From Ichthyobacteriaceae bacterium (GTDB lineage Bacteria > Bacteroidota > Bacteroidia > Flavobacteriales > JADGDT01): a stretch of DNA of 61,870 bases. Under the pieces are notes generated by a model. It saw only the letters and a program-made list of their open reading frames with translations, made no database searches and was not told the origin of the DNA. Below are positions 1 to 61,870 of the stretch, piece by piece (the first letter of the stretch is position 1; each line of letters starts with the position of its first letter). The stretch lies in assembly GCA_016744755.1 (NCBI GenBank), contig JADGDT010000003.1, positions 16,548 through 78,417 of the forward strand, in the 5' to 3' direction. A program made the position numbers and the translations under genes.

Positions 1-1
1 A

Positions 2-694
2 CTAACTAATTATAGAGATTCTTGTTTCTGCAATATATTGCCGTCCAACAGGGATTTTGTTGTTGCCAATTTCAATGGTATTGCCTTCAAGTGCAGTTAC
101 TCTGGGTATAGAAATAGTGTAAGACCTATGCACACGCAAGAAATCATCGCTAGGAAGATTGGTTGTGAACTTTTTTAATGTATTGTTACTTATAAAAATT
201 CCCTCTTTACAAACTATTTTTATGTAATCGCCAATGGCTTCTATAAACAGAATTTGATCGTGATATATTTTCACCATCTTTTTATCTACTTTTACGTAAA
301 CATGACTTCTTTCTGACGGAGGTATTGATGAGGGATTATAATTAATAGATTTGTAAATTCTGGAAATTGTTTTAAGGAAGCGAGGTTGTGAAAGTGGCTT
401 AATTAAATAATCTAAAACTTCCAACTCAAAAGCCTCTATGGCATATTCTTTTACATTAGAAATTACTACAACTTTAATATCTTCTGGTAGATTTCTAATA
501 AATTCAAATCCATTAAAATTAGGAATACTTAATTCAATAAAAATAACTTGAATATTTTCTGAAATTACAGTTTTTAAAGCTTCGAAAGGATTTGAAAATG
601 TATCCAATAATTCAAAATCATCTAACTTATTAATTAGCGATTTTAAATATTCTACACTTTCGTTATCATTATCTATGATTATAGTCCTTAACAT
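2..694 (-). CDS. LytTR-family response regulator
   Basis: N-terminal receiver domain (AFELEVLDYLIKP) and C-terminal LytTR (FLRVHRSY, IPVGRQY); the usual phospho-acceptor Asp reads as Glu (VIFIELSIP). Confidence 0.9.
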   Translation of the reverse strand: MLRTIIIDNDNESVEYLKSLINKLDDFELLDTFSNPFEALKTVISENIQVIFIELSIPNFNGFEFIRNLPEDIKVVVISNVKEYAIEAFELEVLDYLIKPLSQPRFLKTISRIYKSINYNPSSIPPSERSHVYVKVDKKMVKIYHDQILFIEAIGDYIKIVCKEGIFISNNTLKKFTTNLPSDDFLRVHRSYTISIPRVTALEGNTIEIGNNKIPVGRQYIAETRISIIS

Positions 695-709
695 AAATTA
701 CTCAGTGGA

Positions 710-2164
710 TTATTCTACAAATATAATCCTTGAAAAGGATTTATCAGATTTTGTGAAAATTTTTATTATATAAGTACCCACATTGAGTTCTTTCATATTT
801 ATTCTATTATTCTGAAATGATAATTCTATTGATTTACCTTGCATAGAAATAGCATAAACCTTATTTATTTTTATATCTAAAGAACCTTCAAGTGTGATTA
901 CATTATTTGTACATGGATTAGGATATAATTTTGCATTTTTAAATTCATAATTATCATTAGCCAAAGCAATACTTTCGGGAGTCCAATAATTACCAGAAAT
1001 AACGACATATGATAAAAGTTGAATGGTGTTTTCGTAATATCCTTGATTGCTAAACTTCATTGTTTGCAAATATGTGTATATATCATCCATCCACTCTTGA
1101 TTTGAATCTAACATTGCCGAAACAGCAAAAGGGGCAACAAATGCAGCATCGCTCCAACTAGCAATGGCTGTACCGTCTAGTTTATAACCATCTTTAATTT
1201 TTGATGGTGTATTGTTTGTTTTTGTTTTAATCCATGTATTAAGTTTATCTAATGAAGATTTTGCTCTTGGTTCGCCACTAATTAAATAATCGGTAGCAAT
1301 TCGCCAGGGGAAACGACAAGCGTTGTAATAATAGTTACCATCATTTTCACCTTCTAAATGATTCTTTGGTGCAGGTTTAACACTTCCATTTGTATTAACC
1401 ATAAAATCAGGAATTAAACCTGTTGTGCTAGAATAATTAGTTTGAATTTCATCTATAATATCATAGCACTTATCAACAACTTTTATCCAGTTAGACCTTG
1501 TAAATGCCTTATCGAAACTACGAAAATGATCTACTATAAAATCTGAACTACGTGTTGCATTATAATATTTTGTGCTTGATGAATTTACCCAATCTCCATA
1601 AAGAATATTGTATTGTGTTTTATTTACCTCAGCTTTCATAATTGCTGAAATAACTTTTTTTGCTTCTGCTTTGTAATTAATTACACCACTACTACCCCAC
1701 TGTTTATCGGCTAACAAGAGTGAAAATGCAATATCAATATCTCCATCTGTTGCAGAATCATTCCCTTCTACATTTACACAACTAGAATTTTGTTTCCATG
1801 CCATTAAATCTGGAGTAATTCCGCTAGGGTGATTACGGAAATACTTATACATTCCATCGAAATACACTTTTGCATCAGTATCAAATCCCGCCATGTAAAC
1901 CATTATCATCATCCCATAACCATGAGCTTCAGATACTGTTTGCCCTGCATCATAATCAATATAATATTCTCCGCTATTACAACCAGATACTAAATATTCT
2001 TGTTTCCATTTTTGGTATAAATCTGATGTGTTTTTATCTAAAACTGATTGTTCTACATCTGGTTTAATATTAGTTTTATAGTTGGTATGATGTGGGTATG
2101 GTATATTTTGTGCAAAAAGAAGACTAGAATACACAAAAACTAACACTATTAACTTATACTTCAT
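710..2164 (-). CDS. GH8 glycoside hydrolase (probable chitosanase/beta-glucanase) with T9SS C-terminal sorting domain
   Basis: Signal peptide; GH8 motifs TVSEAHGYGM, SATDGDIDIA, YYNACRFPWR; C-terminal KLYPNP...GTYIIKI. Confidence 0.88.
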   Translation of the reverse strand: MKYKLIVLVFVYSSLLFAQNIPYPHHTNYKTNIKPDVEQSVLDKNTSDLYQKWKQEYLVSGCNSGEYYIDYDAGQTVSEAHGYGMMIMVYMAGFDTDAKVYFDGMYKYFRNHPSGITPDLMAWKQNSSCVNVEGNDSATDGDIDIAFSLLLADKQWGSSGVINYKAEAKKVISAIMKAEVNKTQYNILYGDWVNSSSTKYYNATRSSDFIVDHFRSFDKAFTRSNWIKVVDKCYDIIDEIQTNYSSTTGLIPDFMVNTNGSVKPAPKNHLEGENDGNYYYNACRFPWRIATDYLISGEPRAKSSLDKLNTWIKTKTNNTPSKIKDGYKLDGTAIASWSDAAFVAPFAVSAMLDSNQEWMDDIYTYLQTMKFSNQGYYENTIQLLSYVVISGNYWTPESIALANDNYEFKNAKLYPNPCTNNVITLEGSLDIKINKVYAISMQGKSIELSFQNNRINMKELNVGTYIIKIFTKSDKSFSRIIFVE

Positions 2165-2256
2165 AATAACAAAATTATATGCTTAAACATAAGAGCCAAC
2201 CAATATCCTAATGGCTAATGGTTGACTCTAAACAACAATTAATCTAACTAAAATAA

Positions 2257-3567
2257 TTATGATTTTGGTTTAAATTCCCAAGCCCATCCATAATCATAGC
2301 CTTCATTTCCTAATTGACCATGATCTTGCCATATAACCATTTTGCCATCTTCTAACAATCTTACATCGTAAGTATCAGAAATAGCTGCAGGGTCTAAATT
2401 TTCATCATTATAATTTGGTATATGAGCATCTATAAGAGTTATCGTCATAGCTCCAGTATTAAACTCATATGTTCCTTTTTCTATCTCCGAACCATCAGTT
2501 GCAAAACGAGTATAAGTATAATCTAATTCAAACTTAATATCATTATCATAATCTGGTAGCAATAGTCCATCTGTATCACCTTCGTAAGGATTCCACCAGA
2601 ACTCTAACCATGCTTCACCAGCAGGATCATAATCTTTTTCAGAAGCAGTCATATAACATACATTTCCACCTGGTGCGTCTTGATTAAATATCCAAGTTTT
2701 ACCGCCTTCTCCTTCTTCTCCTGCTAGAGTATTTAAAGGGTTATCTCCTGTCATATCACGAGCTTTAAATTTCCACGACCATCCGTAATCAAAATCATCA
2801 GGATTTATAGTACTCTGATCTTGCCATAATAACAACTCGTAATCATTAAGAACTTTAATATTATAAACACCTGTTGCTGTAACATCAGGATCACAATTTG
2901 CCTCATCGTAATCAGGAATATTTGCATCTACAAACTGTATTGTCATATTTTTAATATCCAACACAAAATTTCCTTTTTCTGCTTCTTCATCTTTTGTACT
3001 ATAACGAGTAAAATTGAATGCTCCTTCTAAGTCAAATTTAATTTCGTTTAATGCTCCAGGTAATGGATCTCCATCGGAACCATAAGGATTCCACCAAAAT
3101 TCTGCCCAATCGTAATTTGCCGTCATAAAACAAACATCTCCTCCACCAGGTACAGCTTGATCGTAAACCCAATATTTACCACCATCGCCCTCATTTCCTA
3201 CTAATGCCTTAAATGCAGGAATATCGTAAACCATACTTGGGTTACTAGATTCTACATTTACAGAACCTTCTACTGTAGAAGAGCCTGCTCCATTCATTAA
3301 AGTTAGCGTATAAGCGTAATCTCCTTTCATAGGGAAAAAGCCTTTAACCTCTTTTCCCTGCAATAATATCCCTGAACCAAAATCCCAGTTTGCGGTAAAA
3401 ACAGTTTCATCGTTTACTGATAAAATAGGTTGATTTGGATCTGAAGAATCTACTGTTACATCAGTCTCAGGTAAATTTGCTGGCAAATCCCTAACTTCTA
3501 TACTTGGCGAACAGGCACTAAACAATGCCAGCACAAGTAAGATTGATATATATTTTATATTTTTCAT
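2257..3567 (-). CDS. PUL surface lipoprotein (SusE/F position) with PKD-like domain and two tandem acidic Trp-rich domains
   Basis: Lipobox LFSAC; WDFGSG PKD-like motif; repeated GGKxW, EFWWNPY and DYGWxWxFK; directly downstream of susD. Confidence 0.75.
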   Translation of the reverse strand: MKNIKYISILLVLALFSACSPSIEVRDLPANLPETDVTVDSSDPNQPILSVNDETVFTANWDFGSGILLQGKEVKGFFPMKGDYAYTLTLMNGAGSSTVEGSVNVESSNPSMVYDIPAFKALVGNEGDGGKYWVYDQAVPGGGDVCFMTANYDWAEFWWNPYGSDGDPLPGALNEIKFDLEGAFNFTRYSTKDEEAEKGNFVLDIKNMTIQFVDANIPDYDEANCDPDVTATGVYNIKVLNDYELLLWQDQSTINPDDFDYGWSWKFKARDMTGDNPLNTLAGEEGEGGKTWIFNQDAPGGNVCYMTASEKDYDPAGEAWLEFWWNPYEGDTDGLLLPDYDNDIKFELDYTYTRFATDGSEIEKGTYEFNTGAMTITLIDAHIPNYNDENLDPAAISDTYDVRLLEDGKMVIWQDHGQLGNEGYDYGWAWEFKPKS

Positions 3568-3615
3568 AATTTAATATTTTTAAAAGTTGAGGCGCAACGC
3601 ATTGCGCCTTTACCA

Positions 3616-5112
3616 TTAATAAGGATTCTGAACTAAGTTTGGATTAAGTGCAATCTCTTGCTGAGGTATTGGTAAGAACTTTTTATTATCAGTATAACCG
3701 TTATCTCCTAATTTATCTACGGCTTTACCTGTGCGAACTAAATCCCAATATCTATGACCTTCCATTGCTAATTCTACTCTACGCTCATGAGCAACAGCTT
3801 TAATTCCATCAGGATTAATAGTATTTGCTAAACCTGCCCTTGTTCTTACTTCGTTTAAAGGAGTTTCCCAATCTCCTCCAAGATTAGCTTTAGCCTCTGC
3901 ATTCCAAAGTAATAAATCTGCATATCTTATTACTCTCCAGTTTGCAGGAGAATCAGACATATCATTACGCTCACTTGCAGGAATATAATATTTAAGACTG
4001 TGATAAACTTTATCACTATATCCAATGCTATTTATGTGTTGAGTACAAATTTCTTCTTCATCATCAGTACCTGCAAATACAATAGTATGATCGTCTAAAA
4101 TAGTTGCATCTTTTCTTAAATCTCCAGCTTCATACTCATTAACTAAATTTTGAGTAGGTAAATTAAATCCCCAACCCCAACTTGATGCTATATCTCCATT
4201 TTCGTCATAAATCTCTCTTGTACCTTGAAAAATAGAAGTAACTTGACCTTCGTTATCATTTCCCCACTCACCATCGCCAGGTATAGAAATACGTTGAATC
4301 TCGAAAATTGAACCAGGTCCATTTTCTCCAGCTGATGTAAATACTTCTGTATATTCTGGTGCTAATGTGTAGCCTAAATTTGCTATAAAATTATCTGATA
4401 AATCAGCTGCATCTTGCCATTTGCTTTGGAAAATATACATTTTCACCAACATTGCCTGTGCTGCTCCTTTTGTAGCTCTTCCTATCTCATCAGTACTTAA
4501 ATCAGTTTTCTTAGGTAAAACTAGCATCGCATCAGATAAATCTTTTTCTATTTGAGCATAAACTTCTGAAATATCATTCTGAGGTAAAGTAAATTCTGAT
4601 GGTTTTAAAACTTTAATAACCACAGGTATTTTACCAAATACTTTAGTAAGTTGAAAATGGTAATAAGCTCTTAAAAATTTTGCTTCACCAATTACTCTTG
4701 CTTGTACATCTGCTGAAATTTTATCATTTCCTAATATACCATCAATAAGCTTATTTGCTCTATTTATTCCTACATAAGAATCTGTCCAACGTGCTTGAAC
4801 CAATTGATTTTCGGAATTAGCTCTAAACTCTTTTAGCTCTTGACAATAAGCTTGGTCATTTGGTCCTTCTCCTCCTTTTTCTGAATCGTCTGACACTACA
4901 TCACCAAGCATCCACTCGTGAATCTCTGTTGACTCATAACGAGACAATGGATCATAAACTCCTATCAAACCAGCAATAGCAGCATCATCTGATGTGAAAT
5001 ATGACTCATCAGAAATGTTTGGGGCAGGTGTGTTCAGAAAATCTTTTGAACACGAGCTAAACAACACAATAAGTGCCGAAGCTAATGATATATATATGTT
5101 TATTTTTTTCAT
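3616..5112 (-). CDS. susD: SusD/RagB family lipoprotein
   Basis: Lipobox FSSC; GEAKFLRAYYHF, GRATKGAA, IRYADLLL, ERRVELAMEGHRYWDLVR, LVQNPY. Confidence 0.95.
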   Translation of the reverse strand: MKKINIYISLASALIVLFSSCSKDFLNTPAPNISDESYFTSDDAAIAGLIGVYDPLSRYESTEIHEWMLGDVVSDDSEKGGEGPNDQAYCQELKEFRANSENQLVQARWTDSYVGINRANKLIDGILGNDKISADVQARVIGEAKFLRAYYHFQLTKVFGKIPVVIKVLKPSEFTLPQNDISEVYAQIEKDLSDAMLVLPKKTDLSTDEIGRATKGAAQAMLVKMYIFQSKWQDAADLSDNFIANLGYTLAPEYTEVFTSAGENGPGSIFEIQRISIPGDGEWGNDNEGQVTSIFQGTREIYDENGDIASSWGWGFNLPTQNLVNEYEAGDLRKDATILDDHTIVFAGTDDEEEICTQHINSIGYSDKVYHSLKYYIPASERNDMSDSPANWRVIRYADLLLWNAEAKANLGGDWETPLNEVRTRAGLANTINPDGIKAVAHERRVELAMEGHRYWDLVRTGKAVDKLGDNGYTDNKKFLPIPQQEIALNPNLVQNPY

Positions 5113-5196
5113 TTTTAATTGCTTTTAGCCTTTAGTCTTTAGCAACAAGCTTTACGCCATATACTTTAGACAATAGACAATTAATAATTACTTATT

Positions 5197-8100
5197 CTAG
5201 AATCCTAAATTAATACCTAAAGTTACAGTACGTGGAATTGGATAAGTTGCTCTATCTAAACCTCTGTCTAAACCGTAGCCTCCAACTTCAGGATCGTAAC
5301 CCATGTACTTAGTGAAAGTGTATAAATTTTGTCCACTTACATAAACTCTAAGTCTTTCAATCTTCATCTTAGTTAATAAGCTCTCTGGTAAAGAATATCC
5401 TAATTGTACATTCTGTATTCTCAAATAAGAACCATCCTCTATATATCTACTAGATTTTTTAGAATTGTTTGTATCTTTTGAATTCATACGTGCATGCTTA
5501 GGATCATTTGTAGATCCATCTCCTGTCCATCTGTTTAAAGATTCTTTACTTAAATTCCAATAAGCAGTAGAGTTTAATAAATAATCGTTTGTACCGTTAT
5601 ATATTTCGTTACCGTAAACTCCATTCAGCATAAAATTAAAATCAAATCCTTTATATGCCAAACTACCTGTAATTGCATAAGTAAAATCTGGTAATGGATT
5701 GCCAATAAAATCGTAATCATCTTCTCCTACTTTACCATCACCATTAATGTCTTTATATCTCACATCGCCAGGCTTAATATCACTAGGAACTCCATCTGGA
5801 TTATTTGCATAATATGTATCAATTTCAGCTTGATTTTGAAATAACCCTTCTGCCTCTAATCCGTAGAAATTAGCAATAGGACGACCAACTACAGTTCTAG
5901 TAATATAACCCCAGTTACGGTACTCAGCTCCATCAATAAACTCATTATGACCTCCTAAACTTATTACTTCGTTGTTGATTGAAGTAAAGTTACCTCCGAT
6001 AGAATATTCTATATCTCCAATATTATCATTCCAATTAAGAGATAATTCAACCCCACTATTTTTCATTTCTCCAGCATTTTGCCAAGGGAAGCTCTCTATT
6101 CCTGATTGTCCAGCAACAGGAACTTGCAAAATCATATCGGTTGTATTCTTAATATAATATTCTACAGATCCTGATAATTTACCTTTCAACAATCCGAAAT
6201 CTACACCTAAGTTTGTTGTAGAGGTTGTTTCCCATTTCATTTCACTATTACCTACACTTTCAAAAGCAACACCACTCACTATCTGGTTGCCCCAAACATA
6301 TCTTTTACTACCTGTAGCTAGTGTAGTTTGTGTATAAGAAGGTATTGAGCCTTGATTACCAATTTGTCCCCAACCAGCTCTAACTTTCAAACTTGAAAGA
6401 AAATCTATATTATTCATAAATTGTTCTTCTGTAATTTTCCAACCCGCAGAAAACGAAGGGAAGTAACCCCATTTATGAGCATCTCCAAATTTAGAAGAAC
6501 CATCTGCTCTTAAATTAGCAGTTAACAAATATTTATTGTCAAATGCATAATTTACACGTCCGAAATATGATAGTTGTTTATTCTCTACAAACGAACCATA
6601 TACATTTCCTTTGTCAAGATTTGGCGAATTATCAATAACTCTATTATCTTCATCATCGGTAGGTAAGTTGGTTACAGTTAACCCATCCCACTCATATTTC
6701 TGCATAAAAACAGATGTACCCAGAGTTGCAGCTATACTATGCTTTTCATCTATTGTTGTATTATAGTTTATCATATTAGTCCACTCTGTAGAAAAATCTT
6801 TTGAATGACCTTTAAACAGACTATTTATAGCGTTACCCTCTGTCGGCGATACGTAATAAACAGGAGAATAATTATCTTCCTGCCCCATACCATATTGGAT
6901 ACCAACATTAGATCTAAAAGTAAGTCCTTTCATAAACTCAATTTCACCATAAACGTTACCTATTAATTTTAGAGTATTATTGTTATTTATAGTATTATCA
7001 ATTCTAGCAACAGGGTTGTTTACTTGATTTTCTGATACAGAATAAGAACCATCTGCATTATAGACAGGTTGTAAAGGAGAGTTTGTAAGAGGAGTAACTA
7101 ATAAGTTATTCCAATCATCTTCTTCTAAAATGGTTCCTTGGTTAGAGTTTGTAATTGTAATATTCTCACCAATTTTCAACCATGGTTTAACGTTGTAATC
7201 AGAGTTAACTCTTAATGAAATTCTATCAAAATTAGATTTTTGGATTATTCCATCCTGCTTCATGTAAGCACCACTAATAAAATATGTTCCACTTTCGCCT
7301 CCTCCAGAAAAAGACAAATCGTAATTCTGAATAGGTGCATTTTCTGTAGTAATAGCTCCAAGCCAATCTGTACCTTCTCCGTAAGAACTAGGATCGTTAT
7401 AATTTGGTGTTTGACCAGCAGCTAATCTTGCTTCGTTATTTAGCATTGCCCATTCTGATGCTGTTGTAAGCTCAGGAGTATGTGCAAAGTTTTGGAAACC
7501 GTAATATGCGTTGAAATTAACTTTCCCTTCGCCTTTTTTACCTTTTTTTGTAGTTACAATTATAACTCCATTTGCTCCACGTGAACCGTAAATAGCAGAA
7601 GAAGATGCATCTTTAAGAACTTGCAACGACTCAATATCTCTTGCATTCAAATAAGAAATATCATCAACCATCATACCATCTACTACATAAAGAGGATCGG
7701 CATTATTAAGCGTACCAATACCACGTACACTTACTGATGGCGCTTCACCTGGTGTACCTGATGCTTGAGTAACAGTAACTCCTGCCATTTGCCCTTGTAG
7801 TGCTTGATCTACAGTAGCTACATCTCTATTTTGTAAATCTTCTGGTTTAACAGTAGAAATTGCGCCTGTTAAATCAGATTTTTTCTGAACACCATAACCA
7901 ACAACTACAATTTCGTCTAATGCTTTAGCATCTGGTTCTAAAGACACATTTAGTGTAGTTTGTTTTGATAAAGTTTGTGTTTGAGTTAGATACCCCATAA
8001 AAGAAAACTGTAATTGTTCTCCTTCATTTGCTTCTATTAAATAATTACCATCAAAATCGGTAGAAGTACCATTTTGTGTTCCCACTACTATAATGGAAAC

Positions 8101-8211
8101 TCCCGGTAAGGGTAAGTTGTTTTCGTCTAATACTTGTCCTGAATATTGCGATTGTGCAAAAATGGAAAGTGAAAACAACAATAGAAACAGTGTTGTGTTA
8201 ATATGTTTCAT
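5197..8211 (-). CDS. susC: SusC/RagA TonB-dependent transporter
   Basis: LDEIVVVGYG, LKDASSSAIYGSRGANGVIIVTTKKG, WETT, C-terminal YPIPRTVTLGINLGF. Confidence 0.97.
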   Translation of the reverse strand: MKHINTTLFLLLFSLSIFAQSQYSGQVLDENNLPLPGVSIIVVGTQNGTSTDFDGNYLIEANEGEQLQFSFMGYLTQTQTLSKQTTLNVSLEPDAKALDEIVVVGYGVQKKSDLTGAISTVKPEDLQNRDVATVDQALQGQMAGVTVTQASGTPGEAPSVSVRGIGTLNNADPLYVVDGMMVDDISYLNARDIESLQVLKDASSSAIYGSRGANGVIIVTTKKGKKGEGKVNFNAYYGFQNFAHTPELTTASEWAMLNNEARLAAGQTPNYNDPSSYGEGTDWLGAITTENAPIQNYDLSFSGGGESGTYFISGAYMKQDGIIQKSNFDRISLRVNSDYNVKPWLKIGENITITNSNQGTILEEDDWNNLLVTPLTNSPLQPVYNADGSYSVSENQVNNPVARIDNTINNNNTLKLIGNVYGEIEFMKGLTFRSNVGIQYGMGQEDNYSPVYYVSPTEGNAINSLFKGHSKDFSTEWTNMINYNTTIDEKHSIAATLGTSVFMQKYEWDGLTVTNLPTDDEDNRVIDNSPNLDKGNVYGSFVENKQLSYFGRVNYAFDNKYLLTANLRADGSSKFGDAHKWGYFPSFSAGWKITEEQFMNNIDFLSSLKVRAGWGQIGNQGSIPSYTQTTLATGSKRYVWGNQIVSGVAFESVGNSEMKWETTSTTNLGVDFGLLKGKLSGSVEYYIKNTTDMILQVPVAGQSGIESFPWQNAGEMKNSGVELSLNWNDNIGDIEYSIGGNFTSINNEVISLGGHNEFIDGAEYRNWGYITRTVVGRPIANFYGLEAEGLFQNQAEIDTYYANNPDGVPSDIKPGDVRYKDINGDGKVGEDDYDFIGNPLPDFTYAITGSLAYKGFDFNFMLNGVYGNEIYNGTNDYLLNSTAYWNLSKESLNRWTGDGSTNDPKHARMNSKDTNNSKKSSRYIEDGSYLRIQNVQLGYSLPESLLTKMKIERLRVYVSGQNLYTFTKYMGYDPEVGGYGLDRGLDRATYPIPRTVTLGINLGF

Positions 8212-8334
8212 AAGTTAGATTGTTTTGTAATTCTGCTTGGTTGGTTAGACACATACAGAAATATATTAATTAAATTCAATTCTCTGTGTGATGGGGAATT
8301 GTCTTTCTACTTTTATACCATATATTTTTAAATT

Positions 8335-9222
8335 TTAGTTTAAAACAAATTTCTTTTGTCGTGCATCGTAAAACAAAGCTGCAGCTCCTAGAACTGGCAT
8401 TCCAACGTTTGCACTTACTTGTATTTCTAAATTTTCTATTACTTTTTTATAAGGAAATTTCTGTAGAGTTATGTGCATAGATTTTTCGTAAAAAGGATAT
8501 GCCACAGCTGTAGAACCTCCAATAATAATAACCTCTGGATCGTATGCAAACAATGTAGTTTGTATAACCATGGCTAAATCTTCTCCGAATTGTTCAAAAA
8601 CTCTTAAAGCAATTTTATTCCCTTCTTTTGCCCTATTAAGTAAAGTTTGAAAATCCATATCGTATTTACTCAAAAACGATTTTGAACTCACGTAATACTC
8701 TATATTGTGTTCTTTATAAGGAATCATTCCTATCTCTCCTACTCCACAGTTTTTACCTGTAAATAATTTATTATCAACTATTACTCCTGCTCCAAGACCC
8801 GTTCCAACAACAAGCCCTACAACATTTCTTTTTGATGTGGCTCCTCCAAAATATTTTTCTCCTACAACAAAGCAATTTGCATCGTTATTTATGTAAACAT
8901 TTACTCCATAAATATCAGTTAGAATATCTTTTAAGTGAACTTCTTCCCACGATGGTATGTGTTGTACATCATAAACAATTCCATTTTCTGTATCTACCAA
9001 ACTAGGTACTCCTACCCCAATACCCTTAACTTCATCGTCGAAAACTTCGTTAATTGCATTAATTACTTCTGCTAAAACCTCTTCCTCACTCGCAAGATTA
9101 TCAATAGTTTTAGTAGTACTTTTTACTATTCTATCGTTTACAACTTTACCTGCGTGTAACATTTTACCTCCAAGGAAAACCCCTACTATGGCGTCGTTAT
9201 CGTTGTCGTGTTTTAGTATCAT
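8335..9222 (-). CDS. ROK family protein (degenerate N-terminal ATP motif)
   Basis: GIGVGVP, NNDANCF, GTGLGAG, GEIG; GVFLGGK where its neighbour has GVDLGGT. Confidence 0.85.
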   Translation of the reverse strand: MILKHDNDNDAIVGVFLGGKMLHAGKVVNDRIVKSTTKTIDNLASEEEVLAEVINAINEVFDDEVKGIGVGVPSLVDTENGIVYDVQHIPSWEEVHLKDILTDIYGVNVYINNDANCFVVGEKYFGGATSKRNVVGLVVGTGLGAGVIVDNKLFTGKNCGVGEIGMIPYKEHNIEYYVSSKSFLSKYDMDFQTLLNRAKEGNKIALRVFEQFGEDLAMVIQTTLFAYDPEVIIIGGSTAVAYPFYEKSMHITLQKFPYKKVIENLEIQVSANVGMPVLGAAALFYDARQKKFVLN

Positions 9223-9290
9223 TTTTATTGTTTATCTGTTTAACTGTTGAGTTGTTTAATTGTTCCATAACTCGTAAACCATAATCACTC

Positions 9291-10136
9291 CTAAAAACAG
9301 AGCGATGCTGCTCCAAAAATGGCTGAGTTCTCCAATTCAGAATATTCAATTACAGGTATATTTCTAAAATTATTTTTAGCCACATATTGTAAAGTTAGTT
9401 TCTCAAAGTATTTTTTTGATTTTGAAACCGACCCTCCCATAACTATTTTATCTGGTGCATAAGTTAGTATTACCATTTCTATAGCTTTAGCAAGATGCGA
9501 TGCATAACTTTCGAATATATCTATAGCATTTACATCTCCTTTTTCAGCTTTGTTATACTCCTCTTCTCCTGTTGTATTACGTACATCTCTAAAATATTGT
9601 CCGCTACAATATTTCTCGTAATTTGCATTGAGATAAGGAAGCTCACCAAGTTCTCCTGCACCACACATGAGACCCGAATGGAGCTTCCCGTTGATTATCA
9701 CTCCTGCACCCATTCCGGTACCGAGTGTCAATCCCACCACATTTTCAACTCCTTGAGCTTTACCAAAAATATTCTCTCCACGTGCAAAACAATTTGCATC
9801 GTTATCTAAATATATTGGTAAATTAAAATGAGTATTAAGTTCTTTTTTTAATTCTATTTCTTTCCATGAAGGTATGTTAGCCATATCAAAAACAACTCCA
9901 GTATTTTTGTCTAATATCCCTGGTATTCCAATTCCTATAGCTACTACATTACTAGTAAGTACTGTAGTAATTGTATTTTTAAGTAGGTCTAAAACTATGT
10001 TTGCATCATCAGTTTTAGGTACTGATTTTGAAGATACTTCAACAAGTACTCCATTTTCTATTCTGCCAGCACGCATATTTGTACCTCCTAAATCTACCCC
10101 TATGATTGTTTTATTTTTCATTGTTCTCTTTTTCAA
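9291..10136 (-). CDS. ROK family sugar kinase (glucosamine/glucose kinase candidate)
   Basis: GVDLGGT, DNDANCF, LGTGMGAG, AGELG. Confidence 0.9.
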   Translation of the reverse strand: MKKRTMKNKTIIGVDLGGTNMRAGRIENGVLVEVSSKSVPKTDDANIVLDLLKNTITTVLTSNVVAIGIGIPGILDKNTGVVFDMANIPSWKEIELKKELNTHFNLPIYLDNDANCFARGENIFGKAQGVENVVGLTLGTGMGAGVIINGKLHSGLMCGAGELGELPYLNANYEKYCSGQYFRDVRNTTGEEEYNKAEKGDVNAIDIFESYASHLAKAIEMVILTYAPDKIVMGGSVSKSKKYFEKLTLQYVAKNNFRNIPVIEYSELENSAIFGAASLCF

Positions 10137-10140
10137 TACT

Positions 10141-12738
10141 CTAATTAAACTTAACTTCCAGTTTACTGTGCTCTGTTTTAGCTACTTTAGCTGTAAAAAC
10201 TCTTGTTTCGTTTGGCAAAAGAGTTACATAATTATCGTTCCAAAAAACAGGTAGTATGCTTTCGTTCTTATCTTTATTATTTACTTGCATCTCAATGAAA
10301 AATGCAATTTTGTTCGATTTGTTTTTCAACTCTACTGTTACTACAGTTTGATCTACTTCATCGGTAAAAGAAACTTTATTTTCAACATTAGCTTTTGGCA
10401 TTGTTCTCAAGCCTTTTAAACTTCCAAATGTTTTGTTTGGTGTGTTTACAAAGTAAGTCTTGTCCCAGTCGAAAGTCTCTTCGCCTGTTGTTAACCAATA
10501 GATTTGATTTACAATTTCGTTGCTATTTGCATCTTTTAAACTTACGTGAACAAAATATGTAGTAGTAATATTTTTAAGATTAGGTATGTCTAATATTTTA
10601 GCTGATGAATTTTCTGCTATATCAGTTTTTATAGTTTTAGTTAAAAGTTCTTTAGAATTGATGTCAAAAACTTTAACCTCGGCAGTCATGTTTTTCTGAG
10701 CTTCGAATAATTCGTTAGTTACATAAACACCTTTATCTCCATAATTATAAATCATGTTTACTGTTTGTGCAGATTTCATTGTTCCGTAGAAAGCACCTGT
10801 TGGCATTAAATAATAATCGTAAAGTTGCCAAAACATTTCTGGCCAGGCAGAATTTAACATCCATTGAATAACTCCTGTCGCTTCAAACTTATTTACAGCA
10901 AATGCTTCGAACATTGGTCTAATAGCTTCGTAGTTTGACATCTGCGAAACTCTTGCAAAATCTTCTACAGAATTAGATTTACCATATCTAGCATCAAATG
11001 CTCTCATATATCTATCTAAACTATGAAACTCATTTCTACCTAAGTGGTATTTCCAATCTTCGCCCATGGGCCAAATACTTTTTTCTGAAAGCATTTTTCT
11101 CAAACTCTCTATTGGTGGAATCTGAGGGCCAGGACCAGTTTCTGTATTAAAACCAAATGCTCCTCCAAATTGCTCGTCTATATACCAATAGTTTGGTGTA
11201 ACATAACCATAAGGACCTTCCATCTTTACTCTAGATGGACCTGTAAGTTCACTGTTTTGATCCTTACAACTCGATAAAATTGGACGAGTACCATCAAGTT
11301 CAGTAATTGTTTTATTAAGCATTCCTTCTAACTTTGTAAGAGGTAATTTATCGCTACCAAATACCCACATAAATACTGATGGGTGGTTTCGTAACCAAGT
11401 AACCTGATCGGCATAACCTTGAGTTTGCACCTCCATATCATGATCGGTAGTAATAGACATAAAAGTATCTAACTCTGGACGACCACAGTAATCAGACCAT
11501 TCCCACTGACAACTCCAGCCTATCATTACCAATAAACCAAGTTCATCACACTTATTAAAAAGAGTTTTATTTTTACCCCAAAAACCTTCTAACCTTACGG
11601 TGTTAAGATTCATGTGTTTTACATAGTTAAGCTGGTCTATTACTTTCTGATCATCATCGTTAAGTAAAATATCATCTACCCAACCTGCACCTTTTATAAG
11701 TACCTTCTTACCATTAACTTTCCAACCTTTATGTCCTTGCTTGTTTACATATTCTTCTATATCTCTAATTCCGAAACGAATTTCTTTTTTATCCGAAATA
11801 ATTTCAGAATCTGTTACTTTTAAACTTAGGTTATATAAATTAGGTTCACCAAGACCATTGGGCCACCAAAGCCTTGGATTACCTAACTTCAAATGAGGAT
11901 TACTTTCTGAATTAAACTCTATTACTTTACTAGATTTAGGCTCTAGTTTAACTTCCTTTTCAAAAATTATATTTTCTATTTTCCCACTAACAACTACAGT
12001 TTTTTCTTTATCAGAATAGTTAACTAATTCCGTAGAAACAGTAATATCAGCTTCTTTAAGAGTTGTTAAATTTAATTTTGAAATAACTTGTGGATTTAAC
12101 AAAGCAACTTTTCCTGTCTCTACTATTTTTACAGGACGCCAAATACCCATATTTCTATCGGATGGCTCAGGATTCCAATCGACAAACCCTATTGTTAAAT
12201 CGTCTTTTGCAGGAGGAAAGACCTCAACAGCCAAAACATTTTTACCTAGCACTAAACTTTCAGTAACATTGAAGGTAAACATGCGGTAAGGACTTTCTAC
12301 ATCTGTTGCACTTGCAATCTGTTTGCCGTTTAACCAAATATTAGCTTTGTAGTTAATCCCTTCAAAAACTAAATTATAATTTGATAGTTCTGATTTAGAA
12401 ATATCAAAATCTTTTCTGTACCACCAGCTTCCTTTAAATTGCTCTCTATCTATTTTATCGAAATTACTATCTACAAAAATATTGGTATAAACTCCTTGCT
12501 CTACTAAATTTGCTAAAACTGTACCTGGTACTTTTGCTTTAGTCCATTTATTAGTATCAAATTCTGCGGATGAAATATCCTTACCCGAAACCTCTAATTT
12601 TTTTGATGGTGTAATTGTCCATTCGTTCTCTAATGAAGTAGTTACATACTTAGCAACATCTTCTTTTTTGCTACATGAACCTAAAATCAGACTTAATACT
12701 GATAAAGCGATTATTAAAAAAGTAAAATTCTTACTCAT
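10141..12738 (-). CDS. GH2 lipoprotein, exo-beta-D-glucosaminidase (CsxA-like)
   Basis: Lipobox LGSC; GFVDWNPEPSDRNMGIWRPV, PRLWWPNG, NTVRLEG, KMEGPYGYVTPNYW, FNTETGPG, WNDNYVTLLP. Confidence 0.85.
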   Translation of the reverse strand: MSKNFTFLIIALSVLSLILGSCSKKEDVAKYVTTSLENEWTITPSKKLEVSGKDISSAEFDTNKWTKAKVPGTVLANLVEQGVYTNIFVDSNFDKIDREQFKGSWWYRKDFDISKSELSNYNLVFEGINYKANIWLNGKQIASATDVESPYRMFTFNVTESLVLGKNVLAVEVFPPAKDDLTIGFVDWNPEPSDRNMGIWRPVKIVETGKVALLNPQVISKLNLTTLKEADITVSTELVNYSDKEKTVVVSGKIENIIFEKEVKLEPKSSKVIEFNSESNPHLKLGNPRLWWPNGLGEPNLYNLSLKVTDSEIISDKKEIRFGIRDIEEYVNKQGHKGWKVNGKKVLIKGAGWVDDILLNDDDQKVIDQLNYVKHMNLNTVRLEGFWGKNKTLFNKCDELGLLVMIGWSCQWEWSDYCGRPELDTFMSITTDHDMEVQTQGYADQVTWLRNHPSVFMWVFGSDKLPLTKLEGMLNKTITELDGTRPILSSCKDQNSELTGPSRVKMEGPYGYVTPNYWYIDEQFGGAFGFNTETGPGPQIPPIESLRKMLSEKSIWPMGEDWKYHLGRNEFHSLDRYMRAFDARYGKSNSVEDFARVSQMSNYEAIRPMFEAFAVNKFEATGVIQWMLNSAWPEMFWQLYDYYLMPTGAFYGTMKSAQTVNMIYNYGDKGVYVTNELFEAQKNMTAEVKVFDINSKELLTKTIKTDIAENSSAKILDIPNLKNITTTYFVHVSLKDANSNEIVNQIYWLTTGEETFDWDKTYFVNTPNKTFGSLKGLRTMPKANVENKVSFTDEVDQTVVTVELKNKSNKIAFFIEMQVNNKDKNESILPVFWNDNYVTLLPNETRVFTAKVAKTEHSKLEVKFN

Positions 12739-12921
12739 AATTTTTCTACTTGAAGTTTTCTATTTGTTATGTTGTAAATGTAAAAAGGGAAATTACTTCT
12801 CGTAAAAAATGATATATCTATTTAATAGATTGAATTTTTAATTTAGTATTTAAAATTTTAGAAGATAAAATATTCGGAGCAATAGAGTTTACTAGATGGT
12901 GTAGAAAATACAATATTCGTC

Positions 12922-12944
12922 TTTATGCAATAAAATTGCATAAA
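12922..12944. promoter_or_regulatory. Candidate operator for the PUL
   Basis: Palindrome TTTATGCAAT-AAA-ATTGCATAAA; 15 nt of it recur inverted at 14081-14095 upstream of the LacI gene. Confidence 0.55.
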
Positions 12945-13016
12945 ACATAATATACGTAGGTGTAAACGTAGTATTTTGATTACATGGTTGAGTTCTGAAA
13001 AATATAAAACAAGAAC

Positions 13017-14045
13017 TTAATTAACATTAAGAGATGATTTACGAATAATAAACTTAGCTGTTAGTACCGATGAAGAAGTAGAAAAATGATCTTCTCTTAT
13101 CATGCTAATAATTATGTCGCTAGTTTGTTGAGCTAACTGTTTTACAGGAAGTTGAACATGAGAAATAGATGGGCTAGTGTATTTTAGTGCCTTCTCAAAA
13201 CCATAAGAAACGAGAGCAATATCCTTTGGAATTTCAATTGAATTATTTTTAAGGAATTGCAAAGCTTCAACAGTAGCATCACTACTTGCAATAAATATAG
13301 CATTTGGAGGTATATCTAGTGTTAACAGTCTGTGTAAACTTTCTGTAACATCCTCTTTAGTAAGATCGGAATATATTAAATAGTCATGATTAAAAGCTAT
13401 ACCATCATCTTCTAATGCGGTTTTGTAGCCTCTAACAATTTCGCTAAACTTACTGCTATTAGGATGACCTGCTAGGTGAGCTATACGCTTATAACCATTT
13501 CTTAATAAATGACTAATTGCTCGTTTAGATATAGCAATACCATCAGTAGTAACAGAAATTTTATTTATAATGGGATCTATTTGGTCAAACATTACCCATG
13601 GAATATTGTACTCATCTAGTGCTTTAAAACTCTTAGCATCTTCGCTAGAATTTGAAAGAGATATAATAGCTCCTGCTAATTTGAATTGAGTTAACTGCTC
13701 TGCAATTTTCTTTTCTTCGGAGTATTGATTATTTGTAGAGAAAATTACCAAATTGTAATCAAATAAATCTAAGTAATACTGAAGATGTTTTGCATAATCA
13801 ATATAGAACGACGATTCTAAACTTGGTATAACTAAAGCGATTAAATTTCTAGTAGATTTAGCTTCTTTATACTTTAAACCCATACCATAACCCATTTTCT
13901 TGGCCATAGTAAAAACTTTTTTCTTTGTCTTTCTACTAATATTTGGATGATCGTTAAGAGAACGTGAAACTGTTGATGCCGAAACATTTAATGCTTCTGC
14001 AATATCGAAAACAGTTACCTTTCCTTGTTTTTTCTCTTTTGACAT
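13017..14045 (-). CDS. LacI family transcriptional regulator
   Basis: VTVFDIAEALNVSASTVSRSLN HTH, sugar-binding domain, IIRKSS end; ATG at 14045 preferred to TTG at 14054. Confidence 0.93.
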   Translation of the reverse strand: MSKEKKQGKVTVFDIAEALNVSASTVSRSLNDHPNISRKTKKKVFTMAKKMGYGMGLKYKEAKSTRNLIALVIPSLESSFYIDYAKHLQYYLDLFDYNLVIFSTNNQYSEEKKIAEQLTQFKLAGAIISLSNSSEDAKSFKALDEYNIPWVMFDQIDPIINKISVTTDGIAISKRAISHLLRNGYKRIAHLAGHPNSSKFSEIVRGYKTALEDDGIAFNHDYLIYSDLTKEDVTESLHRLLTLDIPPNAIFIASSDATVEALQFLKNNSIEIPKDIALVSYGFEKALKYTSPSISHVQLPVKQLAQQTSDIIISMIREDHFSTSSSVLTAKFIIRKSSLNVN

Positions 14046-14068
14046 TTTGTACAATATTATTTACAGTT

Positions 14069-14095
14069 CAAAACTAGTAAATTTTATTGCATAAA
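14069..14095 (-). promoter_or_regulatory. Bacteroidota -7 element (TAGTTTTG) with adjacent operator-like partial site
   Basis: caaaacta at 14069-14076 reads TAnnTTTG on the minus strand; attttattgcataaa at 14081-14095. Confidence 0.45.
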
Positions 14096-14150
14096 CAAAA
14101 ATATAGTAATTCGTATAAACAGTTAAACAAATCAACACCTCAACAAAGTA

Positions 14151-15107
14151 TTAAAACCAATACTGATAAGAAATTCTGCCCCAAGAATGCCACATGGAAT
14201 TATCAAATTCGGGACTTAAAGTATTGGCTTCAAATATTAATCTGTGCTTGTTGTACTGCAAATAATATCTAGCATTAAAAGTATGAACCAATCTATTAAT
14301 TTCCGAAGCTTCTTTTACGTAAGGGCTAGTTCTATTAAAAACACCTCCCTGTAAGTATGCATTATAGATAACCAATTTTGCGTTATACCCTAGTTCTACC
14401 CAAGTTTTAAAACCTGAATTAAGTTTAGGAGCATAAGATGAAAAATAACTCTCCATACACCCGAATCTAACTGTAGTAGATACAGAAATATCGGTATTTA
14501 CAGTTCCTAAAGTTACAATGGTTGTTGCTAGCCATTCAAAAACATTGGACTCAAACAACCTTTTGTCAAACTGAAAACTGTAATTAAGTAAGATATCGTC
14601 ACTTATTTGAGAATCCCAACCTACTGGTGGATCTGATGGAGTTATTTCATGAATTAATTTTTGTATTTCTTTCCCAAAAGCAGACTCTCCAATTACACCA
14701 AAGCTCAATGTAGATTTAATTCTATATCCTTTTAAGTTGTTCTCAAATAATTGAAACTGACTTATACTGAGCGAAGCAGCATAGGGTCTATCTCCTATTC
14801 TTACAGTATCGCTAGGAGTATCGGTGGGAGTGTACATTTGATGGTAGATATAAATTCCATTATACTCTATATCTTTTTCATTAAATTTAGAAATAAACAG
14901 TTTTGTTATTGGAGATTTTGAAATTCCAGGATGGATAAAAAAAATATTCTCTCCAGAAGTATAGTAATAATCAGTTTGAAAAAACATATCGTTATCAAAC
15001 TTAAACCCTATTGATTTATTATAATGTGTGCTATCTACACTAGTATCTTGTGCTTTCACAAAAATAGAAAGCATAATAAACATGTATGTAAGAGTGTTTT
15101 TCATCAT
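14151..15107 (-). CDS. LpxR-family lipid A 3-O-deacylase / outer-membrane beta-barrel
   Basis: Signal peptide; DND..TDYYYTSG, HQMYTP, DRPYAA, GWDSQI; terminal Phe. Confidence 0.85.
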   Translation of the reverse strand: MMKNTLTYMFIMLSIFVKAQDTSVDSTHYNKSIGFKFDNDMFFQTDYYYTSGENIFFIHPGISKSPITKLFISKFNEKDIEYNGIYIYHQMYTPTDTPSDTVRIGDRPYAASLSISQFQLFENNLKGYRIKSTLSFGVIGESAFGKEIQKLIHEITPSDPPVGWDSQISDDILLNYSFQFDKRLFESNVFEWLATTIVTLGTVNTDISVSTTVRFGCMESYFSSYAPKLNSGFKTWVELGYNAKLVIYNAYLQGGVFNRTSPYVKEASEINRLVHTFNARYYLQYNKHRLIFEANTLSPEFDNSMWHSWGRISYQYWF

Positions 15108-15115
15108 AAATACAA

Positions 15116-15144
15116 AAAGACGTTTACCTCAGATAAACGTCTTT
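15116..15144 (-). terminator. Hairpin after nuclease gene
   Basis: aaagacgttta/taaacgtcttt inverted repeat with T-run on the minus strand. Confidence 0.55.
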
Positions 15145-15165
15145 AATATAAAAAATTGTGTTCTA

Positions 15166-15939
15166 TTATTTGAAAATTTCGTTAAGTACTTTTGCTAAAC
15201 GAATACCAGCATAGTTTATTCTTTCTTTCATCAATGGATAATATTTATAATTGTATCCATAAGATAAGTTTTCATTGGGTTTTACTGAATTATAAACTAC
15301 GTAACTCAACTCTTTAGATTCGTTGTACCAACTAATAACATTACCCTTAGCAACCTCATCTATATTTATATATGGAGGTCTTTTCATTGTTTCGGCAATT
15401 TCGGTATAGCTCATTTTTTTGCTATCAAGCATATCAGAATCCCAAACTCTATGCAAGTTTGTACTTTTTTTAAACCACTTAACTTTAATAGTGTTGCCTC
15501 CCATATCTTCGGCTCTACCTGTGTGCAAAGGCTGATGCAAATCGCCAATAAAATGGACTAGCATTTTAAGTCTGAAAGCCTTTTCTTCTTTACTGCTTTT
15601 AGCATCTTTTAGTATTTCTACACATTTGTTGATTGCACTAATTAAGTCACCATCAGGATTTTTTTGAGAATGCTCGTAACTCTCGCCATCTTTGGCATTA
15701 ACATAGTGCCACATTTGAGTGTAATCGTATGTTTTGTCTGATTTAATTTCGTCAGCATAAGTTGAGACAATTACTATTCCATCGCCATCAAGCAATTCTA
15801 TTATCTGCTCTTTTGCAGTATCAGTAAGGTAGTATTCTGCAATTTTCGCAATAGTTCTATGACCAATAGGTCCATATGCAAAAGTGGTGTTAGCAATAAT
15901 TACTAATGCTAACATCAATATTTTTCTTTTCAATTCCAT
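15166..15939 (-). CDS. S1/P1 nuclease
   Basis: GPIGHRTIA, YADEIK, WHYVN, HFIGDLHQPLH, NLHRVWDS. Confidence 0.95.
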   Translation of the reverse strand: MELKRKILMLALVIIANTTFAYGPIGHRTIAKIAEYYLTDTAKEQIIELLDGDGIVIVSTYADEIKSDKTYDYTQMWHYVNAKDGESYEHSQKNPDGDLISAINKCVEILKDAKSSKEEKAFRLKMLVHFIGDLHQPLHTGRAEDMGGNTIKVKWFKKSTNLHRVWDSDMLDSKKMSYTEIAETMKRPPYINIDEVAKGNVISWYNESKELSYVVYNSVKPNENLSYGYNYKYYPLMKERINYAGIRLAKVLNEIFK

Positions 15940-16148
15940 TAAATAAGCTTATTTATTATTGGCGAATATAAATATTACAATTCTACCTCACAAGCAATAT
16001 CATTACTAGAAGACAGTCAGAGCACACACTATCAATAACTCAACAATTACAGTAGTTGTTGAGTAATATGATATTACATCTTTTATGGTTTATATTTTGT
16101 TTTAAATAACAAAAATAATTAGACTCATTAATATAAATTTCAATGTCA

Positions 16149-16466
16149 CTAACTAACAGTAAGTGAGAGAAAATAATCGGAAATAATAGCAAAATAGTAT
16201 ACAGCTAATGTTACTAAACCTACACTTATAAGATTCAGGAGTATTCCTGTTCTCATCATGTCGGCAATATTTAATCTATTAGTATCAAAAACTACTGCGT
16301 TAGGAGGGGTGGCCACAGGCAACATAAAAGCCAATGATGCCGATAATGTTGCAGGTAACATCAGCAACAAAGGATTAATTTCAATTTTAATTGCTATACC
16401 TGCAAGTATTGGTAACAGCATTTCGGTAATAGCAGTGTTTGATGTCAACTCAGTAAGAAAGGACAT
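16149..16466 (-). pseudogene. 3' fragment of SLC13/DASS sodium:anion symporter
   Basis: LTELTSNTA and AFMLPVATPPNAVVF motifs, but only about 105 aa; upstream part replaced by a repeat element. Confidence 0.8.
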
Positions 16467-16607
16467 GAAAAGCTTAGAATACCAAAAAGCAAGAATATGT
16501 TTCTTTTCTTAACATAAAAATTTAGTTATTAATATAAGAATAATTTGGTTCTACTGTTATTTTAATGGTTCTATCCTCATTTGTGTGGATTTTATAATTT
16601 AGAATAT

Positions 16608-16819
16608 TCGTCATGTTGAGCGTAATTTCCTTTGTTGCCTGCCCTGAGCGAAGCCGAATGGGGAACAAAAGGAATGTAGTCGAAACATCTATAGCTACAG
16701 TGATAACATAATGTGAGCTATTTTGGAATAGACTACATTCGGCTATGCTCAGTACAGGCTTTTCGACTTCGCTTTAGCTCTAGTTCGGCTCCGCTCACCA
16801 ACCACGCTCAAGGTGACGA
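16608..16819. repeat. Nested REP/MITE-like palindromic element
   Basis: Outer imperfect IR tcgtcatgttgagcgt/acgctcaaggtgacga; inner gaatgtagtc/gactacattc and ctgagcgaagccgaatg/cattcggctatgctcag. Confidence 0.7.
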
Positions 16820-16974
16820 TTGTTCCACTAGATTAGTGGTAGAGAACCAATAATTTAAACTAAATTTCTATACTTGAAACAAGGTAATAATATGAGTTAT
16901 TCTAGATTACTGTCATAATAGCACAAATGCAATTATACCAAAAACTTAAAGTAACCTTAAATAATATATACTTG

Positions 16975-18663
16975 TTAACTCATCTTCTTTAGTATCTGGT
17001 CAGCTACGCGGAAAGAGTTTGCATAGATAGTCCAAGTATAAGGAACACTACCTCCTGTAGGCATGAAGCTCGCATCAGTCACATAAAGATTTTCCACTTC
17101 ATGTGCTTTACAATTTTTATCTAAAACAGATGTGGTTGGGTCAACTCCAAACCTACATCCCCCTGCTACTAAATTTGGGGGTGCACCTCCACTAATACTA
17201 GATTTTATATTCTTTGCTCCAAGATTCTCAAGAATTACCTCAGCTCTTTTTGCTAGGTATTCTCCTACTTTTATATCATGCTGATGATTTGATATTCTAA
17301 TTCTAGCAACATTATCTCCCCATTTATCTTTTACATCAGGATCTAGAGTCACAAAACAATTATCGGTAGGTAGCCAATCGTTAAAAACTTCGAATGAAAT
17401 CTTACGCATTTGAGTGAAGTAGTATTTCATCTTCTTTTTCAAATCGCTACCATAAAGTAGAGTTCCATCATTGTTCCATTTTTGTCTAATAGCTTTTCCT
17501 GTAGGGTTAGAATGTTCAAAAAGAAAATCTACAGTACCTCCTTTAGCCATACCCAAATCATCATCATCAATAGTATACCAATTCTGAATTGATCTATTTA
17601 CAAATATTCCTGGTCGTAAAAGTTCTTCGAAATCTTTATCTTCTAAATCCTTTTTGTGTAAATCTCCAGAACCAACACCTCCACCAGAGAAAACAATATT
17701 TTTACCAACAAGTCCATTGTTATTTGCTAATCCGTTTGGGAACTTATCACTTTTAGATGCAAGTAATAATCTTGAACTTTCTATTGCTTGTCCTGCTACA
17801 ACAAAAATATCTGCAGTAGCATTTTTCACCTCACCTTCCTTGTTATAAAAATATGCTTCTGTAACTTTTCCATTCTCATCACTCTTCAAATAAAACACTT
17901 TAGAAAATGCTGAAATTGTTAAGTTCCCCGTTTTAAGAGCTTCGTCTAGCAAGGCAACTCTTGAACTACCTTTTGCTCCTGTAGAACAACCGTAGCTACC
18001 ACAATAGTGAGAATAAGAACATGAACTTCTTTCATTTTTAGGTTGAGAAATAATTGCTCTAGCACATCGTACAGCTGAGTAACCTTCTTTCTCACAGGCT
18101 TTGTCTATCCAAGTAGAAACTATATTCTCGTTTAGTGGCGGAAAAGGAAAATCTAATGATGAACGAGGTTCTAAAGTAGAATGCTTTCGAGATTCGCCAG
18201 ACACACCTACTACTTTTTCTACCTTGTCGTAATAAGATTCTAAATCTTTGTAATCAATTGGCCAATCAACAATGTTTGCACCTTCTATTTCTCCAAACTG
18301 AGTTTTAAGATTAAAATCAACAGGTTTCATTCTGTGGAAATATCCACTCATGAAATTTGAAGAACCACCAACTACACTACCATTCCAAAAATCACGTCCA
18401 GAGTCGGCATTTGATTTTGCTTCCCACTCTCCTTCAGCGTTAAGCTCCTCTATAACTTGAGGTTCATCTTTTAAGTTTGGAGTATAAACACTTCGCCTCG
18501 ATGAAACAATTTCATCTTTAAAATAATCATCGTTTTTAAACCACGGACCTTTTTCTAGAACAAGAACTTTTTTACCTGCCTTACTCAACTCGTAGGCTAT
18601 TGGTCCAGCTCCTGCTCCACTACCTATAATTATTGCATCGTATTTATTCTTATTCACTTTCAT
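16975..18663 (-). CDS. GMC family flavin oxidoreductase (gluconate 2-dehydrogenase-like large subunit)
   Basis: YDAIIIGSGAGA, VLEKG, VGGSS, CxxxxxCxxxGC cluster, NLYVTDASFMPTGG; start reassigned to ATG 18663. Confidence 0.92.
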   Translation of the reverse strand: MKVNKNKYDAIIIGSGAGAGPIAYELSKAGKKVLVLEKGPWFKNDDYFKDEIVSSRRSVYTPNLKDEPQVIEELNAEGEWEAKSNADSGRDFWNGSVVGGSSNFMSGYFHRMKPVDFNLKTQFGEIEGANIVDWPIDYKDLESYYDKVEKVVGVSGESRKHSTLEPRSSLDFPFPPLNENIVSTWIDKACEKEGYSAVRCARAIISQPKNERSSCSYSHYCGSYGCSTGAKGSSRVALLDEALKTGNLTISAFSKVFYLKSDENGKVTEAYFYNKEGEVKNATADIFVVAGQAIESSRLLLASKSDKFPNGLANNNGLVGKNIVFSGGGVGSGDLHKKDLEDKDFEELLRPGIFVNRSIQNWYTIDDDDLGMAKGGTVDFLFEHSNPTGKAIRQKWNNDGTLLYGSDLKKKMKYYFTQMRKISFEVFNDWLPTDNCFVTLDPDVKDKWGDNVARIRISNHQHDIKVGEYLAKRAEVILENLGAKNIKSSISGGAPPNLVAGGCRFGVDPTTSVLDKNCKAHEVENLYVTDASFMPTGGSVPYTWTIYANSFRVADQILKKMS

Positions 18664-18670
18664 TTTTTTT

Positions 18671-19175
18671 ACCGCTAAGACTCGCAAAGTTTTGCGCAGA
18701 GTTGCACAGAGTTGCACAGAGTAAATTTATATCCCATTAGCTACTCTTTTTATACCATATTTTAGACTTTTTACATTAAAATTCAACAATAATCCTAACT
18801 TGCTTTTTGATAATTTCAAATAGGTAAGTACCTGAGCTAAATGCACATCATTCAAACTTTCAACTGACTTAATCTCAACAACAACCTTATTTTCAACAAA
18901 CAAATCAATTCTATAGCCTATATCCAGTTTCACTTCGTCATATATCAATGGCTGTGCTTTTTCTTTTTCAACAAATAATCCGCTTTTTCTCAATTCATAA
19001 AATAAACATTCCTGATAAGAGCTTTCTAACAAACCAGGACCAAGCTGTGTATGAACTTTAAAAGCTGAATTAAGAATTAACTGAGAAATTTCATTTTCAT
19101 GCATAATTTATTGGCTTTAATTTATAAATTATTTCTCTGCGTTACTTTGCGCTAAACTTTGTGATACTTAGCGGT
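18671..19175. mobile_element. GxxExxY nuclease cassette bounded by 41-bp imperfect inverted repeats
   Basis: 18671-18711 versus reverse complement of 19135-19175: 33/41 identical by manual alignment. Confidence 0.6.
18727..19104 (-). CDS. GxxExxY protein (PD-(D/E)XK nuclease fold)
   Basis: LGPGLLESSYQECL, RIDLFVE, VVEIK, AQVLTYLK, GLLLNF. Confidence 0.95.
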   Translation of the reverse strand: MHENEISQLILNSAFKVHTQLGPGLLESSYQECLFYELRKSGLFVEKEKAQPLIYDEVKLDIGYRIDLFVENKVVVEIKSVESLNDVHLAQVLTYLKLSKSKLGLLLNFNVKSLKYGIKRVANGI

Positions 19176-19201
19176 TAAGTAATATAACCTATTATTTTAT
19201 A

Positions 19202-19789
19202 TCATTTGGATATAGTTTCAAAAACCTCATCGTAAATCATATCGGCTGAGGGACGTGGATAACCAGGATAATGGTTTAGCCATTTCCAACCTTTACCTCC
19301 AATGTTTGAACCGTAAAGTTCATCGGAAAATTGTGCTTCAAAAATATATGTGAGATTTTTTGATAACCAACTTTCTCCCCAATTTTGTTTTACTACTTTG
19401 TTTATAAGTTTTTCTATTTCTGAATCTGATAAATTAGAAAAGGACTTACTAAGTTCTTCATCAGAAGCTTCTTTTATCCATTTTATTCCATTCAATAAGT
19501 AATCCTTATTGCTCTTATCTAAATTCTCATCGCTTAAAGCCCAATCTAAATATTCTACTGTTCTAAAATCTATAGCTCCTGGCCCGAATTGATCTCTTGG
19601 AAATAATATATTGTGAACTTTTGATAAAATGTAAAACTGTGAAGAATCAAAATTAGCAGTTCTTTTGCCTTCAGCTGTTTCACTTGTACAAGAATCCATA
19701 AACCAAGGCAAAGAAGAAGCCCCAGCCAAAAAGGACATTTTTTTAACGAAATCCCTTCTCGATTGGAGCCACTCTATTTGATTTATCAT
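19202..19789 (-). CDS. Gluconate 2-dehydrogenase subunit 3 family protein
   Basis: Tat motif SRRDFVK; PGA, YGSN..GWKWL..YPG; upstream of the GMC gene. Confidence 0.85.
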   Translation of the reverse strand: MINQIEWLQSRRDFVKKMSFLAGASSLPWFMDSCTSETAEGKRTANFDSSQFYILSKVHNILFPRDQFGPGAIDFRTVEYLDWALSDENLDKSNKDYLLNGIKWIKEASDEELSKSFSNLSDSEIEKLINKVVKQNWGESWLSKNLTYIFEAQFSDELYGSNIGGKGWKWLNHYPGYPRPSADMIYDEVFETISK

Positions 19790-19929
19790 CTGTATAAATA
19801 TTTTAGCTATGAGTGCCTAAAGTTAAAAGTACTTTGAGTTAATTTCTACTCTCGTAGGAGCTACACACGCTACGAGGTCTAACGTAACTCGCAACCCATA
19901 ACTTGCAACACACAACCCGTAACACTAAT

Positions 19930-20829
19930 CTACTCAATTTGTTCTTTAACCACTTCTAATCCTTCTTCAAAACTACGTGGGTTATATCCCAAAATACCCA
20001 TTGCTTTATTCAAAACAAACCCTGTAATTGGAGGTCGTTTTGCAGGTTGATTTAAAGTACTAGAAGGCACCTTTGTCATGTTTGACGTATTGAGATTCCA
20101 AAACTTACCAACACGCTCAACTAATTCGTAAATACTCATAAAATCTTTACCCGAAATATTAAATATTCCTGTTATTTCTTGATCTGCAGCAAGCATACAT
20201 CCATCGGCTAAATCTTCGGCTAATGTTGGAGTACGAAACTGGTCGTCTACAACATTTATAGGAGTTCCCTTTTCGAAAGCCCCTTTTGCCCAAAGTACAA
20301 TATTAGATCTACTCATATCGTCAACAATTCCAAAAACCAATACAGTTCTAAGAATAGCGGCTTTAACTTTAGAATTTAAAATTATTTGTTCGGCTTTAAG
20401 TTTAGTCATTCCATAAAAGCTCAAAGGATTTGCTTCGGCAGATTCGTTGTAAGGGCCATCTTTTCCGTCAAAGATAAAATCTGTAGATAGATGAACTAGA
20501 AAAATTTTATTCTTGATACAGGCATTAACAATAAACTCAACAGCTTGTACATTCAACAAGTCAGCCATATCTATTTCTGTTTCGCACTGATCTACATTGG
20601 TCATTGCTGCTGTGTTGATAACAACATCGGGGTTGACTGAAGATATTACATCATCAACATTTTTCTCATTAGTTATATCTAAACTTATAAATTCATATCC
20701 TTCTTTTACTTTAAGTCTATTATCTCCTCTTGCTGTTGCAATAATTTCGTGAGTTTTATCCTTAAGTAATTTATAAACCAACTTCTGACCTAATAGCCCG
20801 TTAGAACCTGTAATTAAAATTTTATTCAT
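19930..20829 (-). CDS. RmlD-like SDR (dTDP-4-dehydrorhamnose reductase family)
   Basis: ITGSNGLLG, AAMTNVD, STDFIFDG, YGMTK, DQFRTPT, AKRP. Confidence 0.9.
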   Translation of the reverse strand: MNKILITGSNGLLGQKLVYKLLKDKTHEIIATARGDNRLKVKEGYEFISLDITNEKNVDDVISSVNPDVVINTAAMTNVDQCETEIDMADLLNVQAVEFIVNACIKNKIFLVHLSTDFIFDGKDGPYNESAEANPLSFYGMTKLKAEQIILNSKVKAAILRTVLVFGIVDDMSRSNIVLWAKGAFEKGTPINVVDDQFRTPTLAEDLADGCMLAADQEITGIFNISGKDFMSIYELVERVGKFWNLNTSNMTKVPSSTLNQPAKRPPITGFVLNKAMGILGYNPRSFEEGLEVVKEQIE

Positions 20830-20847
20830 TTTTTATATCTACTGATA

Positions 20848-21864
20848 TTATTTTATTCCATACATTTCCTCCAGCATATCTATCTGAAAACTCTGTCCTA
20901 GAACTATTAATTTAGTGCCTGGAAGTAATTCTAAATCTCCTTCAGGATTAACGTGATAGTCTCCACCTTCTGATTTCAATCCAATTACTGTAACACCTGT
21001 TTTACGCCTTAAATCGAAATTTCTGATAGTAGCTTTTACACCTTCTACAGATATATCCTCTATAAGTACTTCTTTTATGTTAGTATGGTTTTTTCCATCT
21101 ACAGAAAGATTATCTAAAAACTCAACAACATCGGGTGTAACAACAAGAGATGCCATGTGCTCTCCTCCAATTTTTGTAGGCATAATTACATTTGTAGCTC
21201 CTGCAATTTTAAGTTTATCTCTAGAATTTTCATCAGCAGCTCTACTAATAATAGTTAGATCTGAGTTAAACTGACGACAAGACAAAACAACAAATACATT
21301 ATCTGAATCTCTTGGTAATGTTGTAATTACATGAGAAGCTCTATCAATACCTGCTTTTACCAGAAATTCATCTTCAACAGCATTACCTTCAATAAAAAGA
21401 ACATTGTCCATTTGAGAAAGGTCTTGAATCCTATCAGGGTCATTCTCTATAATTACAAATTTTCTATCGTAATCTATTAATTTCTGAACAGCTTGCTTAC
21501 CGTTTCTACCATAGCCACAAACAATTACATGTTCTGACAATTTGCTTATCTTTTTATACACCTGATTATGTTTATATTGAATTAAAAACTGACCATCTAC
21601 AATAAATTTAGTAACAATAGTGGCTGCATACATAAATGTACCTATACTAGAAAAAATCAAAAATATTGTAAATATTTTAGCTGCCGGATTTAAAGGGTCT
21701 ATAATATTAAACCCAACAGTTGATACTGTAATCACAGTCATAAATAATGCATCAACAAAATTATAATCGTCGATAAACATATAGCCTAAAATTCCCATAG
21801 TTATTATTGTAAACAATAACAATAGAGCTCGATAAATCTTAGAATTTATAAAAAAACTTCCCAC
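20848..21864 (-). CDS. Potassium channel protein with TrkA-N/TrkA-C domains
   Basis: Two TM helices with TVSTVGF filter; IVCGYGRNG. Confidence 0.92.
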   Translation of the reverse strand: MGSFFINSKIYRALLLLFTIITMGILGYMFIDDYNFVDALFMTVITVSTVGFNIIDPLNPAAKIFTIFLIFSSIGTFMYAATIVTKFIVDGQFLIQYKHNQVYKKISKLSEHVIVCGYGRNGKQAVQKLIDYDRKFVIIENDPDRIQDLSQMDNVLFIEGNAVEDEFLVKAGIDRASHVITTLPRDSDNVFVVLSCRQFNSDLTIISRAADENSRDKLKIAGATNVIMPTKIGGEHMASLVVTPDVVEFLDNLSVDGKNHTNIKEVLIEDISVEGVKATIRNFDLRRKTGVTVIGLKSEGGDYHVNPEGDLELLPGTKLIVLGQSFQIDMLEEMYGIK

Positions 21865-21870
21865 ACTAAA

Positions 21871-22110
21871 TTACAAATCAAAAACGCTAGTGCGTTTGGT
21901 TATTACCATATCTTTTAATTTTAACAAAAAAGCGAGAATTAAGTACAAACCTGAACTCAACCCTAAAGTAACAAAGGTTAGGTAAATAAAAAATAATCTG
22001 ACACTCGAAGGGCTCATTCCCAATCTATCGCCAAACCTACTACTTACTTCGAATCCTCTCTTCTCTAAGAAATATTTTAAAGGCAGTATAAACTTGTTGT
22101 ACATATTCAC
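21871..22110 (-). CDS. PspC-domain small membrane protein
   Basis: FEVSSRFGDRLGM...VRLFFIY, single TM. Confidence 0.8.
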   Translation of the reverse strand: MNMYNKFILPLKYFLEKRGFEVSSRFGDRLGMSPSSVRLFFIYLTFVTLGLSSGLYLILAFLLKLKDMVITKRTSVFDL

Positions 22111-22189
22111 ATTTTTATTAACGGCAATTTAGTAAATAGAAATGAAACTAATGTAAATAATCCTATAACAAAATCTTATAGTTCCATCT

Positions 22190-23464
22190 CTAGTTTCTCT
22201 CTAATACACGTTTACCAATTAAACAATCTAAACACTTATTTTTATCGCAATATTTATTCTTTAAATAAAGTAAAGCCTGACTCTCTTTTGCATTAGCAAC
22301 TTTCCAACCAACAGCCACAAATTCAGAAATTACTGTATTACTTTCCTTCTTTAATTTTTCTGCTAGGACTATGCTCTCTTCAACTTTATCAAAATCAGAA
22401 ATTGCTTTAAAATAAGCGAATCTTATGGGAATTATACTATTCATAATTATTAATTCAACAAAACTATCTGTTAACATCCTGCTACTTTTTTTACTTTCCG
22501 ATTTGAAATTGTAGTGAGTTTCCCAAAAAGGATTCACATCAATCTCGAAAAAAGATTTTACCTCTTCTATATTTTTACTTTTTATTATTTTTGAAAATAA
22601 ATTAGGATGCTTAGAGTAAACAGATGCTAGCTGTGCCATCCTAATTGTTGGAAAATTTGATGGTCTAGTTCTAAAAAATTTAAACTGAGAATTATTAATT
22701 GTATTTAATGAGTGTTTACTTTTTATAAACTTGTATTCATTTTTAAGATTGATGAAATATTCGCTCTCATGGTCTTCGTTTAAAAAACCTGCCTGACCAA
22801 AAAACAAAGCTTCAACAGAATTCTTATCACTAGATAAGTTTTGATGTATTTTGTAATCAAAAGAAGATGCAAAATTGGCAAAGGCTTCACCATTCAATTT
22901 CAATCCAAAAGAACGAGCAATAGTTCTAAACAAAACTTGCTCCCAATGTGATGCCGAGATATTTAGCTGATTATTTATGTTCTCTAACTTATTCTCTACT
23001 CTTTTAATAAAAATACTCTCAATCCAATTATCGTATTCAAAATTGTGGTTTAGGCAATTAGTGTTTGCACAGTGAAGAAATGATTTAGAAGGCTTTGTAA
23101 GAGAATTATAATTTTCGATTACTTTTTCCGAAACAAAGTTCTTTAATTCCAATACAGGTAGTGCATTCCCCAAAACCTCAATTTCCCTATCGTGATTAAA
23201 AACAACATGAAGAATTACATTATTGTAAGCCTTATCATTTTGATGTTTATGTCTTACCCAATCAGACGAATTAACATGAATCTCTACATTTCCAGCCCAA
23301 AGCTGATTGCCAATTCTAATTTTAGCATTAAAAAAATCAGGGCCAGAATCTAAGTTTATAGACCCAAAGGAAATTATTTCTAAATCTACATCATTAGTAG
23401 TTTTAAAGTTGAAGTTTGAAAACAACTTATATTTCCATACATAAACAAGGAGTTCTTCATTCAT
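22190..23464 (-). CDS. DUF2851 family protein
   Basis: GPDFFNAKI, WAGNVEIH, NVILHVV, RPSNFPTIR, C-terminal C..CLDC. Confidence 0.9.
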   Translation of the reverse strand: MNEELLVYVWKYKLFSNFNFKTTNDVDLEIISFGSINLDSGPDFFNAKIRIGNQLWAGNVEIHVNSSDWVRHKHQNDKAYNNVILHVVFNHDREIEVLGNALPVLELKNFVSEKVIENYNSLTKPSKSFLHCANTNCLNHNFEYDNWIESIFIKRVENKLENINNQLNISASHWEQVLFRTIARSFGLKLNGEAFANFASSFDYKIHQNLSSDKNSVEALFFGQAGFLNEDHESEYFINLKNEYKFIKSKHSLNTINNSQFKFFRTRPSNFPTIRMAQLASVYSKHPNLFSKIIKSKNIEEVKSFFEIDVNPFWETHYNFKSESKKSSRMLTDSFVELIIMNSIIPIRFAYFKAISDFDKVEESIVLAEKLKKESNTVISEFVAVGWKVANAKESQALLYLKNKYCDKNKCLDCLIGKRVLERN

Positions 23465-23641
23465 AGTTAGGTAATTGTTTTATCTAATTTAATGAATTTC
23501 AATCAGAATAAACTAGCATGACAAAAAAAATCACTTGAAAAATGCAAAGTATTATATCTCAAGATAATCTTACTACTCTAAAGAAATAATTTTATATTTT
23601 TGAGCATACTTATAAAACTAAAATAATTGTATTTTCGGCTT

Positions 23642-24619
23642 ATGAATTTATCTGTAGAATATTTAGGACTAAAATTAAAAAATCCAATAATAATTGGTAG
23701 TTGTGGACTTACATCTTCCTTATCAAAATTGCAATCTTTAGAAAAATCAGGAGCTGGAGCAATTGTTTTAAAGTCTCTTTTTGAAGAGCAAATAGAACAA
23801 GAGAACTGGCAGGAGCAAGAAAAAAACTCTCATGATTATCCTGAAATTGAAGATTACATCAAAGCATATTCTAGCGATAAGAGTTTTACAAAATATCTAG
23901 ATTTAATAAAATCTGCCAAACAGAATATTTCTATTCCTATAATTGCAAGTATCAACTGCCACACCGTTGGTAGTTGGATAGACTATGCAAAAAAAATGGA
24001 AGAAGCTGGTGCCGATGCTATAGAATTGAATGTATCTCTTCTGCCAAATGATTTTGAATTATCGGGAGCAGAAAACGAGAAAATATATTTCGATATAACA
24101 GCAAAAGTAAAAAAAGCAGTATCAATTCCTGTAGTTCTGAAAATGAGCAACTATTCTGCTGGTTTAGCAAAATTAATAAACGAGTTGAGCTGGACCAAAA
24201 ATGTAGATGCCTTTGTATTGTTTAACAGGTATTTCAGACCAGATATTGATATTGATACTCTAGAACTAAAAAGTAGTGGTATTTTTACTAACTCAGATGA
24301 TTTGGCAGAATCGCTACGTTGGATACTTTTCTTAAGTAAAAGAGTTAAAACTGACATCGTTGCTAGTACAGGTGTTCACACAGGTGCAGATGTTATAAAA
24401 CATATTTTATCGGGAGCCAAAGCTGTACAAGTTGTTTCTGCAGTTTACGAAAATGGCGAACAACATATTTCTACAATATTGAAAGATATTGAAACATGGA
24501 TGGAGAGTAAAAAATACAATTCAATAGAAGACTTTAAGGGAATTTTACATAAAAATGAAGAAATAAAAAAAGGATTTGAAAGAATCCAATTTATGAAATA
24601 TTACGGATCTATAGAATAA
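23642..24619 (+). CDS. Dihydroorotate dehydrogenase-like flavoprotein
   Basis: YLGLKLKNPII, GAIVLKSLFEEQI, ADAIELN, LFNRYFRPDID; lacks the canonical SCPN loop; ATG at 23642 preferred. Confidence 0.88.
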   Translation: MNLSVEYLGLKLKNPIIIGSCGLTSSLSKLQSLEKSGAGAIVLKSLFEEQIEQENWQEQEKNSHDYPEIEDYIKAYSSDKSFTKYLDLIKSAKQNISIPIIASINCHTVGSWIDYAKKMEEAGADAIELNVSLLPNDFELSGAENEKIYFDITAKVKKAVSIPVVLKMSNYSAGLAKLINELSWTKNVDAFVLFNRYFRPDIDIDTLELKSSGIFTNSDDLAESLRWILFLSKRVKTDIVASTGVHTGADVIKHILSGAKAVQVVSAVYENGEQHISTILKDIETWMESKKYNSIEDFKGILHKNEEIKKGFERIQFMKYYGSIE

Positions 24620-24623
24620 TAAA

Positions 24624-25445
24624 ATGTCTAAAAATAAAACACCCGAAGAAGTAAATAGCATTATTACAAATGTAATTAAGGTTTCTCCTATGATGCGAAT
24701 CATAAGAGTTAAACCCGGAGGATGGGATCTTCCAGAGTATAAATCTGGCCAATTTGTAGTTGTTGGATTGCCTCCAGAAATAGAGAGGTACGAGTTGTCT
24801 ACCGAAGAGTATAAAAAAACAAAACCAGATAAGTTTATAAAAAGAGCGTACTCTATTGCCTCCTCATCTACACAAGATTACGTTGAATTTTACATTACGG
24901 TAGTTCATTCGGGTTCTTTAACTCCACGGCTATTTTCGTTAGATATTGGAGATAAAATTTGGATGGGAAAAAAAGCAACTGGAATGTTTACTATAGATCA
25001 GGTTGATGACAATAAAAACATTATTCTTATTGCTACAGGAACTGGAATTGCACCTTACATGAGTATGCTAAGAGCTAATGCTTTGCACCGTAAAGGAAAG
25101 ATAATGATTATTCACGGCGCAGCAAATTCATGGGATTTAGGTTATCAATCGGAATTGGAATTATTAGATGTTATGATGCCTAATTTCACTTACTACCCTA
25201 CTATCACAAACCCTGATTTAGAAGCTGCAAAATGGAGTGGAGATACTAGATATATTGAGGATATATGGAAAGATAGCACAATTTCAGATAAAATGGGATT
25301 TAAACCTATACCCGAAAATTCTCATATTTTCTTATGTGGAAATCCTTTTATGATTGACAGTATGATAGAGGAAACGGCAAAAATTGGTTTTTCAGAATAC
25401 AACAAACGCAACCTTGAAGGACAATTACATTTCGAGAAATTTTAA
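24624..25445 (+). CDS. Ferredoxin--NADP+ reductase
   Basis: RAYSIAS, GSLTPRL, ATGTGIAPY, LCGNPFMI, terminal EKF. Confidence 0.92.
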   Translation: MSKNKTPEEVNSIITNVIKVSPMMRIIRVKPGGWDLPEYKSGQFVVVGLPPEIERYELSTEEYKKTKPDKFIKRAYSIASSSTQDYVEFYITVVHSGSLTPRLFSLDIGDKIWMGKKATGMFTIDQVDDNKNIILIATGTGIAPYMSMLRANALHRKGKIMIIHGAANSWDLGYQSELELLDVMMPNFTYYPTITNPDLEAAKWSGDTRYIEDIWKDSTISDKMGFKPIPENSHIFLCGNPFMIDSMIEETAKIGFSEYNKRNLEGQLHFEKF

Positions 25446-25456
25446 AAAAAATCACT

Positions 25457-25494
25457 AAAAAAGAGGAGATTAATCTAATAATTTCCTCTTTTTT
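25457..25494. terminator. Bidirectional terminator
   Basis: aaaaaagaggagatta...taatttcctctttttt between convergent genes. Confidence 0.65.
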
Positions 25495-25522
25495 AATACC
25501 CTAATTTTTCCTGTAATTAAAT

Positions 25523-25852
25523 CTACAACTCCGATTTAATTTTCAACAGTTCTTCTTTAATTCCTTCAAGTTTGGTTATCACCTCTTGTTTGTACTCCAA
25601 TTTATGTAGTTTCTTTTTGAAATAATCTTTTGCTCCTTCCAAAGTAAACCCTTGTTCTTTCACTAAAGAATAAATCAATTTAAGATTTTCTATATCCTTA
25701 GCCTCAAAACGTCTTTGTCCGCGTTTATCTTTTTTAGGATTAAGAATTTCAAATTCGCTCTGCCAATAACGTATCAAGGAAGTATTTACGTCAAAGGCTT
25801 TTGCAACTTCTCCTATGGTAAAATGATCTCTATTTGGTAATTTTAATATCAT
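25523..25852 (-). CDS. MerR family HTH protein
   Basis: FTIGEVA...SLIRYWQSEF, GFTLEGAK. Confidence 0.92.
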   Translation of the reverse strand: MILKLPNRDHFTIGEVAKAFDVNTSLIRYWQSEFEILNPKKDKRGQRRFEAKDIENLKLIYSLVKEQGFTLEGAKDYFKKKLHKLEYKQEVITKLEGIKEELLKIKSEL

Positions 25853-25944
25853 TTAAAATAAATTTACAACTATGCTAATATAAAAAAACAACGCTAATTT
25901 CTAACGAAAATAGCGCTGTATAATTTTTTATGAAAAATCAATTT

Positions 25945-26913
25945 TTAGTCCATAGATTGATTCTCTTCCTGAGACATTTTTAATAAAATATCATATTCCT
26001 CAGCTGTTAAGTCATTGTAATAATAATTAACAGGATTCATTACCTTTTTATTCTTATGAACTTCGTAGTGAAGGTGTGGCCCACTAGACATCCCCGTATT
26101 TCCAACATATCCTATTACTTCTCCACGTTTAACTTTATGTCCTTTTTTTACATTGAATTTGCTCATGTGGCCGTAAAGAGTTTCATACCCAAACCCGTGA
26201 TCAATAACAATATGTTTTCCATAACCTCCAGCACTAATCACTTTCCTCACTACACCATCGCCAGTAGCATATATAGGTGTCCCTATTTTTGCTGAAAAAT
26301 CCATACCTGCATGAAATTTTCTAATTTTTAATATTGGATGCATTCTCCAACCATATCCCGAAGCCATTCTTTTAAGATCCTTATTAGCTACAGGTTGAAT
26401 TGCAGGAATGTGTACAAATAATTTTTCTTTGTTTTCTGCTAGTGCAACAATATCATCTAATGATTTTGACTGTGTATACAACTGTTTTGAAAGAATATCT
26501 AGTTTCTTACTACTCTCTATTACCAACCCCGAATTATCGTAACCTTCTAATTCTTTATACCTATTAATACCTCCAAAACCAGAAGTACGTACAGCGCTAG
26601 AAATAGGTTCAGCCTCAAAATAAACCCTATACAGTTTATCATCTCTATCCTGTATGCCTTTCAAAACTTCCTCTGCTTGATCAACTTTACGATTTAGTAG
26701 ATCGTAATTCAACTTCATATTACTCAACTCTCTATTTAGAATCTTTTCTTTTGGACTCTCTACAAACTGACTAACAAGAACTAAAATCAACCCCCCAAAT
26801 AAAGCCGAGGCAAACAAGAATCTACCAGATTTTTTAATTTTATCCCACTTACCAACCTTTATGGGATGATACTTTAAAGTAGTAGAATCAAAGAAATATT
26901 TTAGTTTAGACAT
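25945..26913 (-). CDS. M23 family metallopeptidase
   Basis: HAGMDF, LYGHM, GPHLHYEV; N-terminal TM and coiled coil. Confidence 0.95.
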   Translation of the reverse strand: MSKLKYFFDSTTLKYHPIKVGKWDKIKKSGRFLFASALFGGLILVLVSQFVESPKEKILNRELSNMKLNYDLLNRKVDQAEEVLKGIQDRDDKLYRVYFEAEPISSAVRTSGFGGINRYKELEGYDNSGLVIESSKKLDILSKQLYTQSKSLDDIVALAENKEKLFVHIPAIQPVANKDLKRMASGYGWRMHPILKIRKFHAGMDFSAKIGTPIYATGDGVVRKVISAGGYGKHIVIDHGFGYETLYGHMSKFNVKKGHKVKRGEVIGYVGNTGMSSGPHLHYEVHKNKKVMNPVNYYYNDLTAEEYDILLKMSQEENQSMD

Positions 26914-27145
26914 AAGTCTTAGTTTTTTTCTATTTTTTCACGATGTTTGCACTATAAATATATGCAAAAGTGAAGCAAAGATAATAATTTCATACAAATC
27001 AATTATCACACTACTAACAAACCGTATATTTAAATCTTCAAGTGACTGTATTTCAACTTAATAGCAACATATTTGAAGTGTAAAAAAACAGTATATTTTG
27101 ATAATTTAGAGTTCCTAGCTACTTAGGACTAAAGAACTTTATTAC

Positions 27146-29752
27146 ATGAAAGCTCAAGAAATAAGAAAAACGTTTTTGGATTTCTTCCAAAAAAAACAAC
27201 ACCAGATAGTTTCATCTGCTCCTTTAGTGGTAAAAGATGACCCAACTTTAATGTTTATAAACGCCGGAATGAATCAGTTTAAAGATTTATTCTTAGGAAA
27301 TGGAATTCCAAAATCAAATAGAATTACCGATACTCAAAAATGTTTAAGAGTTTCTGGCAAGCACAACGATTTAGAAGAAGTTGGTGTAGATACTTACCAC
27401 CATACTTTATTCGAAATGTTGGGGAACTGGTCTTTTGGTGATTATTTCAAAGACGAAGCTATTGCTTGGGCATGGGAACTACTTACTGATGTTTACAAAA
27501 TTGATAAAAATAATCTCTACGTTACAGTTTTCGAAGGCGATAAAAAAGACGGAACTAAGTTCGATCAAGAAGCATTTGATTTATGGGCTAGACATATTGA
27601 TAAAGAAAGAATACTTAACGGTAACAAAAAAGATAACTTCTGGGAAATGGGTGCTCAAGGACCTTGTGGCCCATGTTCCGAAATTCATGTTGATATTCGT
27701 TCTGACGAAGAAAAAGCCAAAGTTTATGGTAAGGATTTAGTTAACATGGATCATCCTCAAGTAATTGAGATTTGGAACCTTGTTTTCATGCAATACAACC
27801 GTAAAGCTGATGGAGTATTAGAAGACCTTCCTGCTAAACATGTTGATACCGGTATGGGATTTGAGCGTTTAGCTATGGTTGTACAAGGAAAACAATCTAA
27901 CTACGAAACAGATATTTTCACTCCTATTATACAGGTAATAGACGAGTTTACTAGATTCCAGTTTGGAGATTCGGAAGAGGTAGATATTGCAATGCGAGTA
28001 ATTGCCGATCACATTAGAGCCGTGAGTTTTGCAATTGCCGATGGGCAACTACCATCAAACAATGGTGCAGGATATGTTATCAGACGTATTCTTAGAAGAG
28101 CATTACGTTATGGTTTCTCTACTCTTGACATCAAAAAACCATTTATGCACAAGTTAGTAGAGATTCTTGTATTGGAAATGGGAGATACTTTTCCAGAAAT
28201 ACGAAATCAGAAATCTATAATTAGAAATGTAATTAAAGAGGAAGAAATTTCTTTTTTAAGAACTCTAGAACTTGGATTAAAGAGAATAGATCAAATAGTT
28301 AAAGAAGTAAAAACAAATATTGTTGATGGGCCTAGAGCATTTGAGCTTTACGATACTTACGGATTTCCTATTGATTTAACGGCTCTTATACTTAAAGAAA
28401 ATAATCTTGAGCTAGACATTGAAGGTTTTAATACTGAGATGGCAAAGCAAAAAGAACGTTCTAGATCAGCTTCTAAAATTGACACTGAAGATTGGGTCAT
28501 TTTAAGTGACGATAAAGAAACTGAGTTTGTAGGGCTAGATTCTTTAGAGGCTGTGGTTACTATTTCTAAATACAGAAAAGTGAAATCTAAAAAAGACACT
28601 TTTTATCAGCTAGTACTAAATAAAACTCCATTTTATCCAGAGGGCGGCGGACAAGTAGGAGATAAAGGTGTTTTAGATTTAGGTAAAAAAACAATTTATA
28701 TTGAAGACACCAAAAAGGAAAACAATCTTATAGTACACTATACAAAGGAACTTCCTAAGAATTTAGACGATAAATTTATTGCTAGAGTAAACAAGGATTT
28801 AAGAGATCAAACAGCATCTAATCATTCTGCAACTCACTTGCTACACCACGTATTGCGCAAAGTATTGGGCGAACATGTAGAGCAGAAAGGTTCTCATGTA
28901 TCTCCAAATTCTTTACGCTTCGATTTCTCACATTACACTAAACTTACCGAAGAAGAAATTACTGAGATTGAGAAGCAAGTTCACAGCTTAGCTCAAGCAC
29001 GTATTCCACTAGATGAAAATAGAGAAGCTACTACTAAACAAGCAATTGCCGATGGTGCTATTGCTCTTTTTGGGGAGAAGTATGGAGATAAGGTAAGAAC
29101 TATTCGTTTTGGAGATTCTATAGAACTTTGTGGAGGTACTCACGTAAAAAATACTAGCGAAATATGGACTTTAAAAATAATTTCTGAAACAGCTATTGCT
29201 TCAGGAATTAGAAGAATTGAAGCCGTTACATCAATTAAAGCAAGAGAGTATTACAGGTCTCAGATTTTATTGCTAGAGAATATTAAACGTTCTCTTAAGA
29301 GTAAAACTGATCCTGTTAAATCTATTATTAGCCTTCAAGATGAAAATTATAAACTTAAGAAGCAAGTTGAAGAATTAATAAAAGAAAAAGCTGGTTCGCT
29401 TAAGAAAAATCTTAAAAATAATATCGTCGAAATAAATGGAACTAGATTTATTTCAGCTAAACTAGATTTAGATGCCAATTCAATAAAAACACTTGCTTTT
29501 GAAATAAATGGAGAAGAAAAAAATCTACTTCAAGTTTATGGAGCCGATGTAAACGGAAAAGCTATACTTACAATAATGATTTCTAAAACAGTTGCCGAAG
29601 AGAAAGGTCTTAATGCCGGTGTCATGATTAGAGAGCTTGGGAAGGAAATTCAAGGCGGCGGAGGTGGTCAAGCATTCTTTGCTACGGCTGGAGGTAAAAA
29701 TCCTGCAGGAATTGAATCTGCTATTGAAAAAGCTAAAGAATACATTAAATAG
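27146..29752 (+). CDS. alaS: Alanine--tRNA ligase
   Basis: [50 protein letters not shown]. Confidence 0.99.
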
Positions 29753-29758
29753 TTGAAA

Positions 29759-29814
29759 AACTTTATATCAATAAAAAAGAGGCTATAGAGCCTCTTTTTT
29801 ATTGATATAAAGTT
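29759..29814. terminator. Long perfect bidirectional terminator hairpin
   Basis: 26-bp arms (aactttatatcaataaaaaagaggct and its reverse complement) with atag loop, between convergent genes. Confidence 0.85.
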
Positions 29815-29856
29815 AAGTTCTAATGAGTAGTCCCCTAAAACTATCGTTGATCAGTT

Positions 29857-30246
29857 CTAATTCAAACTAGTTAATAAAGCTACATACTCATCTCCATCAA
29901 AACTGTAATAAATAGTAACCTCATCGTAACTATAATTAGATGTGCCACTTCCACTAACTTTATATCCGTCAACTTCAGTATTTTTAAGAATAAGGTCATT
30001 CCCTTCTACTTTAAAAACAGATCCCTTTCCGAGGTTAAAGAAATTAATCATTCTAATCTCATTTTCGTTAATCCTATCTATAATTACACCATTTACATCT
30101 GTTGTCTTAGCTAAATTGTAATTATTTGTCCAGGATCCTACATACAAACTAGCAATATCTTCATCTAAAGAATTATCATCAACGGCACAAGATGTAAAAC
30201 TTGCAATCATAAATATTATCAATATCCTATTTAGTGTTTTTTTCAT
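29857..30246 (-). CDS. Hypothetical lipoprotein
   Basis: Lipobox FTSC followed by acidic residues. Confidence 0.75.
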   Translation of the reverse strand: MKKTLNRILIIFMIASFTSCAVDDNSLDEDIASLYVGSWTNNYNLAKTTDVNGVIIDRINENEIRMINFFNLGKGSVFKVEGNDLILKNTEVDGYKVSGSGTSNYSYDEVTIYYSFDGDEYVALLTSLN

Positions 30247-30697
30247 TTTGAAATCATTTTTTGGTTTTTACTCAATTTTCAATATAGAACAAACATATAT
30301 AAAAAACATTGTTTTATTAAATTCCAAAGCCTTTAACATTTAATGAAAATTAGATAACATATTTTAAAGAATTTTATAAAAATTTGACTGCATAATTATC
30401 TATATAGTTAAACTTTTATATCACAAAAAGTAAATTTAGGAAACTTTATCTTTTTTTATGTCTTAAAACATATTTAAAACATGGTATATGTCATTATAAA
30501 AAATGTTCTTGCACTTGTTTTTCTCTTGAGTAAATCTAAATAATTAAATTATATGTTTTTTAACATATTTAGTGTAGATTTTTATCAGTACTAACGAAAG
30601 ATAGAAACATTCTAAATAAGATAAATTACTTGTTATTTACTGATTATTAGATACTTAATAAATTTAGTTTGAAAAAAAAGTCAATTACACAGGTAAA

Positions 30698-30777
30698 AGT
30701 GATTATTATCACAGTCTCAACTTTACAATGTAAATATTTTTATATAGAAATAAATAAGTATCTAATTAAGATACTTA
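30698..30777 (+). promoter_or_regulatory. Candidate regulator sites upstream of the psr operon
   Basis: AGTGA-N6-TCACA (30698-30713, CRP/FNR-like) and palindrome TAAGTATCT-N5-AGATACTTA (30755-30777). Confidence 0.4.
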
Positions 30778-30824
30778 ATATTTCAAAAAAGCAAAATTAA
30801 CATCAGAATTAAAACACCGAACTG

Positions 30825-33077
30825 ATGAGTAAAAATGTAAATAGAAGAGAATTTATAAAGACTTCTGCAATGGGTACAGGAGGAGTGCTAGCCGCTTCGT
30901 CTATGTTCACATGGGTTCCAAGTTTCTTGGAAGATTCAGTAACACCTTTATTAGAGTCTCATGCAGAAAGAACCCCTACAGTATGTGAAGTATGCTTCTG
31001 GAACTGTGCAGGATGGGTTTACAAAGATAGAGATGGTAACATCCAAAAAATTATTGGAAACGAAGACGATCCAAATTCAAATGGTCGCCTTTGCCCAAGA
31101 GGTACTGCAGGAGTAGGAATCTACAACGATCCTGACAGACTAACAAAACCTCTAATGCGTGTTGGAGAACCTGGCAAGCAAGAATTCAAAGAAGTTGAGT
31201 GGGACGAGGCTTTAAATTTCATCACTGAAAAGATGAACAAAATTAAAGCAGAACACGGAGCAGAAGCAATGGCTTTGATGCACCACGGTACTGCTGGTCC
31301 TCATTTCAAGCACCTGTTCAAATCTTTCGGATCAAAATCAGAAGCTAAACCTGCTTCTTCTCAATGTTTGATTACTCGCGAATCAGGATTTATCAACACT
31401 TATGGTGCTGGTCTTGCTTCTCCTGAGCCTACTGACGTTAAAAACACTAAGTGTTTGGTATTAATAGGGAATCACATTGGAGAGAACATGCACAACGGAT
31501 ACGTACAAGAGGTATCTCACGCTGTAAATAGAGGTGCATCTATCATCACTGTTGATCCTCGTTTCTCTACTATAGCTAGTAAATCAAAATTCTGGTTACC
31601 TATACGTCCTTCTACCGATATGGCTTTATTGTTATCGTGGATGCATGTTATAATTAACGAAGAATTATACGACAAAAAATATGTTGAACAATATGTTTAT
31701 GGATTTGATGAATTAAAAGCTCATGTTGCAGGATACACTCCAGAGTGGGCGTATACTAAAACTGATATAAAGCCAGGAGACATTCGTAAAACTGCTCGTG
31801 AAATGGCTGCAGCATCGCCTTCAGTTATTATTCACCCAGGTCGTCACACTGCTTGGTATGGCGATGATACACAACGTACAAGATCTATTGCAATACTTAA
31901 TGCACTTCTTGGCTCTTACGGTAAAAAAGGAGGATACTATTTTCCTGAAAAAGCAAAACTTCCTGCTTATCCACATCCAGAATATCCACATCCACATTGG
32001 ACTGCTGGCGATTTAGCTAAGAAAGTTGGATATAAAGGAGCTATAGCTGGTATTACAAACGTAATACGTGAAGCATCTTTACCGGGAGCAAAAGAAAAAT
32101 TCGGACACGAATATAAAGGATGGTTTGTTGTTGCAACAAACTTAATTCAATCTATGCCTCAGAAAGATAAAACAATTGAAGCTCTTCAAAATCTAGACTT
32201 GGTTGTAGTAGTCGATACTATGCCAATGGAAATTACTGGTTATGCTGATGTTATTCTTCCGGAAGCAACTTATTTAGAGAGATACGATGTTGCACGTGTT
32301 GCGCAAAATCGTATTCCAAATATTGCACTTCGTATGCCTGCTGCAGAGCCAAAAGGCGATTCTAAACCAGGATGGTGGATTACTCGTGAGCTAGGTCTAA
32401 GACTTGGTCTAGACAAGTACTACCAATGGGAGAAGTACGAAGATGTTCTTGACTGGCAATTTAAGCAAGTTGGTTCTTCACTAGAGGAGATGAAAAAGAT
32501 TGGAGTTAAGCAATTCGACAAAAAATCTAAGCTTTACTTAGATGATGGCGAAGATTATTTCTTCAACACAAATACTGGTAAAATAGAATTATACTCTACA
32601 GATTTGGAAGCAATGGGCTACGATCCTATGCCAAAATACACAGAGCATGAGCAACCAGAAGATGGTTATTACAGATTGATTTACGGACGTGCTCCAATGC
32701 ACACATTCGGACGTACAATCAACTCTCCTAATATGAGTGATTTGATGGAAGAGAACGCAATTTGGGTCAATCCTAAAGTTGCTAAAATCAACGATATTAA
32801 ATCTGGTCAGGAGATTTGGCTAGAAAACCAAGATGGCATTAAATCTACTTTCTCTGCAAAAGTTAGAGTAACAGAGAGAATAAGACACGATTCTATTTAC
32901 ATCGTTCACGGATTTGGACATACAAATAAGAAGCTTACAAGAGCTTACGGAAAAGGTATTGCTGATTCTGAATTGATTACAAAGATTAAAGTTGATCCTA
33001 TTACTGGTGGTACTGGTATGAGATCGAACTTTGTTACGCTTTTAACTGAAAATCCACACAAAAAAGATATAGTATAA
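30825..33077 (+). CDS. psrA: Molybdopterin catalytic subunit, polysulfide/thiosulfate reductase PsrA/PhsA type
   Basis: Tat signal NRREFIK; CEVCFWNC...LCPRG Fe-S motif; putative Mo-ligand Cys in ASSQC; ADVILPEATYLER. Confidence 0.88.
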   Translation: MSKNVNRREFIKTSAMGTGGVLAASSMFTWVPSFLEDSVTPLLESHAERTPTVCEVCFWNCAGWVYKDRDGNIQKIIGNEDDPNSNGRLCPRGTAGVGIYNDPDRLTKPLMRVGEPGKQEFKEVEWDEALNFITEKMNKIKAEHGAEAMALMHHGTAGPHFKHLFKSFGSKSEAKPASSQCLITRESGFINTYGAGLASPEPTDVKNTKCLVLIGNHIGENMHNGYVQEVSHAVNRGASIITVDPRFSTIASKSKFWLPIRPSTDMALLLSWMHVIINEELYDKKYVEQYVYGFDELKAHVAGYTPEWAYTKTDIKPGDIRKTAREMAAASPSVIIHPGRHTAWYGDDTQRTRSIAILNALLGSYGKKGGYYFPEKAKLPAYPHPEYPHPHWTAGDLAKKVGYKGAIAGITNVIREASLPGAKEKFGHEYKGWFVVATNLIQSMPQKDKTIEALQNLDLVVVVDTMPMEITGYADVILPEATYLERYDVARVAQNRIPNIALRMPAAEPKGDSKPGWWITRELGLRLGLDKYYQWEKYEDVLDWQFKQVGSSLEEMKKIGVKQFDKKSKLYLDDGEDYFFNTNTGKIELYSTDLEAMGYDPMPKYTEHEQPEDGYYRLIYGRAPMHTFGRTINSPNMSDLMEENAIWVNPKVAKINDIKSGQEIWLENQDGIKSTFSAKVRVTERIRHDSIYIVHGFGHTNKKLTRAYGKGIADSELITKIKVDPITGGTGMRSNFVTLLTENPHKKDIV

Positions 33078-33610
33078 TGAGGTATGCAATGGCAATGGAC
33101 ACTAGCTTATGTGTCGGATGTGCGGACTGTGTAGTTGCATGTCAAACTGAAAACAATGTTCCTGAGGGATATTGTAGAGATTGGATAGTAGAAAATGTAG
33201 ATGGTACTTACCCCCTACTTGATCTAGAAATTCGTTCGGAAAGATGTAATCACTGCGAGGATACTCCATGTGTTAGAACTTGTCCTACAGGAGCTAGTCA
33301 CGTAATCGAAGGAGGAATCGTAAAGGTTACTCACGAAGAATGTATTGGTTGTGGTGCTTGTATTGAGTCTTGTCCTTATGATGCTCGTTATTTCCACCCC
33401 GATGGATATGTAGATAAATGTACTTTCTGCGACCATAGAGTTGCAGCAGGAGATACTACTGCTTGTGTATCTGTTTGTCCTACTCACGCTTTAACTTTTG
33501 GAGATCTTCACGATTCTGAATCTGAAATATCTAAACTTCTTGCTACAAGAAAATATAAAGTTTTAGCTGAAGAAGCAGGTACAAAACCTCAACTGTATTT
33601 CTTAACGTAA
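33077..33610 (+). CDS. psrB: 4Fe-4S dicluster subunit PsrB/PhsB
   Basis: CVGCADCVVAC, CNHCEDTPCVRTCP, CIGCGACIESCP, KCTFC..CVSVCP. Confidence 0.93.
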   Translation: MRYAMAMDTSLCVGCADCVVACQTENNVPEGYCRDWIVENVDGTYPLLDLEIRSERCNHCEDTPCVRTCPTGASHVIEGGIVKVTHEECIGCGACIESCPYDARYFHPDGYVDKCTFCDHRVAAGDTTACVSVCPTHALTFGDLHDSESEISKLLATRKYKVLAEEAGTKPQLYFLT

Positions 33611-33613
33611 ACT

Positions 33614-33735
33614 AAGCCTTTAGCTACTGGCTGTAAGCCTTTAGCTAAAGTATGCTTTAATATAATAATTAGGTTAGCAAATAGCAAAGGTTAGAAACCA
33701 AACGCTAAAAGCTAAAAGCCAAAAGCCAAAAGCTT
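33614..33735. repeat. Degenerate heptamer repeats in inverted arrangement
   Basis: agcctttagctactggct... facing ...gctaaaagctaaaagccaaaagccaaaagct. Confidence 0.55.
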
Positions 33736-33741
33736 ATAAAA

Positions 33742-34737
33742 ATGAAAGAAAGATTATTCACAAGCGGTAGAAACATGCTAGATATCGATCCGGTATTACA
33801 TGCATGGCACTGGGAAATTCCAGCATACCTATTCTTAGGAGGATTAGCCGCAGGATTAGTTTTCTTCTCTTCCTTTTACTATTTAAGAGGAAAAGAAGAC
33901 AAAATGCCAATAGCTGTAAAAGTTGCTCCTTTTGTAGCTCCTATAGCTATTATTATTGGTTTGATTTTCTTGTTATTAGACTTGAAACACAAACTTTACT
34001 TCTGGCAGTTGTACACAACTATCAGATTGGACTCTCCTATGTCATGGGGAGCTTGGACACTAGGTATTGTAATGCCATTATCTATTATCTGGCCTTTACT
34101 TTACTTAGATGATTTGAAAAAATATTTTTGGAACAAAAATATTATAATATATGAGATTATAGATTGGCTCGAGGGACTTATAAATGATTTTGATTTTACT
34201 AAATCATTATTAGGTTGGTTAAAGGAAAATCAAAAAGTAATTGCGTGGGCTAATATTATTTTATCAGTAATTCTCGGTGTTTATACTGGTATTTTATTGT
34301 CTGCATTTAATGCACGTCCTTTGTGGAACACAGCAATACTCGGGCCTTTATTCTTAACATCAGGTATATCTACAGCAGCAGCTACAATTATGTGGATGAC
34401 TAACGACCACTACGAAAGAATACGTTTTAGTAGAATTGACCTTTGGTTAATTGCAGTTGAGTTATTCCTAATTACTCATATGTTTATGGGACTTACTGCA
34501 GGTACTCAGGCTTCGGCCGAAGCAGCATCCCTGTTTATGGGAGGACCATACACAGCAGTATTTTGGATAGGAGTTGTTGCAATGGGATTATTATTGCCTG
34601 CAACACTAGAAATTATGGAATTAATAGGATTTAAAATTCCTATAGCGATTCCTGCTTTCCTAATTCTTGTTGGTGGTGCATTATTCCGTTTTGTAATGGT
34701 TGATGCAGGTCAATTATCGAGATATTTCTTCCAATAA
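33742..34737 (+). CDS. psrC: NrfD/PsrC membrane anchor
   Basis: W.WEIPAYLFLGGLAAG, LLLDL, SPMSWGAW, YTGILLS...RPLWN. Confidence 0.92.
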   Translation: MKERLFTSGRNMLDIDPVLHAWHWEIPAYLFLGGLAAGLVFFSSFYYLRGKEDKMPIAVKVAPFVAPIAIIIGLIFLLLDLKHKLYFWQLYTTIRLDSPMSWGAWTLGIVMPLSIIWPLLYLDDLKKYFWNKNIIIYEIIDWLEGLINDFDFTKSLLGWLKENQKVIAWANIILSVILGVYTGILLSAFNARPLWNTAILGPLFLTSGISTAAATIMWMTNDHYERIRFSRIDLWLIAVELFLITHMFMGLTAGTQASAEAASLFMGGPYTAVFWIGVVAMGLLLPATLEIMELIGFKIPIAIPAFLILVGGALFRFVMVDAGQLSRYFFQ

Positions 34738-34750
34738 ACTAGATATAAAG

Positions 34751-35269
34751 ATGTCTTATACACAACAAAAATATATGAATCCTTACGTAGCCGGAGTGTT
34801 ACTAGGATTAGTAATTACAGCATCGTTTGTAATAACTGGACAAGGTACTGGAGCAAGTGGTGCTTTCAAAGATATTATTGCAGCAGGAGTTGTAAAATTC
34901 ACACCTGAGTTTGCAGAGTCATCAGCATTCTTTAATCATTATGTAGGAGCAGAACATTCTCCAGCAAAAGCGTGGTTAGTTTTTGAAATACTAGGTGTAA
35001 TTGTGGGAGCAATTTTATCTGGAGCATTAGCCAACAGAATTGCTCTAAAAGTAGAACACTCACCAAAAATAACCTCTAAAACTAGAATTATTATGGCAAT
35101 TGCAGGTGGTGTACTTTTCGGATTAGGCTCTCAACTTGGTAGAGGTTGTACCTCTGGTGCAGGATTAAGTGGTATGGCAGTAATGTCAGCTTCTGGATTC
35201 ATTGCAGTAGGTGCAATATTCGGAGTAGGTTATGCTTTTGCATGGGTATTTAAAAAATATTGGGTATAA
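34751..35269 (+). CDS. YeeE/YedE sulfur-compound transporter (half-size)
   Basis: NPYVAGVLLG, LGRGCTSG; start reassigned to ATG 34751. Confidence 0.88.
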   Translation: MSYTQQKYMNPYVAGVLLGLVITASFVITGQGTGASGAFKDIIAAGVVKFTPEFAESSAFFNHYVGAEHSPAKAWLVFEILGVIVGAILSGALANRIALKVEHSPKITSKTRIIMAIAGGVLFGLGSQLGRGCTSGAGLSGMAVMSASGFIAVGAIFGVGYAFAWVFKKYWV

Positions 35270-35363
35270 ATAAAGAGTTTAATCGATAAACTGTTGAACT
35301 GTTTAATTGAAATACATGATAACAACTCAACAACTAAACGATTAAACAATTAAACAAAAAAAT

Positions 35364-35948
35364 ATGGCACCATTAATAACACCAGGAAGTGAATTTGACC
35401 TAATGTGGGCATTCATTATAGGTATAGCGTTCGGTTTCATTCTTGAAGCGGCAGGCTTCTCTACTTCCAGAAAACTTGTAGGGTTGTTCTACGGATACGA
35501 TTTTACAGTTTTAAAAGTATTCTTTACGGCAGCAGTAACAGCGGCTACAGGTCTATTACTTTTTAATCATTTCGGAATAGTAGATTTCGGAGCAATTTAT
35601 GTTCCTACTACATTTCTTTGGCCAACAGTCGTTGGTGGATCAATTATGGGATTAGGATTCTTACTAGGAGGTTTTTGTCCCGGAACCAGCGTCTGTGCAG
35701 CAGCTATTGGGAAACTAGATGCATTAGCATTCTTGGGAGGCTTAGTACTAGGTATTTTATTCTATACTTTAACTTTCGAATCAATTTGGATGGAATTCCG
35801 TAAAACTTCAAACCTTGGCGTACTCCTTATGTCTGATGTTATGGGAGTTTCTTATGGAGTATCTGTATTGATTTTTTCAATAATTGCAATAGCAACATTC
35901 TTACTTGTGAGTAAAATCAAGGAAAGAATAGCTGATGTTGAATACTAA
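35364..35948 (+). CDS. YeeE/YedE sulfur-compound transporter (half-size)
   Basis: GIAFGFILE..GF, GGFCPGT. Confidence 0.88.
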   Translation: MAPLITPGSEFDLMWAFIIGIAFGFILEAAGFSTSRKLVGLFYGYDFTVLKVFFTAAVTAATGLLLFNHFGIVDFGAIYVPTTFLWPTVVGGSIMGLGFLLGGFCPGTSVCAAAIGKLDALAFLGGLVLGILFYTLTFESIWMEFRKTSNLGVLLMSDVMGVSYGVSVLIFSIIAIATFLLVSKIKERIADVEY

Positions 35949-35960
35949 ACAAATAAAAAA

Positions 35961-36581
35961 ATGAGAGTTAGAAAAACATTATCTGCTACCGTTCTTATTG
36001 CTACAGGTGTATTTCTTGCATTTACAGGACTTTATGTCCCTAAGGAAGAAATTGCTCCTGAAGATTTAGTAAGAACATTAGAGCGAAACGAAAACTATTA
36101 TAGTGTTGATAAAGTTGCAGAGCAACTAATATCAAAAGATCCTTTACTACAATTAGTAGATGTTAGATCTGAAGAAGAATATAATAAATTCTCTCTACCT
36201 GGATCAATAAATATTCCTCTTGAAAAAATACTAGATGTATCAAGTCAGGATTATGTATATCAAGAAATTTACAATACTGTTTTTTATTCAAACGGTACTA
36301 CCGATGCTCTTGTAGCATTAATGGTAGTTACTCGTAAGGGCTACAAAAACAATTATGTAATGAAAGGAGGGCTTAACGAATGGGTTGAGAAAATTTTACG
36401 TCCAAAACACGAAGGTAACTTCGATATTACAACTGAAGAATTATACCAATTCCGTAAAGGGGCTCAAGCTTACTTTGGTGGAGGAAGTGCTACTCCAGTA
36501 GTAGATGCATCAGCAGCTCCAAAGCCAAAGAGAAAAGCTGTAAAACGTAAAAAGAAAGCCGTTTCTGGTGGTTGTGGTTAA
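35961..36581 (+). CDS. Membrane-anchored rhodanese-fold protein lacking active-site Cys, with C-terminal GGCG tail
   Basis: LVDVRS..EY..LPGSINIP, MKGGLNEW; loop VFYSNG; the only Cys is in the tail. Confidence 0.85.
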   Translation: MRVRKTLSATVLIATGVFLAFTGLYVPKEEIAPEDLVRTLERNENYYSVDKVAEQLISKDPLLQLVDVRSEEEYNKFSLPGSINIPLEKILDVSSQDYVYQEIYNTVFYSNGTTDALVALMVVTRKGYKNNYVMKGGLNEWVEKILRPKHEGNFDITTEELYQFRKGAQAYFGGGSATPVVDASAAPKPKRKAVKRKKKAVSGGCG

Positions 36582-36720
36582 TTTTAGCTAATAGCTCAAA
36601 GCTCGAAGCTGGAAGTCAGAAGCTCGAATTAACAAGTTTACTTCAATCTGATAACTTCAACCTTCTAACTATTTTTGCTAATAGCTAAAAGCTAAAGGCC
36701 AAAAGCTTAAAAAAACAGAT

Positions 36721-37356
36721 ATGAAAAATTTAAGTAAAATATTATTGTTCCTTGTTATTACTGCTTCATTTACTAGTTGTACTGAAGAGGTAAAACAAGA
36801 GTACGTTCTTACACCAGAAGAAATATTAGATTTCTATGTAAATGGTGGAAAAACAAATTCTAAATTCGCTCTAAGTGAAGAAGAGTTTGCTGACATAGTT
36901 CTATTGAAAGACACTGCAAATTATCAATTTATTGATGTTAGAAGTGCTCATGAATTTATAGGTTCTCATTTACCTGATGCTATCAACATCCCTTTATCTA
37001 AGAAGTTTTTATGTGATGCTAACATGAAACAATTAAATCAGGATAAAAAAATATTGGTCCTTTTTGGTAAAAACTCTTCTCAATCTGTAGCAACATTTTT
37101 ATTACTAAAGCAACTTGGTTTTAAGAACATGAAAGTTGCACTAGGTGGATGTCACTATTCTAAAGGATACTTGATGAATAACTTTGGTATGCGTACTGGA
37201 GCTTATAACGGAGAAACAGCAAGATATGACTATTCTAAAGTTGTAGCTGAAACATCGGGAGCAGGAGCAGCAGTTGCTAGTTCTTCATCGGCATCAAAGC
37301 CAAAGAGAAAAGCAGTGAAACGTAAAAAGAAAGCTGTTTCTGGTGGATGTGGTTAA
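36721..37356 (+). CDS. Rhodanese-fold lipoprotein lacking active-site Cys, with GGCG tail
   Basis: Lipobox FTSC; FIDVRS..EF..HLPDAINIP; loop VLFGKN. Confidence 0.85.
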   Translation: MKNLSKILLFLVITASFTSCTEEVKQEYVLTPEEILDFYVNGGKTNSKFALSEEEFADIVLLKDTANYQFIDVRSAHEFIGSHLPDAINIPLSKKFLCDANMKQLNQDKKILVLFGKNSSQSVATFLLLKQLGFKNMKVALGGCHYSKGYLMNNFGMRTGAYNGETARYDYSKVVAETSGAGAAVASSSSASKPKRKAVKRKKKAVSGGCG

Positions 37357-37482
37357 TAAGATAGGAGCTCGAAGTCAAAAGTTAGAAGTATCATGTATTC
37401 TTCAAAATAACGATTTCAACCTTCGAACTATTTTTTTGCCAATAGCTAATTGCTATAGGCCAAAAACTTAAAATAAAGAAAT

Positions 37483-38601
37483 ATGAAAAATTTAAATAAA
37501 ATATTAATCTTTCTTGCTCTTACTGCATCATTCACTAGTTGTAGCGATGAAGTATGTGTACCAGGAAAAGGTTTAAAGGATGTAACAGTAGTTAAAGACT
37601 CTGTGAATCCTACAGAAATTACACATAGATTCATTAAGGCTACTGGAGAATATGTGGTTTCAAATGGACCTGTTATAGTTTCTGCTGATGAAGTTTACGA
37701 AAACTTATCAGATTATTTAGTAATTGACTTAAGAAATGCCGATGAGTATTCTAAAGGGCATATTAATGGAGCTTTAAATGTTGAACTAGAAAAATTAGTT
37801 GAATACATGAATAATAAAGTTGCCGCAAATGCATACAAAAAAGTTGTGATTACTTGCCACTCAGGTCAATCAGCATCTTTTGCAGCAGGTATTCTACGTA
37901 CTATTGGGTACAACAACGTTTACTCTATGAAGTATGGTATGAATTCTTGGAGTAATGAATATCCTAATAAATGGGTAGCTAATGTTTCAAGTAAATTATC
38001 AAATAATCTAGAAACTAAAGATAACCCTAAGGGAAAATCAGTAAAGCTTCCAGTAATTAAATCCGAAAAACAACTTGCTTCGGCAATCTTAAAAGAAAGA
38101 GCCATAACTGTACTTAATAAAGGATGGAAAGCTGCAACTATAAGAGTTGATGATGTAACTGCTAATCCTGATAAATATTATATTATTAGTTACTGGCCTA
38201 AAGCAAGATACAACTCTGGACACCTTAAAGGAGCAATACAATATACCCCAAAAAAAGATTTACGAATGGACGCATCGTTAAATACTTTACCTACAAACAA
38301 AACTATTGTAGTTTACTGTTATACGGGTCAAGTGTCGGCTTACACTGTTGCATATTTAAGAACTCTGGGTTACGATGCAAAAACTATGGTATTTGGAGCA
38401 AATAGCTTTGAGAATTCTGTTTTAGTAAGTAAAGGTTGGGCTGGATTTACTGCAAGTGCAGTAGCCAATTCTTACCCTAGCATAACTGGAGCTAACCCAA
38501 CAAATGCAAGAGCAACAGTTGCTTCAGCTAAAGTACAACCTACTAAGAAAAAGAAAGCTGTAAAACGTAAGAAGAAAGCAGTTTCTGGTGGTTGTGGTTA
38601 A
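37483..38601 (+). CDS. Tandem rhodanese lipoprotein with two catalytic-type Cys and GGCG tail
   Basis: Lipobox FTSC; VITCHSGQSA and VVYCYTGQVSA. Confidence 0.9.
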   Translation: MKNLNKILIFLALTASFTSCSDEVCVPGKGLKDVTVVKDSVNPTEITHRFIKATGEYVVSNGPVIVSADEVYENLSDYLVIDLRNADEYSKGHINGALNVELEKLVEYMNNKVAANAYKKVVITCHSGQSASFAAGILRTIGYNNVYSMKYGMNSWSNEYPNKWVANVSSKLSNNLETKDNPKGKSVKLPVIKSEKQLASAILKERAITVLNKGWKAATIRVDDVTANPDKYYIISYWPKARYNSGHLKGAIQYTPKKDLRMDASLNTLPTNKTIVVYCYTGQVSAYTVAYLRTLGYDAKTMVFGANSFENSVLVSKGWAGFTASAVANSYPSITGANPTNARATVASAKVQPTKKKKAVKRKKKAVSGGCG

Positions 38602-38760
38602 TTTTAATTAATAGCTCTAAGCTCACTCAACTAAGAAAAATGCTAAAGGTTAGTTGCTAACTAAGCTAATGTACAAAGTATAAATGAAATGCAGTCTTGA
38701 GATTCCTGCTTTAAGTTATTATTTTAATAATCTATATTATCTCATTGTATTGATTGACAG

Positions 38761-38790
38761 AAAAAGCCATGCTATTAGCGTGGCTTTTTT
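38761..38790 (+). terminator. Rho-independent terminator of the sulfur operon
   Basis: aaaaagccatgcta-t-tagcgtggctttttt; a near copy lies at about 38828-38861. Confidence 0.7.
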
Positions 38791-38880
38791 GTTTATGATT
38801 TAACCTACCTAATGAAAAATTAATATTTAAAAGTCATGCTAAAAAATAGCGTGACTTTTTTGTTATATTGCAAATAAAAA

Positions 38881-39192
38881 ATGTCTAAAAAAAATGAGTT
38901 CACTCCTTACTACGCAGTAATATTTACATCAACAAGAACCGAAGGCGATAATGAATATTCAAAAATGGCTGATAGAATGGTAGAATTGGCAAGTCAACAA
39001 GATGGATTTATTTCTTTAGATTCTGCACGAGAAGAAATAGGGATTACTGTTTCTTATTGGAGAAACTTAGAATCTATTAAAAAATGGAAAGCTAACAGTG
39101 AACATAAAATTGCTCAACAAAAAGGGAAAAGTAATTGGTACAAAAATTACACTGTCAGAATTGCTAGGGTTGAAAATGAATATAGTTTTTAG
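38881..39192 (+). CDS. Antibiotic biosynthesis monooxygenase family protein
   Basis: PYYAVIFTS, GITVSYW, WK...EH..AQ..GK..WY. Confidence 0.9.
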   Translation: MSKKNEFTPYYAVIFTSTRTEGDNEYSKMADRMVELASQQDGFISLDSAREEIGITVSYWRNLESIKKWKANSEHKIAQQKGKSNWYKNYTVRIARVENEYSF

Positions 39193-39198
39193 AAATAT

Positions 39199-39822
39199 AT
39201 GAGCATAAAAAATTACTTCTCGAAAGACGAAAACAAAAGGTCTGAATATATTTTCAACCTCATAGCCCCACTCTACTCCAAAATGAATCATCAAATTGGG
39301 ACAAATTATTCTAAGGTGATAGAAACTCTTAAAAACAAAATAGATATTGAGGGTAAAAAAATACTCGATATTGGAAGTGGAACAGGAGTTTGGTCGGCAG
39401 TATATAAAAATAATGGAGCAGGGGAAGTTATAGGAATAGACTTTGCCAAGAAAATGGTTTTGGAAAGCAACAAGAATTATCCAAACCTTAACTTTATGCA
39501 AGGCGATGCTGAAAACCTTCATCAGTTTGAAGATAACACTTTTGATATTGTTACTTCATCGTACGTAATACACGGAGTAACACAAAAACACCGAAATAGG
39601 ATGCTATCAGAAATGAAAAGAGTTTCTAAAAAACACATAGTTCTCCACGATTTTAAAGGCAAAACGCCTCTACTTGTACGTTTTTTAGAATTTATGGAAC
39701 GTAGTGATTACAAGCATTTCAAGGTAAATATTTGCGATGAACTAAAATCAATTTCTACGAAAGTAGAAAGTGTTGATTTGGAATATGGTAATGGATTATA
39801 TATTGTTGACATTAGCAGTTAG
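39199..39822 (+). CDS. Class I SAM-dependent methyltransferase (UbiE-like)
   Basis: ILDIGSGTG, GIDFAKKM, QGDAENL..FEDNTFD. Confidence 0.9.
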   Translation: MSIKNYFSKDENKRSEYIFNLIAPLYSKMNHQIGTNYSKVIETLKNKIDIEGKKILDIGSGTGVWSAVYKNNGAGEVIGIDFAKKMVLESNKNYPNLNFMQGDAENLHQFEDNTFDIVTSSYVIHGVTQKHRNRMLSEMKRVSKKHIVLHDFKGKTPLLVRFLEFMERSDYKHFKVNICDELKSISTKVESVDLEYGNGLYIVDISS

Positions 39823-39829
39823 CAGTTTT

Positions 39830-39892
39830 CAATTATCAATTATCAATTAGCAATTATCAATTAGCAATTAGCAATTAGCAATTAGCAATTAG
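39830..39892. repeat. Heptamer tandem repeat CAATTA(G/T) x9
   Basis: Read directly. Confidence 0.9.
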
Positions 39893-40001
39893 AAGTGAAC
39901 AATTTCATATTAACTTTGAGTATTGAAATATCACCTTTCACCTTCTAGTTTTGAGCTTTAATCTTTGAACTTCGATTATAAATTTTTTGACCTTAAGTAA
40001 G

Positions 40002-40490
40002 ATGCAAATAATAAGAAAAGTTACACCTGAAGATACAGAAGCAATTCTAGAAATTTACAACTACTACATCGTTAACTCAATTGCTACCTTCGATGAGGAT
40101 AAGAAAACTCTTGAGGAGATAAAAAACAAAATAACAGATACAATAAAAATATATCCATGGTTTGTTTTAATGGAAAACAATGAACTAATTGCATTTGCTT
40201 ATGCTATCCAGTGGAAAGATAAAAGTGCATACAATCAAAGTGTAGAAGGAACAATTTATATTAAAACCGGACACGAAGGCAAAGGTGTTGGCACTACTCT
40301 TTACACCTACCTCATCAATTACCTAAAATCAAATGGATATCATTCTATACTTGGAGTTATTAGCCTTCCTAACGATTCTAGTATTGCTATGCATCAGAAG
40401 TTGAGCTTCGAGAAAGTTGCCCATTTCAAAGAAATTGGAAGAAAGTTTAATAGACAAATTGATGTTGGTTGTTGGCAATTGATTTTGTAG
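40002..40490 (+). CDS. GNAT N-acetyltransferase (phosphinothricin/YncA type)
   Basis: IYNYYI..S.ATF, GKGVGT, PNDSSIAMH, GRKF; ATG at 40002. Confidence 0.9.
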   Translation: MQIIRKVTPEDTEAILEIYNYYIVNSIATFDEDKKTLEEIKNKITDTIKIYPWFVLMENNELIAFAYAIQWKDKSAYNQSVEGTIYIKTGHEGKGVGTTLYTYLINYLKSNGYHSILGVISLPNDSSIAMHQKLSFEKVAHFKEIGRKFNRQIDVGCWQLIL

Positions 40491-40517
40491 ATTTAAAAAA
40501 GTATAAAACTTAAATCT

Positions 40518-40832
40518 ATGTACAAACATATTTTAAAAAAGCTTGCTATTGTAGGTGTTGTAATTCTATCAATGGTATATTCTTGCGAGACTAAGCCCTG
40601 TTGCGAAGGTTCTGAAATAGGAACTATAAAAGATTACTCTAGTTTAGATGGATGTTCTTTTATGGTTGAACTTACTGATGGCGAAAAATTACAAGTTATA
40701 AATCTAAATGATTTCGATGTAAATATTGAGGATGGTAACAAAATCTCAATTTCGTATCACGAAGCAGAGGCAATGGCAGGAATATGCATGGCGGGCAAAA
40801 TGGTTGAAGCCGATTGTATCTGTGAAGAATAA
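40518..40832 (+). CDS. Small Cys-rich lipoprotein
   Basis: Lipobox VYSC; LDGC, GICMAG, CICE. Confidence 0.75.
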   Translation: MYKHILKKLAIVGVVILSMVYSCETKPCCEGSEIGTIKDYSSLDGCSFMVELTDGEKLQVINLNDFDVNIEDGNKISISYHEAEAMAGICMAGKMVEADCICEE

Positions 40833-40847
40833 TGTATTAATGATTTA

Positions 40848-42074
40848 ATGACAGTCTTCAACAAAACTAATCAGTACTACAAATTCTGTTTCTATGGTTT
40901 TCTGAAAAACCTTAGATTTTTTGATGCTTTCTTTATTTTATTTCTGGTTGATGAAGGTATTTCATATACCGAAATTGGGCTACTCTATGCTATACGAGAA
41001 ATTTTCATAAATATTTTTGAAGTTCCTTCAGGTATAATTGCCGATGCCTTTGGAAGGAAGAATGCACTAATGGCATCGTTTGTAGCCTATATTATTTCTT
41101 TTGTGATTTTTTACTTAGCCAAAGATTTCTGGTTATTCATGTTTGCTTTTATTCTTTATGGTGTTGGAGAAGCTTTCAGATCAGGCACTCACAAGGGAAT
41201 GATAATGGATTATTTGAAAATAAATAATTGGTCGGACCAAAAAATAAATTACTACGGACATACTAGAGCATGTTCTCAAAAAGGCTCAGCAATTTCATCG
41301 TTAGTTGCAGGTATTCTAGTCTTCTTCAGTGGTTCTTATCAGAATATATTTTTGTTTTCAATAATTCCTTACTTGCTAAATCTGATATTAATTTGGTCTT
41401 ACCCAGCTGAGCTTAATAAAACTACAGACACTAGCAAAACTAAAAATAAAGTAGTTGTGAAAACAACATTCAATTCTTTTTGGGAGATAGTGAAACAACC
41501 TAAAGTATTGAAAATTCTGAATGCATCTGCTGTGCACTCTGCCTACCTCAAAGCTGTGAAAGATTACATTCAGCCACTTATGGTAAACATTGCGTTGGTA
41601 ATCCCTTTTTTAACAGATATTGATGTCAACAAAAAGAACGGATTAATTATAGGTATTCTATATTTTGTTATTTATCTACTTACGTCAAAAGCTTCTGAGT
41701 TTGCTTCTAAAGCAGCAGATAAAAAAAGGAATTCTATTTCTTACATCACCCTTGTAGCTGGTTTTAGCCTAGGTATTTTTAGCGGTATATTTTTCTATTA
41801 CGACTTATGGATTCTATCATTCATAGCTTTTGTTGGAATTTACCTTATCGAGAATCTTAGGAAACCTATACTCACAGGATTTATTGCCGATAACGTTCCT
41901 AACGAAATACTGACTTCGGTAATGTCGGTACAATCGCAATTAAAAACTGTAATCACCGCCATACTGGCTTTTTCTTTTGGAGTAATTGCCGATAATTTCA
42001 GTATTGGGACTGCTTTTATTGTTACTAGTTCATTTCTGTTGATTACTACTTTTGTTTTGAATAGGATGAAATAG
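40848..42074 (+). CDS. MFS transporter
   Basis: EVPSGIIADAFGRK, AFRSGT; about 12 hydrophobic segments. Confidence 0.92.
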   Translation: MTVFNKTNQYYKFCFYGFLKNLRFFDAFFILFLVDEGISYTEIGLLYAIREIFINIFEVPSGIIADAFGRKNALMASFVAYIISFVIFYLAKDFWLFMFAFILYGVGEAFRSGTHKGMIMDYLKINNWSDQKINYYGHTRACSQKGSAISSLVAGILVFFSGSYQNIFLFSIIPYLLNLILIWSYPAELNKTTDTSKTKNKVVVKTTFNSFWEIVKQPKVLKILNASAVHSAYLKAVKDYIQPLMVNIALVIPFLTDIDVNKKNGLIIGILYFVIYLLTSKASEFASKAADKKRNSISYITLVAGFSLGIFSGIFFYYDLWILSFIAFVGIYLIENLRKPILTGFIADNVPNEILTSVMSVQSQLKTVITAILAFSFGVIADNFSIGTAFIVTSSFLLITTFVLNRMK

Positions 42075-42127
42075 ACATAATTGAGGCACACCACCAAGGC
42101 ATGCCTCTATTATATTTTAATGTTCTA

Positions 42128-45100
42128 TTACTTTTCTTCAACAACCTTGATGTTATCCTTGTAAACCCTATCAATTAGTAAGTGACGAGGATCTATTGCT
42201 ACTTTAGCTGGGATAGTATCAAGATCGAAAGAGAATGTCATTTTAGGTTTATCAATCTTAACCCTTTTCTGATATATCAACTTATCTTCATCTTTATCGG
42301 CAAATGCTCCAATGTCTATCCAATCGTTAGTTGCTACATCTGTTTGGTTCCCTAATGAATCGGCTTTTACTTTAAAAGATTCAACATCTATAGTAACCTT
42401 GTATTTTCCATTTTCGAGCTTGGTGTATTTGGCTTCAACAAGTCTATTGTCGTAAAGTGTTATTTCTTTAAACCAATCGTTAATCAAATATTTCAACGAA
42501 TCTGGAACTTTAGGTTCTAAGTGTTTCAAGAAATCTAAAGATGTAGGATAAGGAGGTAATTTATATTTATATTCATCCAAGAATTCTTTCATTGCAAGAT
42601 TTACCTTGTCCTCGCCAATATAATCTTGCAAAGCATAAAGTACAACACTTCCTTTTTTGTAATGTATGTATTGCTGATTTTCTACTTTATACAATGGAAG
42701 TTCCTTTTTAGTTTCGCTTCCTCTACCCCTTAAATATTGATCATGATTATATTTCAAAAATTCACGCATTTTCATGGGATTTTCAGTAGTGCTTTTCAAA
42801 GTCATTAACGATGAATATTCTGCAAAGCTCTCACTCATCATCGTACTACCTTGCATATTTGCACCAATTACCTGATGTGCCCACCACTGATGTGACATTT
42901 CGTGAGCAATAACAGCATCAATAATGTTATTCTCTTTTTCGTCTTCTAAATCAATTATAAACCCGAAAGACTCAGAATATGGCATAGTACCAGGGAAAGC
43001 CTGCGCAAAAGTAGAATATTTAGGGAACTCAATAATTCTGCATTGTTTGTGATAATATGTGCCAAAATTTTTGGTGTAATACTCCAAAGATCTTCCTACA
43101 GCATCCATCATCATTTCAATATTAGCACTGTGCTTTTTGTCGTAATAAACTTCAATATCAACATCATTCCATTTTCTAGTTGCAATTTCATACCTGCCCG
43201 AAATAAACGAGTAGAAATTCTGCGATTTGTGATCTACCTTATACTTATAATAATTTCTATCGCCTTCTTTCCATTGTTTTATCAACGAACCTGGAGCAAT
43301 AGCTATTTGATCGGAAGAAGTAGAAATTACAGTTTCCGCATTAATATAATCAGACACTCCATTGGTAAGATAGTTAGCCATTAGTGCTTTAGTGTTTGTA
43401 GAATCTAACTTTGGCATACGCTCTTTTGTAGGTAAACCGTGTTCCTTTCTCTTATGTCTATCACTTAATTCTACAGAAGAATTATATCCAAAAGATGGTA
43501 GAATTTGACTGTTTCTTATAAACGTACCATTCTTTATAACATTAGTACTTCCTGTACCATTAGGAAATCCTTTTGTTTTGTACTCTGTATTTAATTTTAT
43601 ACTAAGTGTATCTCCAGGCTTTAGGGCATTGTTGAATTTGAATATTTTAAACCCTAGATCTTCGTCATCTAAAACAACTTTAGAATCTGGAATATCAAAT
43701 TTAGCTACCCATTTATCAGAAGTGTTAAAAAATAGAGAATCAATTTTTGTATTTGATTCATTTTTAAGAGTAAGTTTTGCTTTTACAGATACATTCCTTT
43801 CTTCAGGAAAAATATCAATAAAATATTTAATATCAATGATTTTTGGAAGAACAGCTTTTTCGTGCTTCTTATATTTCTGCTCGTACTCTACTTGTCCATT
43901 TTCTACAGTATCCGAATTATCGTAAGGATTTAGAACTTGAGTATTGTAGTAGACAAATGACCCTGTAATCATCCAAAGTACTAACACTGTATAAAAAACT
44001 GTTTTGTACTGTTTAGTAGATGATTTCCATGCATTTTTTATTTTTGCAAAAAGAGGAGTAGCAACACCCCTATTCCACATTGCACCAGCCAAAATTAATG
44101 TTAGCAAAGCAAAGAGCATCCAATATATATTAAACCAAACAGCTCCATAAACTCCAGGCCCAAAACTATTAAGGTCGGAATAGCTAATGCTAGGTATACT
44201 ACCCAACGACAACATTCTTGTATTGATGTGTAGTATCGCTTTAATTATGTTAGTCCCAAAAATTAAAATTATGGATATAAAATATCCTAAGTATTTATTA
44301 CTCGAAATAACTTGAATAAAAATCATGAAACTACTCATAATAATGAAACGGGGTAGAGTATCTAACATGAAATTAAATAAATAAACACCCAATTCAATAC
44401 GGAAATATGCAAAACCTAATTGATATACAATTCCAATAACAGTTGCAAAAATATACACTATTGAAGCAAGAGCAATAAGAGATATAGTTTTTGCTAAAAG
44501 TGAAATAAGGGAATTATGAGCTGTAGAATCAATTACTTCGTTGATTTTATTATCTCTATCACGCCAAACTAGTTCTCCACTATAAAAAACTAGTATGATG
44601 ATAATAAATATTATTACGGACCCAGTAATGGCATTCATCATTTTGTAGGTAACAGGGTAAGATTTAAGTCCGTAATATTCAAATCCACCAACTAGTGTTG
44701 ATATTAATAAAACAAAGCTAAAAACAACTAACACTCTAAAAGTTGTGCTTTTAAATATGTTATTGAAATTTATTTTGAAAAATGATTTGAATTGTAGAAA
44801 AGTTCCATTGAAATTGAAACTTGAATTTACAGATGGCAATAAAAATTCTTTGTTAGTAATTAACTCTTCTTTTTTAGACTTAGTTTTTTTGGACACCTGT
44901 TTAAATGAGAATGAAAAATATGATGATAATAAAATAATTATCCCCACAGAAACCCATATCAATCTATTGTACAATATTATTCCTACTAAACTTGGGTTAA
45001 TAGTATTTCGCTCTACGGCAGTAAAATATTTTGTGTAATTGTCGTAAGCTTTATTCCCAAAAGTGTCTAAAAGAGCCGCTATGGTTTCGTTATCTAAATC

Positions 45101-45700
45101 GGATGTCAATGTTTGTGTTACAAAATATATTACAATAATTGCTAGTACTCCAATAAACGAAATACTAGTTTTCTTCCATTTCATAGCAAGTGCAAATATT
45201 ATACTTCCTACAATAAACATATTTGGCAACACAAATAATAAAAAACTATTAACGTAGGCCATAAAATGGAAATCTCCATATTGATCCTCAGAAGTCCATC
45301 CAAATAAAGGACCGTAGATAGACCCCAAAGAAATACCAATAAATACTCCTAAAAATGGGATTGAAGAAAGAATTAGTGCAGCAAAAAATCTACCAAAAAA
45401 GTAACCTCTTTTAGAAACTTGTGTACTGAAAATAATTTCGTTAAACATATTATCGTAGTCCTTTAAAGCTGCTTTGTTAAAAAAAGCAGTAGCTCCTAAA
45501 ATGCCAAAAAGCACCATGGCAAGCGTTAGACTAGTAATTGTATATGGAGAGTTTTTGTAAACGTTACCAACTCCACCTCCAATGGAAACATCGGTTGCAG
45601 TAATGCCAAAGATAATAGCAGTTAGAACAAACGTGAAAATATAAACCATCGGTCGCTTAAGCGATGATTTGAGTTCTGATATAAATAAAGTTTTAAACAT
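42128..45700 (-). CDS. ABC-2 permease / M1 aminopeptidase fusion
   Basis: Multi-TM N-terminal half; AQAFP, AHEMSHQWW, SESFAEYS, YKKG. Confidence 0.9.
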   Translation of the reverse strand: MFKTLFISELKSSLKRPMVYIFTFVLTAIIFGITATDVSIGGGVGNVYKNSPYTITSLTLAMVLFGILGATAFFNKAALKDYDNMFNEIIFSTQVSKRGYFFGRFFAALILSSIPFLGVFIGISLGSIYGPLFGWTSEDQYGDFHFMAYVNSFLLFVLPNMFIVGSIIFALAMKWKKTSISFIGVLAIIVIYFVTQTLTSDLDNETIAALLDTFGNKAYDNYTKYFTAVERNTINPSLVGIILYNRLIWVSVGIIILLSSYFSFSFKQVSKKTKSKKEELITNKEFLLPSVNSSFNFNGTFLQFKSFFKINFNNIFKSTTFRVLVVFSFVLLISTLVGGFEYYGLKSYPVTYKMMNAITGSVIIFIIIILVFYSGELVWRDRDNKINEVIDSTAHNSLISLLAKTISLIALASIVYIFATVIGIVYQLGFAYFRIELGVYLFNFMLDTLPRFIIMSSFMIFIQVISSNKYLGYFISIILIFGTNIIKAILHINTRMLSLGSIPSISYSDLNSFGPGVYGAVWFNIYWMLFALLTLILAGAMWNRGVATPLFAKIKNAWKSSTKQYKTVFYTVLVLWMITGSFVYYNTQVLNPYDNSDTVENGQVEYEQKYKKHEKAVLPKIIDIKYFIDIFPEERNVSVKAKLTLKNESNTKIDSLFFNTSDKWVAKFDIPDSKVVLDDEDLGFKIFKFNNALKPGDTLSIKLNTEYKTKGFPNGTGSTNVIKNGTFIRNSQILPSFGYNSSVELSDRHKRKEHGLPTKERMPKLDSTNTKALMANYLTNGVSDYINAETVISTSSDQIAIAPGSLIKQWKEGDRNYYKYKVDHKSQNFYSFISGRYEIATRKWNDVDIEVYYDKKHSANIEMMMDAVGRSLEYYTKNFGTYYHKQCRIIEFPKYSTFAQAFPGTMPYSESFGFIIDLEDEKENNIIDAVIAHEMSHQWWAHQVIGANMQGSTMMSESFAEYSSLMTLKSTTENPMKMREFLKYNHDQYLRGRGSETKKELPLYKVENQQYIHYKKGSVVLYALQDYIGEDKVNLAMKEFLDEYKYKLPPYPTSLDFLKHLEPKVPDSLKYLINDWFKEITLYDNRLVEAKYTKLENGKYKVTIDVESFKVKADSLGNQTDVATNDWIDIGAFADKDEDKLIYQKRVKIDKPKMTFSFDLDTIPAKVAIDPRHLLIDRVYKDNIKVVEEK

Positions 45701-45807
45701 TTTGAGTTATGTTATTTTTAGTGAAACAGTAATGCTGTGATCAGTAATGCAGTGAGGGAACTACTTTCAGCTTGAGCTTCGAGCATTCAGCTTCGAGCTT
45801 TTTCAAC

Positions 45808-46692
45808 CTACACTAGAGTGTTTTCTGTATTAATATTTGAGAAAAACACATCTTCGAGGTTTGGTTTTACTAATTCAAAATCACCACCTAAATCAGTTTC
45901 ACTTAAAACATGAATTAATGGTTGACCTCCTACCATTTTGTTTGAAATAATAGAGAAGCTATTTGCATATTCTTCTAACTCATCTCGTCTTACTAATTTC
46001 TGATAAACTTTACCATCTAGCGAATCTATTGCCTCTTGTGGTGCTCCGTGAAAAACAATTTTCCCTAAATCCATAATTGCCATTTTTGTACATAACTCGC
46101 GTACATCATCAACAATATGAGTAGATAAAACCACAATCACATCTTCACTAACATCAGCAAGTAAATTGTAAAAACGATTTCTTTCGCTAGGATCTAATCC
46201 TGCTGTAGGCTCATCAACAATAATTAAATTAGGATTACCAATAAGTGCTTGTGCAATTCCAATACGTTGCTTCATCCCTCCAGAAAACTCTTTTACACTT
46301 TTATTTCTTTTCTCGTAAAGATTAACCTTGTTAAGTAAATAACTTACCAATTCTTTTCTTTCTTTTGAATTTGAAATACCTTTAAGTATAGCCAAATGAT
46401 CTAATAATTCGTAAGCAGTTATTTGCGGATATACTCCAAACTCTTGAGGAAGATATCCGAGATTTTTTCTAAGTTCTGTAGGTTGTTCAAAAACATTAAT
46501 ATCGTTTAGCATTACAGTACCAGAATCTGCTTCTTGTAGAGTAGCAAGAGTTCGCATCAACGATGATTTTCCTGCTCCATTAGGACCGAGAAGTCCAAAC
46601 ATTCCATTTTCTATTTCTAAGCTTACATTATCTAAAGCTTTTACTCCGTTTGGGTAAGTTTTAGTAAGATTTTCAATTGTGAGTTTGTTCAT
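45808..46692 (-). CDS. ABC transporter ATP-binding protein
   Basis: GPNGAGKS, FSGGMKQR, IVDEPTAGLDP. Confidence 0.95.
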   Translation of the reverse strand: MNKLTIENLTKTYPNGVKALDNVSLEIENGMFGLLGPNGAGKSSLMRTLATLQEADSGTVMLNDINVFEQPTELRKNLGYLPQEFGVYPQITAYELLDHLAILKGISNSKERKELVSYLLNKVNLYEKRNKSVKEFSGGMKQRIGIAQALIGNPNLIIVDEPTAGLDPSERNRFYNLLADVSEDVIVVLSTHIVDDVRELCTKMAIMDLGKIVFHGAPQEAIDSLDGKVYQKLVRRDELEEYANSFSIISNKMVGGQPLIHVLSETDLGGDFELVKPNLEDVFFSNINTENTLV

Positions 46693-46768
46693 TTTATTAT
46701 AAGATTTTAATTTATTGGGTTTGTTTCAAATTAACTGATTAGACTTTAAATAATTCGCATTAGGTATT

Positions 46769-46882
46769 TCAGAAATTATCATAAATCATTACCACTATAC
46801 TTAGCACAACATATGCACATAGTACCTTATTTTTAGTTTTAAGCTTTTTATTTTCTGAAATTAATTTTTCTACTTTTTCCAT
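46769..46882 (-). CDS. Possible 37-aa single-TM peptide (not in ORF track)
   Basis: MEKVEKLISENKKLKTKNKVLCAYVVLSIVVMIYDNF; starts 14 nt after the HTH gene. Confidence 0.35.
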   Translation of the reverse strand: MEKVEKLISENKKLKTKNKVLCAYVVLSIVVMIYDNF

Positions 46883-46896
46883 GTAATATACATTGT

Positions 46897-47091
46897 CTAT
46901 TCTTCAATATCAAATAAGTATTCAACTGTAACTTTAAAGAATCTTGCCATTTTTATAGCAAGAGTTACAGATGGATTGAATTTATTTTTTTCTATAGCGT
47001 GGATTGTTTGCCTAGAAACTCCTAGTTCTTCGGCTAATTTACCTTGTGTAAGATCATTTCTTACCCTCTCAACTTTTACTAAGTTTTTCAT
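46897..47091 (-). CDS. XRE family HTH regulator
   Basis: LTQGKLAEELGVSRQTIHAIEKNKFNPS. Confidence 0.93.
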   Translation of the reverse strand: MKNLVKVERVRNDLTQGKLAEELGVSRQTIHAIEKNKFNPSVTLAIKMARFFKVTVEYLFDIEE

Positions 47092-47543
47092 ACACTACGC
47101 TTTTTGAAAAAGAAAACAATTAGGTATAACCAAATAAATAAGGTTACAGAATCGAAGATACCATAAAGAGTGTTGACTTTAAATAAGTAGAAAATAAATG
47201 CAACAATGGTTATTATAAGAAATGAAAACTGGTAAGATTCTAGTCTGAGAATGCTAATGTAATCATCTTCTACTTTTTCTTTAGAAAGCATGTAAGTGAT
47301 CAATGATAAAATTGAAACAACATTTAGCCAATGAATATTGGTATCATTACCTGCAATATCATAAAACTGATGAGAAGTCTCAATATTTGCACTATTCTTT
47401 TCTGTATATCTAGTTTCATTAAATCCATCAATAAAATCATCGCCATTAGATAAAATATATGTTGCTAAAAATATAATAAAAGCTATTTTTTTAAACCAGT
47501 TTGGAAGTACTTGAATATTCATGTGTAAATTATTTTTTACCAA
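47088..47543 (-). CDS. Hypothetical 4-TM membrane protein coupled to the XRE gene
   Basis: LPNWFKKI, SKEKVEDDYI..LRLES; 4-nt overlap with the HTH gene; true start may be a few codons downstream. Confidence 0.75.
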   Translation of the reverse strand: MVKNNLHMNIQVLPNWFKKIAFIIFLATYILSNGDDFIDGFNETRYTEKNSANIETSHQFYDIAGNDTNIHWLNVVSILSLITYMLSKEKVEDDYISILRLESYQFSFLIITIVAFIFYLFKVNTLYGIFDSVTLFIWLYLIVFFFKKRSV

Positions 47544-47610
47544 ATGTAAATAAAACTTTACACTATTACAAGTATTGTTTTTATATAACTTTTGCCATGT
47601 AGAACTCTAA

Positions 47611-47643
47611 AGTTACGGTGTGTCTTAAAGACACACCGTAACT
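47611..47643. repeat. Perfect 16-bp inverted repeat
   Basis: agttacggtgtgtctt-a-aagacacaccgtaact. Confidence 0.85.
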
Positions 47644-47731
47644 AACAATGTCGAAGGTGATTTTTTCCTTTTTGAAGTTTTCTGTTAGTATCATGTTTTA
47701 ATTGTAATATATAATATATTTGCTATTCATT

Positions 47732-47815
47732 AAGGCTTTTCGGATTCCACCTATTGTTGCAACAATATCTTTTAGTAATTAATTACTAAATTGGATTTTT
47801 GGAAAGCCTTTTTTT
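47732..47815 (-). repeat. Leader copy 4 (partial) / left direct repeat of about 84 bp
   Basis: Near-identical to 50036-50119; contains palindrome tattgttgcaacaata at 47752-47767. Confidence 0.85.
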
Positions 47816-47827
47816 ATTCTTAAACTT

Positions 47828-48445
47828 TTAGATTGAAATAGTCTTAGTAATTATATCCTCCAAATGATTTTGTTGATGAGATGCTATTAGTATAGTATGT
47901 CCTTTTCTTGATTTACTAATTATTATCTCTTTCAAATTAATAATAGACTCTACATCTAATCCTTCGAAAGGCTCATCAAGAAACCAATATTTTGGTTTAT
48001 GAAGTAATGTAGATATTATCTCTATTTTCTTCTGTGTTCCTTTCGAACATTTCTCTATATACTTATCTACTTCTTCCCTGATAAAAAATACATCTATTAA
48101 TTCTTGTACTAATATATCTGTTTCTTTATTTTTTACTTTTCGCAATGTGGCTGTAAAATCGAAAAACTCTAATGCTGTAAACTTTTCTATCAATAGTGAT
48201 TTATCAAATAACACTCCTAAATTATTTTTATAGCTATAGGATGATTCTTCTATAATATTATTACCTATTTCAATTAATCCAGAATCTAGCAAACAATTTC
48301 CGCTAAGTATTTTTATTAACGTAGATTTTCCTGCTCCATTTCTACCAGTAAGTCCGTAAATCTCACCTTCTTTTAATTTAAGATTAAAATCTTTGAAGAT
48401 TATATTTTTACCAAATTTTTTATTTATATTTTTTGCTTCTATCAT
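47828..48445 (-). CDS. ABC ATPase (candidate immunity transporter)
   Basis: GRNGAGKST, CSKGTQKK, FLDEPFEGLD, ASH. Confidence 0.9.
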   Translation of the reverse strand: MIEAKNINKKFGKNIIFKDFNLKLKEGEIYGLTGRNGAGKSTLIKILSGNCLLDSGLIEIGNNIIEESSYSYKNNLGVLFDKSLLIEKFTALEFFDFTATLRKVKNKETDILVQELIDVFFIREEVDKYIEKCSKGTQKKIEIISTLLHKPKYWFLDEPFEGLDVESIINLKEIIISKSRKGHTILIASHQQNHLEDIITKTISI

Positions 48446-49017
48446 GATTTTATATATTTAGGAAATGAATAAACAGAAAATACAACCAAAGAAAAAGATA
48501 TTATTATTCCAACATACTTTAAATCCATCAAACTATAAAACGTATCTAAAAAACTTATAGCTATAGAAAATATTATTAATGTAATTGCATTCTTATTCAA
48601 AAATGAATTACCCTTTTCAGTCTTTAATACACTGATAACATTTCCAAAGAATATTGCACTAAATAACGTTGTAATAAAATGAGTAATCATATTTGGAATT
48701 ATAATTTCTTCTAAAAACACTTTCTGTATAATTATAAATATCACCAAGAAAAACAATCCAACGAGAGTCTCTATTACATTTTGTGAAATTAATATTCGTT
48801 TATGTGAAACCCCATAAATACTGTTCGTCATTGCATCCCAATACACCCCATTCTGCAATACATTTACAAAATGTTTGTAAATAAATAACGGGTATAAATA
48901 TGGGAGACCTATTTGTAAATACTGAAATTTACTGATTACTATAAGTAATAGCGCAATAAGATAATATTCTCCTATCAAGTAGTATCTTAAAAAATATTTC
49001 AGGTAAAATTTTAGCAT
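48442..49017 (-). CDS. Hypothetical multi-TM protein (candidate ABC permease)
   Basis: Hydrophobic, overlaps both neighbours. Confidence 0.7.
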   Translation of the reverse strand: MLKFYLKYFLRYYLIGEYYLIALLLIVISKFQYLQIGLPYLYPLFIYKHFVNVLQNGVYWDAMTNSIYGVSHKRILISQNVIETLVGLFFLVIFIIIQKVFLEEIIIPNMITHFITTLFSAIFFGNVISVLKTEKGNSFLNKNAITLIIFSIAISFLDTFYSLMDLKYVGIIISFSLVVFSVYSFPKYIKS

Positions 49018-49754
49018 TGCTTTCTATTTCGATGTAAATAATATCCCGAAGAAAAAATTAATATCAAGACTAATGTTAAGGATATAATTATATCAATTAT
49101 AGAATTGATAATAGTAAAACTTATTTTTGGTATTCCATAATAATTAACAGCAACTATCAATAATAGGGAGATAAGTCTATAAATATTTTTAGAAATTTTA
49201 GGGATAACTACAATTCTAGAAATATTAAGTATCAATACAGATATGGTAGCTGCTATAAGGTAAGATATCGCTACTATTATTAATATTTCGGAATTAACAA
49301 ATATATCGATTGTTAGATTGTAAGATGATATAAAAAAAGGAAGTAATAGCAATATTGTAACTGGAATAATTAGAGTAATACTATATATTTCTACACCAAT
49401 TTGTACAATGTATTTTTTTATTCTTGAGATTGCTATCTGATCTAAAATTAAACTTGATTTTGTTTCTACATATATATTACTTAATATATTTGTAACAATA
49501 GTGAAGAATACAACAAGCCCAACAAGTCGCTCAATATTGAATGTTAGTTCTTTTCCATAATAAGTTGGCGCCTCAGCAGAGATACCAACGGTTATAAGCC
49601 CGAAGAAAATAATTATCAATGCCAAAGCACCCCAATCTGGAGGATATGGAATTCCGTATTTGGATAAGTAAATTTCTAAATATGTCACATTCTGCTTGTA
49701 CCTTCTAAAAGATATAATTCTAGCATGATTAATTAGTCTTATTACTTCTAACAT
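49011..49754 (-). CDS. Hypothetical multi-TM protein (candidate ABC permease)
   Basis: Start reassigned to MLEVIRL at 49754; the ORF-track extension is an off-frame reading of the peptide gene. Confidence 0.7.
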   Translation of the reverse strand: MLEVIRLINHARIISFRRYKQNVTYLEIYLSKYGIPYPPDWGALALIIIFFGLITVGISAEAPTYYGKELTFNIERLVGLVVFFTIVTNILSNIYVETKSSLILDQIAISRIKKYIVQIGVEIYSITLIIPVTILLLLPFFISSYNLTIDIFVNSEILIIVAISYLIAATISVLILNISRIVVIPKISKNIYRLISLLLIVAVNYYGIPKISFTIINSIIDIIISLTLVLILIFSSGYYLHRNRKQC

Positions 49755-49775
49755 TCTATTCCTATTTATTAGAAC

Positions 49776-49809
49776 TTCACCTCCATTACAATTAAATAAT
49801 GGAGGTGAA
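49776..49809 (-). terminator. Hairpin after peptide E
   Basis: 13-bp arms ttcacctccatta/taatggaggtgaa. Confidence 0.65.
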
Positions 49810-49819
49810 ATTTTATTAT

Positions 49820-49996
49820 TTAATCTATTCCTTGAAGAACACATCCTACACCTGCTAAAGCAGCATAACCCCAAGGCCCACCTACAACCCCTGCTAGACC
49901 AAGTGCCATAACTGTTGTTGCGGCACCAGTAGCACATCTTTCCCATGACCAACCACCACTAATGCTCTCAAGATTCTTAATTTCTAATCTTTCCAT
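49820..49996 (-). CDS. Double-glycine precursor peptide E (58 aa; not in ORF track)
   Basis: MERLEIKNLESISGG|WSWERCATGAATTVMALGLAGVVGGPWGYAALAGVGCVLQGID. Confidence 0.88.
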   Translation of the reverse strand: MERLEIKNLESISGGWSWERCATGAATTVMALGLAGVVGGPWGYAALAGVGCVLQGID

Positions 49997-50119
49997 AATA
50001 TTGTAAAAATTTAAATTTAGTTTCCTACTCTAATCAAGGCTTTTCAGATTCCGCCTATTGTTGCAACAATATATTTTAGTGATTTATTGCTAATTTGGAT
50101 TTTTGGAAAGCCTTTTTTT
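49997..50119 (-). repeat. Leader copy 3 plus right direct repeat (50036-50119)
   Basis: Minus strand tattgttgcaacaata-ggcggaatctgaaaagcc-ttgatta-gagtaggaaactaaattt...ATG. Confidence 0.85.
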
Positions 50120-52241
50120 GATGCTCATCATAAACATAATAATCTTCAAATTCAATTAGCTTCTTTTCTTCTAGCTTATAAATTTTATCGGCATATTTTT
50201 CGGGTAGATTACTTCTATGTGTAATGAATATTACTATTCCATTCTCTTTAAACTTTAATAGTTTTTGCAATACTACATGCTCTGTAAAATAATCCATTGC
50301 TGATGTTCCTTCATCTATTATTAATAAATCTGGCTTTTGGAATAATGCTCTTGCTAAAGCAATCATTTGTTTTTGTCCTCCTGAAAGATTTATTCCATTT
50401 TCGCCTATCAATGTCATGTAGCCCTGAGGTAAGGAATCTATAAAAGAAGCAAATCCGTTTTCATTTAAGAAAGTAAGTGCTTCTTTCAATGTTTCTTCAT
50501 TATTATCCATAGCTATATTGAATAATACTGAACCACTAAGGATAGGGATTTCTTGTGGTATTACTGCAAGTTTATTCCGCCAGTTATTTAGTTTAAGATC
50601 CTTTAATTCAATTTTATTATTGATAAGTACTTTTCCTGATTCTTGTAAATAATATCTTTGCATAATCTGAGCTAAAGTACTTTTACCACTACCACTTTCG
50701 CCCATAATAAATACCATTTTACCTAAACTAGCTTCCAAATTTACCTTATCTAGCAATAGCTTTTTGCCTGGAAACCTAAACGATAGATTATCTATTTTTA
50801 TTGATGATATTTTTTCTTCTATTTTTTGTCCATCTTCTTTTTCGGCATCTATATCTACAAACTCAAACATTCTATAGAAAGCTACTTTTGCTTCGTTTAC
50901 TACTATACTTACTAATGCTAGATTAGTAATTGATGGCAGCATAGATGATGCTATACCAATTATAGCCATCATTTCGCCAGTTTGTAGTCTATCGTTGAAA
51001 ACCTCGTAACTATTATATCCCAATATTATCATTAAAAATAATGCTGATAATACTCCTGAGTTTACAATTAATTTTACATTTATCTTACCAAGGTTGAATA
51101 CTGAATTTTGATATTGAGAATAAATTTTAGAATTAGTTTCTGAAAAAAGCTTTTGTTTATCTGAATTTTTAATCTCCGAAATGGCTTGTATATTATCTAT
51201 ATAATTACTCTCAGAGTGGGCATAGTTTGTCATTACTTCTTTTTGCCCCTCTATTACAGGTTTATTATATCTGTATAATACAATAAATACAAGTGGAATT
51301 ATAGCGGAAGTTATTAAGCCTGTTTCTACCGAATACGAGAATAATACTATTAAAGATATTATACTTATTAGAATATCAATTATCATATTTCCTGCCAATT
51401 GCGAAATTACACTCTGAATACGTGCAGTATCATTTAGCCTAGAAATTAATTCTCCTATTCTACGAGTATCAAAAAATACTTTTGGTAATGACAGTAATTT
51501 GCCATAGAATTTATTAATTATTCTGATATTGAAGTTTTTACTTTGCTCTATGAGTATTCGTTGGCGTAAACCTACAAATAATGCTCGTACAACAAGTAAA
51601 AAACCTACAAGTGAAGTACCTACTATAAAACGTGTAAATTCTTTTTGTGGCAAAATTTCATCTATTAATTTTTCGGAATACAAAGCCATTACCATATTAA
51701 GCCCAGCTAATATTACACCAAAAACCAAACTTATTGTTAGCAAGGGATAATCATCTTTTAATAAAGAGAGCAAATATTTTTTCTTTCTATTTTTTGCATT
51801 CTCTCTCTTTACAAAATCGTTATTTGGAGATAAAGTAAGTAAGCTTTTTGACTGCCATATTCCCTCTAACTCTTCCTCATTGTAATACACTATTCCCTTA
51901 GCAGGATTGCCAACAGTAAACCTGTTGTTTTCGTATTTGTAAACAACTAAGTAATGTTGCAGTCTGCCATCAATTAACACATGTATTATTACAGGCTCTT
52001 TTTGTTCTTTAAGATGTTTTATTTCTGCTTTAAAACCATCTATTTGCAACCCACATTTTACACCTGATTGTACTAAGCCAAGCATGGTAGTGCCTTCTTT
52101 AGTTGTACCACTTATATTACGTAATTGATCTAAAGAGTAATCACCCTCGTGGTATTTAATAATAGAAAGCAAGCACGCTACACCACAATCAGACTGGTCT
52201 TGTTGGAGAGTGAAGGTTGATTTTGGATTTTGTTTTTTCAT
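50076..52241 (-). CDS. Peptidase-containing ABC transporter (C39 PCAT)
   Basis: QQDQSDCGVACL (catalytic Cys), QHYLV, TM domain, GESGSGKST, LSGGQKQ, IIDEGTS. Confidence 0.96.
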   Translation of the reverse strand: MKKQNPKSTFTLQQDQSDCGVACLLSIIKYHEGDYSLDQLRNISGTTKEGTTMLGLVQSGVKCGLQIDGFKAEIKHLKEQKEPVIIHVLIDGRLQHYLVVYKYENNRFTVGNPAKGIVYYNEEELEGIWQSKSLLTLSPNNDFVKRENAKNRKKKYLLSLLKDDYPLLTISLVFGVILAGLNMVMALYSEKLIDEILPQKEFTRFIVGTSLVGFLLVVRALFVGLRQRILIEQSKNFNIRIINKFYGKLLSLPKVFFDTRRIGELISRLNDTARIQSVISQLAGNMIIDILISIISLIVLFSYSVETGLITSAIIPLVFIVLYRYNKPVIEGQKEVMTNYAHSESNYIDNIQAISEIKNSDKQKLFSETNSKIYSQYQNSVFNLGKINVKLIVNSGVLSALFLMIILGYNSYEVFNDRLQTGEMMAIIGIASSMLPSITNLALVSIVVNEAKVAFYRMFEFVDIDAEKEDGQKIEEKISSIKIDNLSFRFPGKKLLLDKVNLEASLGKMVFIMGESGSGKSTLAQIMQRYYLQESGKVLINNKIELKDLKLNNWRNKLAVIPQEIPILSGSVLFNIAMDNNEETLKEALTFLNENGFASFIDSLPQGYMTLIGENGINLSGGQKQMIALARALFQKPDLLIIDEGTSAMDYFTEHVVLQKLLKFKENGIVIFITHRSNLPEKYADKIYKLEEKKLIEFEDYYVYDEHQKKAFQKSKLAINH

Positions 52242-52277
52242 TTGAGATTAAAAAAAAGTATAATATTCTTTGATGAC

Positions 52278-53597
52278 TTAATTGAATAATTTTAGATACA
52301 TTCTTTCCTTTCGTATAGGACTTGGTCTATAATAAATAAATATACCAATGGAAATTATATACAACAAAATATATCCTAAATAATATATTTTTCCTAAAAT
52401 AGGAAGTGTTAATACCAAAGAGACTAATACAGTACTAAGTGATGATACAATTGATACATTATTTTTTATTCCAAATGGTCTATTTACATGTGATGGGAGT
52501 ACTAAAGACCATACAACACTTAAAGGTGTTAAGATAATAGTTGATGATATATATGATATTATTAAAAACCAAAAATTATTATCCAAATAGATTAAAAACA
52601 CTAATGATATTATAAAATCTAAAATTAAAGGGAAACCAACAAGTCTTAGGTGCGTATTTTTCAACTCCCTCATCTTATAATCCATAAATGAAATATTATA
52701 CCATACTTCTCGTAAATATCCCCATAAATTGTTAAAAACAGAATTATATAACATAACAGGTGTAGAAACTGCAACTATAATAAATAATGGAAAAAATGAA
52801 GTTTCAGTATCTAAACTTCTACTTTCTAAATTATAAAAATATACAAGAGCTATTGTTTTAAAAAGCAATGATGTGAATAGAGCAACATAAAGATTTCGTT
52901 TAGATAAAAGTAGTTTTAAGAATAAATATTTGTTGCTAATATAACTTATCGCATTTACACCAACTTTAAAACTAGATTTAGTAAATAAATAAAAAGAAAT
53001 TAGATAAAATATTATTGTGAAAGTAATTGAACTAAAAGTAGTGTTATTGTAATATATGGTAAGCAAATATATTGCAATTGAAATAATTAGCAATCCCATT
53101 TGAAATATATTTAATTTTTTTTTATACCATATAGAATACATAATTATTATAAAATTTGATGTAATAACATATGAAATAAACTTCAATGCATCAATTGCAG
53201 AGATACTCTCTGAAGTTGTAATCAGTATCATTATAAATATATAACTCGCTATTGTAAAATTATCCAAAAAATGAATAATAATAGTTATATTAAATTTTGA
53301 CAAATTAGATACAGGCAAAGAATTATTAAATATTCTTAATTCCGTTTTTTTATTAGTGATGAATGATTCAACAATAGTTAAACTAAATAAGCCTAAACCT
53401 ATCCAATTGATAAAATTAACCTGATCGTACCAATTGAATTTGGCTAAAGCCTCACTATCTATTATTCTGGATATTACAAAAGCGTAAACTGAAGCAGTAA
53501 GCGTATATAGAAAAAGACTAATAATATTAAATTTGCTGTTTGTAAAATTATATTTAGTTTTGAAATACATCTTTACAAGATATATACCTAACTCCAT
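52278..53597 (-). CDS. Hypothetical polytopic membrane protein (candidate immunity permease)
   Basis: About 12 hydrophobic segments, very AT-rich, overlaps the ABC ATPase gene. Confidence 0.75.
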   Translation of the reverse strand: MELGIYLVKMYFKTKYNFTNSKFNIISLFLYTLTASVYAFVISRIIDSEALAKFNWYDQVNFINWIGLGLFSLTIVESFITNKKTELRIFNNSLPVSNLSKFNITIIIHFLDNFTIASYIFIMILITTSESISAIDALKFISYVITSNFIIIMYSIWYKKKLNIFQMGLLIISIAIYLLTIYYNNTTFSSITFTIIFYLISFYLFTKSSFKVGVNAISYISNKYLFLKLLLSKRNLYVALFTSLLFKTIALVYFYNLESRSLDTETSFFPLFIIVAVSTPVMLYNSVFNNLWGYLREVWYNISFMDYKMRELKNTHLRLVGFPLILDFIISLVFLIYLDNNFWFLIISYISSTIILTPLSVVWSLVLPSHVNRPFGIKNNVSIVSSLSTVLVSLVLTLPILGKIYYLGYILLYIISIGIFIYYRPSPIRKERMYLKLFN

Positions 53598-54358
53598 ATC
53601 GAAGATTTTTCGTTTAATTCTAATTCTGTATTAGAAATCCCATTATCTACATGTGTACTTAATAACTCATCTAAATTATAATTAGATGATTCCTTAATAT
53701 CTATAATAGAACTATCCAATACAACTTTCCCATCGTCTAGTATTATTAAGTGATTAATTATTTTTTCGATGTGATTGAGATTATGTGATGATATTAATAT
53801 AGTGCGTTTTTTATTTTCGCCATATTTATTTATAAAACTTATTAGTTGCTTAGATGCTATTGGGTCTAAGCCAGAGAATGGTTCATCTAAAATTAGAAAA
53901 CTTGGCTTATGTATTATGCAAGAACACAATTCTAACTTCTTTCTATTTCCAGTAGATAAATCCTTTACTAAGGTATCTGTATTCTGCTCCTTGAAAAACA
54001 AATCTAATAATTCATTAATTCGTTGTCTCGCATCTTCCTTAGATACTTTAAAAAGCTTAGATGAATACTCTAGGTATTCTTTCACCGAAAACATTTCAAA
54101 AAGACTATTAACACTAGAAAGGTACCCCATTTCTAATTTTATACTTTGAGGTAAATCAATTATATATGTTTCACCGTTATAAAGGATTCCTCCTCTTGTA
54201 GGAGTTATATACTTGGTAATAGAATTAAAAAGTGTAGTTTTTCCTGCACCATTTTTTCCGATAACTCCGTATGTTCCTGAATCAAATATTAAGTTCACAT
54301 TCTTTAGAACCGAGTTCCCTGAGTATATTTTTGTAATATTATCTAGTATTATTCTCAT
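53588..54358 (-). CDS. ABC ATPase (candidate immunity transporter)
   Basis: GKNGAGKTT, LSTGNRKK, ILDEPFSGLDP, SSH. Confidence 0.92.
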   Translation of the reverse strand: MRIILDNITKIYSGNSVLKNVNLIFDSGTYGVIGKNGAGKTTLFNSITKYITPTRGGILYNGETYIIDLPQSIKLEMGYLSSVNSLFEMFSVKEYLEYSSKLFKVSKEDARQRINELLDLFFKEQNTDTLVKDLSTGNRKKLELCSCIIHKPSFLILDEPFSGLDPIASKQLISFINKYGENKKRTILISSHNLNHIEKIINHLIILDDGKVVLDSSIIDIKESSNYNLDELLSTHVDNGISNTELELNEKSSIWS

Positions 54359-54405
54359 GTTTTTTTATTAAGAGAGGAGTACTACTCCCCTCATGAGTAG
54401 TGATT

Positions 54406-54576
54406 TTATAAATTATAAATAGTATAAGCCACACATCCAACTGCCGCTACATTAGCAACAACATTAGCTCCACCTCCCATTAATGCGAATAAACCTGCTC
54501 CTGCACAAAATCCATCCCAAAAGGCTTTCGTTCCACCTTCTATAGACTCTAACTGAATATTATTTAATTTTTCCAT
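54406..54576 (-). CDS. Double-glycine precursor peptide A (56 aa; not in ORF track)
   Basis: MEKLNNIQLESIEGG|TKAFWDGFCAGAGLFALMGGGANVVANVAAVGCVAYTIYNL. Confidence 0.88.
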   Translation of the reverse strand: MEKLNNIQLESIEGGTKAFWDGFCAGAGLFALMGGGANVVANVAAVGCVAYTIYNL

Positions 54577-54583
54577 AACTATA

Positions 54584-54739
54584 TTATCTTGTATCTCCTG
54601 TTAAACATAATACCGCTGCTGCACCAAAAGACCATGGTCCAGGAAAAAAAACGGCTGCTGCAATACCTAGTCCACATGCAGTCTCTTGGTTAATACCTCC
54701 CTGAACAAGCTCCATCTGTTCAATAGTTAATTTTTCCAT
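54584..54739 (-). CDS. Double-glycine precursor peptide B (51 aa; not in ORF track)
   Basis: MEKLTIEQMELVQGG|INQETACGLGIAAAVFFPGPWSFGAAAVLCLTGDTR. Confidence 0.88.
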   Translation of the reverse strand: MEKLTIEQMELVQGGINQETACGLGIAAAVFFPGPWSFGAAAVLCLTGDTR

Positions 54740-54853
54740 AATATTTAAAAATTAAAATTTAGTTTCCTACTCTGTTTAAGGTTTCAAGTTAAATCTTGAT
54801 TTCACCAGGCTTTTTTTTTGATTATGCCTATTATTACAACAATATCTTTATCT
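54740..54853 (-). repeat. Leader copy 2
   Basis: Near-identical to 55524-55635 except for a decayed palindrome/hairpin part. Confidence 0.85.
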
Positions 54854-54932
54854 GCTTATTTACCAATAACGAAACAAGTGATATTTATAATTCGAGATAT
54901 AAATAAATAGCATATTTTTTTTTATTAGAATA

Positions 54933-55097
54933 TTACCTCGTGATTTTTCTTCTTTCTAAATAAAACTTAAACAAGATATTAATGATTAATAATAAATAAT
55001 TAGCCTTTATTAAATATTTAGGCATCTCAATATCAAAAAAGATTAATAAAAATATTACTAAGTTTAATAGAACAGATATTTTCCAGATTGTCCTCAT
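54933..55097 (-). CDS. 54-aa two-TM protein, candidate immunity protein (not in ORF track)
   Basis: MRTIWKISVLLNLVIFLLIFFDIEMPKYLIKANYLLLIINILFKFYLERRKITR. Confidence 0.6.
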   Translation of the reverse strand: MRTIWKISVLLNLVIFLLIFFDIEMPKYLIKANYLLLIINILFKFYLERRKITR

Positions 55098-55138
55098 AAT
55101 TAAGATAATAATTAAAATTTGTAAATGTATTTAAAAAC

Positions 55139-55166
55139 TGCCCACCTACTATCAGTTGGTGGGGCA
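55139..55166 (-). terminator. Hairpin after peptide C
   Basis: tgcccacctact...agttggtggggca. Confidence 0.55.
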
Positions 55167-55178
55167 ATAATATAAGAT

Positions 55179-55346
55179 TTAAGCAAGGAAGCATGCTCCT
55201 GCAACCCCTAAACCAACCCATCCTCCAGGATTCCAACTATTTGCAAGACTTAATACTGCTAATCCAACACCGAATCCAGCACAAAAATCACCAAAATCAC
55301 TTCCTCCTTCTAAATTTTCTAATTCGTCAAAATTTAACTCTTTCAT
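55179..55346 (-). CDS. Double-glycine precursor peptide C (55 aa; not in ORF track)
   Basis: MKELNFDELENLEGG|SDFGDFCAGFGVGLAVLSLANSWNPGGWVGLGVAGACFLA. Confidence 0.88.
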   Translation of the reverse strand: MKELNFDELENLEGGSDFGDFCAGFGVGLAVLSLANSWNPGGWVGLGVAGACFLA

Positions 55347-55364
55347 TTTTTTTATTTAAAATTA

Positions 55365-55523
55365 TTAACAAGCAAAATAACCATATAATGCTCCTCCTAT
55401 TATAAGCGCTGCACCAGCAGGGGTAAATGCCATAATCATTCCTGCTGTCATTAGACCAGCAGCCTTATGTACACAAGCTCCACCATCAATACCTTCCATC
55501 TGTTCAATAGTTAATTTTTCCAT
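55365..55523 (-). CDS. Double-glycine precursor peptide D (52 aa; not in ORF track)
   Basis: MEKLTIEQMEGIDGG|ACVHKAAGLMTAGMIMAFTPAGAALIIGGALYGYFAC. Confidence 0.88.
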   Translation of the reverse strand: MEKLTIEQMEGIDGGACVHKAAGLMTAGMIMAFTPAGAALIIGGALYGYFAC

Positions 55524-55635
55524 AATATTTAAAAATTAAAATTTAGTTTCCTACTCTGTTTAAGGTTTCAAGTTAAATCTTGATTTCACCAAGGCTTTTC
55601 GGATTCTGCCTATTGTTGCAACAATATCTTTATCT
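55524..55635 (-). repeat. Leader copy 1
   Basis: Palindrome at 55611-55626, ggcagaatccgaaaagcc hairpin, inserted ggtgaaatcaag...cttgaaacc stem, gagtaggaaact. Confidence 0.85.
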
Positions 55636-55642
55636 ACTTTTG

Positions 55643-56155
55643 TTAATCAACCAAAGCAGTTATCTTTTCTATTTTACTTAATCCTTTCAGTACTTTTAAC
55701 AACTCTCCTTTTTTGTTATACACAAATAAAGTAGGCACATGTTTTACTTTAAAAGTATTGTCTATTTCGTAATTTTTATCTAGTAATACTTTGTAAGCAG
55801 GATAATTCTCAATTTTATATTCATCGAAGTGTTTTTTTACTTTTTCCTGTTTTTCGGCGCTTACAAAATATACGTTGAACTTTTCTGATACTTTTTTGTA
55901 ATGTTTCTTAAACAAACCAAGTTCTGCATTACAAAACATACAATCAGTATTTACAAACGAAATAATTAAGCTTTTGTCTTTTGGCATTTGCAACTCTAAA
56001 GAATCACCATTTAATGTTTCGAAACTTAATTTTGGTAAAATCTGAATTTCAGCATGTTCATTATTCTTATTATTTAACATGTAAGCGGAAGCTACTATAA
56101 GCCCACCAAGTATTATTAAAACAACAGCTAATAATATTTTCTTACTCTTTTTCAT
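55643..56155 (-). CDS. TlpA-like thioredoxin-fold protein
   Basis: N-terminal TM; NTDCMFC (CxxC); cis-Pro loop VPTLFVY. Confidence 0.88.
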   Translation of the reverse strand: MKKSKKILLAVVLIILGGLIVASAYMLNNKNNEHAEIQILPKLSFETLNGDSLELQMPKDKSLIISFVNTDCMFCNAELGLFKKHYKKVSEKFNVYFVSAEKQEKVKKHFDEYKIENYPAYKVLLDKNYEIDNTFKVKHVPTLFVYNKKGELLKVLKGLSKIEKITALVD

Positions 56156-56181
56156 TACTAATTAATAATTTCAAATTGAAC

Positions 56182-56235
56182 ATTGCTAATTGATAATTGC
56201 TAATTGACAATTGACAATTGACAATTGACAATTGA
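56182..56235. repeat. Heptamer tandem repeat (ATTGCTA/ATTGATA/ATTGACA) x about 8
   Basis: Read directly; same family as 39830-39892 in the opposite orientation. Confidence 0.85.
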
Positions 56236-56237
56236 GT

Positions 56238-56901
56238 TTAACTGTACATTATTGATATAAACGTAACAAACACCACCCAAATAATAAATGCGGGCAAGTA
56301 AGATAGCATCACGTTATTGAATGATTTATCAAAATCTATATCTGCAACTTTTGATATTATCCAAGCTAATACAAACCAATATACAAGCTCAAATAGATTG
56401 GAACTTTGCAAAAGGTAGTAGAGATAACTGTTTACCTCATCGGCTTCGAACAACTGTGTAAGCGATAGTGGGAAGAAATAATTAATATCTTGTAAACTAT
56501 ACGAACTCTGAAAATAGAAGTATGCCATTTTTGAGGCATTTGCTATCCAAAATACTATATCGGCAAATATTACTGATTTTATAATATTTGAAAAAGAAAA
56601 TTCTCTCTCATCGAACACTAAATAAATACCACCATAAAGAATACTTCCTATAGTAATGTATTTTAGTATTAAAATGATAGGTGTAATTGCATAACCTATC
56701 CAGCTCCACTCTTTATTAAAATCAATCATTTTTTCTATTTGCGAAAACGATAAACCTTCGTAGGCATCGTAAAGCAAATTATCGTTAATGATAACATTGC
56801 TAGAAAAAAAGATTAATAACAGAGTTAGACCAGTAATTAGTAGATAGGCTTCCCATAATTTGAATGTATTTTATCCAATGGGTGGGAGTTGTAGTATTCA
56901 T
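56238..56901 (-). CDS. Yip1-like membrane protein, apparent +1 frameshift near 56870
   Basis: ORF track starts at TTG 56777; the frame extends upstream through a TM helix (LWEAYLLITGLTLLLIFF) to a stop, and ATG 56901 is one base out of frame; motifs FPLSL, NLFELVYW. Confidence 0.65.
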
Positions 56902-56927
56902 TTTAGGTGTTTTAGTTTTTATCTACA

Positions 56928-56995
56928 CAAATGTAAACATCAAAAAATAAAACAAGGTACGGTTTAACCGTACTTGAAGTTCGGTTAAACCGAAC
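56928..56995 (-). promoter_or_regulatory. Promoter of the peptide operon: -7 element plus two palindromic boxes
   Basis: TACATTTG (56928-56935); GTACGGTTTAACCGTAC (56957-56973) and GTTCGGTTAAACCGAAC (56979-56995). Confidence 0.75.
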
Positions 56996-57076
56996 ACCTA
57001 AAAAACATACTTTACTGAAAACTAAATGTTTAACTTTTTACGATATTTTTAAACACTACTTTTAGAAGAATATTAC

Positions 57077-57745
57077 TTACAGAAAGCCTCTTTTTTTTGC
57101 TTCTTCAATTAAACCTATATCTGATTTTTGTTCTACGCCAAAGAGTATTTTAATTTTTCGTTTGCGTTTTTCTATTGCTCTTTGTGTTAGTCCAATATCT
57201 TCATTAAAATATAAGTTTTTGGTAAGGTCTCCTTTGTTTAAACGATCTAATATAAGTGTATCGGTCTTGTCTAATAAGATATTCGAATTTATTTTAGACC
57301 TAATTTTTTCTTTAATAGATGGGCTAAAACAAGGTGGATTATTTATTATTTCTGATATTGACTCTTTTAATACTTTAGGACTTATTTCACTTTTTATAAG
57401 TATCCCATCGGGATTTATATCTTTTATAATTGACTCCATTAGTAGCTGATCTTTTATCATTGTTAAAAAAGCTAGCTTAGGGTGTTTTGTAGCTTGCTTA
57501 ACTCTACTGGCTAAATCAACTCCATTAATCAATCCGTGCTTTTCAGAATCATCCATATTTATATCAAAAAATATAATATCAAATTTATCTAAATCGTTTT
57601 CGTTTACTATGTAGTCGTAAGCATCATCTAGAGTAGTTTTGGAATGTACGTTTACTTTGTAATTTTCGCAATTTTGTAGCGTCAACGTATATCCTTCCAG
57701 TATCATTGGATGGTCGTCTATAAACAATATTTCAAGTGTTTGCAT
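57077..57745 (-). CDS. NarL/LuxR-type response regulator
   Basis: IDDHPMILEG, FFDINM, GILIK; C-terminal HTH (RAIEKRKRKIK..F, AKKRGFL). Confidence 0.9.
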   Translation of the reverse strand: MQTLEILFIDDHPMILEGYTLTLQNCENYKVNVHSKTTLDDAYDYIVNENDLDKFDIIFFDINMDDSEKHGLINGVDLASRVKQATKHPKLAFLTMIKDQLLMESIIKDINPDGILIKSEISPKVLKESISEIINNPPCFSPSIKEKIRSKINSNILLDKTDTLILDRLNKGDLTKNLYFNEDIGLTQRAIEKRKRKIKILFGVEQKSDIGLIEEAKKRGFL

Positions 57746-59714
57746 TTATGGGTGTTTTTATAGTGAGTTTAATTCCTTTATTATTTTCCGAAAATATATC
57801 TAATATACCATCTATTTCTTTTACTCTATCTTTTATATTGCTAATACCTATTCCTTTTTTATTAGGTCCATTGCTAAAACCAACTCCATCATCTTCAATT
57901 TCTAATATAAAATCATTATCCACCTCATTAAAACTTATAGTAACACTATTTGCTCTTGAGTGTTTTGCAATATTAGTTATTGCTTCCTGAATAATACGAT
58001 ATAAGTTTATTTTAACATCTTCTGATATTAAATTCCATTTATCGAAATTATTTAGTAATTGATAATTTATATTTGAAGATAAAAATGACTTTTTTAGTAA
58101 CTTATCTACTGTCTTGGAAAGATTAGAGTCCGATTTGCTTTTAAGCTCGTGAGAAATATCTCTAATTTCATTTTCAATTTCTTTTAGAGTTTCAATAAAT
58201 ATATTATTATCTGCATTCTCTCTTACCTCCAGGTTATATCTAACTCCAAATAATTTTGAAAGAATATTGTCGTGCAGTTCTTTAGATAAATTAGAGTTAA
58301 CTGTTTTTTTAGCTTTTTGTATATTTACTTTCTCATTTTCAAGAATACCTCTAACTTCATCCCTAAATTCTTGTTCTTTTTCTAAATTATTTAGTTTAAA
58401 ATGCTGTTTCAAATAAAAATAAATGGTTAGAATAAGTAGTAATAAAGTAATAATAGTAATTATTAGCATATAATTTTTTTCTTCCAAAACTTCTGCTTTA
58501 CTCATATACTCGTCTGTTTCCATTCTTATACGAGCAAGTTTATTTTTCACCTTTCTATCTCTTAAATCTATCGAATCTTTAAGAGCAATGTAATTACGGC
58601 TGTATTTGTTGTTATTACTATCTACATCCATCAACATTAAATAACTCTTTAACCTTAATGTATTGTTTCCTGATAGGTTTGATAAACTTAAAGCAGTGCT
58701 TGCAGTTTCTATTGCTTTATCTTTTCTTTTCTGATGCTTGTATAACTCAGTAATAAGAAGCCTATTAGCTATTATACCCGCAGTATCTTTTATTGATTGT
58801 TTGAAATAATAGTTGTCTATAAATTCTTTCTCTACACCCTCTGTTAATAAGTCATTTTTAAATTTGGCATGAGTAAGGTTATCTTTTGCTCTTCCGTATA
58901 ATTGAGGGTCATCAACTATTAAACCTTTTACTTTTATTACTTTTTCTAAATAAAGTGTTGCTTTATAATAATTCTTTATCTTTAAAAATTCATGTCCAAT
59001 ATTATTATCACTTGTAGCAAGTGATAGAATATCATCACTAGCAATTAAACTTTTTGATTTTAGGAAAAACTTCATTGCATTCTCACTTTCTGTTTTTTCA
59101 GAATACAAATTAGCTAAATCATTATAGCAAGATTCTAACCAATCATCCATGTTGTTATCAGAAAAGATTTTGATTGCTTCAAACATATCATTCTCTGCAC
59201 CGTTATACTGATGCAAATCTTTTTGCACGCAAGATAAAAAGGCTAGATTTTTGGCATAACTAATTGTATCTTTTATAGCCAACAATAATTTATTTGAAGT
59301 ATTAAAGCTACTATATGCTTTTATACCTACACCTTTATTTAAAAAATAATAGCCTTTGTATTTATATGCTTTTGCCAAAACCAACGTATCGTTAATTAGT
59401 TTTGAATGGTCTATAATTTCGTTAGTTATTTTATTAAAAAGTGGGAAATCATTAAGTTTATAAGCAGAATATGAGAATTTAATTTTAAATGAATTAGATA
59501 TGGAATCATTAAACCTATAATTCTCTAATTTTTCTATTCCATCAACAATATATATTGTTCTGTCTTCTATGCTAATAGTATCGTTTCTAGATTGCGTAAT
59601 ATAATAATTAATACTATCTATTTCTGAAATTTGTGGTGCATCTTTACTCTTGTAATTATTATTGCAAGAGATGAATAAAATGAAGATTAAAAAAAATGAA
59701 ATAGGTAGTTTCAA
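57732..59714 (-). CDS. TPR-containing sensor histidine kinase (HisKA_3 type)
   Basis: Lipobox-like FISC, TPR-like helices, one TM, KELHD, RDISHEL, YRIIQEAITN..KH, EDDGVGF, GIGISN. Confidence 0.92.
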   Translation of the reverse strand: MKLPISFFLIFILFISCNNNYKSKDAPQISEIDSINYYITQSRNDTISIEDRTIYIVDGIEKLENYRFNDSISNSFKIKFSYSAYKLNDFPLFNKITNEIIDHSKLINDTLVLAKAYKYKGYYFLNKGVGIKAYSSFNTSNKLLLAIKDTISYAKNLAFLSCVQKDLHQYNGAENDMFEAIKIFSDNNMDDWLESCYNDLANLYSEKTESENAMKFFLKSKSLIASDDILSLATSDNNIGHEFLKIKNYYKATLYLEKVIKVKGLIVDDPQLYGRAKDNLTHAKFKNDLLTEGVEKEFIDNYYFKQSIKDTAGIIANRLLITELYKHQKRKDKAIETASTALSLSNLSGNNTLRLKSYLMLMDVDSNNNKYSRNYIALKDSIDLRDRKVKNKLARIRMETDEYMSKAEVLEEKNYMLIITIITLLLLILTIYFYLKQHFKLNNLEKEQEFRDEVRGILENEKVNIQKAKKTVNSNLSKELHDNILSKLFGVRYNLEVRENADNNIFIETLKEIENEIRDISHELKSKSDSNLSKTVDKLLKKSFLSSNINYQLLNNFDKWNLISEDVKINLYRIIQEAITNIAKHSRANSVTISFNEVDNDFILEIEDDGVGFSNGPNKKGIGISNIKDRVKEIDGILDIFSENNKGIKLTIKTPINANT

Positions 59715-59765
59715 GTAAAACGATTTTAGGGGGCTAATATAAAATTTTAGAACCCTAAAATCTAA

Positions 59766-59936
59766 CTATTCTTCTTCTTTCTTAACCGTTTTATCTTGTT
59801 CTCCTCCCTCATCTGATACAAATCTTTCAGAAATAAATTTTTCTTCTTTTGACAACTCATTTATAGTATCTTTTGTACAAGAGGATAATACTATTGAAAA
59901 TAGAACTAAGGCAATAATAATTTTGTAAGTTTTCAT
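59766..59936 (-). CDS. 56-aa acidic lipopeptide upstream of the kinase (not in ORF track)
   Basis: MKTYKIIIALVLFSIVLSS-CTKDTINELSKEEKFISERFVSDEGGEQDKTVKKEEE. Confidence 0.7.
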   Translation of the reverse strand: MKTYKIIIALVLFSIVLSSCTKDTINELSKEEKFISERFVSDEGGEQDKTVKKEEE

Positions 59937-59965
59937 ACTTTAGAATTTAATATTTATTAATGCCA

Positions 59966-60033
59966 CAAACATATATTCTAAAAAATGAAATGCAGTTCGG
60001 TTTAACCGTACTTAAAGTTCGGTTAATAGTACT
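59966..60033 (-). promoter_or_regulatory. Promoter of the lipopeptide/TCS operon with the same tandem boxes
   Basis: TATGTTTG (59966-59973); GTTCGGTTTAACCGTAC (59995-60011) and a degenerate second box from 60017. Confidence 0.7.
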
Positions 60034-60164
60034 ACCTACACATTTATTATGGGGCTATGTTGTTTGTAGTGGGTAATTTAAAATATGATGTTTTTTATCT
60101 TTTGAAATTTACTAAATTAGAATATCATCACCCCGAGGCTTAAGTTTTTAACGAAAAACTCCAA

Positions 60165-60345
60165 CCCGCCTTGCCCGCTCCGACGATTGAGGCGAGCCGT
60201 CGAGGCAGGTAAGCGGATGACAAATTATTTCCCGCTAATACCGCTGATTAACGTATATTTTATCAGTGAAAATCTGCGGAATCTGCGGGCGATAAACAAT
60301 GTTGTCATAGGTAGCAGGCCACCTATCCGTCGAGGCTGGTCGAAG
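60165..60345. repeat. GC-rich REP-like remnants
   Basis: ccgtcgaggc occurs twice, aatctgcgg in tandem; GC-rich against the background. Confidence 0.45.
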
Positions 60346-60409
60346 GGTCTATTACATCTATTGATATAGATATTTCTACCTATCATTAGAAAAACATATC
60401 TTTACAGCC

Positions 60410-61870
60410 ATGCCACCTATAATAAAAACAGTTTCAATAATTTTACTACTCCATGTTTTTTGGATTAAAAGTGCTTGTGCTCAAGAAATACCTGAGTATA
60501 TTTTTGATAATGATGTAGTTGTAATAAAAGAAGAAATCATCCTAAAAAATGCCTGGGCTGGAGGGTTAAATTTTATACAAATAGAAACCTTCGATTTTAA
60601 CTACGATGGATACGACGATCTATTAATTTTTGATAGATCTGGTAATAAAATAATGCCATTTATTTATCATAAAAAAGACAATAATTCCTATTACAAATAT
60701 GATGCTTCTTTTGCTTTTTCTTTCCCCGAAGTTATAAATTGGATAAAACTTGTAGACTACAATTGTGACGGTAAAAAAGATATTTTTGCATATAACATAT
60801 TAGGAATTGAAGTATGGAAAAACATTAGCTCTGAAAATGAAATTAATTTCGAACAACAGTTTTTTGAATATCACCTTTCTAATGGAACACAAATTCTAGC
60901 AGCCATAAAAACAGATACTGGTGGCGATTACGATACCAACCTACATATTATTTACCAAGATATTCCTGCTATAGTTGATGTTGATGGAGATGGTAGCATA
61001 GACATACTCAACTTTGGTTTGGGAAGTGCAATACCCGAAGGTTCTACGGTAGAATTTCATAAAAATAGAAGTCCTTGCGGTTTAGATTTCGAAAGAGTTA
61101 CATCGTGCTGGGGAGGATTTGCCGAGAATTACACAAACAATTCTGTTTCTCTAGAAGTTTGCATAAAGCCAACAAGTCTTGCAAAAACTAAGGGAGTAAA
61201 AATGCACGCTGGATCATCGTTGTTAGTTAGTGATTTTAGTGGTAATGGGTTACCCGATATGCTTATTGGCGATATTACTTTCGAGAATGCAGTGATGGTT
61301 TACAACCACGGCGATAAAAATACAGCGTGGATGACAGAGCAAGACAAAACTTTCCCTAGCTACTCCACGCCTATCAGCTTAGAGTATTTTCCTGGATTTT
61401 CTATGATAGATATTGACCTTGATGGCAGCTTAGATTTAATTGCTAGTCCAGCTATAAAAGGTTCTCAAAATGTAGAGAGTGTATGGAGGTACAAAGATAT
61501 TTCTGGTAATAATATCCCAAATTTTGTAAGAGACAGTAAATCATTTTTACAAGACGAAATGATAGATGTTGGCGAAGGTGCAAATCCTCATTTATACGAT
61601 ATAGACGGCGATGGATTACTAGATCTACTAATTGGCAATTATGGTTACTACCAAACTGGTGGAGGTTATAAATCAAATATTTCATTTTATAAAAACGTTG
61701 GGAGTACTACACATGCGAAGTTTGAATTTGTAGATGAAAACTTTGGTGATTTCGAACAATACCCTTGGCGGAATATTTACCCCGCATTTGGCGACCTTAA
61801 CAACGATGATATTGCGGATATAATTATTGGCGAAATTGACGGACTTATTCACTATTTTGAAGGAACTGGA
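60410..61870 (+). CDS. Secreted FG-GAP/VCBS-repeat protein, 3' partial (not in ORF track)
   Basis: ATG at 60410, signal peptide, NAWAGGLN, repeated DxDxDGxxD (DFNYDGYDDL, DYNCDGKKDI, DVDGDGSIDI, DIDGDGLLDL); runs off the window end. Confidence 0.85.
   Translation, partial: MPPIIKTVSIILLLHVFWIKSACAQEIPEYIFDNDVVVIKEEIILKNAWAGGLNFIQIETFDFNYDGYDDLLIFDRSGNKIMPFIYHKKDNNSYYKYDASFAFSFPEVINWIKLVDYNCDGKKDIFAYNILGIEVWKNISSENEINFEQQFFEYHLSNGTQILAAIKTDTGGDYDTNLHIIYQDIPAIVDVDGDGSIDILNFGLGSAIPEGSTVEFHKNRSPCGLDFERVTSCWGGFAENYTNNSVSLEVCIKPTSLAKTKGVKMHAGSSLLVSDFSGNGLPDMLIGDITFENAVMVYNHGDKNTAWMTEQDKTFPSYSTPISLEYFPGFSMIDIDLDGSLDLIASPAIKGSQNVESVWRYKDISGNNIPNFVRDSKSFLQDEMIDVGEGANPHLYDIDGDGLLDLLIGNYGYYQTGGGYKSNISFYKNVGSTTHAKFEFVDENFGDFEQYPWRNIYPAFGDLNNDDIADIIIGEIDGLIHYFEGTG

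Follow-up and report, generated by a model that had tools for sequence, protein, structure and literature searches.

A cysteine-tipped tail shared by three rhodanese-type proteins beside a split YeeE channel, a likely tethered persulfide arm

In DsrC and TusE, which are cytoplasmic and serve DsrAB, sulfur is carried by a cysteine close to the tip of a C-terminal arm that is flexible, and the rhodanese Sud binds sulfur on a loop cysteine. Sud of Wolinella succinogenes is presented, in the accessible part of its description, as a periplasmic rhodanese that serves PsrABC (PMC2628731). The arm of SoxY has the motif VTIGGC, as given in an excerpt of another study (PMC11237559). Sulfur hand-over from the SoxY cysteine to the YeeE-like protein SoxT has also been suggested, and the cysteine residues of TsuA are needed for transport, according to the available sections of one paper (PMC11582611). 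At the level of gene order, the available text on Ca. Thermonerobacter describes psrABC, a DUF395 pair and a rhodanese in the same arrangement as the locus examined here, and notes similar psrABC genes in Melioribacter and Ignavibacterium (PMC6338057).

The window, which is the whole stretch of DNA that was analyzed (61,870 nucleotides from Ichthyobacteriaceae bacterium, GCA_016744755.1, JADGDT010000003.1:16548-78417), carries an operon with the order psrABC–yeeE1–yeeE2–R1–R2–R3, in which the R genes come last (Table 1). Open reading frames R1, R2 and R3 share their C-terminal 15 residues, each followed directly by a stop codon, and their cores are about 29-31% identical to one another by BLASTP. 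The original prediction of three divergent rhodaneses with a common tail was therefore confirmed on all three open reading frames. Among the 3979 open reading frames of at least 80 aa in the genome, eight end in Gly-Cys followed by zero to two residues, and R1–R3 are the sole Lys-rich ones. Chance is ruled out as the source of the common tail.

Table 1. Operon features, with positions counted from the first nucleotide of the window
Feature	Position	Strand	Basis
psrA/phsA-type molybdopterin catalytic subunit, twin-arginine N-terminus (predicted periplasmic)	30825..33077	+	RREF motif
psrB, 4Fe-4S subunit	33077..33610	+	Pfam Fer4_11
psrC, NrfD-family membrane anchor	33742..34737	+	PF03916 E 2e-46
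yeeE1, half of split YeeE/YedE channel; C133 in RGCTSG	34751..35269	+	PF04143
yeeE2, second YeeE/YedE half; C105 in GFCPGT	35364..35948	+	PF04143
R1, 206 aa, rhodanese domain without catalytic Cys, N-terminal membrane helix	35961..36581	+	PF00581, hydropathy, AlphaFold2
Shared tail 1, KAVKRKKKAVSGGCG + stop (R1)	36534..36581	+	sequence
R1-R2 spacer, homologous to R2-R3 spacer	36582..36720	.	78% identity
R2, 211 aa, predicted lipoprotein (FTS-C20), rhodanese domain without catalytic Cys	36721..37356	+	PF00581
Shared tail 2, KAVKRKKKAVSGGCG + stop (R2)	37309..37356	+	sequence
R2-R3 spacer	37357..37482	.	homology to R1-R2 spacer
R3, 372 aa, predicted lipoprotein, tandem rhodanese, loop C125 + C279	37483..38601	+	PF00581 twice
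Shared tail 3, KAVKRKKKAVSGGCG + stop (R3)	38554..38601	+	sequence
Terminator-like hairpin at operon end	38760..38790	+	14-pair stem + T run; consensus match only

The first three genes encode the molybdopterin, Fe-S and NrfD subunits and the Tat signal that characterize PsrABC/PhsABC enzymes. PsrA matches PDB 2VPW/2VPZ with an E value of 8e-189, and its best NCBIfam match is PhsA at 522 bits, which lies below the cutoff of 694. A promoter scan gave 32 matches against 32.8 expected by chance, and folding of the two spacers is weak (z -1.1 and -2.2). Among titled relatives the nearest is an uncultured Flavobacteriales genome, whose R1 is 85% identical, and a search of the present genome for NiFe hydrogenase found none. 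A second psr operon in the same genome encodes a fourth GGC-tailed rhodanese with the acidic tail AAEEDEGGC. This fourth protein, the export signals and the homologous spacers lie beyond what had been pointed out originally.

A rhodanese fold is assigned to R1, R2 and R3 by PF00581 matches above the Pfam cutoff. When judged against catalytic rhodaneses of the Sud, GlpE and PspE type, the loop cysteine is absent from R1 and R2, which read YSNG and FGKN at this position, and is present in R3, whose loops CHSGQ and CYTGQ both retain it. The sole cysteine of R1 is C205 in the tail. Each of these cysteine assignments had been made beforehand and is borne out by the sequence. R1 begins with basic residues and then a hydrophobic helix at residues 6-24 by hydropathy, and R3 has the same lipobox as R2. 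From the positive-inside rule and from lipoprotein export, all three tails are predicted to face the periplasm, as is PsrA.

In the AlphaFold2 model of R1 the rhodanese domain is confidently predicted and a helix spans residues 156-173; the arm, from about residue 176, has low confidence, so that roughly 33 residues ending in GGCG extend from the fold. In two runs the pLDDT of the arm was about 43-53 against more than 90 for the core; the tail is thus predicted to be flexible, in keeping with the swinging arm first proposed. Foldseek and profile searches returned generic rhodanese domains, none of which covers the arm. Profile comparison places R2 as an old paralogue of R1 (99.6% in hhalign). 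The N-terminus of R2 in the window resembles that of R3, their signal peptides being identical at 52 of 60 nt, whereas in the majority of R2 relatives a membrane helix takes the place of this lipoprotein signal. One R2 clade additionally carries a CxxC. The family ExtH (NF040901) was not among the 19 NCBIfam matches of R3 at E values up to 0.01.

Conservation of the tail in orthologues had been set beforehand as a test of the prediction, and the tail passed it. A Gly-Cys or Gly-Cys-x terminus is found in 117 of the best 120 of 184 R1 matches, the other three appearing truncated or frameshifted, and none of these 120 has a catalytic-loop cysteine. The result was much the same for representatives of 50% clusters. 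After 18 of the 150 listed representatives had been excluded by length, 127 of the 132 full-length ones (185-270 aa) have such a terminus, and two of the five exceptions still have a cysteine at or beside the end. Across 71 aligned R1 loci, G204 and C205 are invariant, no locus has a cysteine at R1 positions 106-114, and the arm measures 30-50 residues (median 34). Of the R1 matches inspected, none was a TGA-ended Sec variant. For R3, the best 120 of 590 relatives comprise 69 with the tail and 109 with both catalytic cysteines; since 51 are without a tail, it is dispensable for R3. Across the relatives compared, the tail is near-invariant in R1 and optional on R3.

The genes that surround R1 in other genomes provide further clues. 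Both YeeE halves adjoin R1 in 50 of 52 fetched loci, and the other two loci lie at contig ends. In these 52 loci the neighboring enzyme is PsrABC (25 loci), an octaheme Otr-family cytochrome with cytochrome b (16), both modules together (1) or a tandem rhodanese (7), with three loci unresolved. Because the YeeE halves are constant and the adjoining enzyme is exchanged, the core module is YeeE1-YeeE2-R1, with YeeE as the constant partner of R1 and PsrA as an exchangeable one. Thus, while the expected co-occurrence of tailed rhodaneses with yeeE and psrABC was found, only YeeE held its place of the two partners originally named, since Otr or a tandem rhodanese can stand where PsrA does. Psr, Otr and tandem rhodanese are all sulfur-compound enzyme families.

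In the Otr-type loci R1 is fused to YeeE2, and the Otr proteins checked (four of four) score above the TIGR04315 cutoff. The tandem-rhodanese loci have as neighbors two SufS-like proteins, both below cutoff, and, in a third case, a different aminotransferase. Of 24 genomes with no psr at the R1 locus, only one was found to have PsrA. MerR-like genes occur upstream of many R1 loci. A search for longer forms of R1 yielded the YeeE2-R1 fusions (P0243, P0245); the other proteins returned have several rhodanese domains, are unrelated and carry no tail.

YeeE1 C133 is invariant in all 71 aligned loci and YeeE2 C105 is invariant across the aligned loci. Tails of the form KKKK(K/R)EGC accompany Psr, K-x-V/I-x-GGC accompanies Otr and LVRMGC accompanies the tandem rhodanese; each type falls largely within a single clade of the tree, so this tracking of partner by tail is no independent evidence. 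Prediction of a YeeE1+YeeE2+R1 complex from 71-row alignments gave a score of 0.01 against a mark of 0.32, which counts neither for nor against a complex, and charge covariation between the tail and YeeE1 or YeeE2 did not exceed the null over 35 locus pairs. Within R1, the charge of K135 covaries with that of the tail at -0.58, where the 5th percentile of the null is -0.53; as one of three scans, this is a hint only.

The manner in which the tails vary is informative. In the window, five of the terminal 16 codons of R1, R2 and R3 are variable and every change is synonymous, with the tails identical at 43-46 of 48 nt in pairwise comparison. The original account of these synonymous codons was correct in kind and listed four of the five, the fifth being aaa/aag. 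For a wider comparison, 53 loci with a tailed R1 and a tailed R2 were reduced to 38 by dropping those at least 90% identical. Identity over the 12 residues ahead of the Gly-Cys is 71% within operons and 35% between operons, a difference that none of 10,000 permutations equaled, and R1/R2 core identity in the same loci is 27%. The residue that follows the tail cysteine is the same in R1 and R2 at all 38 loci. The R1 tail is nearer to that of its own R2 than to that of its nearest orthologue in 26 loci, tied in three and farther in nine.

Four-way site patterns were also counted in 19 disjoint nearest-neighbor locus pairs, which were chosen to limit the effects of kinship. Tail sites group by operon in 30 cases, by orthologue in four and crossed in none; for core sites (2642 in all) the corresponding counts are 28, 587 and 20. 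In a tree made by a quick method with SH-aLRT support only, the R1 cores and the R2 cores are each set apart by a branch (support 87 and 99), which indicates that the duplication is old, whereas the tails track the operon. The concerted evolution is clear and is limited to a peptide of 12-15 residues on paralogues that are otherwise 27% identical, and it predicts a common docking site.

Similarity in the window is not confined to coding sequence. The spacers are identical at 96 of 123 aligned nt (78%), a value reached in none of 500 shuffles, and they match each other over 119 nt (E 1e-19), which is the best match genome-wide, the others being short. The R1-R2 spacer holds 7-nt low-complexity repeats that also occur elsewhere in the genome. 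A dispersed repeat was considered as the source of the spacer likeness and rejected because matches genome-wide involve the 7-nt unit, whereas the 119-nt match is between the two spacers only. Strongly matching spacers were seen in three of 31 other three-gene loci, a set that was not dereplicated. Because homology extends to the spacers and the signal peptides, both DNA copying and selection are reflected in the identity of the tails. The original proposal had invoked selection on the peptide, which stands, and it now has to share the explanation with copying. Copying accounts for part of the tail identity, in that codon identity in tails is 0.61 against 0.54 expected and identity at four-fold sites is 0.50 against 0.40 in the between-locus control; that codon identity is no higher than this speaks for selection.

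Gene conversion might homogenize the tails on its own, with selection acting on the terminal Gly-Cys only and the matching having no function. This narrower possibility, which we regard as doubtful though worth carrying forward, draws on the homologous spacers and signal peptides of the window, the near-identical spacers of the three other loci, the tails that are codon-identical in some loci (13/13 in L099, 13/14 in L072) and a K-to-E tail variant common to R1 and R2 of L096. It does not account well for matched tail peptides written in scrambled codons (2/12 in L146, 3/12 in L168, 3/11 in L129), for the five variable window codons all being synonymous, or for the similarity ending at the stop codon in most loci (local score 11.3 within and 10.0 between). 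Within-operon tail matching is best explained by DNA copying combined with purifying selection.

With these observations in hand, we favor the reading that the tail of R1–R3 is a tethered SoxY-like persulfide arm, which probably moves between periplasmic reductase or rhodanese sites and YeeE. The tail cysteine would hold sulfane sulfur, as a persulfide or polysulfide cargo, and the membrane-tethered arm would swing in the periplasm to pass it between catalytic sites, namely the rhodanese cysteines of R3 and the reductase of PsrA type, and the channel made up of the two YeeE halves. R1 might be the core arm that serves YeeE, reaching its invariant cysteine as has been suggested for SoxY and SoxT, and R3 might load or unload the arm as Sud does for PsrABC. 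R2 and R3 may have gained arms that match that of R1, which would let a single docking site accept all three proteins, as the within-operon matching of tails suggests; recurrent gene conversion would spread tail variants from one tandem gene to another, and selection would preserve the match. Several results weigh against a persulfide arm: the R3 relatives that do without the tail, the PsrA score below the PhsA cutoff, the lack of tail–YeeE charge covariation beyond the null, the share of tail identity that is due to DNA copying and the nine of 38 loci in which the tail of the orthologue is nearer than that of the paralogue. A more far-reaching version, which is possible but which we hold with some reserve, is a plug-in, operon-addressed sulfur tag. 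Here the YeeE1-YeeE2-pseudo-rhodanese unit would be bolted to unrelated periplasmic enzymes (Psr, Otr or a tandem rhodanese), gene conversion would place the arm on each exported rhodanese of an operon to suit a common docking site, and the arm together with the GGGCG loop of the associated porin would make up a covalent sulfur relay that starts at the cell surface and ends at the cytoplasmic membrane.

Certain of the same facts can be read without sulfur. The operon might reduce As, Se or Te oxyanions, with the arm thiol binding the reduced metalloid and handing it to YeeE. Evidence of this type comes from Melioribacter roseus, the source of the only expression data found for a related operon. 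There arsenate induces the related psr/phs gene MROS_1774, which follows a MerR-type gene and which the authors propose to encode an arsenate reductase; the available part of that paper contains no sulfur condition among the expression data (PMC5492636). This induction, which also counts against the persulfide arm, keeps the metalloid reading open, and the MerR-like genes noted above fit with it. YedE-like proteins have moreover been linked to selenium transport in the accessible text of one study (PMC11582611), and the porin and tandem rhodanese of the second operon weakly match, below cutoff, ExtI and ExtH of a Geobacter selenite/tellurite cluster. We nevertheless judge a metalloid function to be unlikely, given that Otr and the tandem rhodanese with its SufS-like neighbor, found with the same module, have sulfur chemistry in common, and that no Sec variant appeared among the R1 matches inspected. 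As(III) sites are usually vicinal thiols, and a lone terminal cysteine would make a poor one.

Two weaker rivals concern the working part of the tail. It might be an assembly or redox tag that docks on a common partner and forms or resolves a disulfide with a YeeE cysteine or another arm, carrying no extra sulfur. A free periplasmic cysteine readily forms disulfides, one R2 clade has a CxxC, and the matching of tails within operons points to a single shared reader, yet a mobile carrier agrees better than a fixed tether with the 30-residue minimum length, the glycine before the cysteine, the resemblance to SoxY and the use of a rhodanese as scaffold, and there is little chance that a tag is the whole function. 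Alternatively, the polybasic stretch might be the working part, acting electrostatically as an antenna that gathers polysulfide anions around the cysteine. Net charge over the last 20 residues of 127 R1 tails ranges from +12 to -8, with 70 tails at +4 or more and 37 at +1 to +3; 50 of 71 loci are likewise at +4 or more, and Lys199 is conserved at 76%. However, the remaining 20 of the 127 tails lie at zero to -8, 12 of 71 loci have two or more acidic residues immediately ahead of the Gly-Cys, EEE abuts GGC in one family, and the acidic fourth tail belongs to this same genome. An antenna is accordingly the least probable of these accounts, and the cationic capture of polysulfide originally put forward is, on the same grounds, not general. 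The basic patch is best explained as a variable spacer or recognition segment and not as a required anion trap. Eukaryote-like prenylation of a polybasic-Cys end was also set aside because the charge is not conserved, and we know of no bacterial enzyme that prenylates such ends.

If the persulfide arm is the correct reading, it bears on how sulfur reaches the periplasmic face of YeeE channels and on the true substrates of Psr/Phs-like and Otr enzymes in non-model bacteria; were the sulfur-tag version true, Psr- and Otr-type enzymes would act on protein-bound rather than free sulfur. An R1-family match is present in 52 of 401 genomes in an even sample of the phylum Bacteroidota, about one in eight, among heterotrophs that are seldom regarded as sulfur cyclers. 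The family also narrows the question to a single residue for mutation and a single measurable mass shift. No description of the GGC arm was found in full-text searches of the open-licence PMC and bioRxiv literature. The accessible portions of reports on MccSep (PMC13510729), Sulfurovum (PMC13609358), sHdr transferases (PMC11094781), cable bacteria (PMC13047784), selenoproteomes (PMC13188914) and Black Sea isolates (10.1101/2023.09.28.559987) likewise do not describe it. Within that open-licence literature, the gene cluster is already in print and the conserved cysteine-tipped arm is apparently undescribed.

Comparison with the known systems shows where the resemblance ends in each case. The last gene of the Ca. 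Thermonerobacter cluster is termed a rhodanese-related sulfurtransferase, and the lost cysteine, the tail and the gene copies go unmentioned in the available text (PMC6338057). YeeE1 and YeeE2 resemble TsuA/YeeE, PmpAB and SoxT (PF04143) as split members with one invariant cysteine each. TsuA works with the cytoplasmic TusA-like protein TsuB, whereas YeeE1/2 are linked, and in some loci fused, to a pseudo-rhodanese arm whose predicted place is the outer face; the operon has no tusA, and the single TusA-domain match in the genome is on another contig. DsrC and TusE share the cysteine near a flexible C-terminal end and differ in fold and in being cytoplasmic. Sud (PDB 1QXN) is likewise a rhodanese fold tied to polysulfide reductase (profile match E 1e-6, domain only), but R1 and R2 lack its loop cysteine and have one on the tail instead, with R3 as the Sud-like catalytic member. 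PF13501, the SoxY family, has no match in R1–R3 or elsewhere in the 97%-complete genome, although the control match was obtained in Thermus, and SoxZ and soxXAB are absent from the operon. By this profile evidence R1–R3 are not members of the SoxY family, and the lack of a SoxY match in the genome agrees with the proposed independence from Sox. The likeness to SoxY lies in a C-terminal GGC on an arm predicted to be flexible and periplasmic, and Otr-type tails such as KRVIGGC resemble the SoxY motif itself. Unlike SoxY, R1–R3 place this arm on a rhodanese scaffold tethered to the membrane or to lipid, have reductases as partners and occur in several copies whose tails match within the operon.

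The Gly-Gly-Cys tail, or arm, shared by the three rhodanese-fold proteins R1, R2 and R3 of the window, all predicted to be exported, is also carried by a tandem rhodanese encoded upstream of psrA at loci L172, L173 and L188, so that no fewer than five protein types of these operons bear the arm. In one Bacteroidales-type family (L073-L080, L100-L107), a CxxC motif is conserved in R2, within the helix that follows the dead catalytic loop. A natural R2-R3 fusion of 541 amino acids (L077:3578-5203) ends in a single tail.

The genome that holds the window carries a second psrABC operon (L082; G000:C101:1-9185), whose PsrA is 57% identical to that of the window. This operon lacks yeeE, and it also encodes a tandem rhodanese, a porin and an R3-like lipoprotein, at whose gene there is an assembly gap. 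A further product of the operon, a lipoprotein rhodanese, retains its catalytic Cys and has an acidic C-terminal tail, AAEEDEGGC. A Crp/Fnr-like gene is divergent from the operon, and the arrangement is conserved in a genome of the same genus (L098).

Elsewhere in the same genome, an Otr-family octaheme gene (G000:C22:25616-28219) adjoins a cytochrome b gene, with no YeeE match nearby. Two full-length YeeE genes each lie 3' of an apparent arylsulfatase gene, labeled by eye, and these putative cassettes (G000:C25:871-4389 and C177:8903-11472) are near-duplicates. In the window, the intergenic stretches at 33611-33741, 35270-35363 and 36582-36720 consist of degenerate 7-nt units, and such units are found again on many other contigs of the genome.

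The porins of these operons weakly resemble ExtI of the Geobacter selenite/tellurite cluster, and one internal motif is common to all copies seen.

ExtI-like porins of the psr operons
Feature	Locus and coordinates	NF040900 match	Internal motif
ExtI-like porin	L082:5408-6442	weak	GGGCG
ExtI-like porin	L098:8491-9522	weak	GGGCG
ExtI-like porin	L034:3597-4640	weak	GGGCG
ExtI-like porin	L172:1-708	weak	GGGCG
ExtI-like porin	L188:3-338	weak	GGGCG

Counting strands backwards from the C-terminal Phe suggests that this motif sits in an extracellular loop. Three full-length copies also have Gln-Gly-Cys directly after the predicted signal peptide.

Acidic residues follow the lipobox Cys of both predicted lipoproteins of the window, TEE in R2 (36741-36800) and SDE in R3 (37543-37560). 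The acidic stretch resembles the surface-export signal of Bacteroidota, and R2 and R3 might be surface-exposed instead of periplasmic.

What the first reader, a model, noticed from the sequence alone, without database searches (positions are those of the whole stretch)
49820..55523. Five unannotated double-glycine precursors forming a family of two-Cys hydrophobic peptides
Seen: all five have 15-aa leaders ending in GG and 36-43-aa Gly/Ala-rich cores with exactly two Cys near the two ends, mostly with GxxxG-like motifs. They are arranged as pairs D+C and B+A plus single E. First members share MEKLTIEQME (identical DNA over 29 nt), second members share F..(G)FCAG.G, and B and E share GPW. Known: C39 PCATs cleave after GG, and class IIb bacteriocins act as GxxxG-containing pairs. 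No RiPP-modifying enzyme is present, only a CxxC oxidoreductase. Inference: disulfide-looped, membrane-active two-peptide bacteriocins whose cores look unlike the bacteroidetocins as I recall them.
Basis: partly seen in the sequence, partly recalled or inferred. Interest (0 to 1): 0.85.

Follow-up and report, generated by a model that had tools for sequence, protein, structure and literature searches.

The report
Paired disulfide-hairpin bacteriocins of Bacteroidota
This marine Bacteroidota genome carries five real small peptide genes beside their cutting-and-export pump; they likely make membrane-damaging antibacterial peptides, at least two of them probably working as a pair, of a kind proven in streptococci but untested here, and similar gene sets recur across the phylum.

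Summary
The five precursors are real: 15-aa GG leaders, 36-43-aa hydrophobic cores, two Cys each. The GxxxG argument fails: absent in B, at chance level elsewhere.

TM protein + redoxin + C39 exporter is the gene set of bacteroidetocin regions, and it is widespread. 59 of 81 related loci hold such precursors; 95 of 106 have exactly two Cys; 17 tight pairs occur. D+C recurs in order in another Bacteroidia genome (20/37 and 19/40 identity). Small two-TM ORFs follow 36 of 85 module-final precursors versus 14 of 543 control genes.

The cores do not resemble the four-Cys cationic bacteroidetocin type. They fit the gallocin A/thermophilin 13 subgroup of class IIb (disulfide helical hairpins, thioredoxin, small immunity protein). 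Verdict: a likely Gram-negative gallocin-like bacteriocin array on a bacteroidetocin-type export cassette; a new variant of a known kind. Activity, synergy and expression are untested, and this strain's copy may be impaired.

The parts
55365..55523 (-). Precursor D (52 aa; 37-aa core, Cys 2/37); first member of the D+C pair
   Evidence: orthologue first in a pair in L077 (20/37 identity, z 12.7-14.3)
55179..55346 (-). Precursor C (55 aa; 40-aa core, Cys 7/37, N.WNP.GW turn); second member
   Evidence: 3 of 3 relatives at z>=5 are second members (L077, L104, L078); low-confidence helix-turn-helix model
55137..55168 (-). Terminator-like hairpin with short U tail, between C and the candidate immunity gene
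   Evidence: fold -15.1 kcal/mol for 55120-55178; not listed by the terminator scan
54933..55097 (-).
   Evidence: class enriched after precursors (36/85 vs 14/543); no tblastn homologue, so gene status is inferred
54584..54739 (-). Precursor B (51 aa; 36-aa core, Cys 7/30); first member of B+A
   Evidence: relatives at z>=5 are first members in L133 and L126 and a second member in L232
54406..54576 (-). Precursor A (56 aa; 41-aa core, Cys 9/33); second member of B+A
   Evidence: only relative reaching z 5.0 is a solo gene
49820..49996 (-). Precursor E (58 aa; 43-aa core, Cys 6/37); solo
   Evidence: relatives P0008/P0009 at 88/86% identity; PF10439 21.8 bits, below the 27.1 cut-off
56238..56901 (-). 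Multi-TM (about 5 helices) accessory gene of the cassette; one extra base near 56869 (about codon 11) breaks the frame in this assembly
   Evidence: the frame is intact in 94%-identical P0002 and in contigs of runs X2 and X3; Yip1-like lead (PF04893 on 15% of members of the second Atlas cluster)
55643..56155 (-). Membrane-anchored CxxC thioredoxin-fold oxidoreductase (ResA/TlpA-like)
   Evidence: Pfam AhpC-TSA 7e-13, NCBIfam ResA 2e-16 below cut-off
50076..52241 (-). C39 peptidase-containing ABC exporter (PCAT); catalytic Cys19 and His96 present, Asn at 112 where homologues mostly have Asp
52278..54358 (-). ABC ATPase (53588-54358) plus 11-TM membrane protein (52278-53597) directly after B+A; candidate ABC-type self-protection
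   Evidence: role inferred from position only
47828..49754 (-). Two membrane proteins (49011-49754, 48442-49017) plus ABC ATPase (47828-48445) directly after E; candidate ABC-type self-protection
   Evidence: role inferred from position only
55524..55626 (-). Repeat R1 before D: 16-bp palindrome (55611-55626) then DUF805b leader RNA with an inserted hairpin
   Evidence: (26.9 bits, below GA 35.6)
54740..54844 (-). Repeat R2 before B: degenerate palindrome (2 mismatches) and degenerate DUF805b copy that has lost the pseudoknot loop bases
   Evidence: (17.4 bits)
49997..50119 (-). Repeat R3 before E (overlaps the PCAT 3' end): palindrome 50056-50071 and DUF805b 50022-50057
   Evidence: 44.1 bits, above GA 35.6
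47729..47815 (-). Repeat R4: 87-nt, 91%-identical copy of R3 downstream of the E module, with no precursor behind it
57077..59714 (-). Adjacent TPR sensor kinase and response regulator; link to the peptides unproven
   Evidence: regulator homologues in only 4 distinct fetched loci and a paralogous pair elsewhere in the genome

Best explanation
The locus holds five double-glycine precursor genes with two-cysteine hydrophobic cores beside a C39 exporter, a membrane-anchored thioredoxin and a multi-TM accessory gene, and it likely makes disulfide-closed helical-hairpin bacteriocins that permeabilise membranes of related bacteria, with D+C probably acting as a two-peptide unit.

Shown: the genes, their order, their conservation and the pair conservation. 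Inferred steps: (1) each module is expressed from its own leader, which carries a DUF805b RNA 21-30 nt before the ATG; (2) the PCAT cuts after GG and exports 36-43-aa cores to the periplasm; (3) the redoxin forms or corrects one disulfide joining the two helices; (4) cores leave the cell by an unknown route that needs the TM protein, since no membrane-fusion gene is linked; (5) D+C, and less surely B+A, insert together in the target membrane, while E acts alone; (6) the 54-aa two-TM protein protects against D+C and the two ABC modules against B+A and E; (7) modules are gained and reshuffled by recombination at the shared upstream repeat. In this strain output may be reduced, because the TM gene is frameshifted.
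For: The only C39 domain and all five peptide-like GG precursors of the genome lie in one locus. TM+PCAT occur together in 62 of 74 related loci, with the redoxin too in 45 of 74. 59 of 81 loci carry precursors; 95 of 106 have exactly two Cys and 73 of those 95 have GRAVY above 0.5. D+C is kept in order in L077 (20/37, 19/40 identity) and more weakly in L104. Relatives at z>=5 sit in tight pairs for D (1/1), C (3/3) and B (2/2), against a base rate of 34 of 106; shuffled cores reached at most z 4.6. Small two-TM basic-tail ORFs follow 36 of 85 module-final precursors versus 14 of 543 large control genes, and 3 of the 6 most similar to the window's ORF follow C-type peptides. The AF2 model of C is helix 18-35, turn, helix 40-54 with one Cys per helix (pLDDT 65). 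Nearest named Atlas clusters are Blp/BlpM class II bacteriocins (0.92), and two family members pass the PF10439 cut-off. Gallocin A precedent: two 2-Cys low-charge peptides, disulfides and a thioredoxin required, small hairpin immunity protein (PMC10100652). Bacteroidetocin precedent for the export genes (PMC6671954). A related strain has the E module directly behind the redoxin gene (joint 50064-55656 in run X3).
Against: No activity, processing or expression data. Linked genes are co-inherited anyway, so pair conservation does not prove synergy, and related genomes are not independent. Pairing is loose: a C-like peptide follows a non-D partner in L078, a B-like peptide is second in L232, an A-like one is first in L075, and A's only z 5.0 relative is solo. 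72 of 106 family precursors are solo. None of the five reaches the PF10439 cut-off. The candidate immunity ORF has no tblastn homologue, very low GC, and a terminator-like hairpin before it. The TM gene is frameshifted in the likely source run, and the PCAT has Asn112 where 48 of 50 and 112 of 119 homologues have Asp. ResA/TlpA-type proteins usually reduce rather than oxidise (recalled).
Confidence: 0.6

Rival explanations
1. The five are independent single-peptide bacteriocins (class IId or class II microcin-like); tandem genes only reflect array growth.
For: 72 of 106 family precursors are solo; partners and order vary (L075, L078, L232); A has no paired relative at z>=5; bacteroidetocins A, C and D act as single synthetic peptides (PMC6671954).
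Against: D+C is conserved in order at about 50% identity, with one small two-TM ORF after the pair rather than one per gene; all z>=5 relatives of D, C and B are paired.
Confidence: 0.2
2. They are divergent bacteroidetocins that kill by binding BamA at the outer surface rather than by forming pores.
For: Same accessory gene set and 15-aa leader; Coyne's extended list accepts peptides with 'at least two cysteines' from Flavobacteriia, with locus tags in the order peptide-x-TM-redoxin-ABC; the TM profile also finds a locus with a K-starting four-Cys cationic core (L228/L230).
Against: Bd-A/B are four-Cys, basic (+6, +2) and lack immunity genes; sensitivity depends on a BamA aspartate (PMC8546649). 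These cores are neutral to acidic, very hydrophobic, score z below 1 against the L230 core, and are followed by immunity-like genes.
Confidence: 0.08
3. They are secreted signal peptides read by the adjacent TPR kinase and response regulator, not toxins.
For: The two-component pair lies directly upstream; GG-leader pheromones share the exporter in the gallocin system.
Against: Regulator homologues occur in only 4 distinct fetched loci and the kinase in none; cores are long and very hydrophobic; immunity-like membrane genes follow the peptides.
Confidence: 0.07
4. Whatever the family does, this strain's copy is decaying and makes little or no active peptide (compatible with the best explanation for the family).
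For: TM gene frameshift present in the likely source run at depth about 40 and absent in runs X2 and X3; deleting the TM gene attenuates bacteroidetocin activity; PCAT Asn112; degenerate leader before B and an empty repeat R4.
Against: All five precursors, the redoxin CxxC, PCAT Cys19/His96 and ATPase motifs are intact; 5 of 119 PCAT homologues also carry Asn; the third triad residue is reported dispensable in CvaB (recalled); the X2 contig is at depth 2.7 only.
Confidence: 0.35

Closest known systems
[quoted passage not shown]
   Same: Tandem GG-leader peptides, two Cys near the termini of each, few charges, predicted helical hairpin, linked thioredoxin-fold protein, PCAT, small hairpin-like immunity gene third in the operon, PF10439-like.
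   Different: Gram-negative host; 15-aa rather than 23-aa leaders; shorter cores (36-43 vs 42 and 60 aa); an extra multi-TM accessory gene; several modules per locus.
Bacteroidetocins, 'class IIf' (PMC6671954, sections 7, 8, 14, 15 and supplement 4 read; PMC8546649 passages)
   Same: Bacteroidota; 15-aa GG leader; 36-48-aa cores; TM protein, thiol oxidoreductase and PCAT; no linked membrane-fusion gene; the extended list includes Flavobacteriia regions with similar gene order.
   Different: Tested Bd-A/B have four Cys, are basic, act singly, target BamA and have no immunity gene. These have two Cys, are neutral and hydrophobic, come in pairs and have immunity-like genes. The Fig. 8 sequences could not be seen, so overlap with the 14 untested peptides is open.
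CdzC/CdzD/CdzI of Caulobacter crescentus (PMC5380434, passages)
   Same: Gram-negative two-protein, Gly-rich bacteriocin with a small inner-membrane immunity protein; aquatic host.
   Different: 84-86-aa precursors with glycine zippers, a canonical type I secretion pair and surface aggregates; no disulfide machinery described in the passages read.
Class II microcins (PMC12219008, abstract, section 10, supplement passages)
   Same: Gram-negative, GG leader, PCAT, small size; the authors suggest bacteroidetocins may qualify.
   Different: Their pipeline missed Bacteroidota-type leaders; ColV-type export uses a membrane-fusion protein, which is not linked here (0 of 47 PCATs followed by an ORF of that size).
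Rfam DUF805b RNA (RF02914)
   Same: The leader before E passes the gathering score; pseudoknot covariation is confirmed.
   Different: Nothing essential: a known, functionally unexplained general Bacteroidota leader, not specific to this locus. The D and B copies carry a hairpin insert.

Membership tests
Bacteroidetocin-type region (class IIf, broad sense) | 15-16-aa GG leader, small core, at least two Cys | tested here: met
   definition
Bacteroidetocin-type region (class IIf, broad sense) | Linked PCAT and thiol oxidoreductase | tested here: met
Bacteroidetocin-type region (class IIf, broad sense) | TM protein orthologous to the bacteroidetocin TM protein | tested here: inconclusive
   No Bd-A/B TM sequence could be obtained. 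Indirect support: same gene order as Coyne's Flavobacteriia locus tags, and the profile hits (E 7e-13) a TM gene directly before a K-starting four-Cys core. The gene is frameshifted here.
Bacteroidetocins A-D (strict sense) | Four-Cys, basic core | tested here: not met
   two Cys, charge +1 to -2 versus four Cys, +6/+2; z below 1 to the Bd-like core of L230. Bd-C has an odd Cys number.
Bacteroidetocins A-D (strict sense) | No immunity gene; producer is sensitive | tested here: inconclusive
   candidate immunity ORF and two ABC modules are present but untested
Bacteroidetocins A-D (strict sense) | BamA is the target | not testable with these tools
   needs resistant mutants (PMC8546649)
Class IIb, gallocin A-like subgroup | Two adjacent GG-leader genes followed by an immunity gene | tested here: met
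   D+C then 54933-55097; same layout in L077, L104, L078. Immunity function is inferred. B+A is followed by an ABC module instead.
Class IIb, gallocin A-like subgroup | Two Cys near the termini of each low-charge peptide; linked thioredoxin-fold protein | tested here: met
Class IIb, gallocin A-like subgroup | Disulfide-closed helical hairpin | tested here: inconclusive
   C models as two helices with one Cys each, pLDDT 65, pTM 0.37; the Cys-Cys distance is not reported; only C was folded
Class IIb, gallocin A-like subgroup | Both peptides needed for killing; membrane permeabilisation | not testable with these tools
   bench assay needed
Classical class IIb (lactococcin G, plantaricin type) | GxxxG motifs beyond chance, Cys-free single helices | tested here: not met
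   GxxxG at shuffle level and absent in B; all cores have two Cys
Pfam PF10439 Bacteriocin_IIc | Score at or above 27.1 bits | tested here: not met
   14.6-21.8 bits for four of five, no hit for B; 2 of 17 foreign precursors scanned pass (L087, L098)
Rfam RF02914 DUF805b | Score at or above 35.6 bits | tested here: met
   44.1 bits for the copy before E; the other three copies score 26.9, 21.9, 17.4

The most novel reading that the evidence does not exclude
Bacteroidota have a phylum-wide, undescribed arsenal of disulfide-hairpin bacteriocins, many of them true two-peptide toxins with cognate two-TM immunity proteins. They are exported without a membrane-fusion protein by a Yip1-like TM protein, redoxin and PCAT, kept on the cell surface or in vesicles for short-range killing in seawater, and swapped as modules at a shared leader repeat. 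The bacteroidetocins would then be one specialised BamA-targeting offshoot of this larger platform.
Probability: 0.3. Interest if true: 0.75.

Novelty: new variant of a known kind. Interest (0 to 1): 0.52.

Why it matters
If true, it extends the gallocin-type disulfide-hairpin two-peptide bacteriocins from Gram-positive bacteria to a Gram-negative phylum. It also shows that the bacteroidetocin export cassette mostly carries a different, hydrophobic cargo with immunity genes. The survey yields about 100 unmodified, synthesisable 30-70-aa candidate antibacterials with predicted cognate partners and immunity proteins, from Flavobacterium, Chryseobacterium, Aquimarina and relatives. It also gives a tractable system for an open question: how a PCAT with no linked membrane-fusion protein delivers peptides across two membranes, and what the required TM protein does.

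Tried and rejected
GxxxG as evidence: rejected, at shuffle level.
A sixth precursor behind repeat R4: none in three frames, and none elsewhere in the genome.
DUF805b as a cassette-specific or recombination site: rejected; it matches 81 of 151 order genomes and precedes many unrelated genes. It was not found at gathering score in 15 of the 16 flanking loci that were scanned (L035 not scanned).
Sigma-70 promoter scan: 61 sites versus 73.8 expected, uninformative.
TM protein fold: AF2 model good (pLDDT 87), but no Foldseek match at E<=0.001 and best VIA Z 7.0, within noise.
PDB sequence search with E: no match.
Getting real bacteroidetocin sequences: plasmids gave only Flammeovirga loci; viral contigs gave none; 7 of 253 genomes of one Bacteroidales family had TM matches, and none of the 7 loci inspected showed the TM-peptide-redoxin order; Fig. 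8 of PMC6671954 is not held, and supplements of PMC11195462 and PMC5737381 were unreadable. The cluster-member look-up could not be made.
D+C complex prediction: never ran, the queue was full; no verdict.
Expression: no RNA holder listed.
The first single-protein genome scan found nothing.
The regex census of ABC modules (2 of 106) undercounts: one search shows stand-alone ABC ATPases next to the cassette in about 9 of 74 loci by my reading.
Literature searches for a Bacteroidota two-peptide or immunity-bearing class II bacteriocin found no such paper; most subscription journals are not covered.
Earlier findings by place and by long word sets gave nothing.

Full report
OBSERVATION. All five ORFs are present on the minus strand at the stated span. 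Each has a 15-aa leader ending GG and a 36-43-aa core with two Cys, 33-43% Gly+Ala, GRAVY 0.76-1.31 and net charge +1 to -2. A genome-wide regex for such leaders gave 12 rows; the five peptide-like ones are these, and the only C39 domain in the 3.6-Mb, 97%-complete genome is the exporter at 50076-52241. E has relatives at 88% and 86% identity with both Cys kept. GxxxG is absent in B and at shuffle level in the rest. The five cores are not detectably related to each other (all pairwise z below 3). Pfam gives only sub-threshold PF10439 scores for four of five; NCBIfam gives nothing at cut-off.

HOST. The best-matching runs are marine metagenomes (one may be the source). Genomes classed 'same order' carry the loci that names as Flavobacterium and Chryseobacterium, so I infer Flavobacteriales. 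None of four same-genus genomes (68-99% complete) had the TM gene, and the locus is 25-30% GC against 32% for the genome: it looks like accessory DNA.

(a) A multi-TM gene at 56238-56901, directly before the redoxin. Its 94%-identical homologue P0002 is 220 aa; here one extra base near codon 11 breaks the frame. The likely source run carries the extra base; contigs of runs X2 (depth 2.7) and X3 lack it. (b) A 54-aa two-TM ORF with a basic tail at 54933-55097, after D+C. (c) ABC ATPase plus membrane-protein modules after B+A and after E. (d) A repeat before D, B and E, with a fourth, empty copy after the E module. It holds a 16-bp palindrome (4 copies within 2 mismatches in the window, 0.12 expected; all 3 exact copies in the genome are here) followed by the Rfam DUF805b RNA. 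The E module is flanked by 87-nt, 91%-identical direct repeats, and in run X3 a contig joins that module straight to the redoxin gene (50064 to 55656). This suggests modules move by recombination at the repeat (inference from one contig).

THE FAMILY. A 20-sequence TM alignment matches 1380 clusters at 50% identity, 34 of 401 phylum genomes (12 of these belong to one family, and the inspected ones among them are apparently housekeeping copies without peptides) and 70 named loci. In 74 loci, TM+PCAT co-occur in 62 and all three genes in 45. A leader-only profile scan of 81 loci found 106 precursors in 59 loci; 95 have exactly two Cys and 34 lie in 17 tight pairs. The leader profile was trained on this set, and related genomes are not independent. 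Of the 95, 73 have GRAVY above 0.5. No PCAT (0 of 47) is directly followed by an ORF of membrane-fusion-protein size.

PAIRING. In L077 (a Bacteroidia MAG) a D orthologue (20/37 identical, z 12.7-14.3) precedes a C orthologue (19/40, z 10.5-11.3); L104 (Flavobacterium) shows the same more weakly (z 4.5 and 6.3). With a threshold of z 5 (20 shuffled cores reached at most 4.6), relatives of D (1), C (3) and B (2) are all in tight pairs in the same position. A's single relative (z 5.0) is solo, and E has none at that level; its two best (4.6-4.9) are solo. Against strict pairing: L078 pairs a C-like peptide with a non-D partner, L232 has a B-like peptide second, and L075 has an A-like peptide first. 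Co-inheritance of neighbours cannot prove synergy.

IMMUNITY. A 45-90-aa ORF with at least two TM segments and a basic tail follows 36 of 85 module-final precursors but only 14 of 543 large control genes. Among those 36, the ORFs behind C-type peptides rank 3rd, 4th and 6th in similarity to the window's ORF (z 2.6-3.2, weak). The window's ORF has no tblastn homologue and lies behind a terminator-like hairpin, so it remains a candidate.

MECHANISM (about 0.6). Shown: genes, order, conservation. Inferred: leader cleavage and export by the PCAT; one disulfide per core formed or corrected by the anchored redoxin; a helical hairpin (C models as helices 18-35 and 40-54 with one Cys each, low confidence); release by an unknown TM-protein-dependent route; membrane insertion, D+C together; protection by the two-TM protein or the ABC modules. 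My odds: antibacterial 0.75-0.8; D+C synergistic about 0.6; B+A about 0.45. The TM protein may be Yip1-like (Atlas lead at 15% of one cluster; Yip1-type ABC accessory proteins such as YknW are recalled, not checked); no fold match was found. This strain's copy may be impaired (about 0.35): TM frameshift, and Asn112 where 48 of 50 and 112 of 119 PCAT homologues have Asp, although Cys19 and His96 are intact.

COMPARISON. Bacteroidetocin regions consist of a five-TM protein, the peptide, a thiol oxidoreductase and a PCAT; all are needed and there is no immunity gene (PMC6671954 section 7). Bd-A/B cores are 42 aa, four-Cys and basic (section 8) and depend on a BamA aspartate (PMC8546649 passages). 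The extended list of 19 accepts 'at least two cysteines' (sections 14, 15), and its Chryseobacterium and Elizabethkingia locus tags run peptide-x-TM-redoxin-ABC (supplement 4 rows), the order seen in my loci. I could not see those sequences (figure not held), so some may already be of this type; a peer-review passage of PMC12219008 describes them as having 2 cysteines each. My TM profile also hits a gene directly before a K-starting, four-Cys, +3 core (L230), to which the five cores score z below 1. So the export platform is very likely shared, and the cargo differs from Bd-A/B. [quoted passage not shown] The Atlas places C near Blp/BlpM clusters (recognition score low). CdzCDI of Caulobacter is a Gram-negative two-protein precedent that stays on the cell surface (PMC5380434 passages). 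IIBacFinder already predicts 4,494 class II precursors in Bacteroidota in bulk (bioRxiv 2024.07.15.603639 passages), so such sequences are probably in databases, uncharacterised. Passages of PMC10352776 and PMC11195462 added nothing on this type. Searches found no paper on two-peptide or immunity-bearing class II bacteriocins of Bacteroidota.

THE RNA LEADER. DUF805b matches 81 of 151 order genomes and sits mostly 21-30 nt before the ATG of many unrelated genes; its GAGTAG half precedes 15 of 106 foreign precursors, one probably by chance. In 92 regex-picked instances (about a dozen spurious, none dropped), the loop pairs with the 3' tail: the third position pairs in 80 of 92 with all four Watson-Crick types, against a shuffle mean of 37, which indicates a pseudoknot. 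Earlier scan notes report the same. It is a known element of unknown function, not part of the novelty. The main text of PMC5737381 does not name it and its supplement was unreadable.

VERDICT. New variant of a known kind; interest 0.52.

Noticed in passing
window 50022-50057, 55548-55612; 92 instances in L043-L200: DUF805b forms a pseudoknot (loop with 3' tail, four-way covariation) around a GAA/AGUA motif and tolerates an inserted hairpin (window D and B, L109). It precedes many small secreted proteins and an ATP synthase c-like gene (L056, named by eye). Known RNA, function unknown.
   Followed up: yes
window 47752-47767, 50056-50071, 54829-54844, 55611-55626: A 16-bp palindrome directly 5' of each DUF805b copy; all 3 exact genome copies are here. 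It resembles a Bacteroidota -7 promoter element (recalled consensus) or a regulator site. Shorter palindromes sit at the same place in L087 and L145.
   Followed up: partly
window 57077-59936; G000 C95 about 65362-68241: A small lipoprotein-like ORF (59766-59936), TPR kinase and response regulator form a trio with a full paralogous trio on another contig (46-56% identity); possibly a peptide-sensing module of its own.
   Followed up: partly
L075, L082, L085 (Aquimarina): Arrays of up to ten GG precursors mix the hydrophobic two-Cys type with a second class having 23-aa leaders and 3-5 Cys, beside the same TM-redoxin-PCAT cassette.
   Followed up: no
L139, L136, L145, L210: A distinct polar, Tyr/Trp-rich two-Cys cargo on the same cassette; L139 repeats peptide-large protein-TM-redoxin three times, and L145 (Flammeovirga plasmid) adds LanC-like and glycosyltransferase genes.
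   Followed up: no
L230:4135-7499 and L116:6192-6380: K-starting beta-type cores resembling the described bacteroidetocin features, in Flavobacteriales genomes; L230 has TM-peptide order and a response regulator homologous to the window's.
   Followed up: partly
L213-L218, L220, L221, L223, L224: TM-family homologues in one family (12 of 12 genomes matched) lie in conserved housekeeping-looking context without peptides or PCAT, hinting at an older cellular role for this membrane protein.
   Followed up: no
(L074, L075, L089, L096, L110, L113, L124, L130, L033): Many family leaders end in GE, GN, GD, GS, GK, GH or AG rather than GG, so GG-only scans miss about a fifth of the family.
   Followed up: partly
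window 56170-56240: Short tandem repeats of a 7-nt unit between the TM and redoxin genes; 21 nt are absent in run X3 and many unrelated contigs match here, so it looks like a dispersed small repeat.
   Followed up: no
window 42128-46692: ABC ATPase followed by a 1190-aa permease fused to an M1-type aminopeptidase domain (HExxH-like motif seen by eye; not scanned).
   Followed up: no
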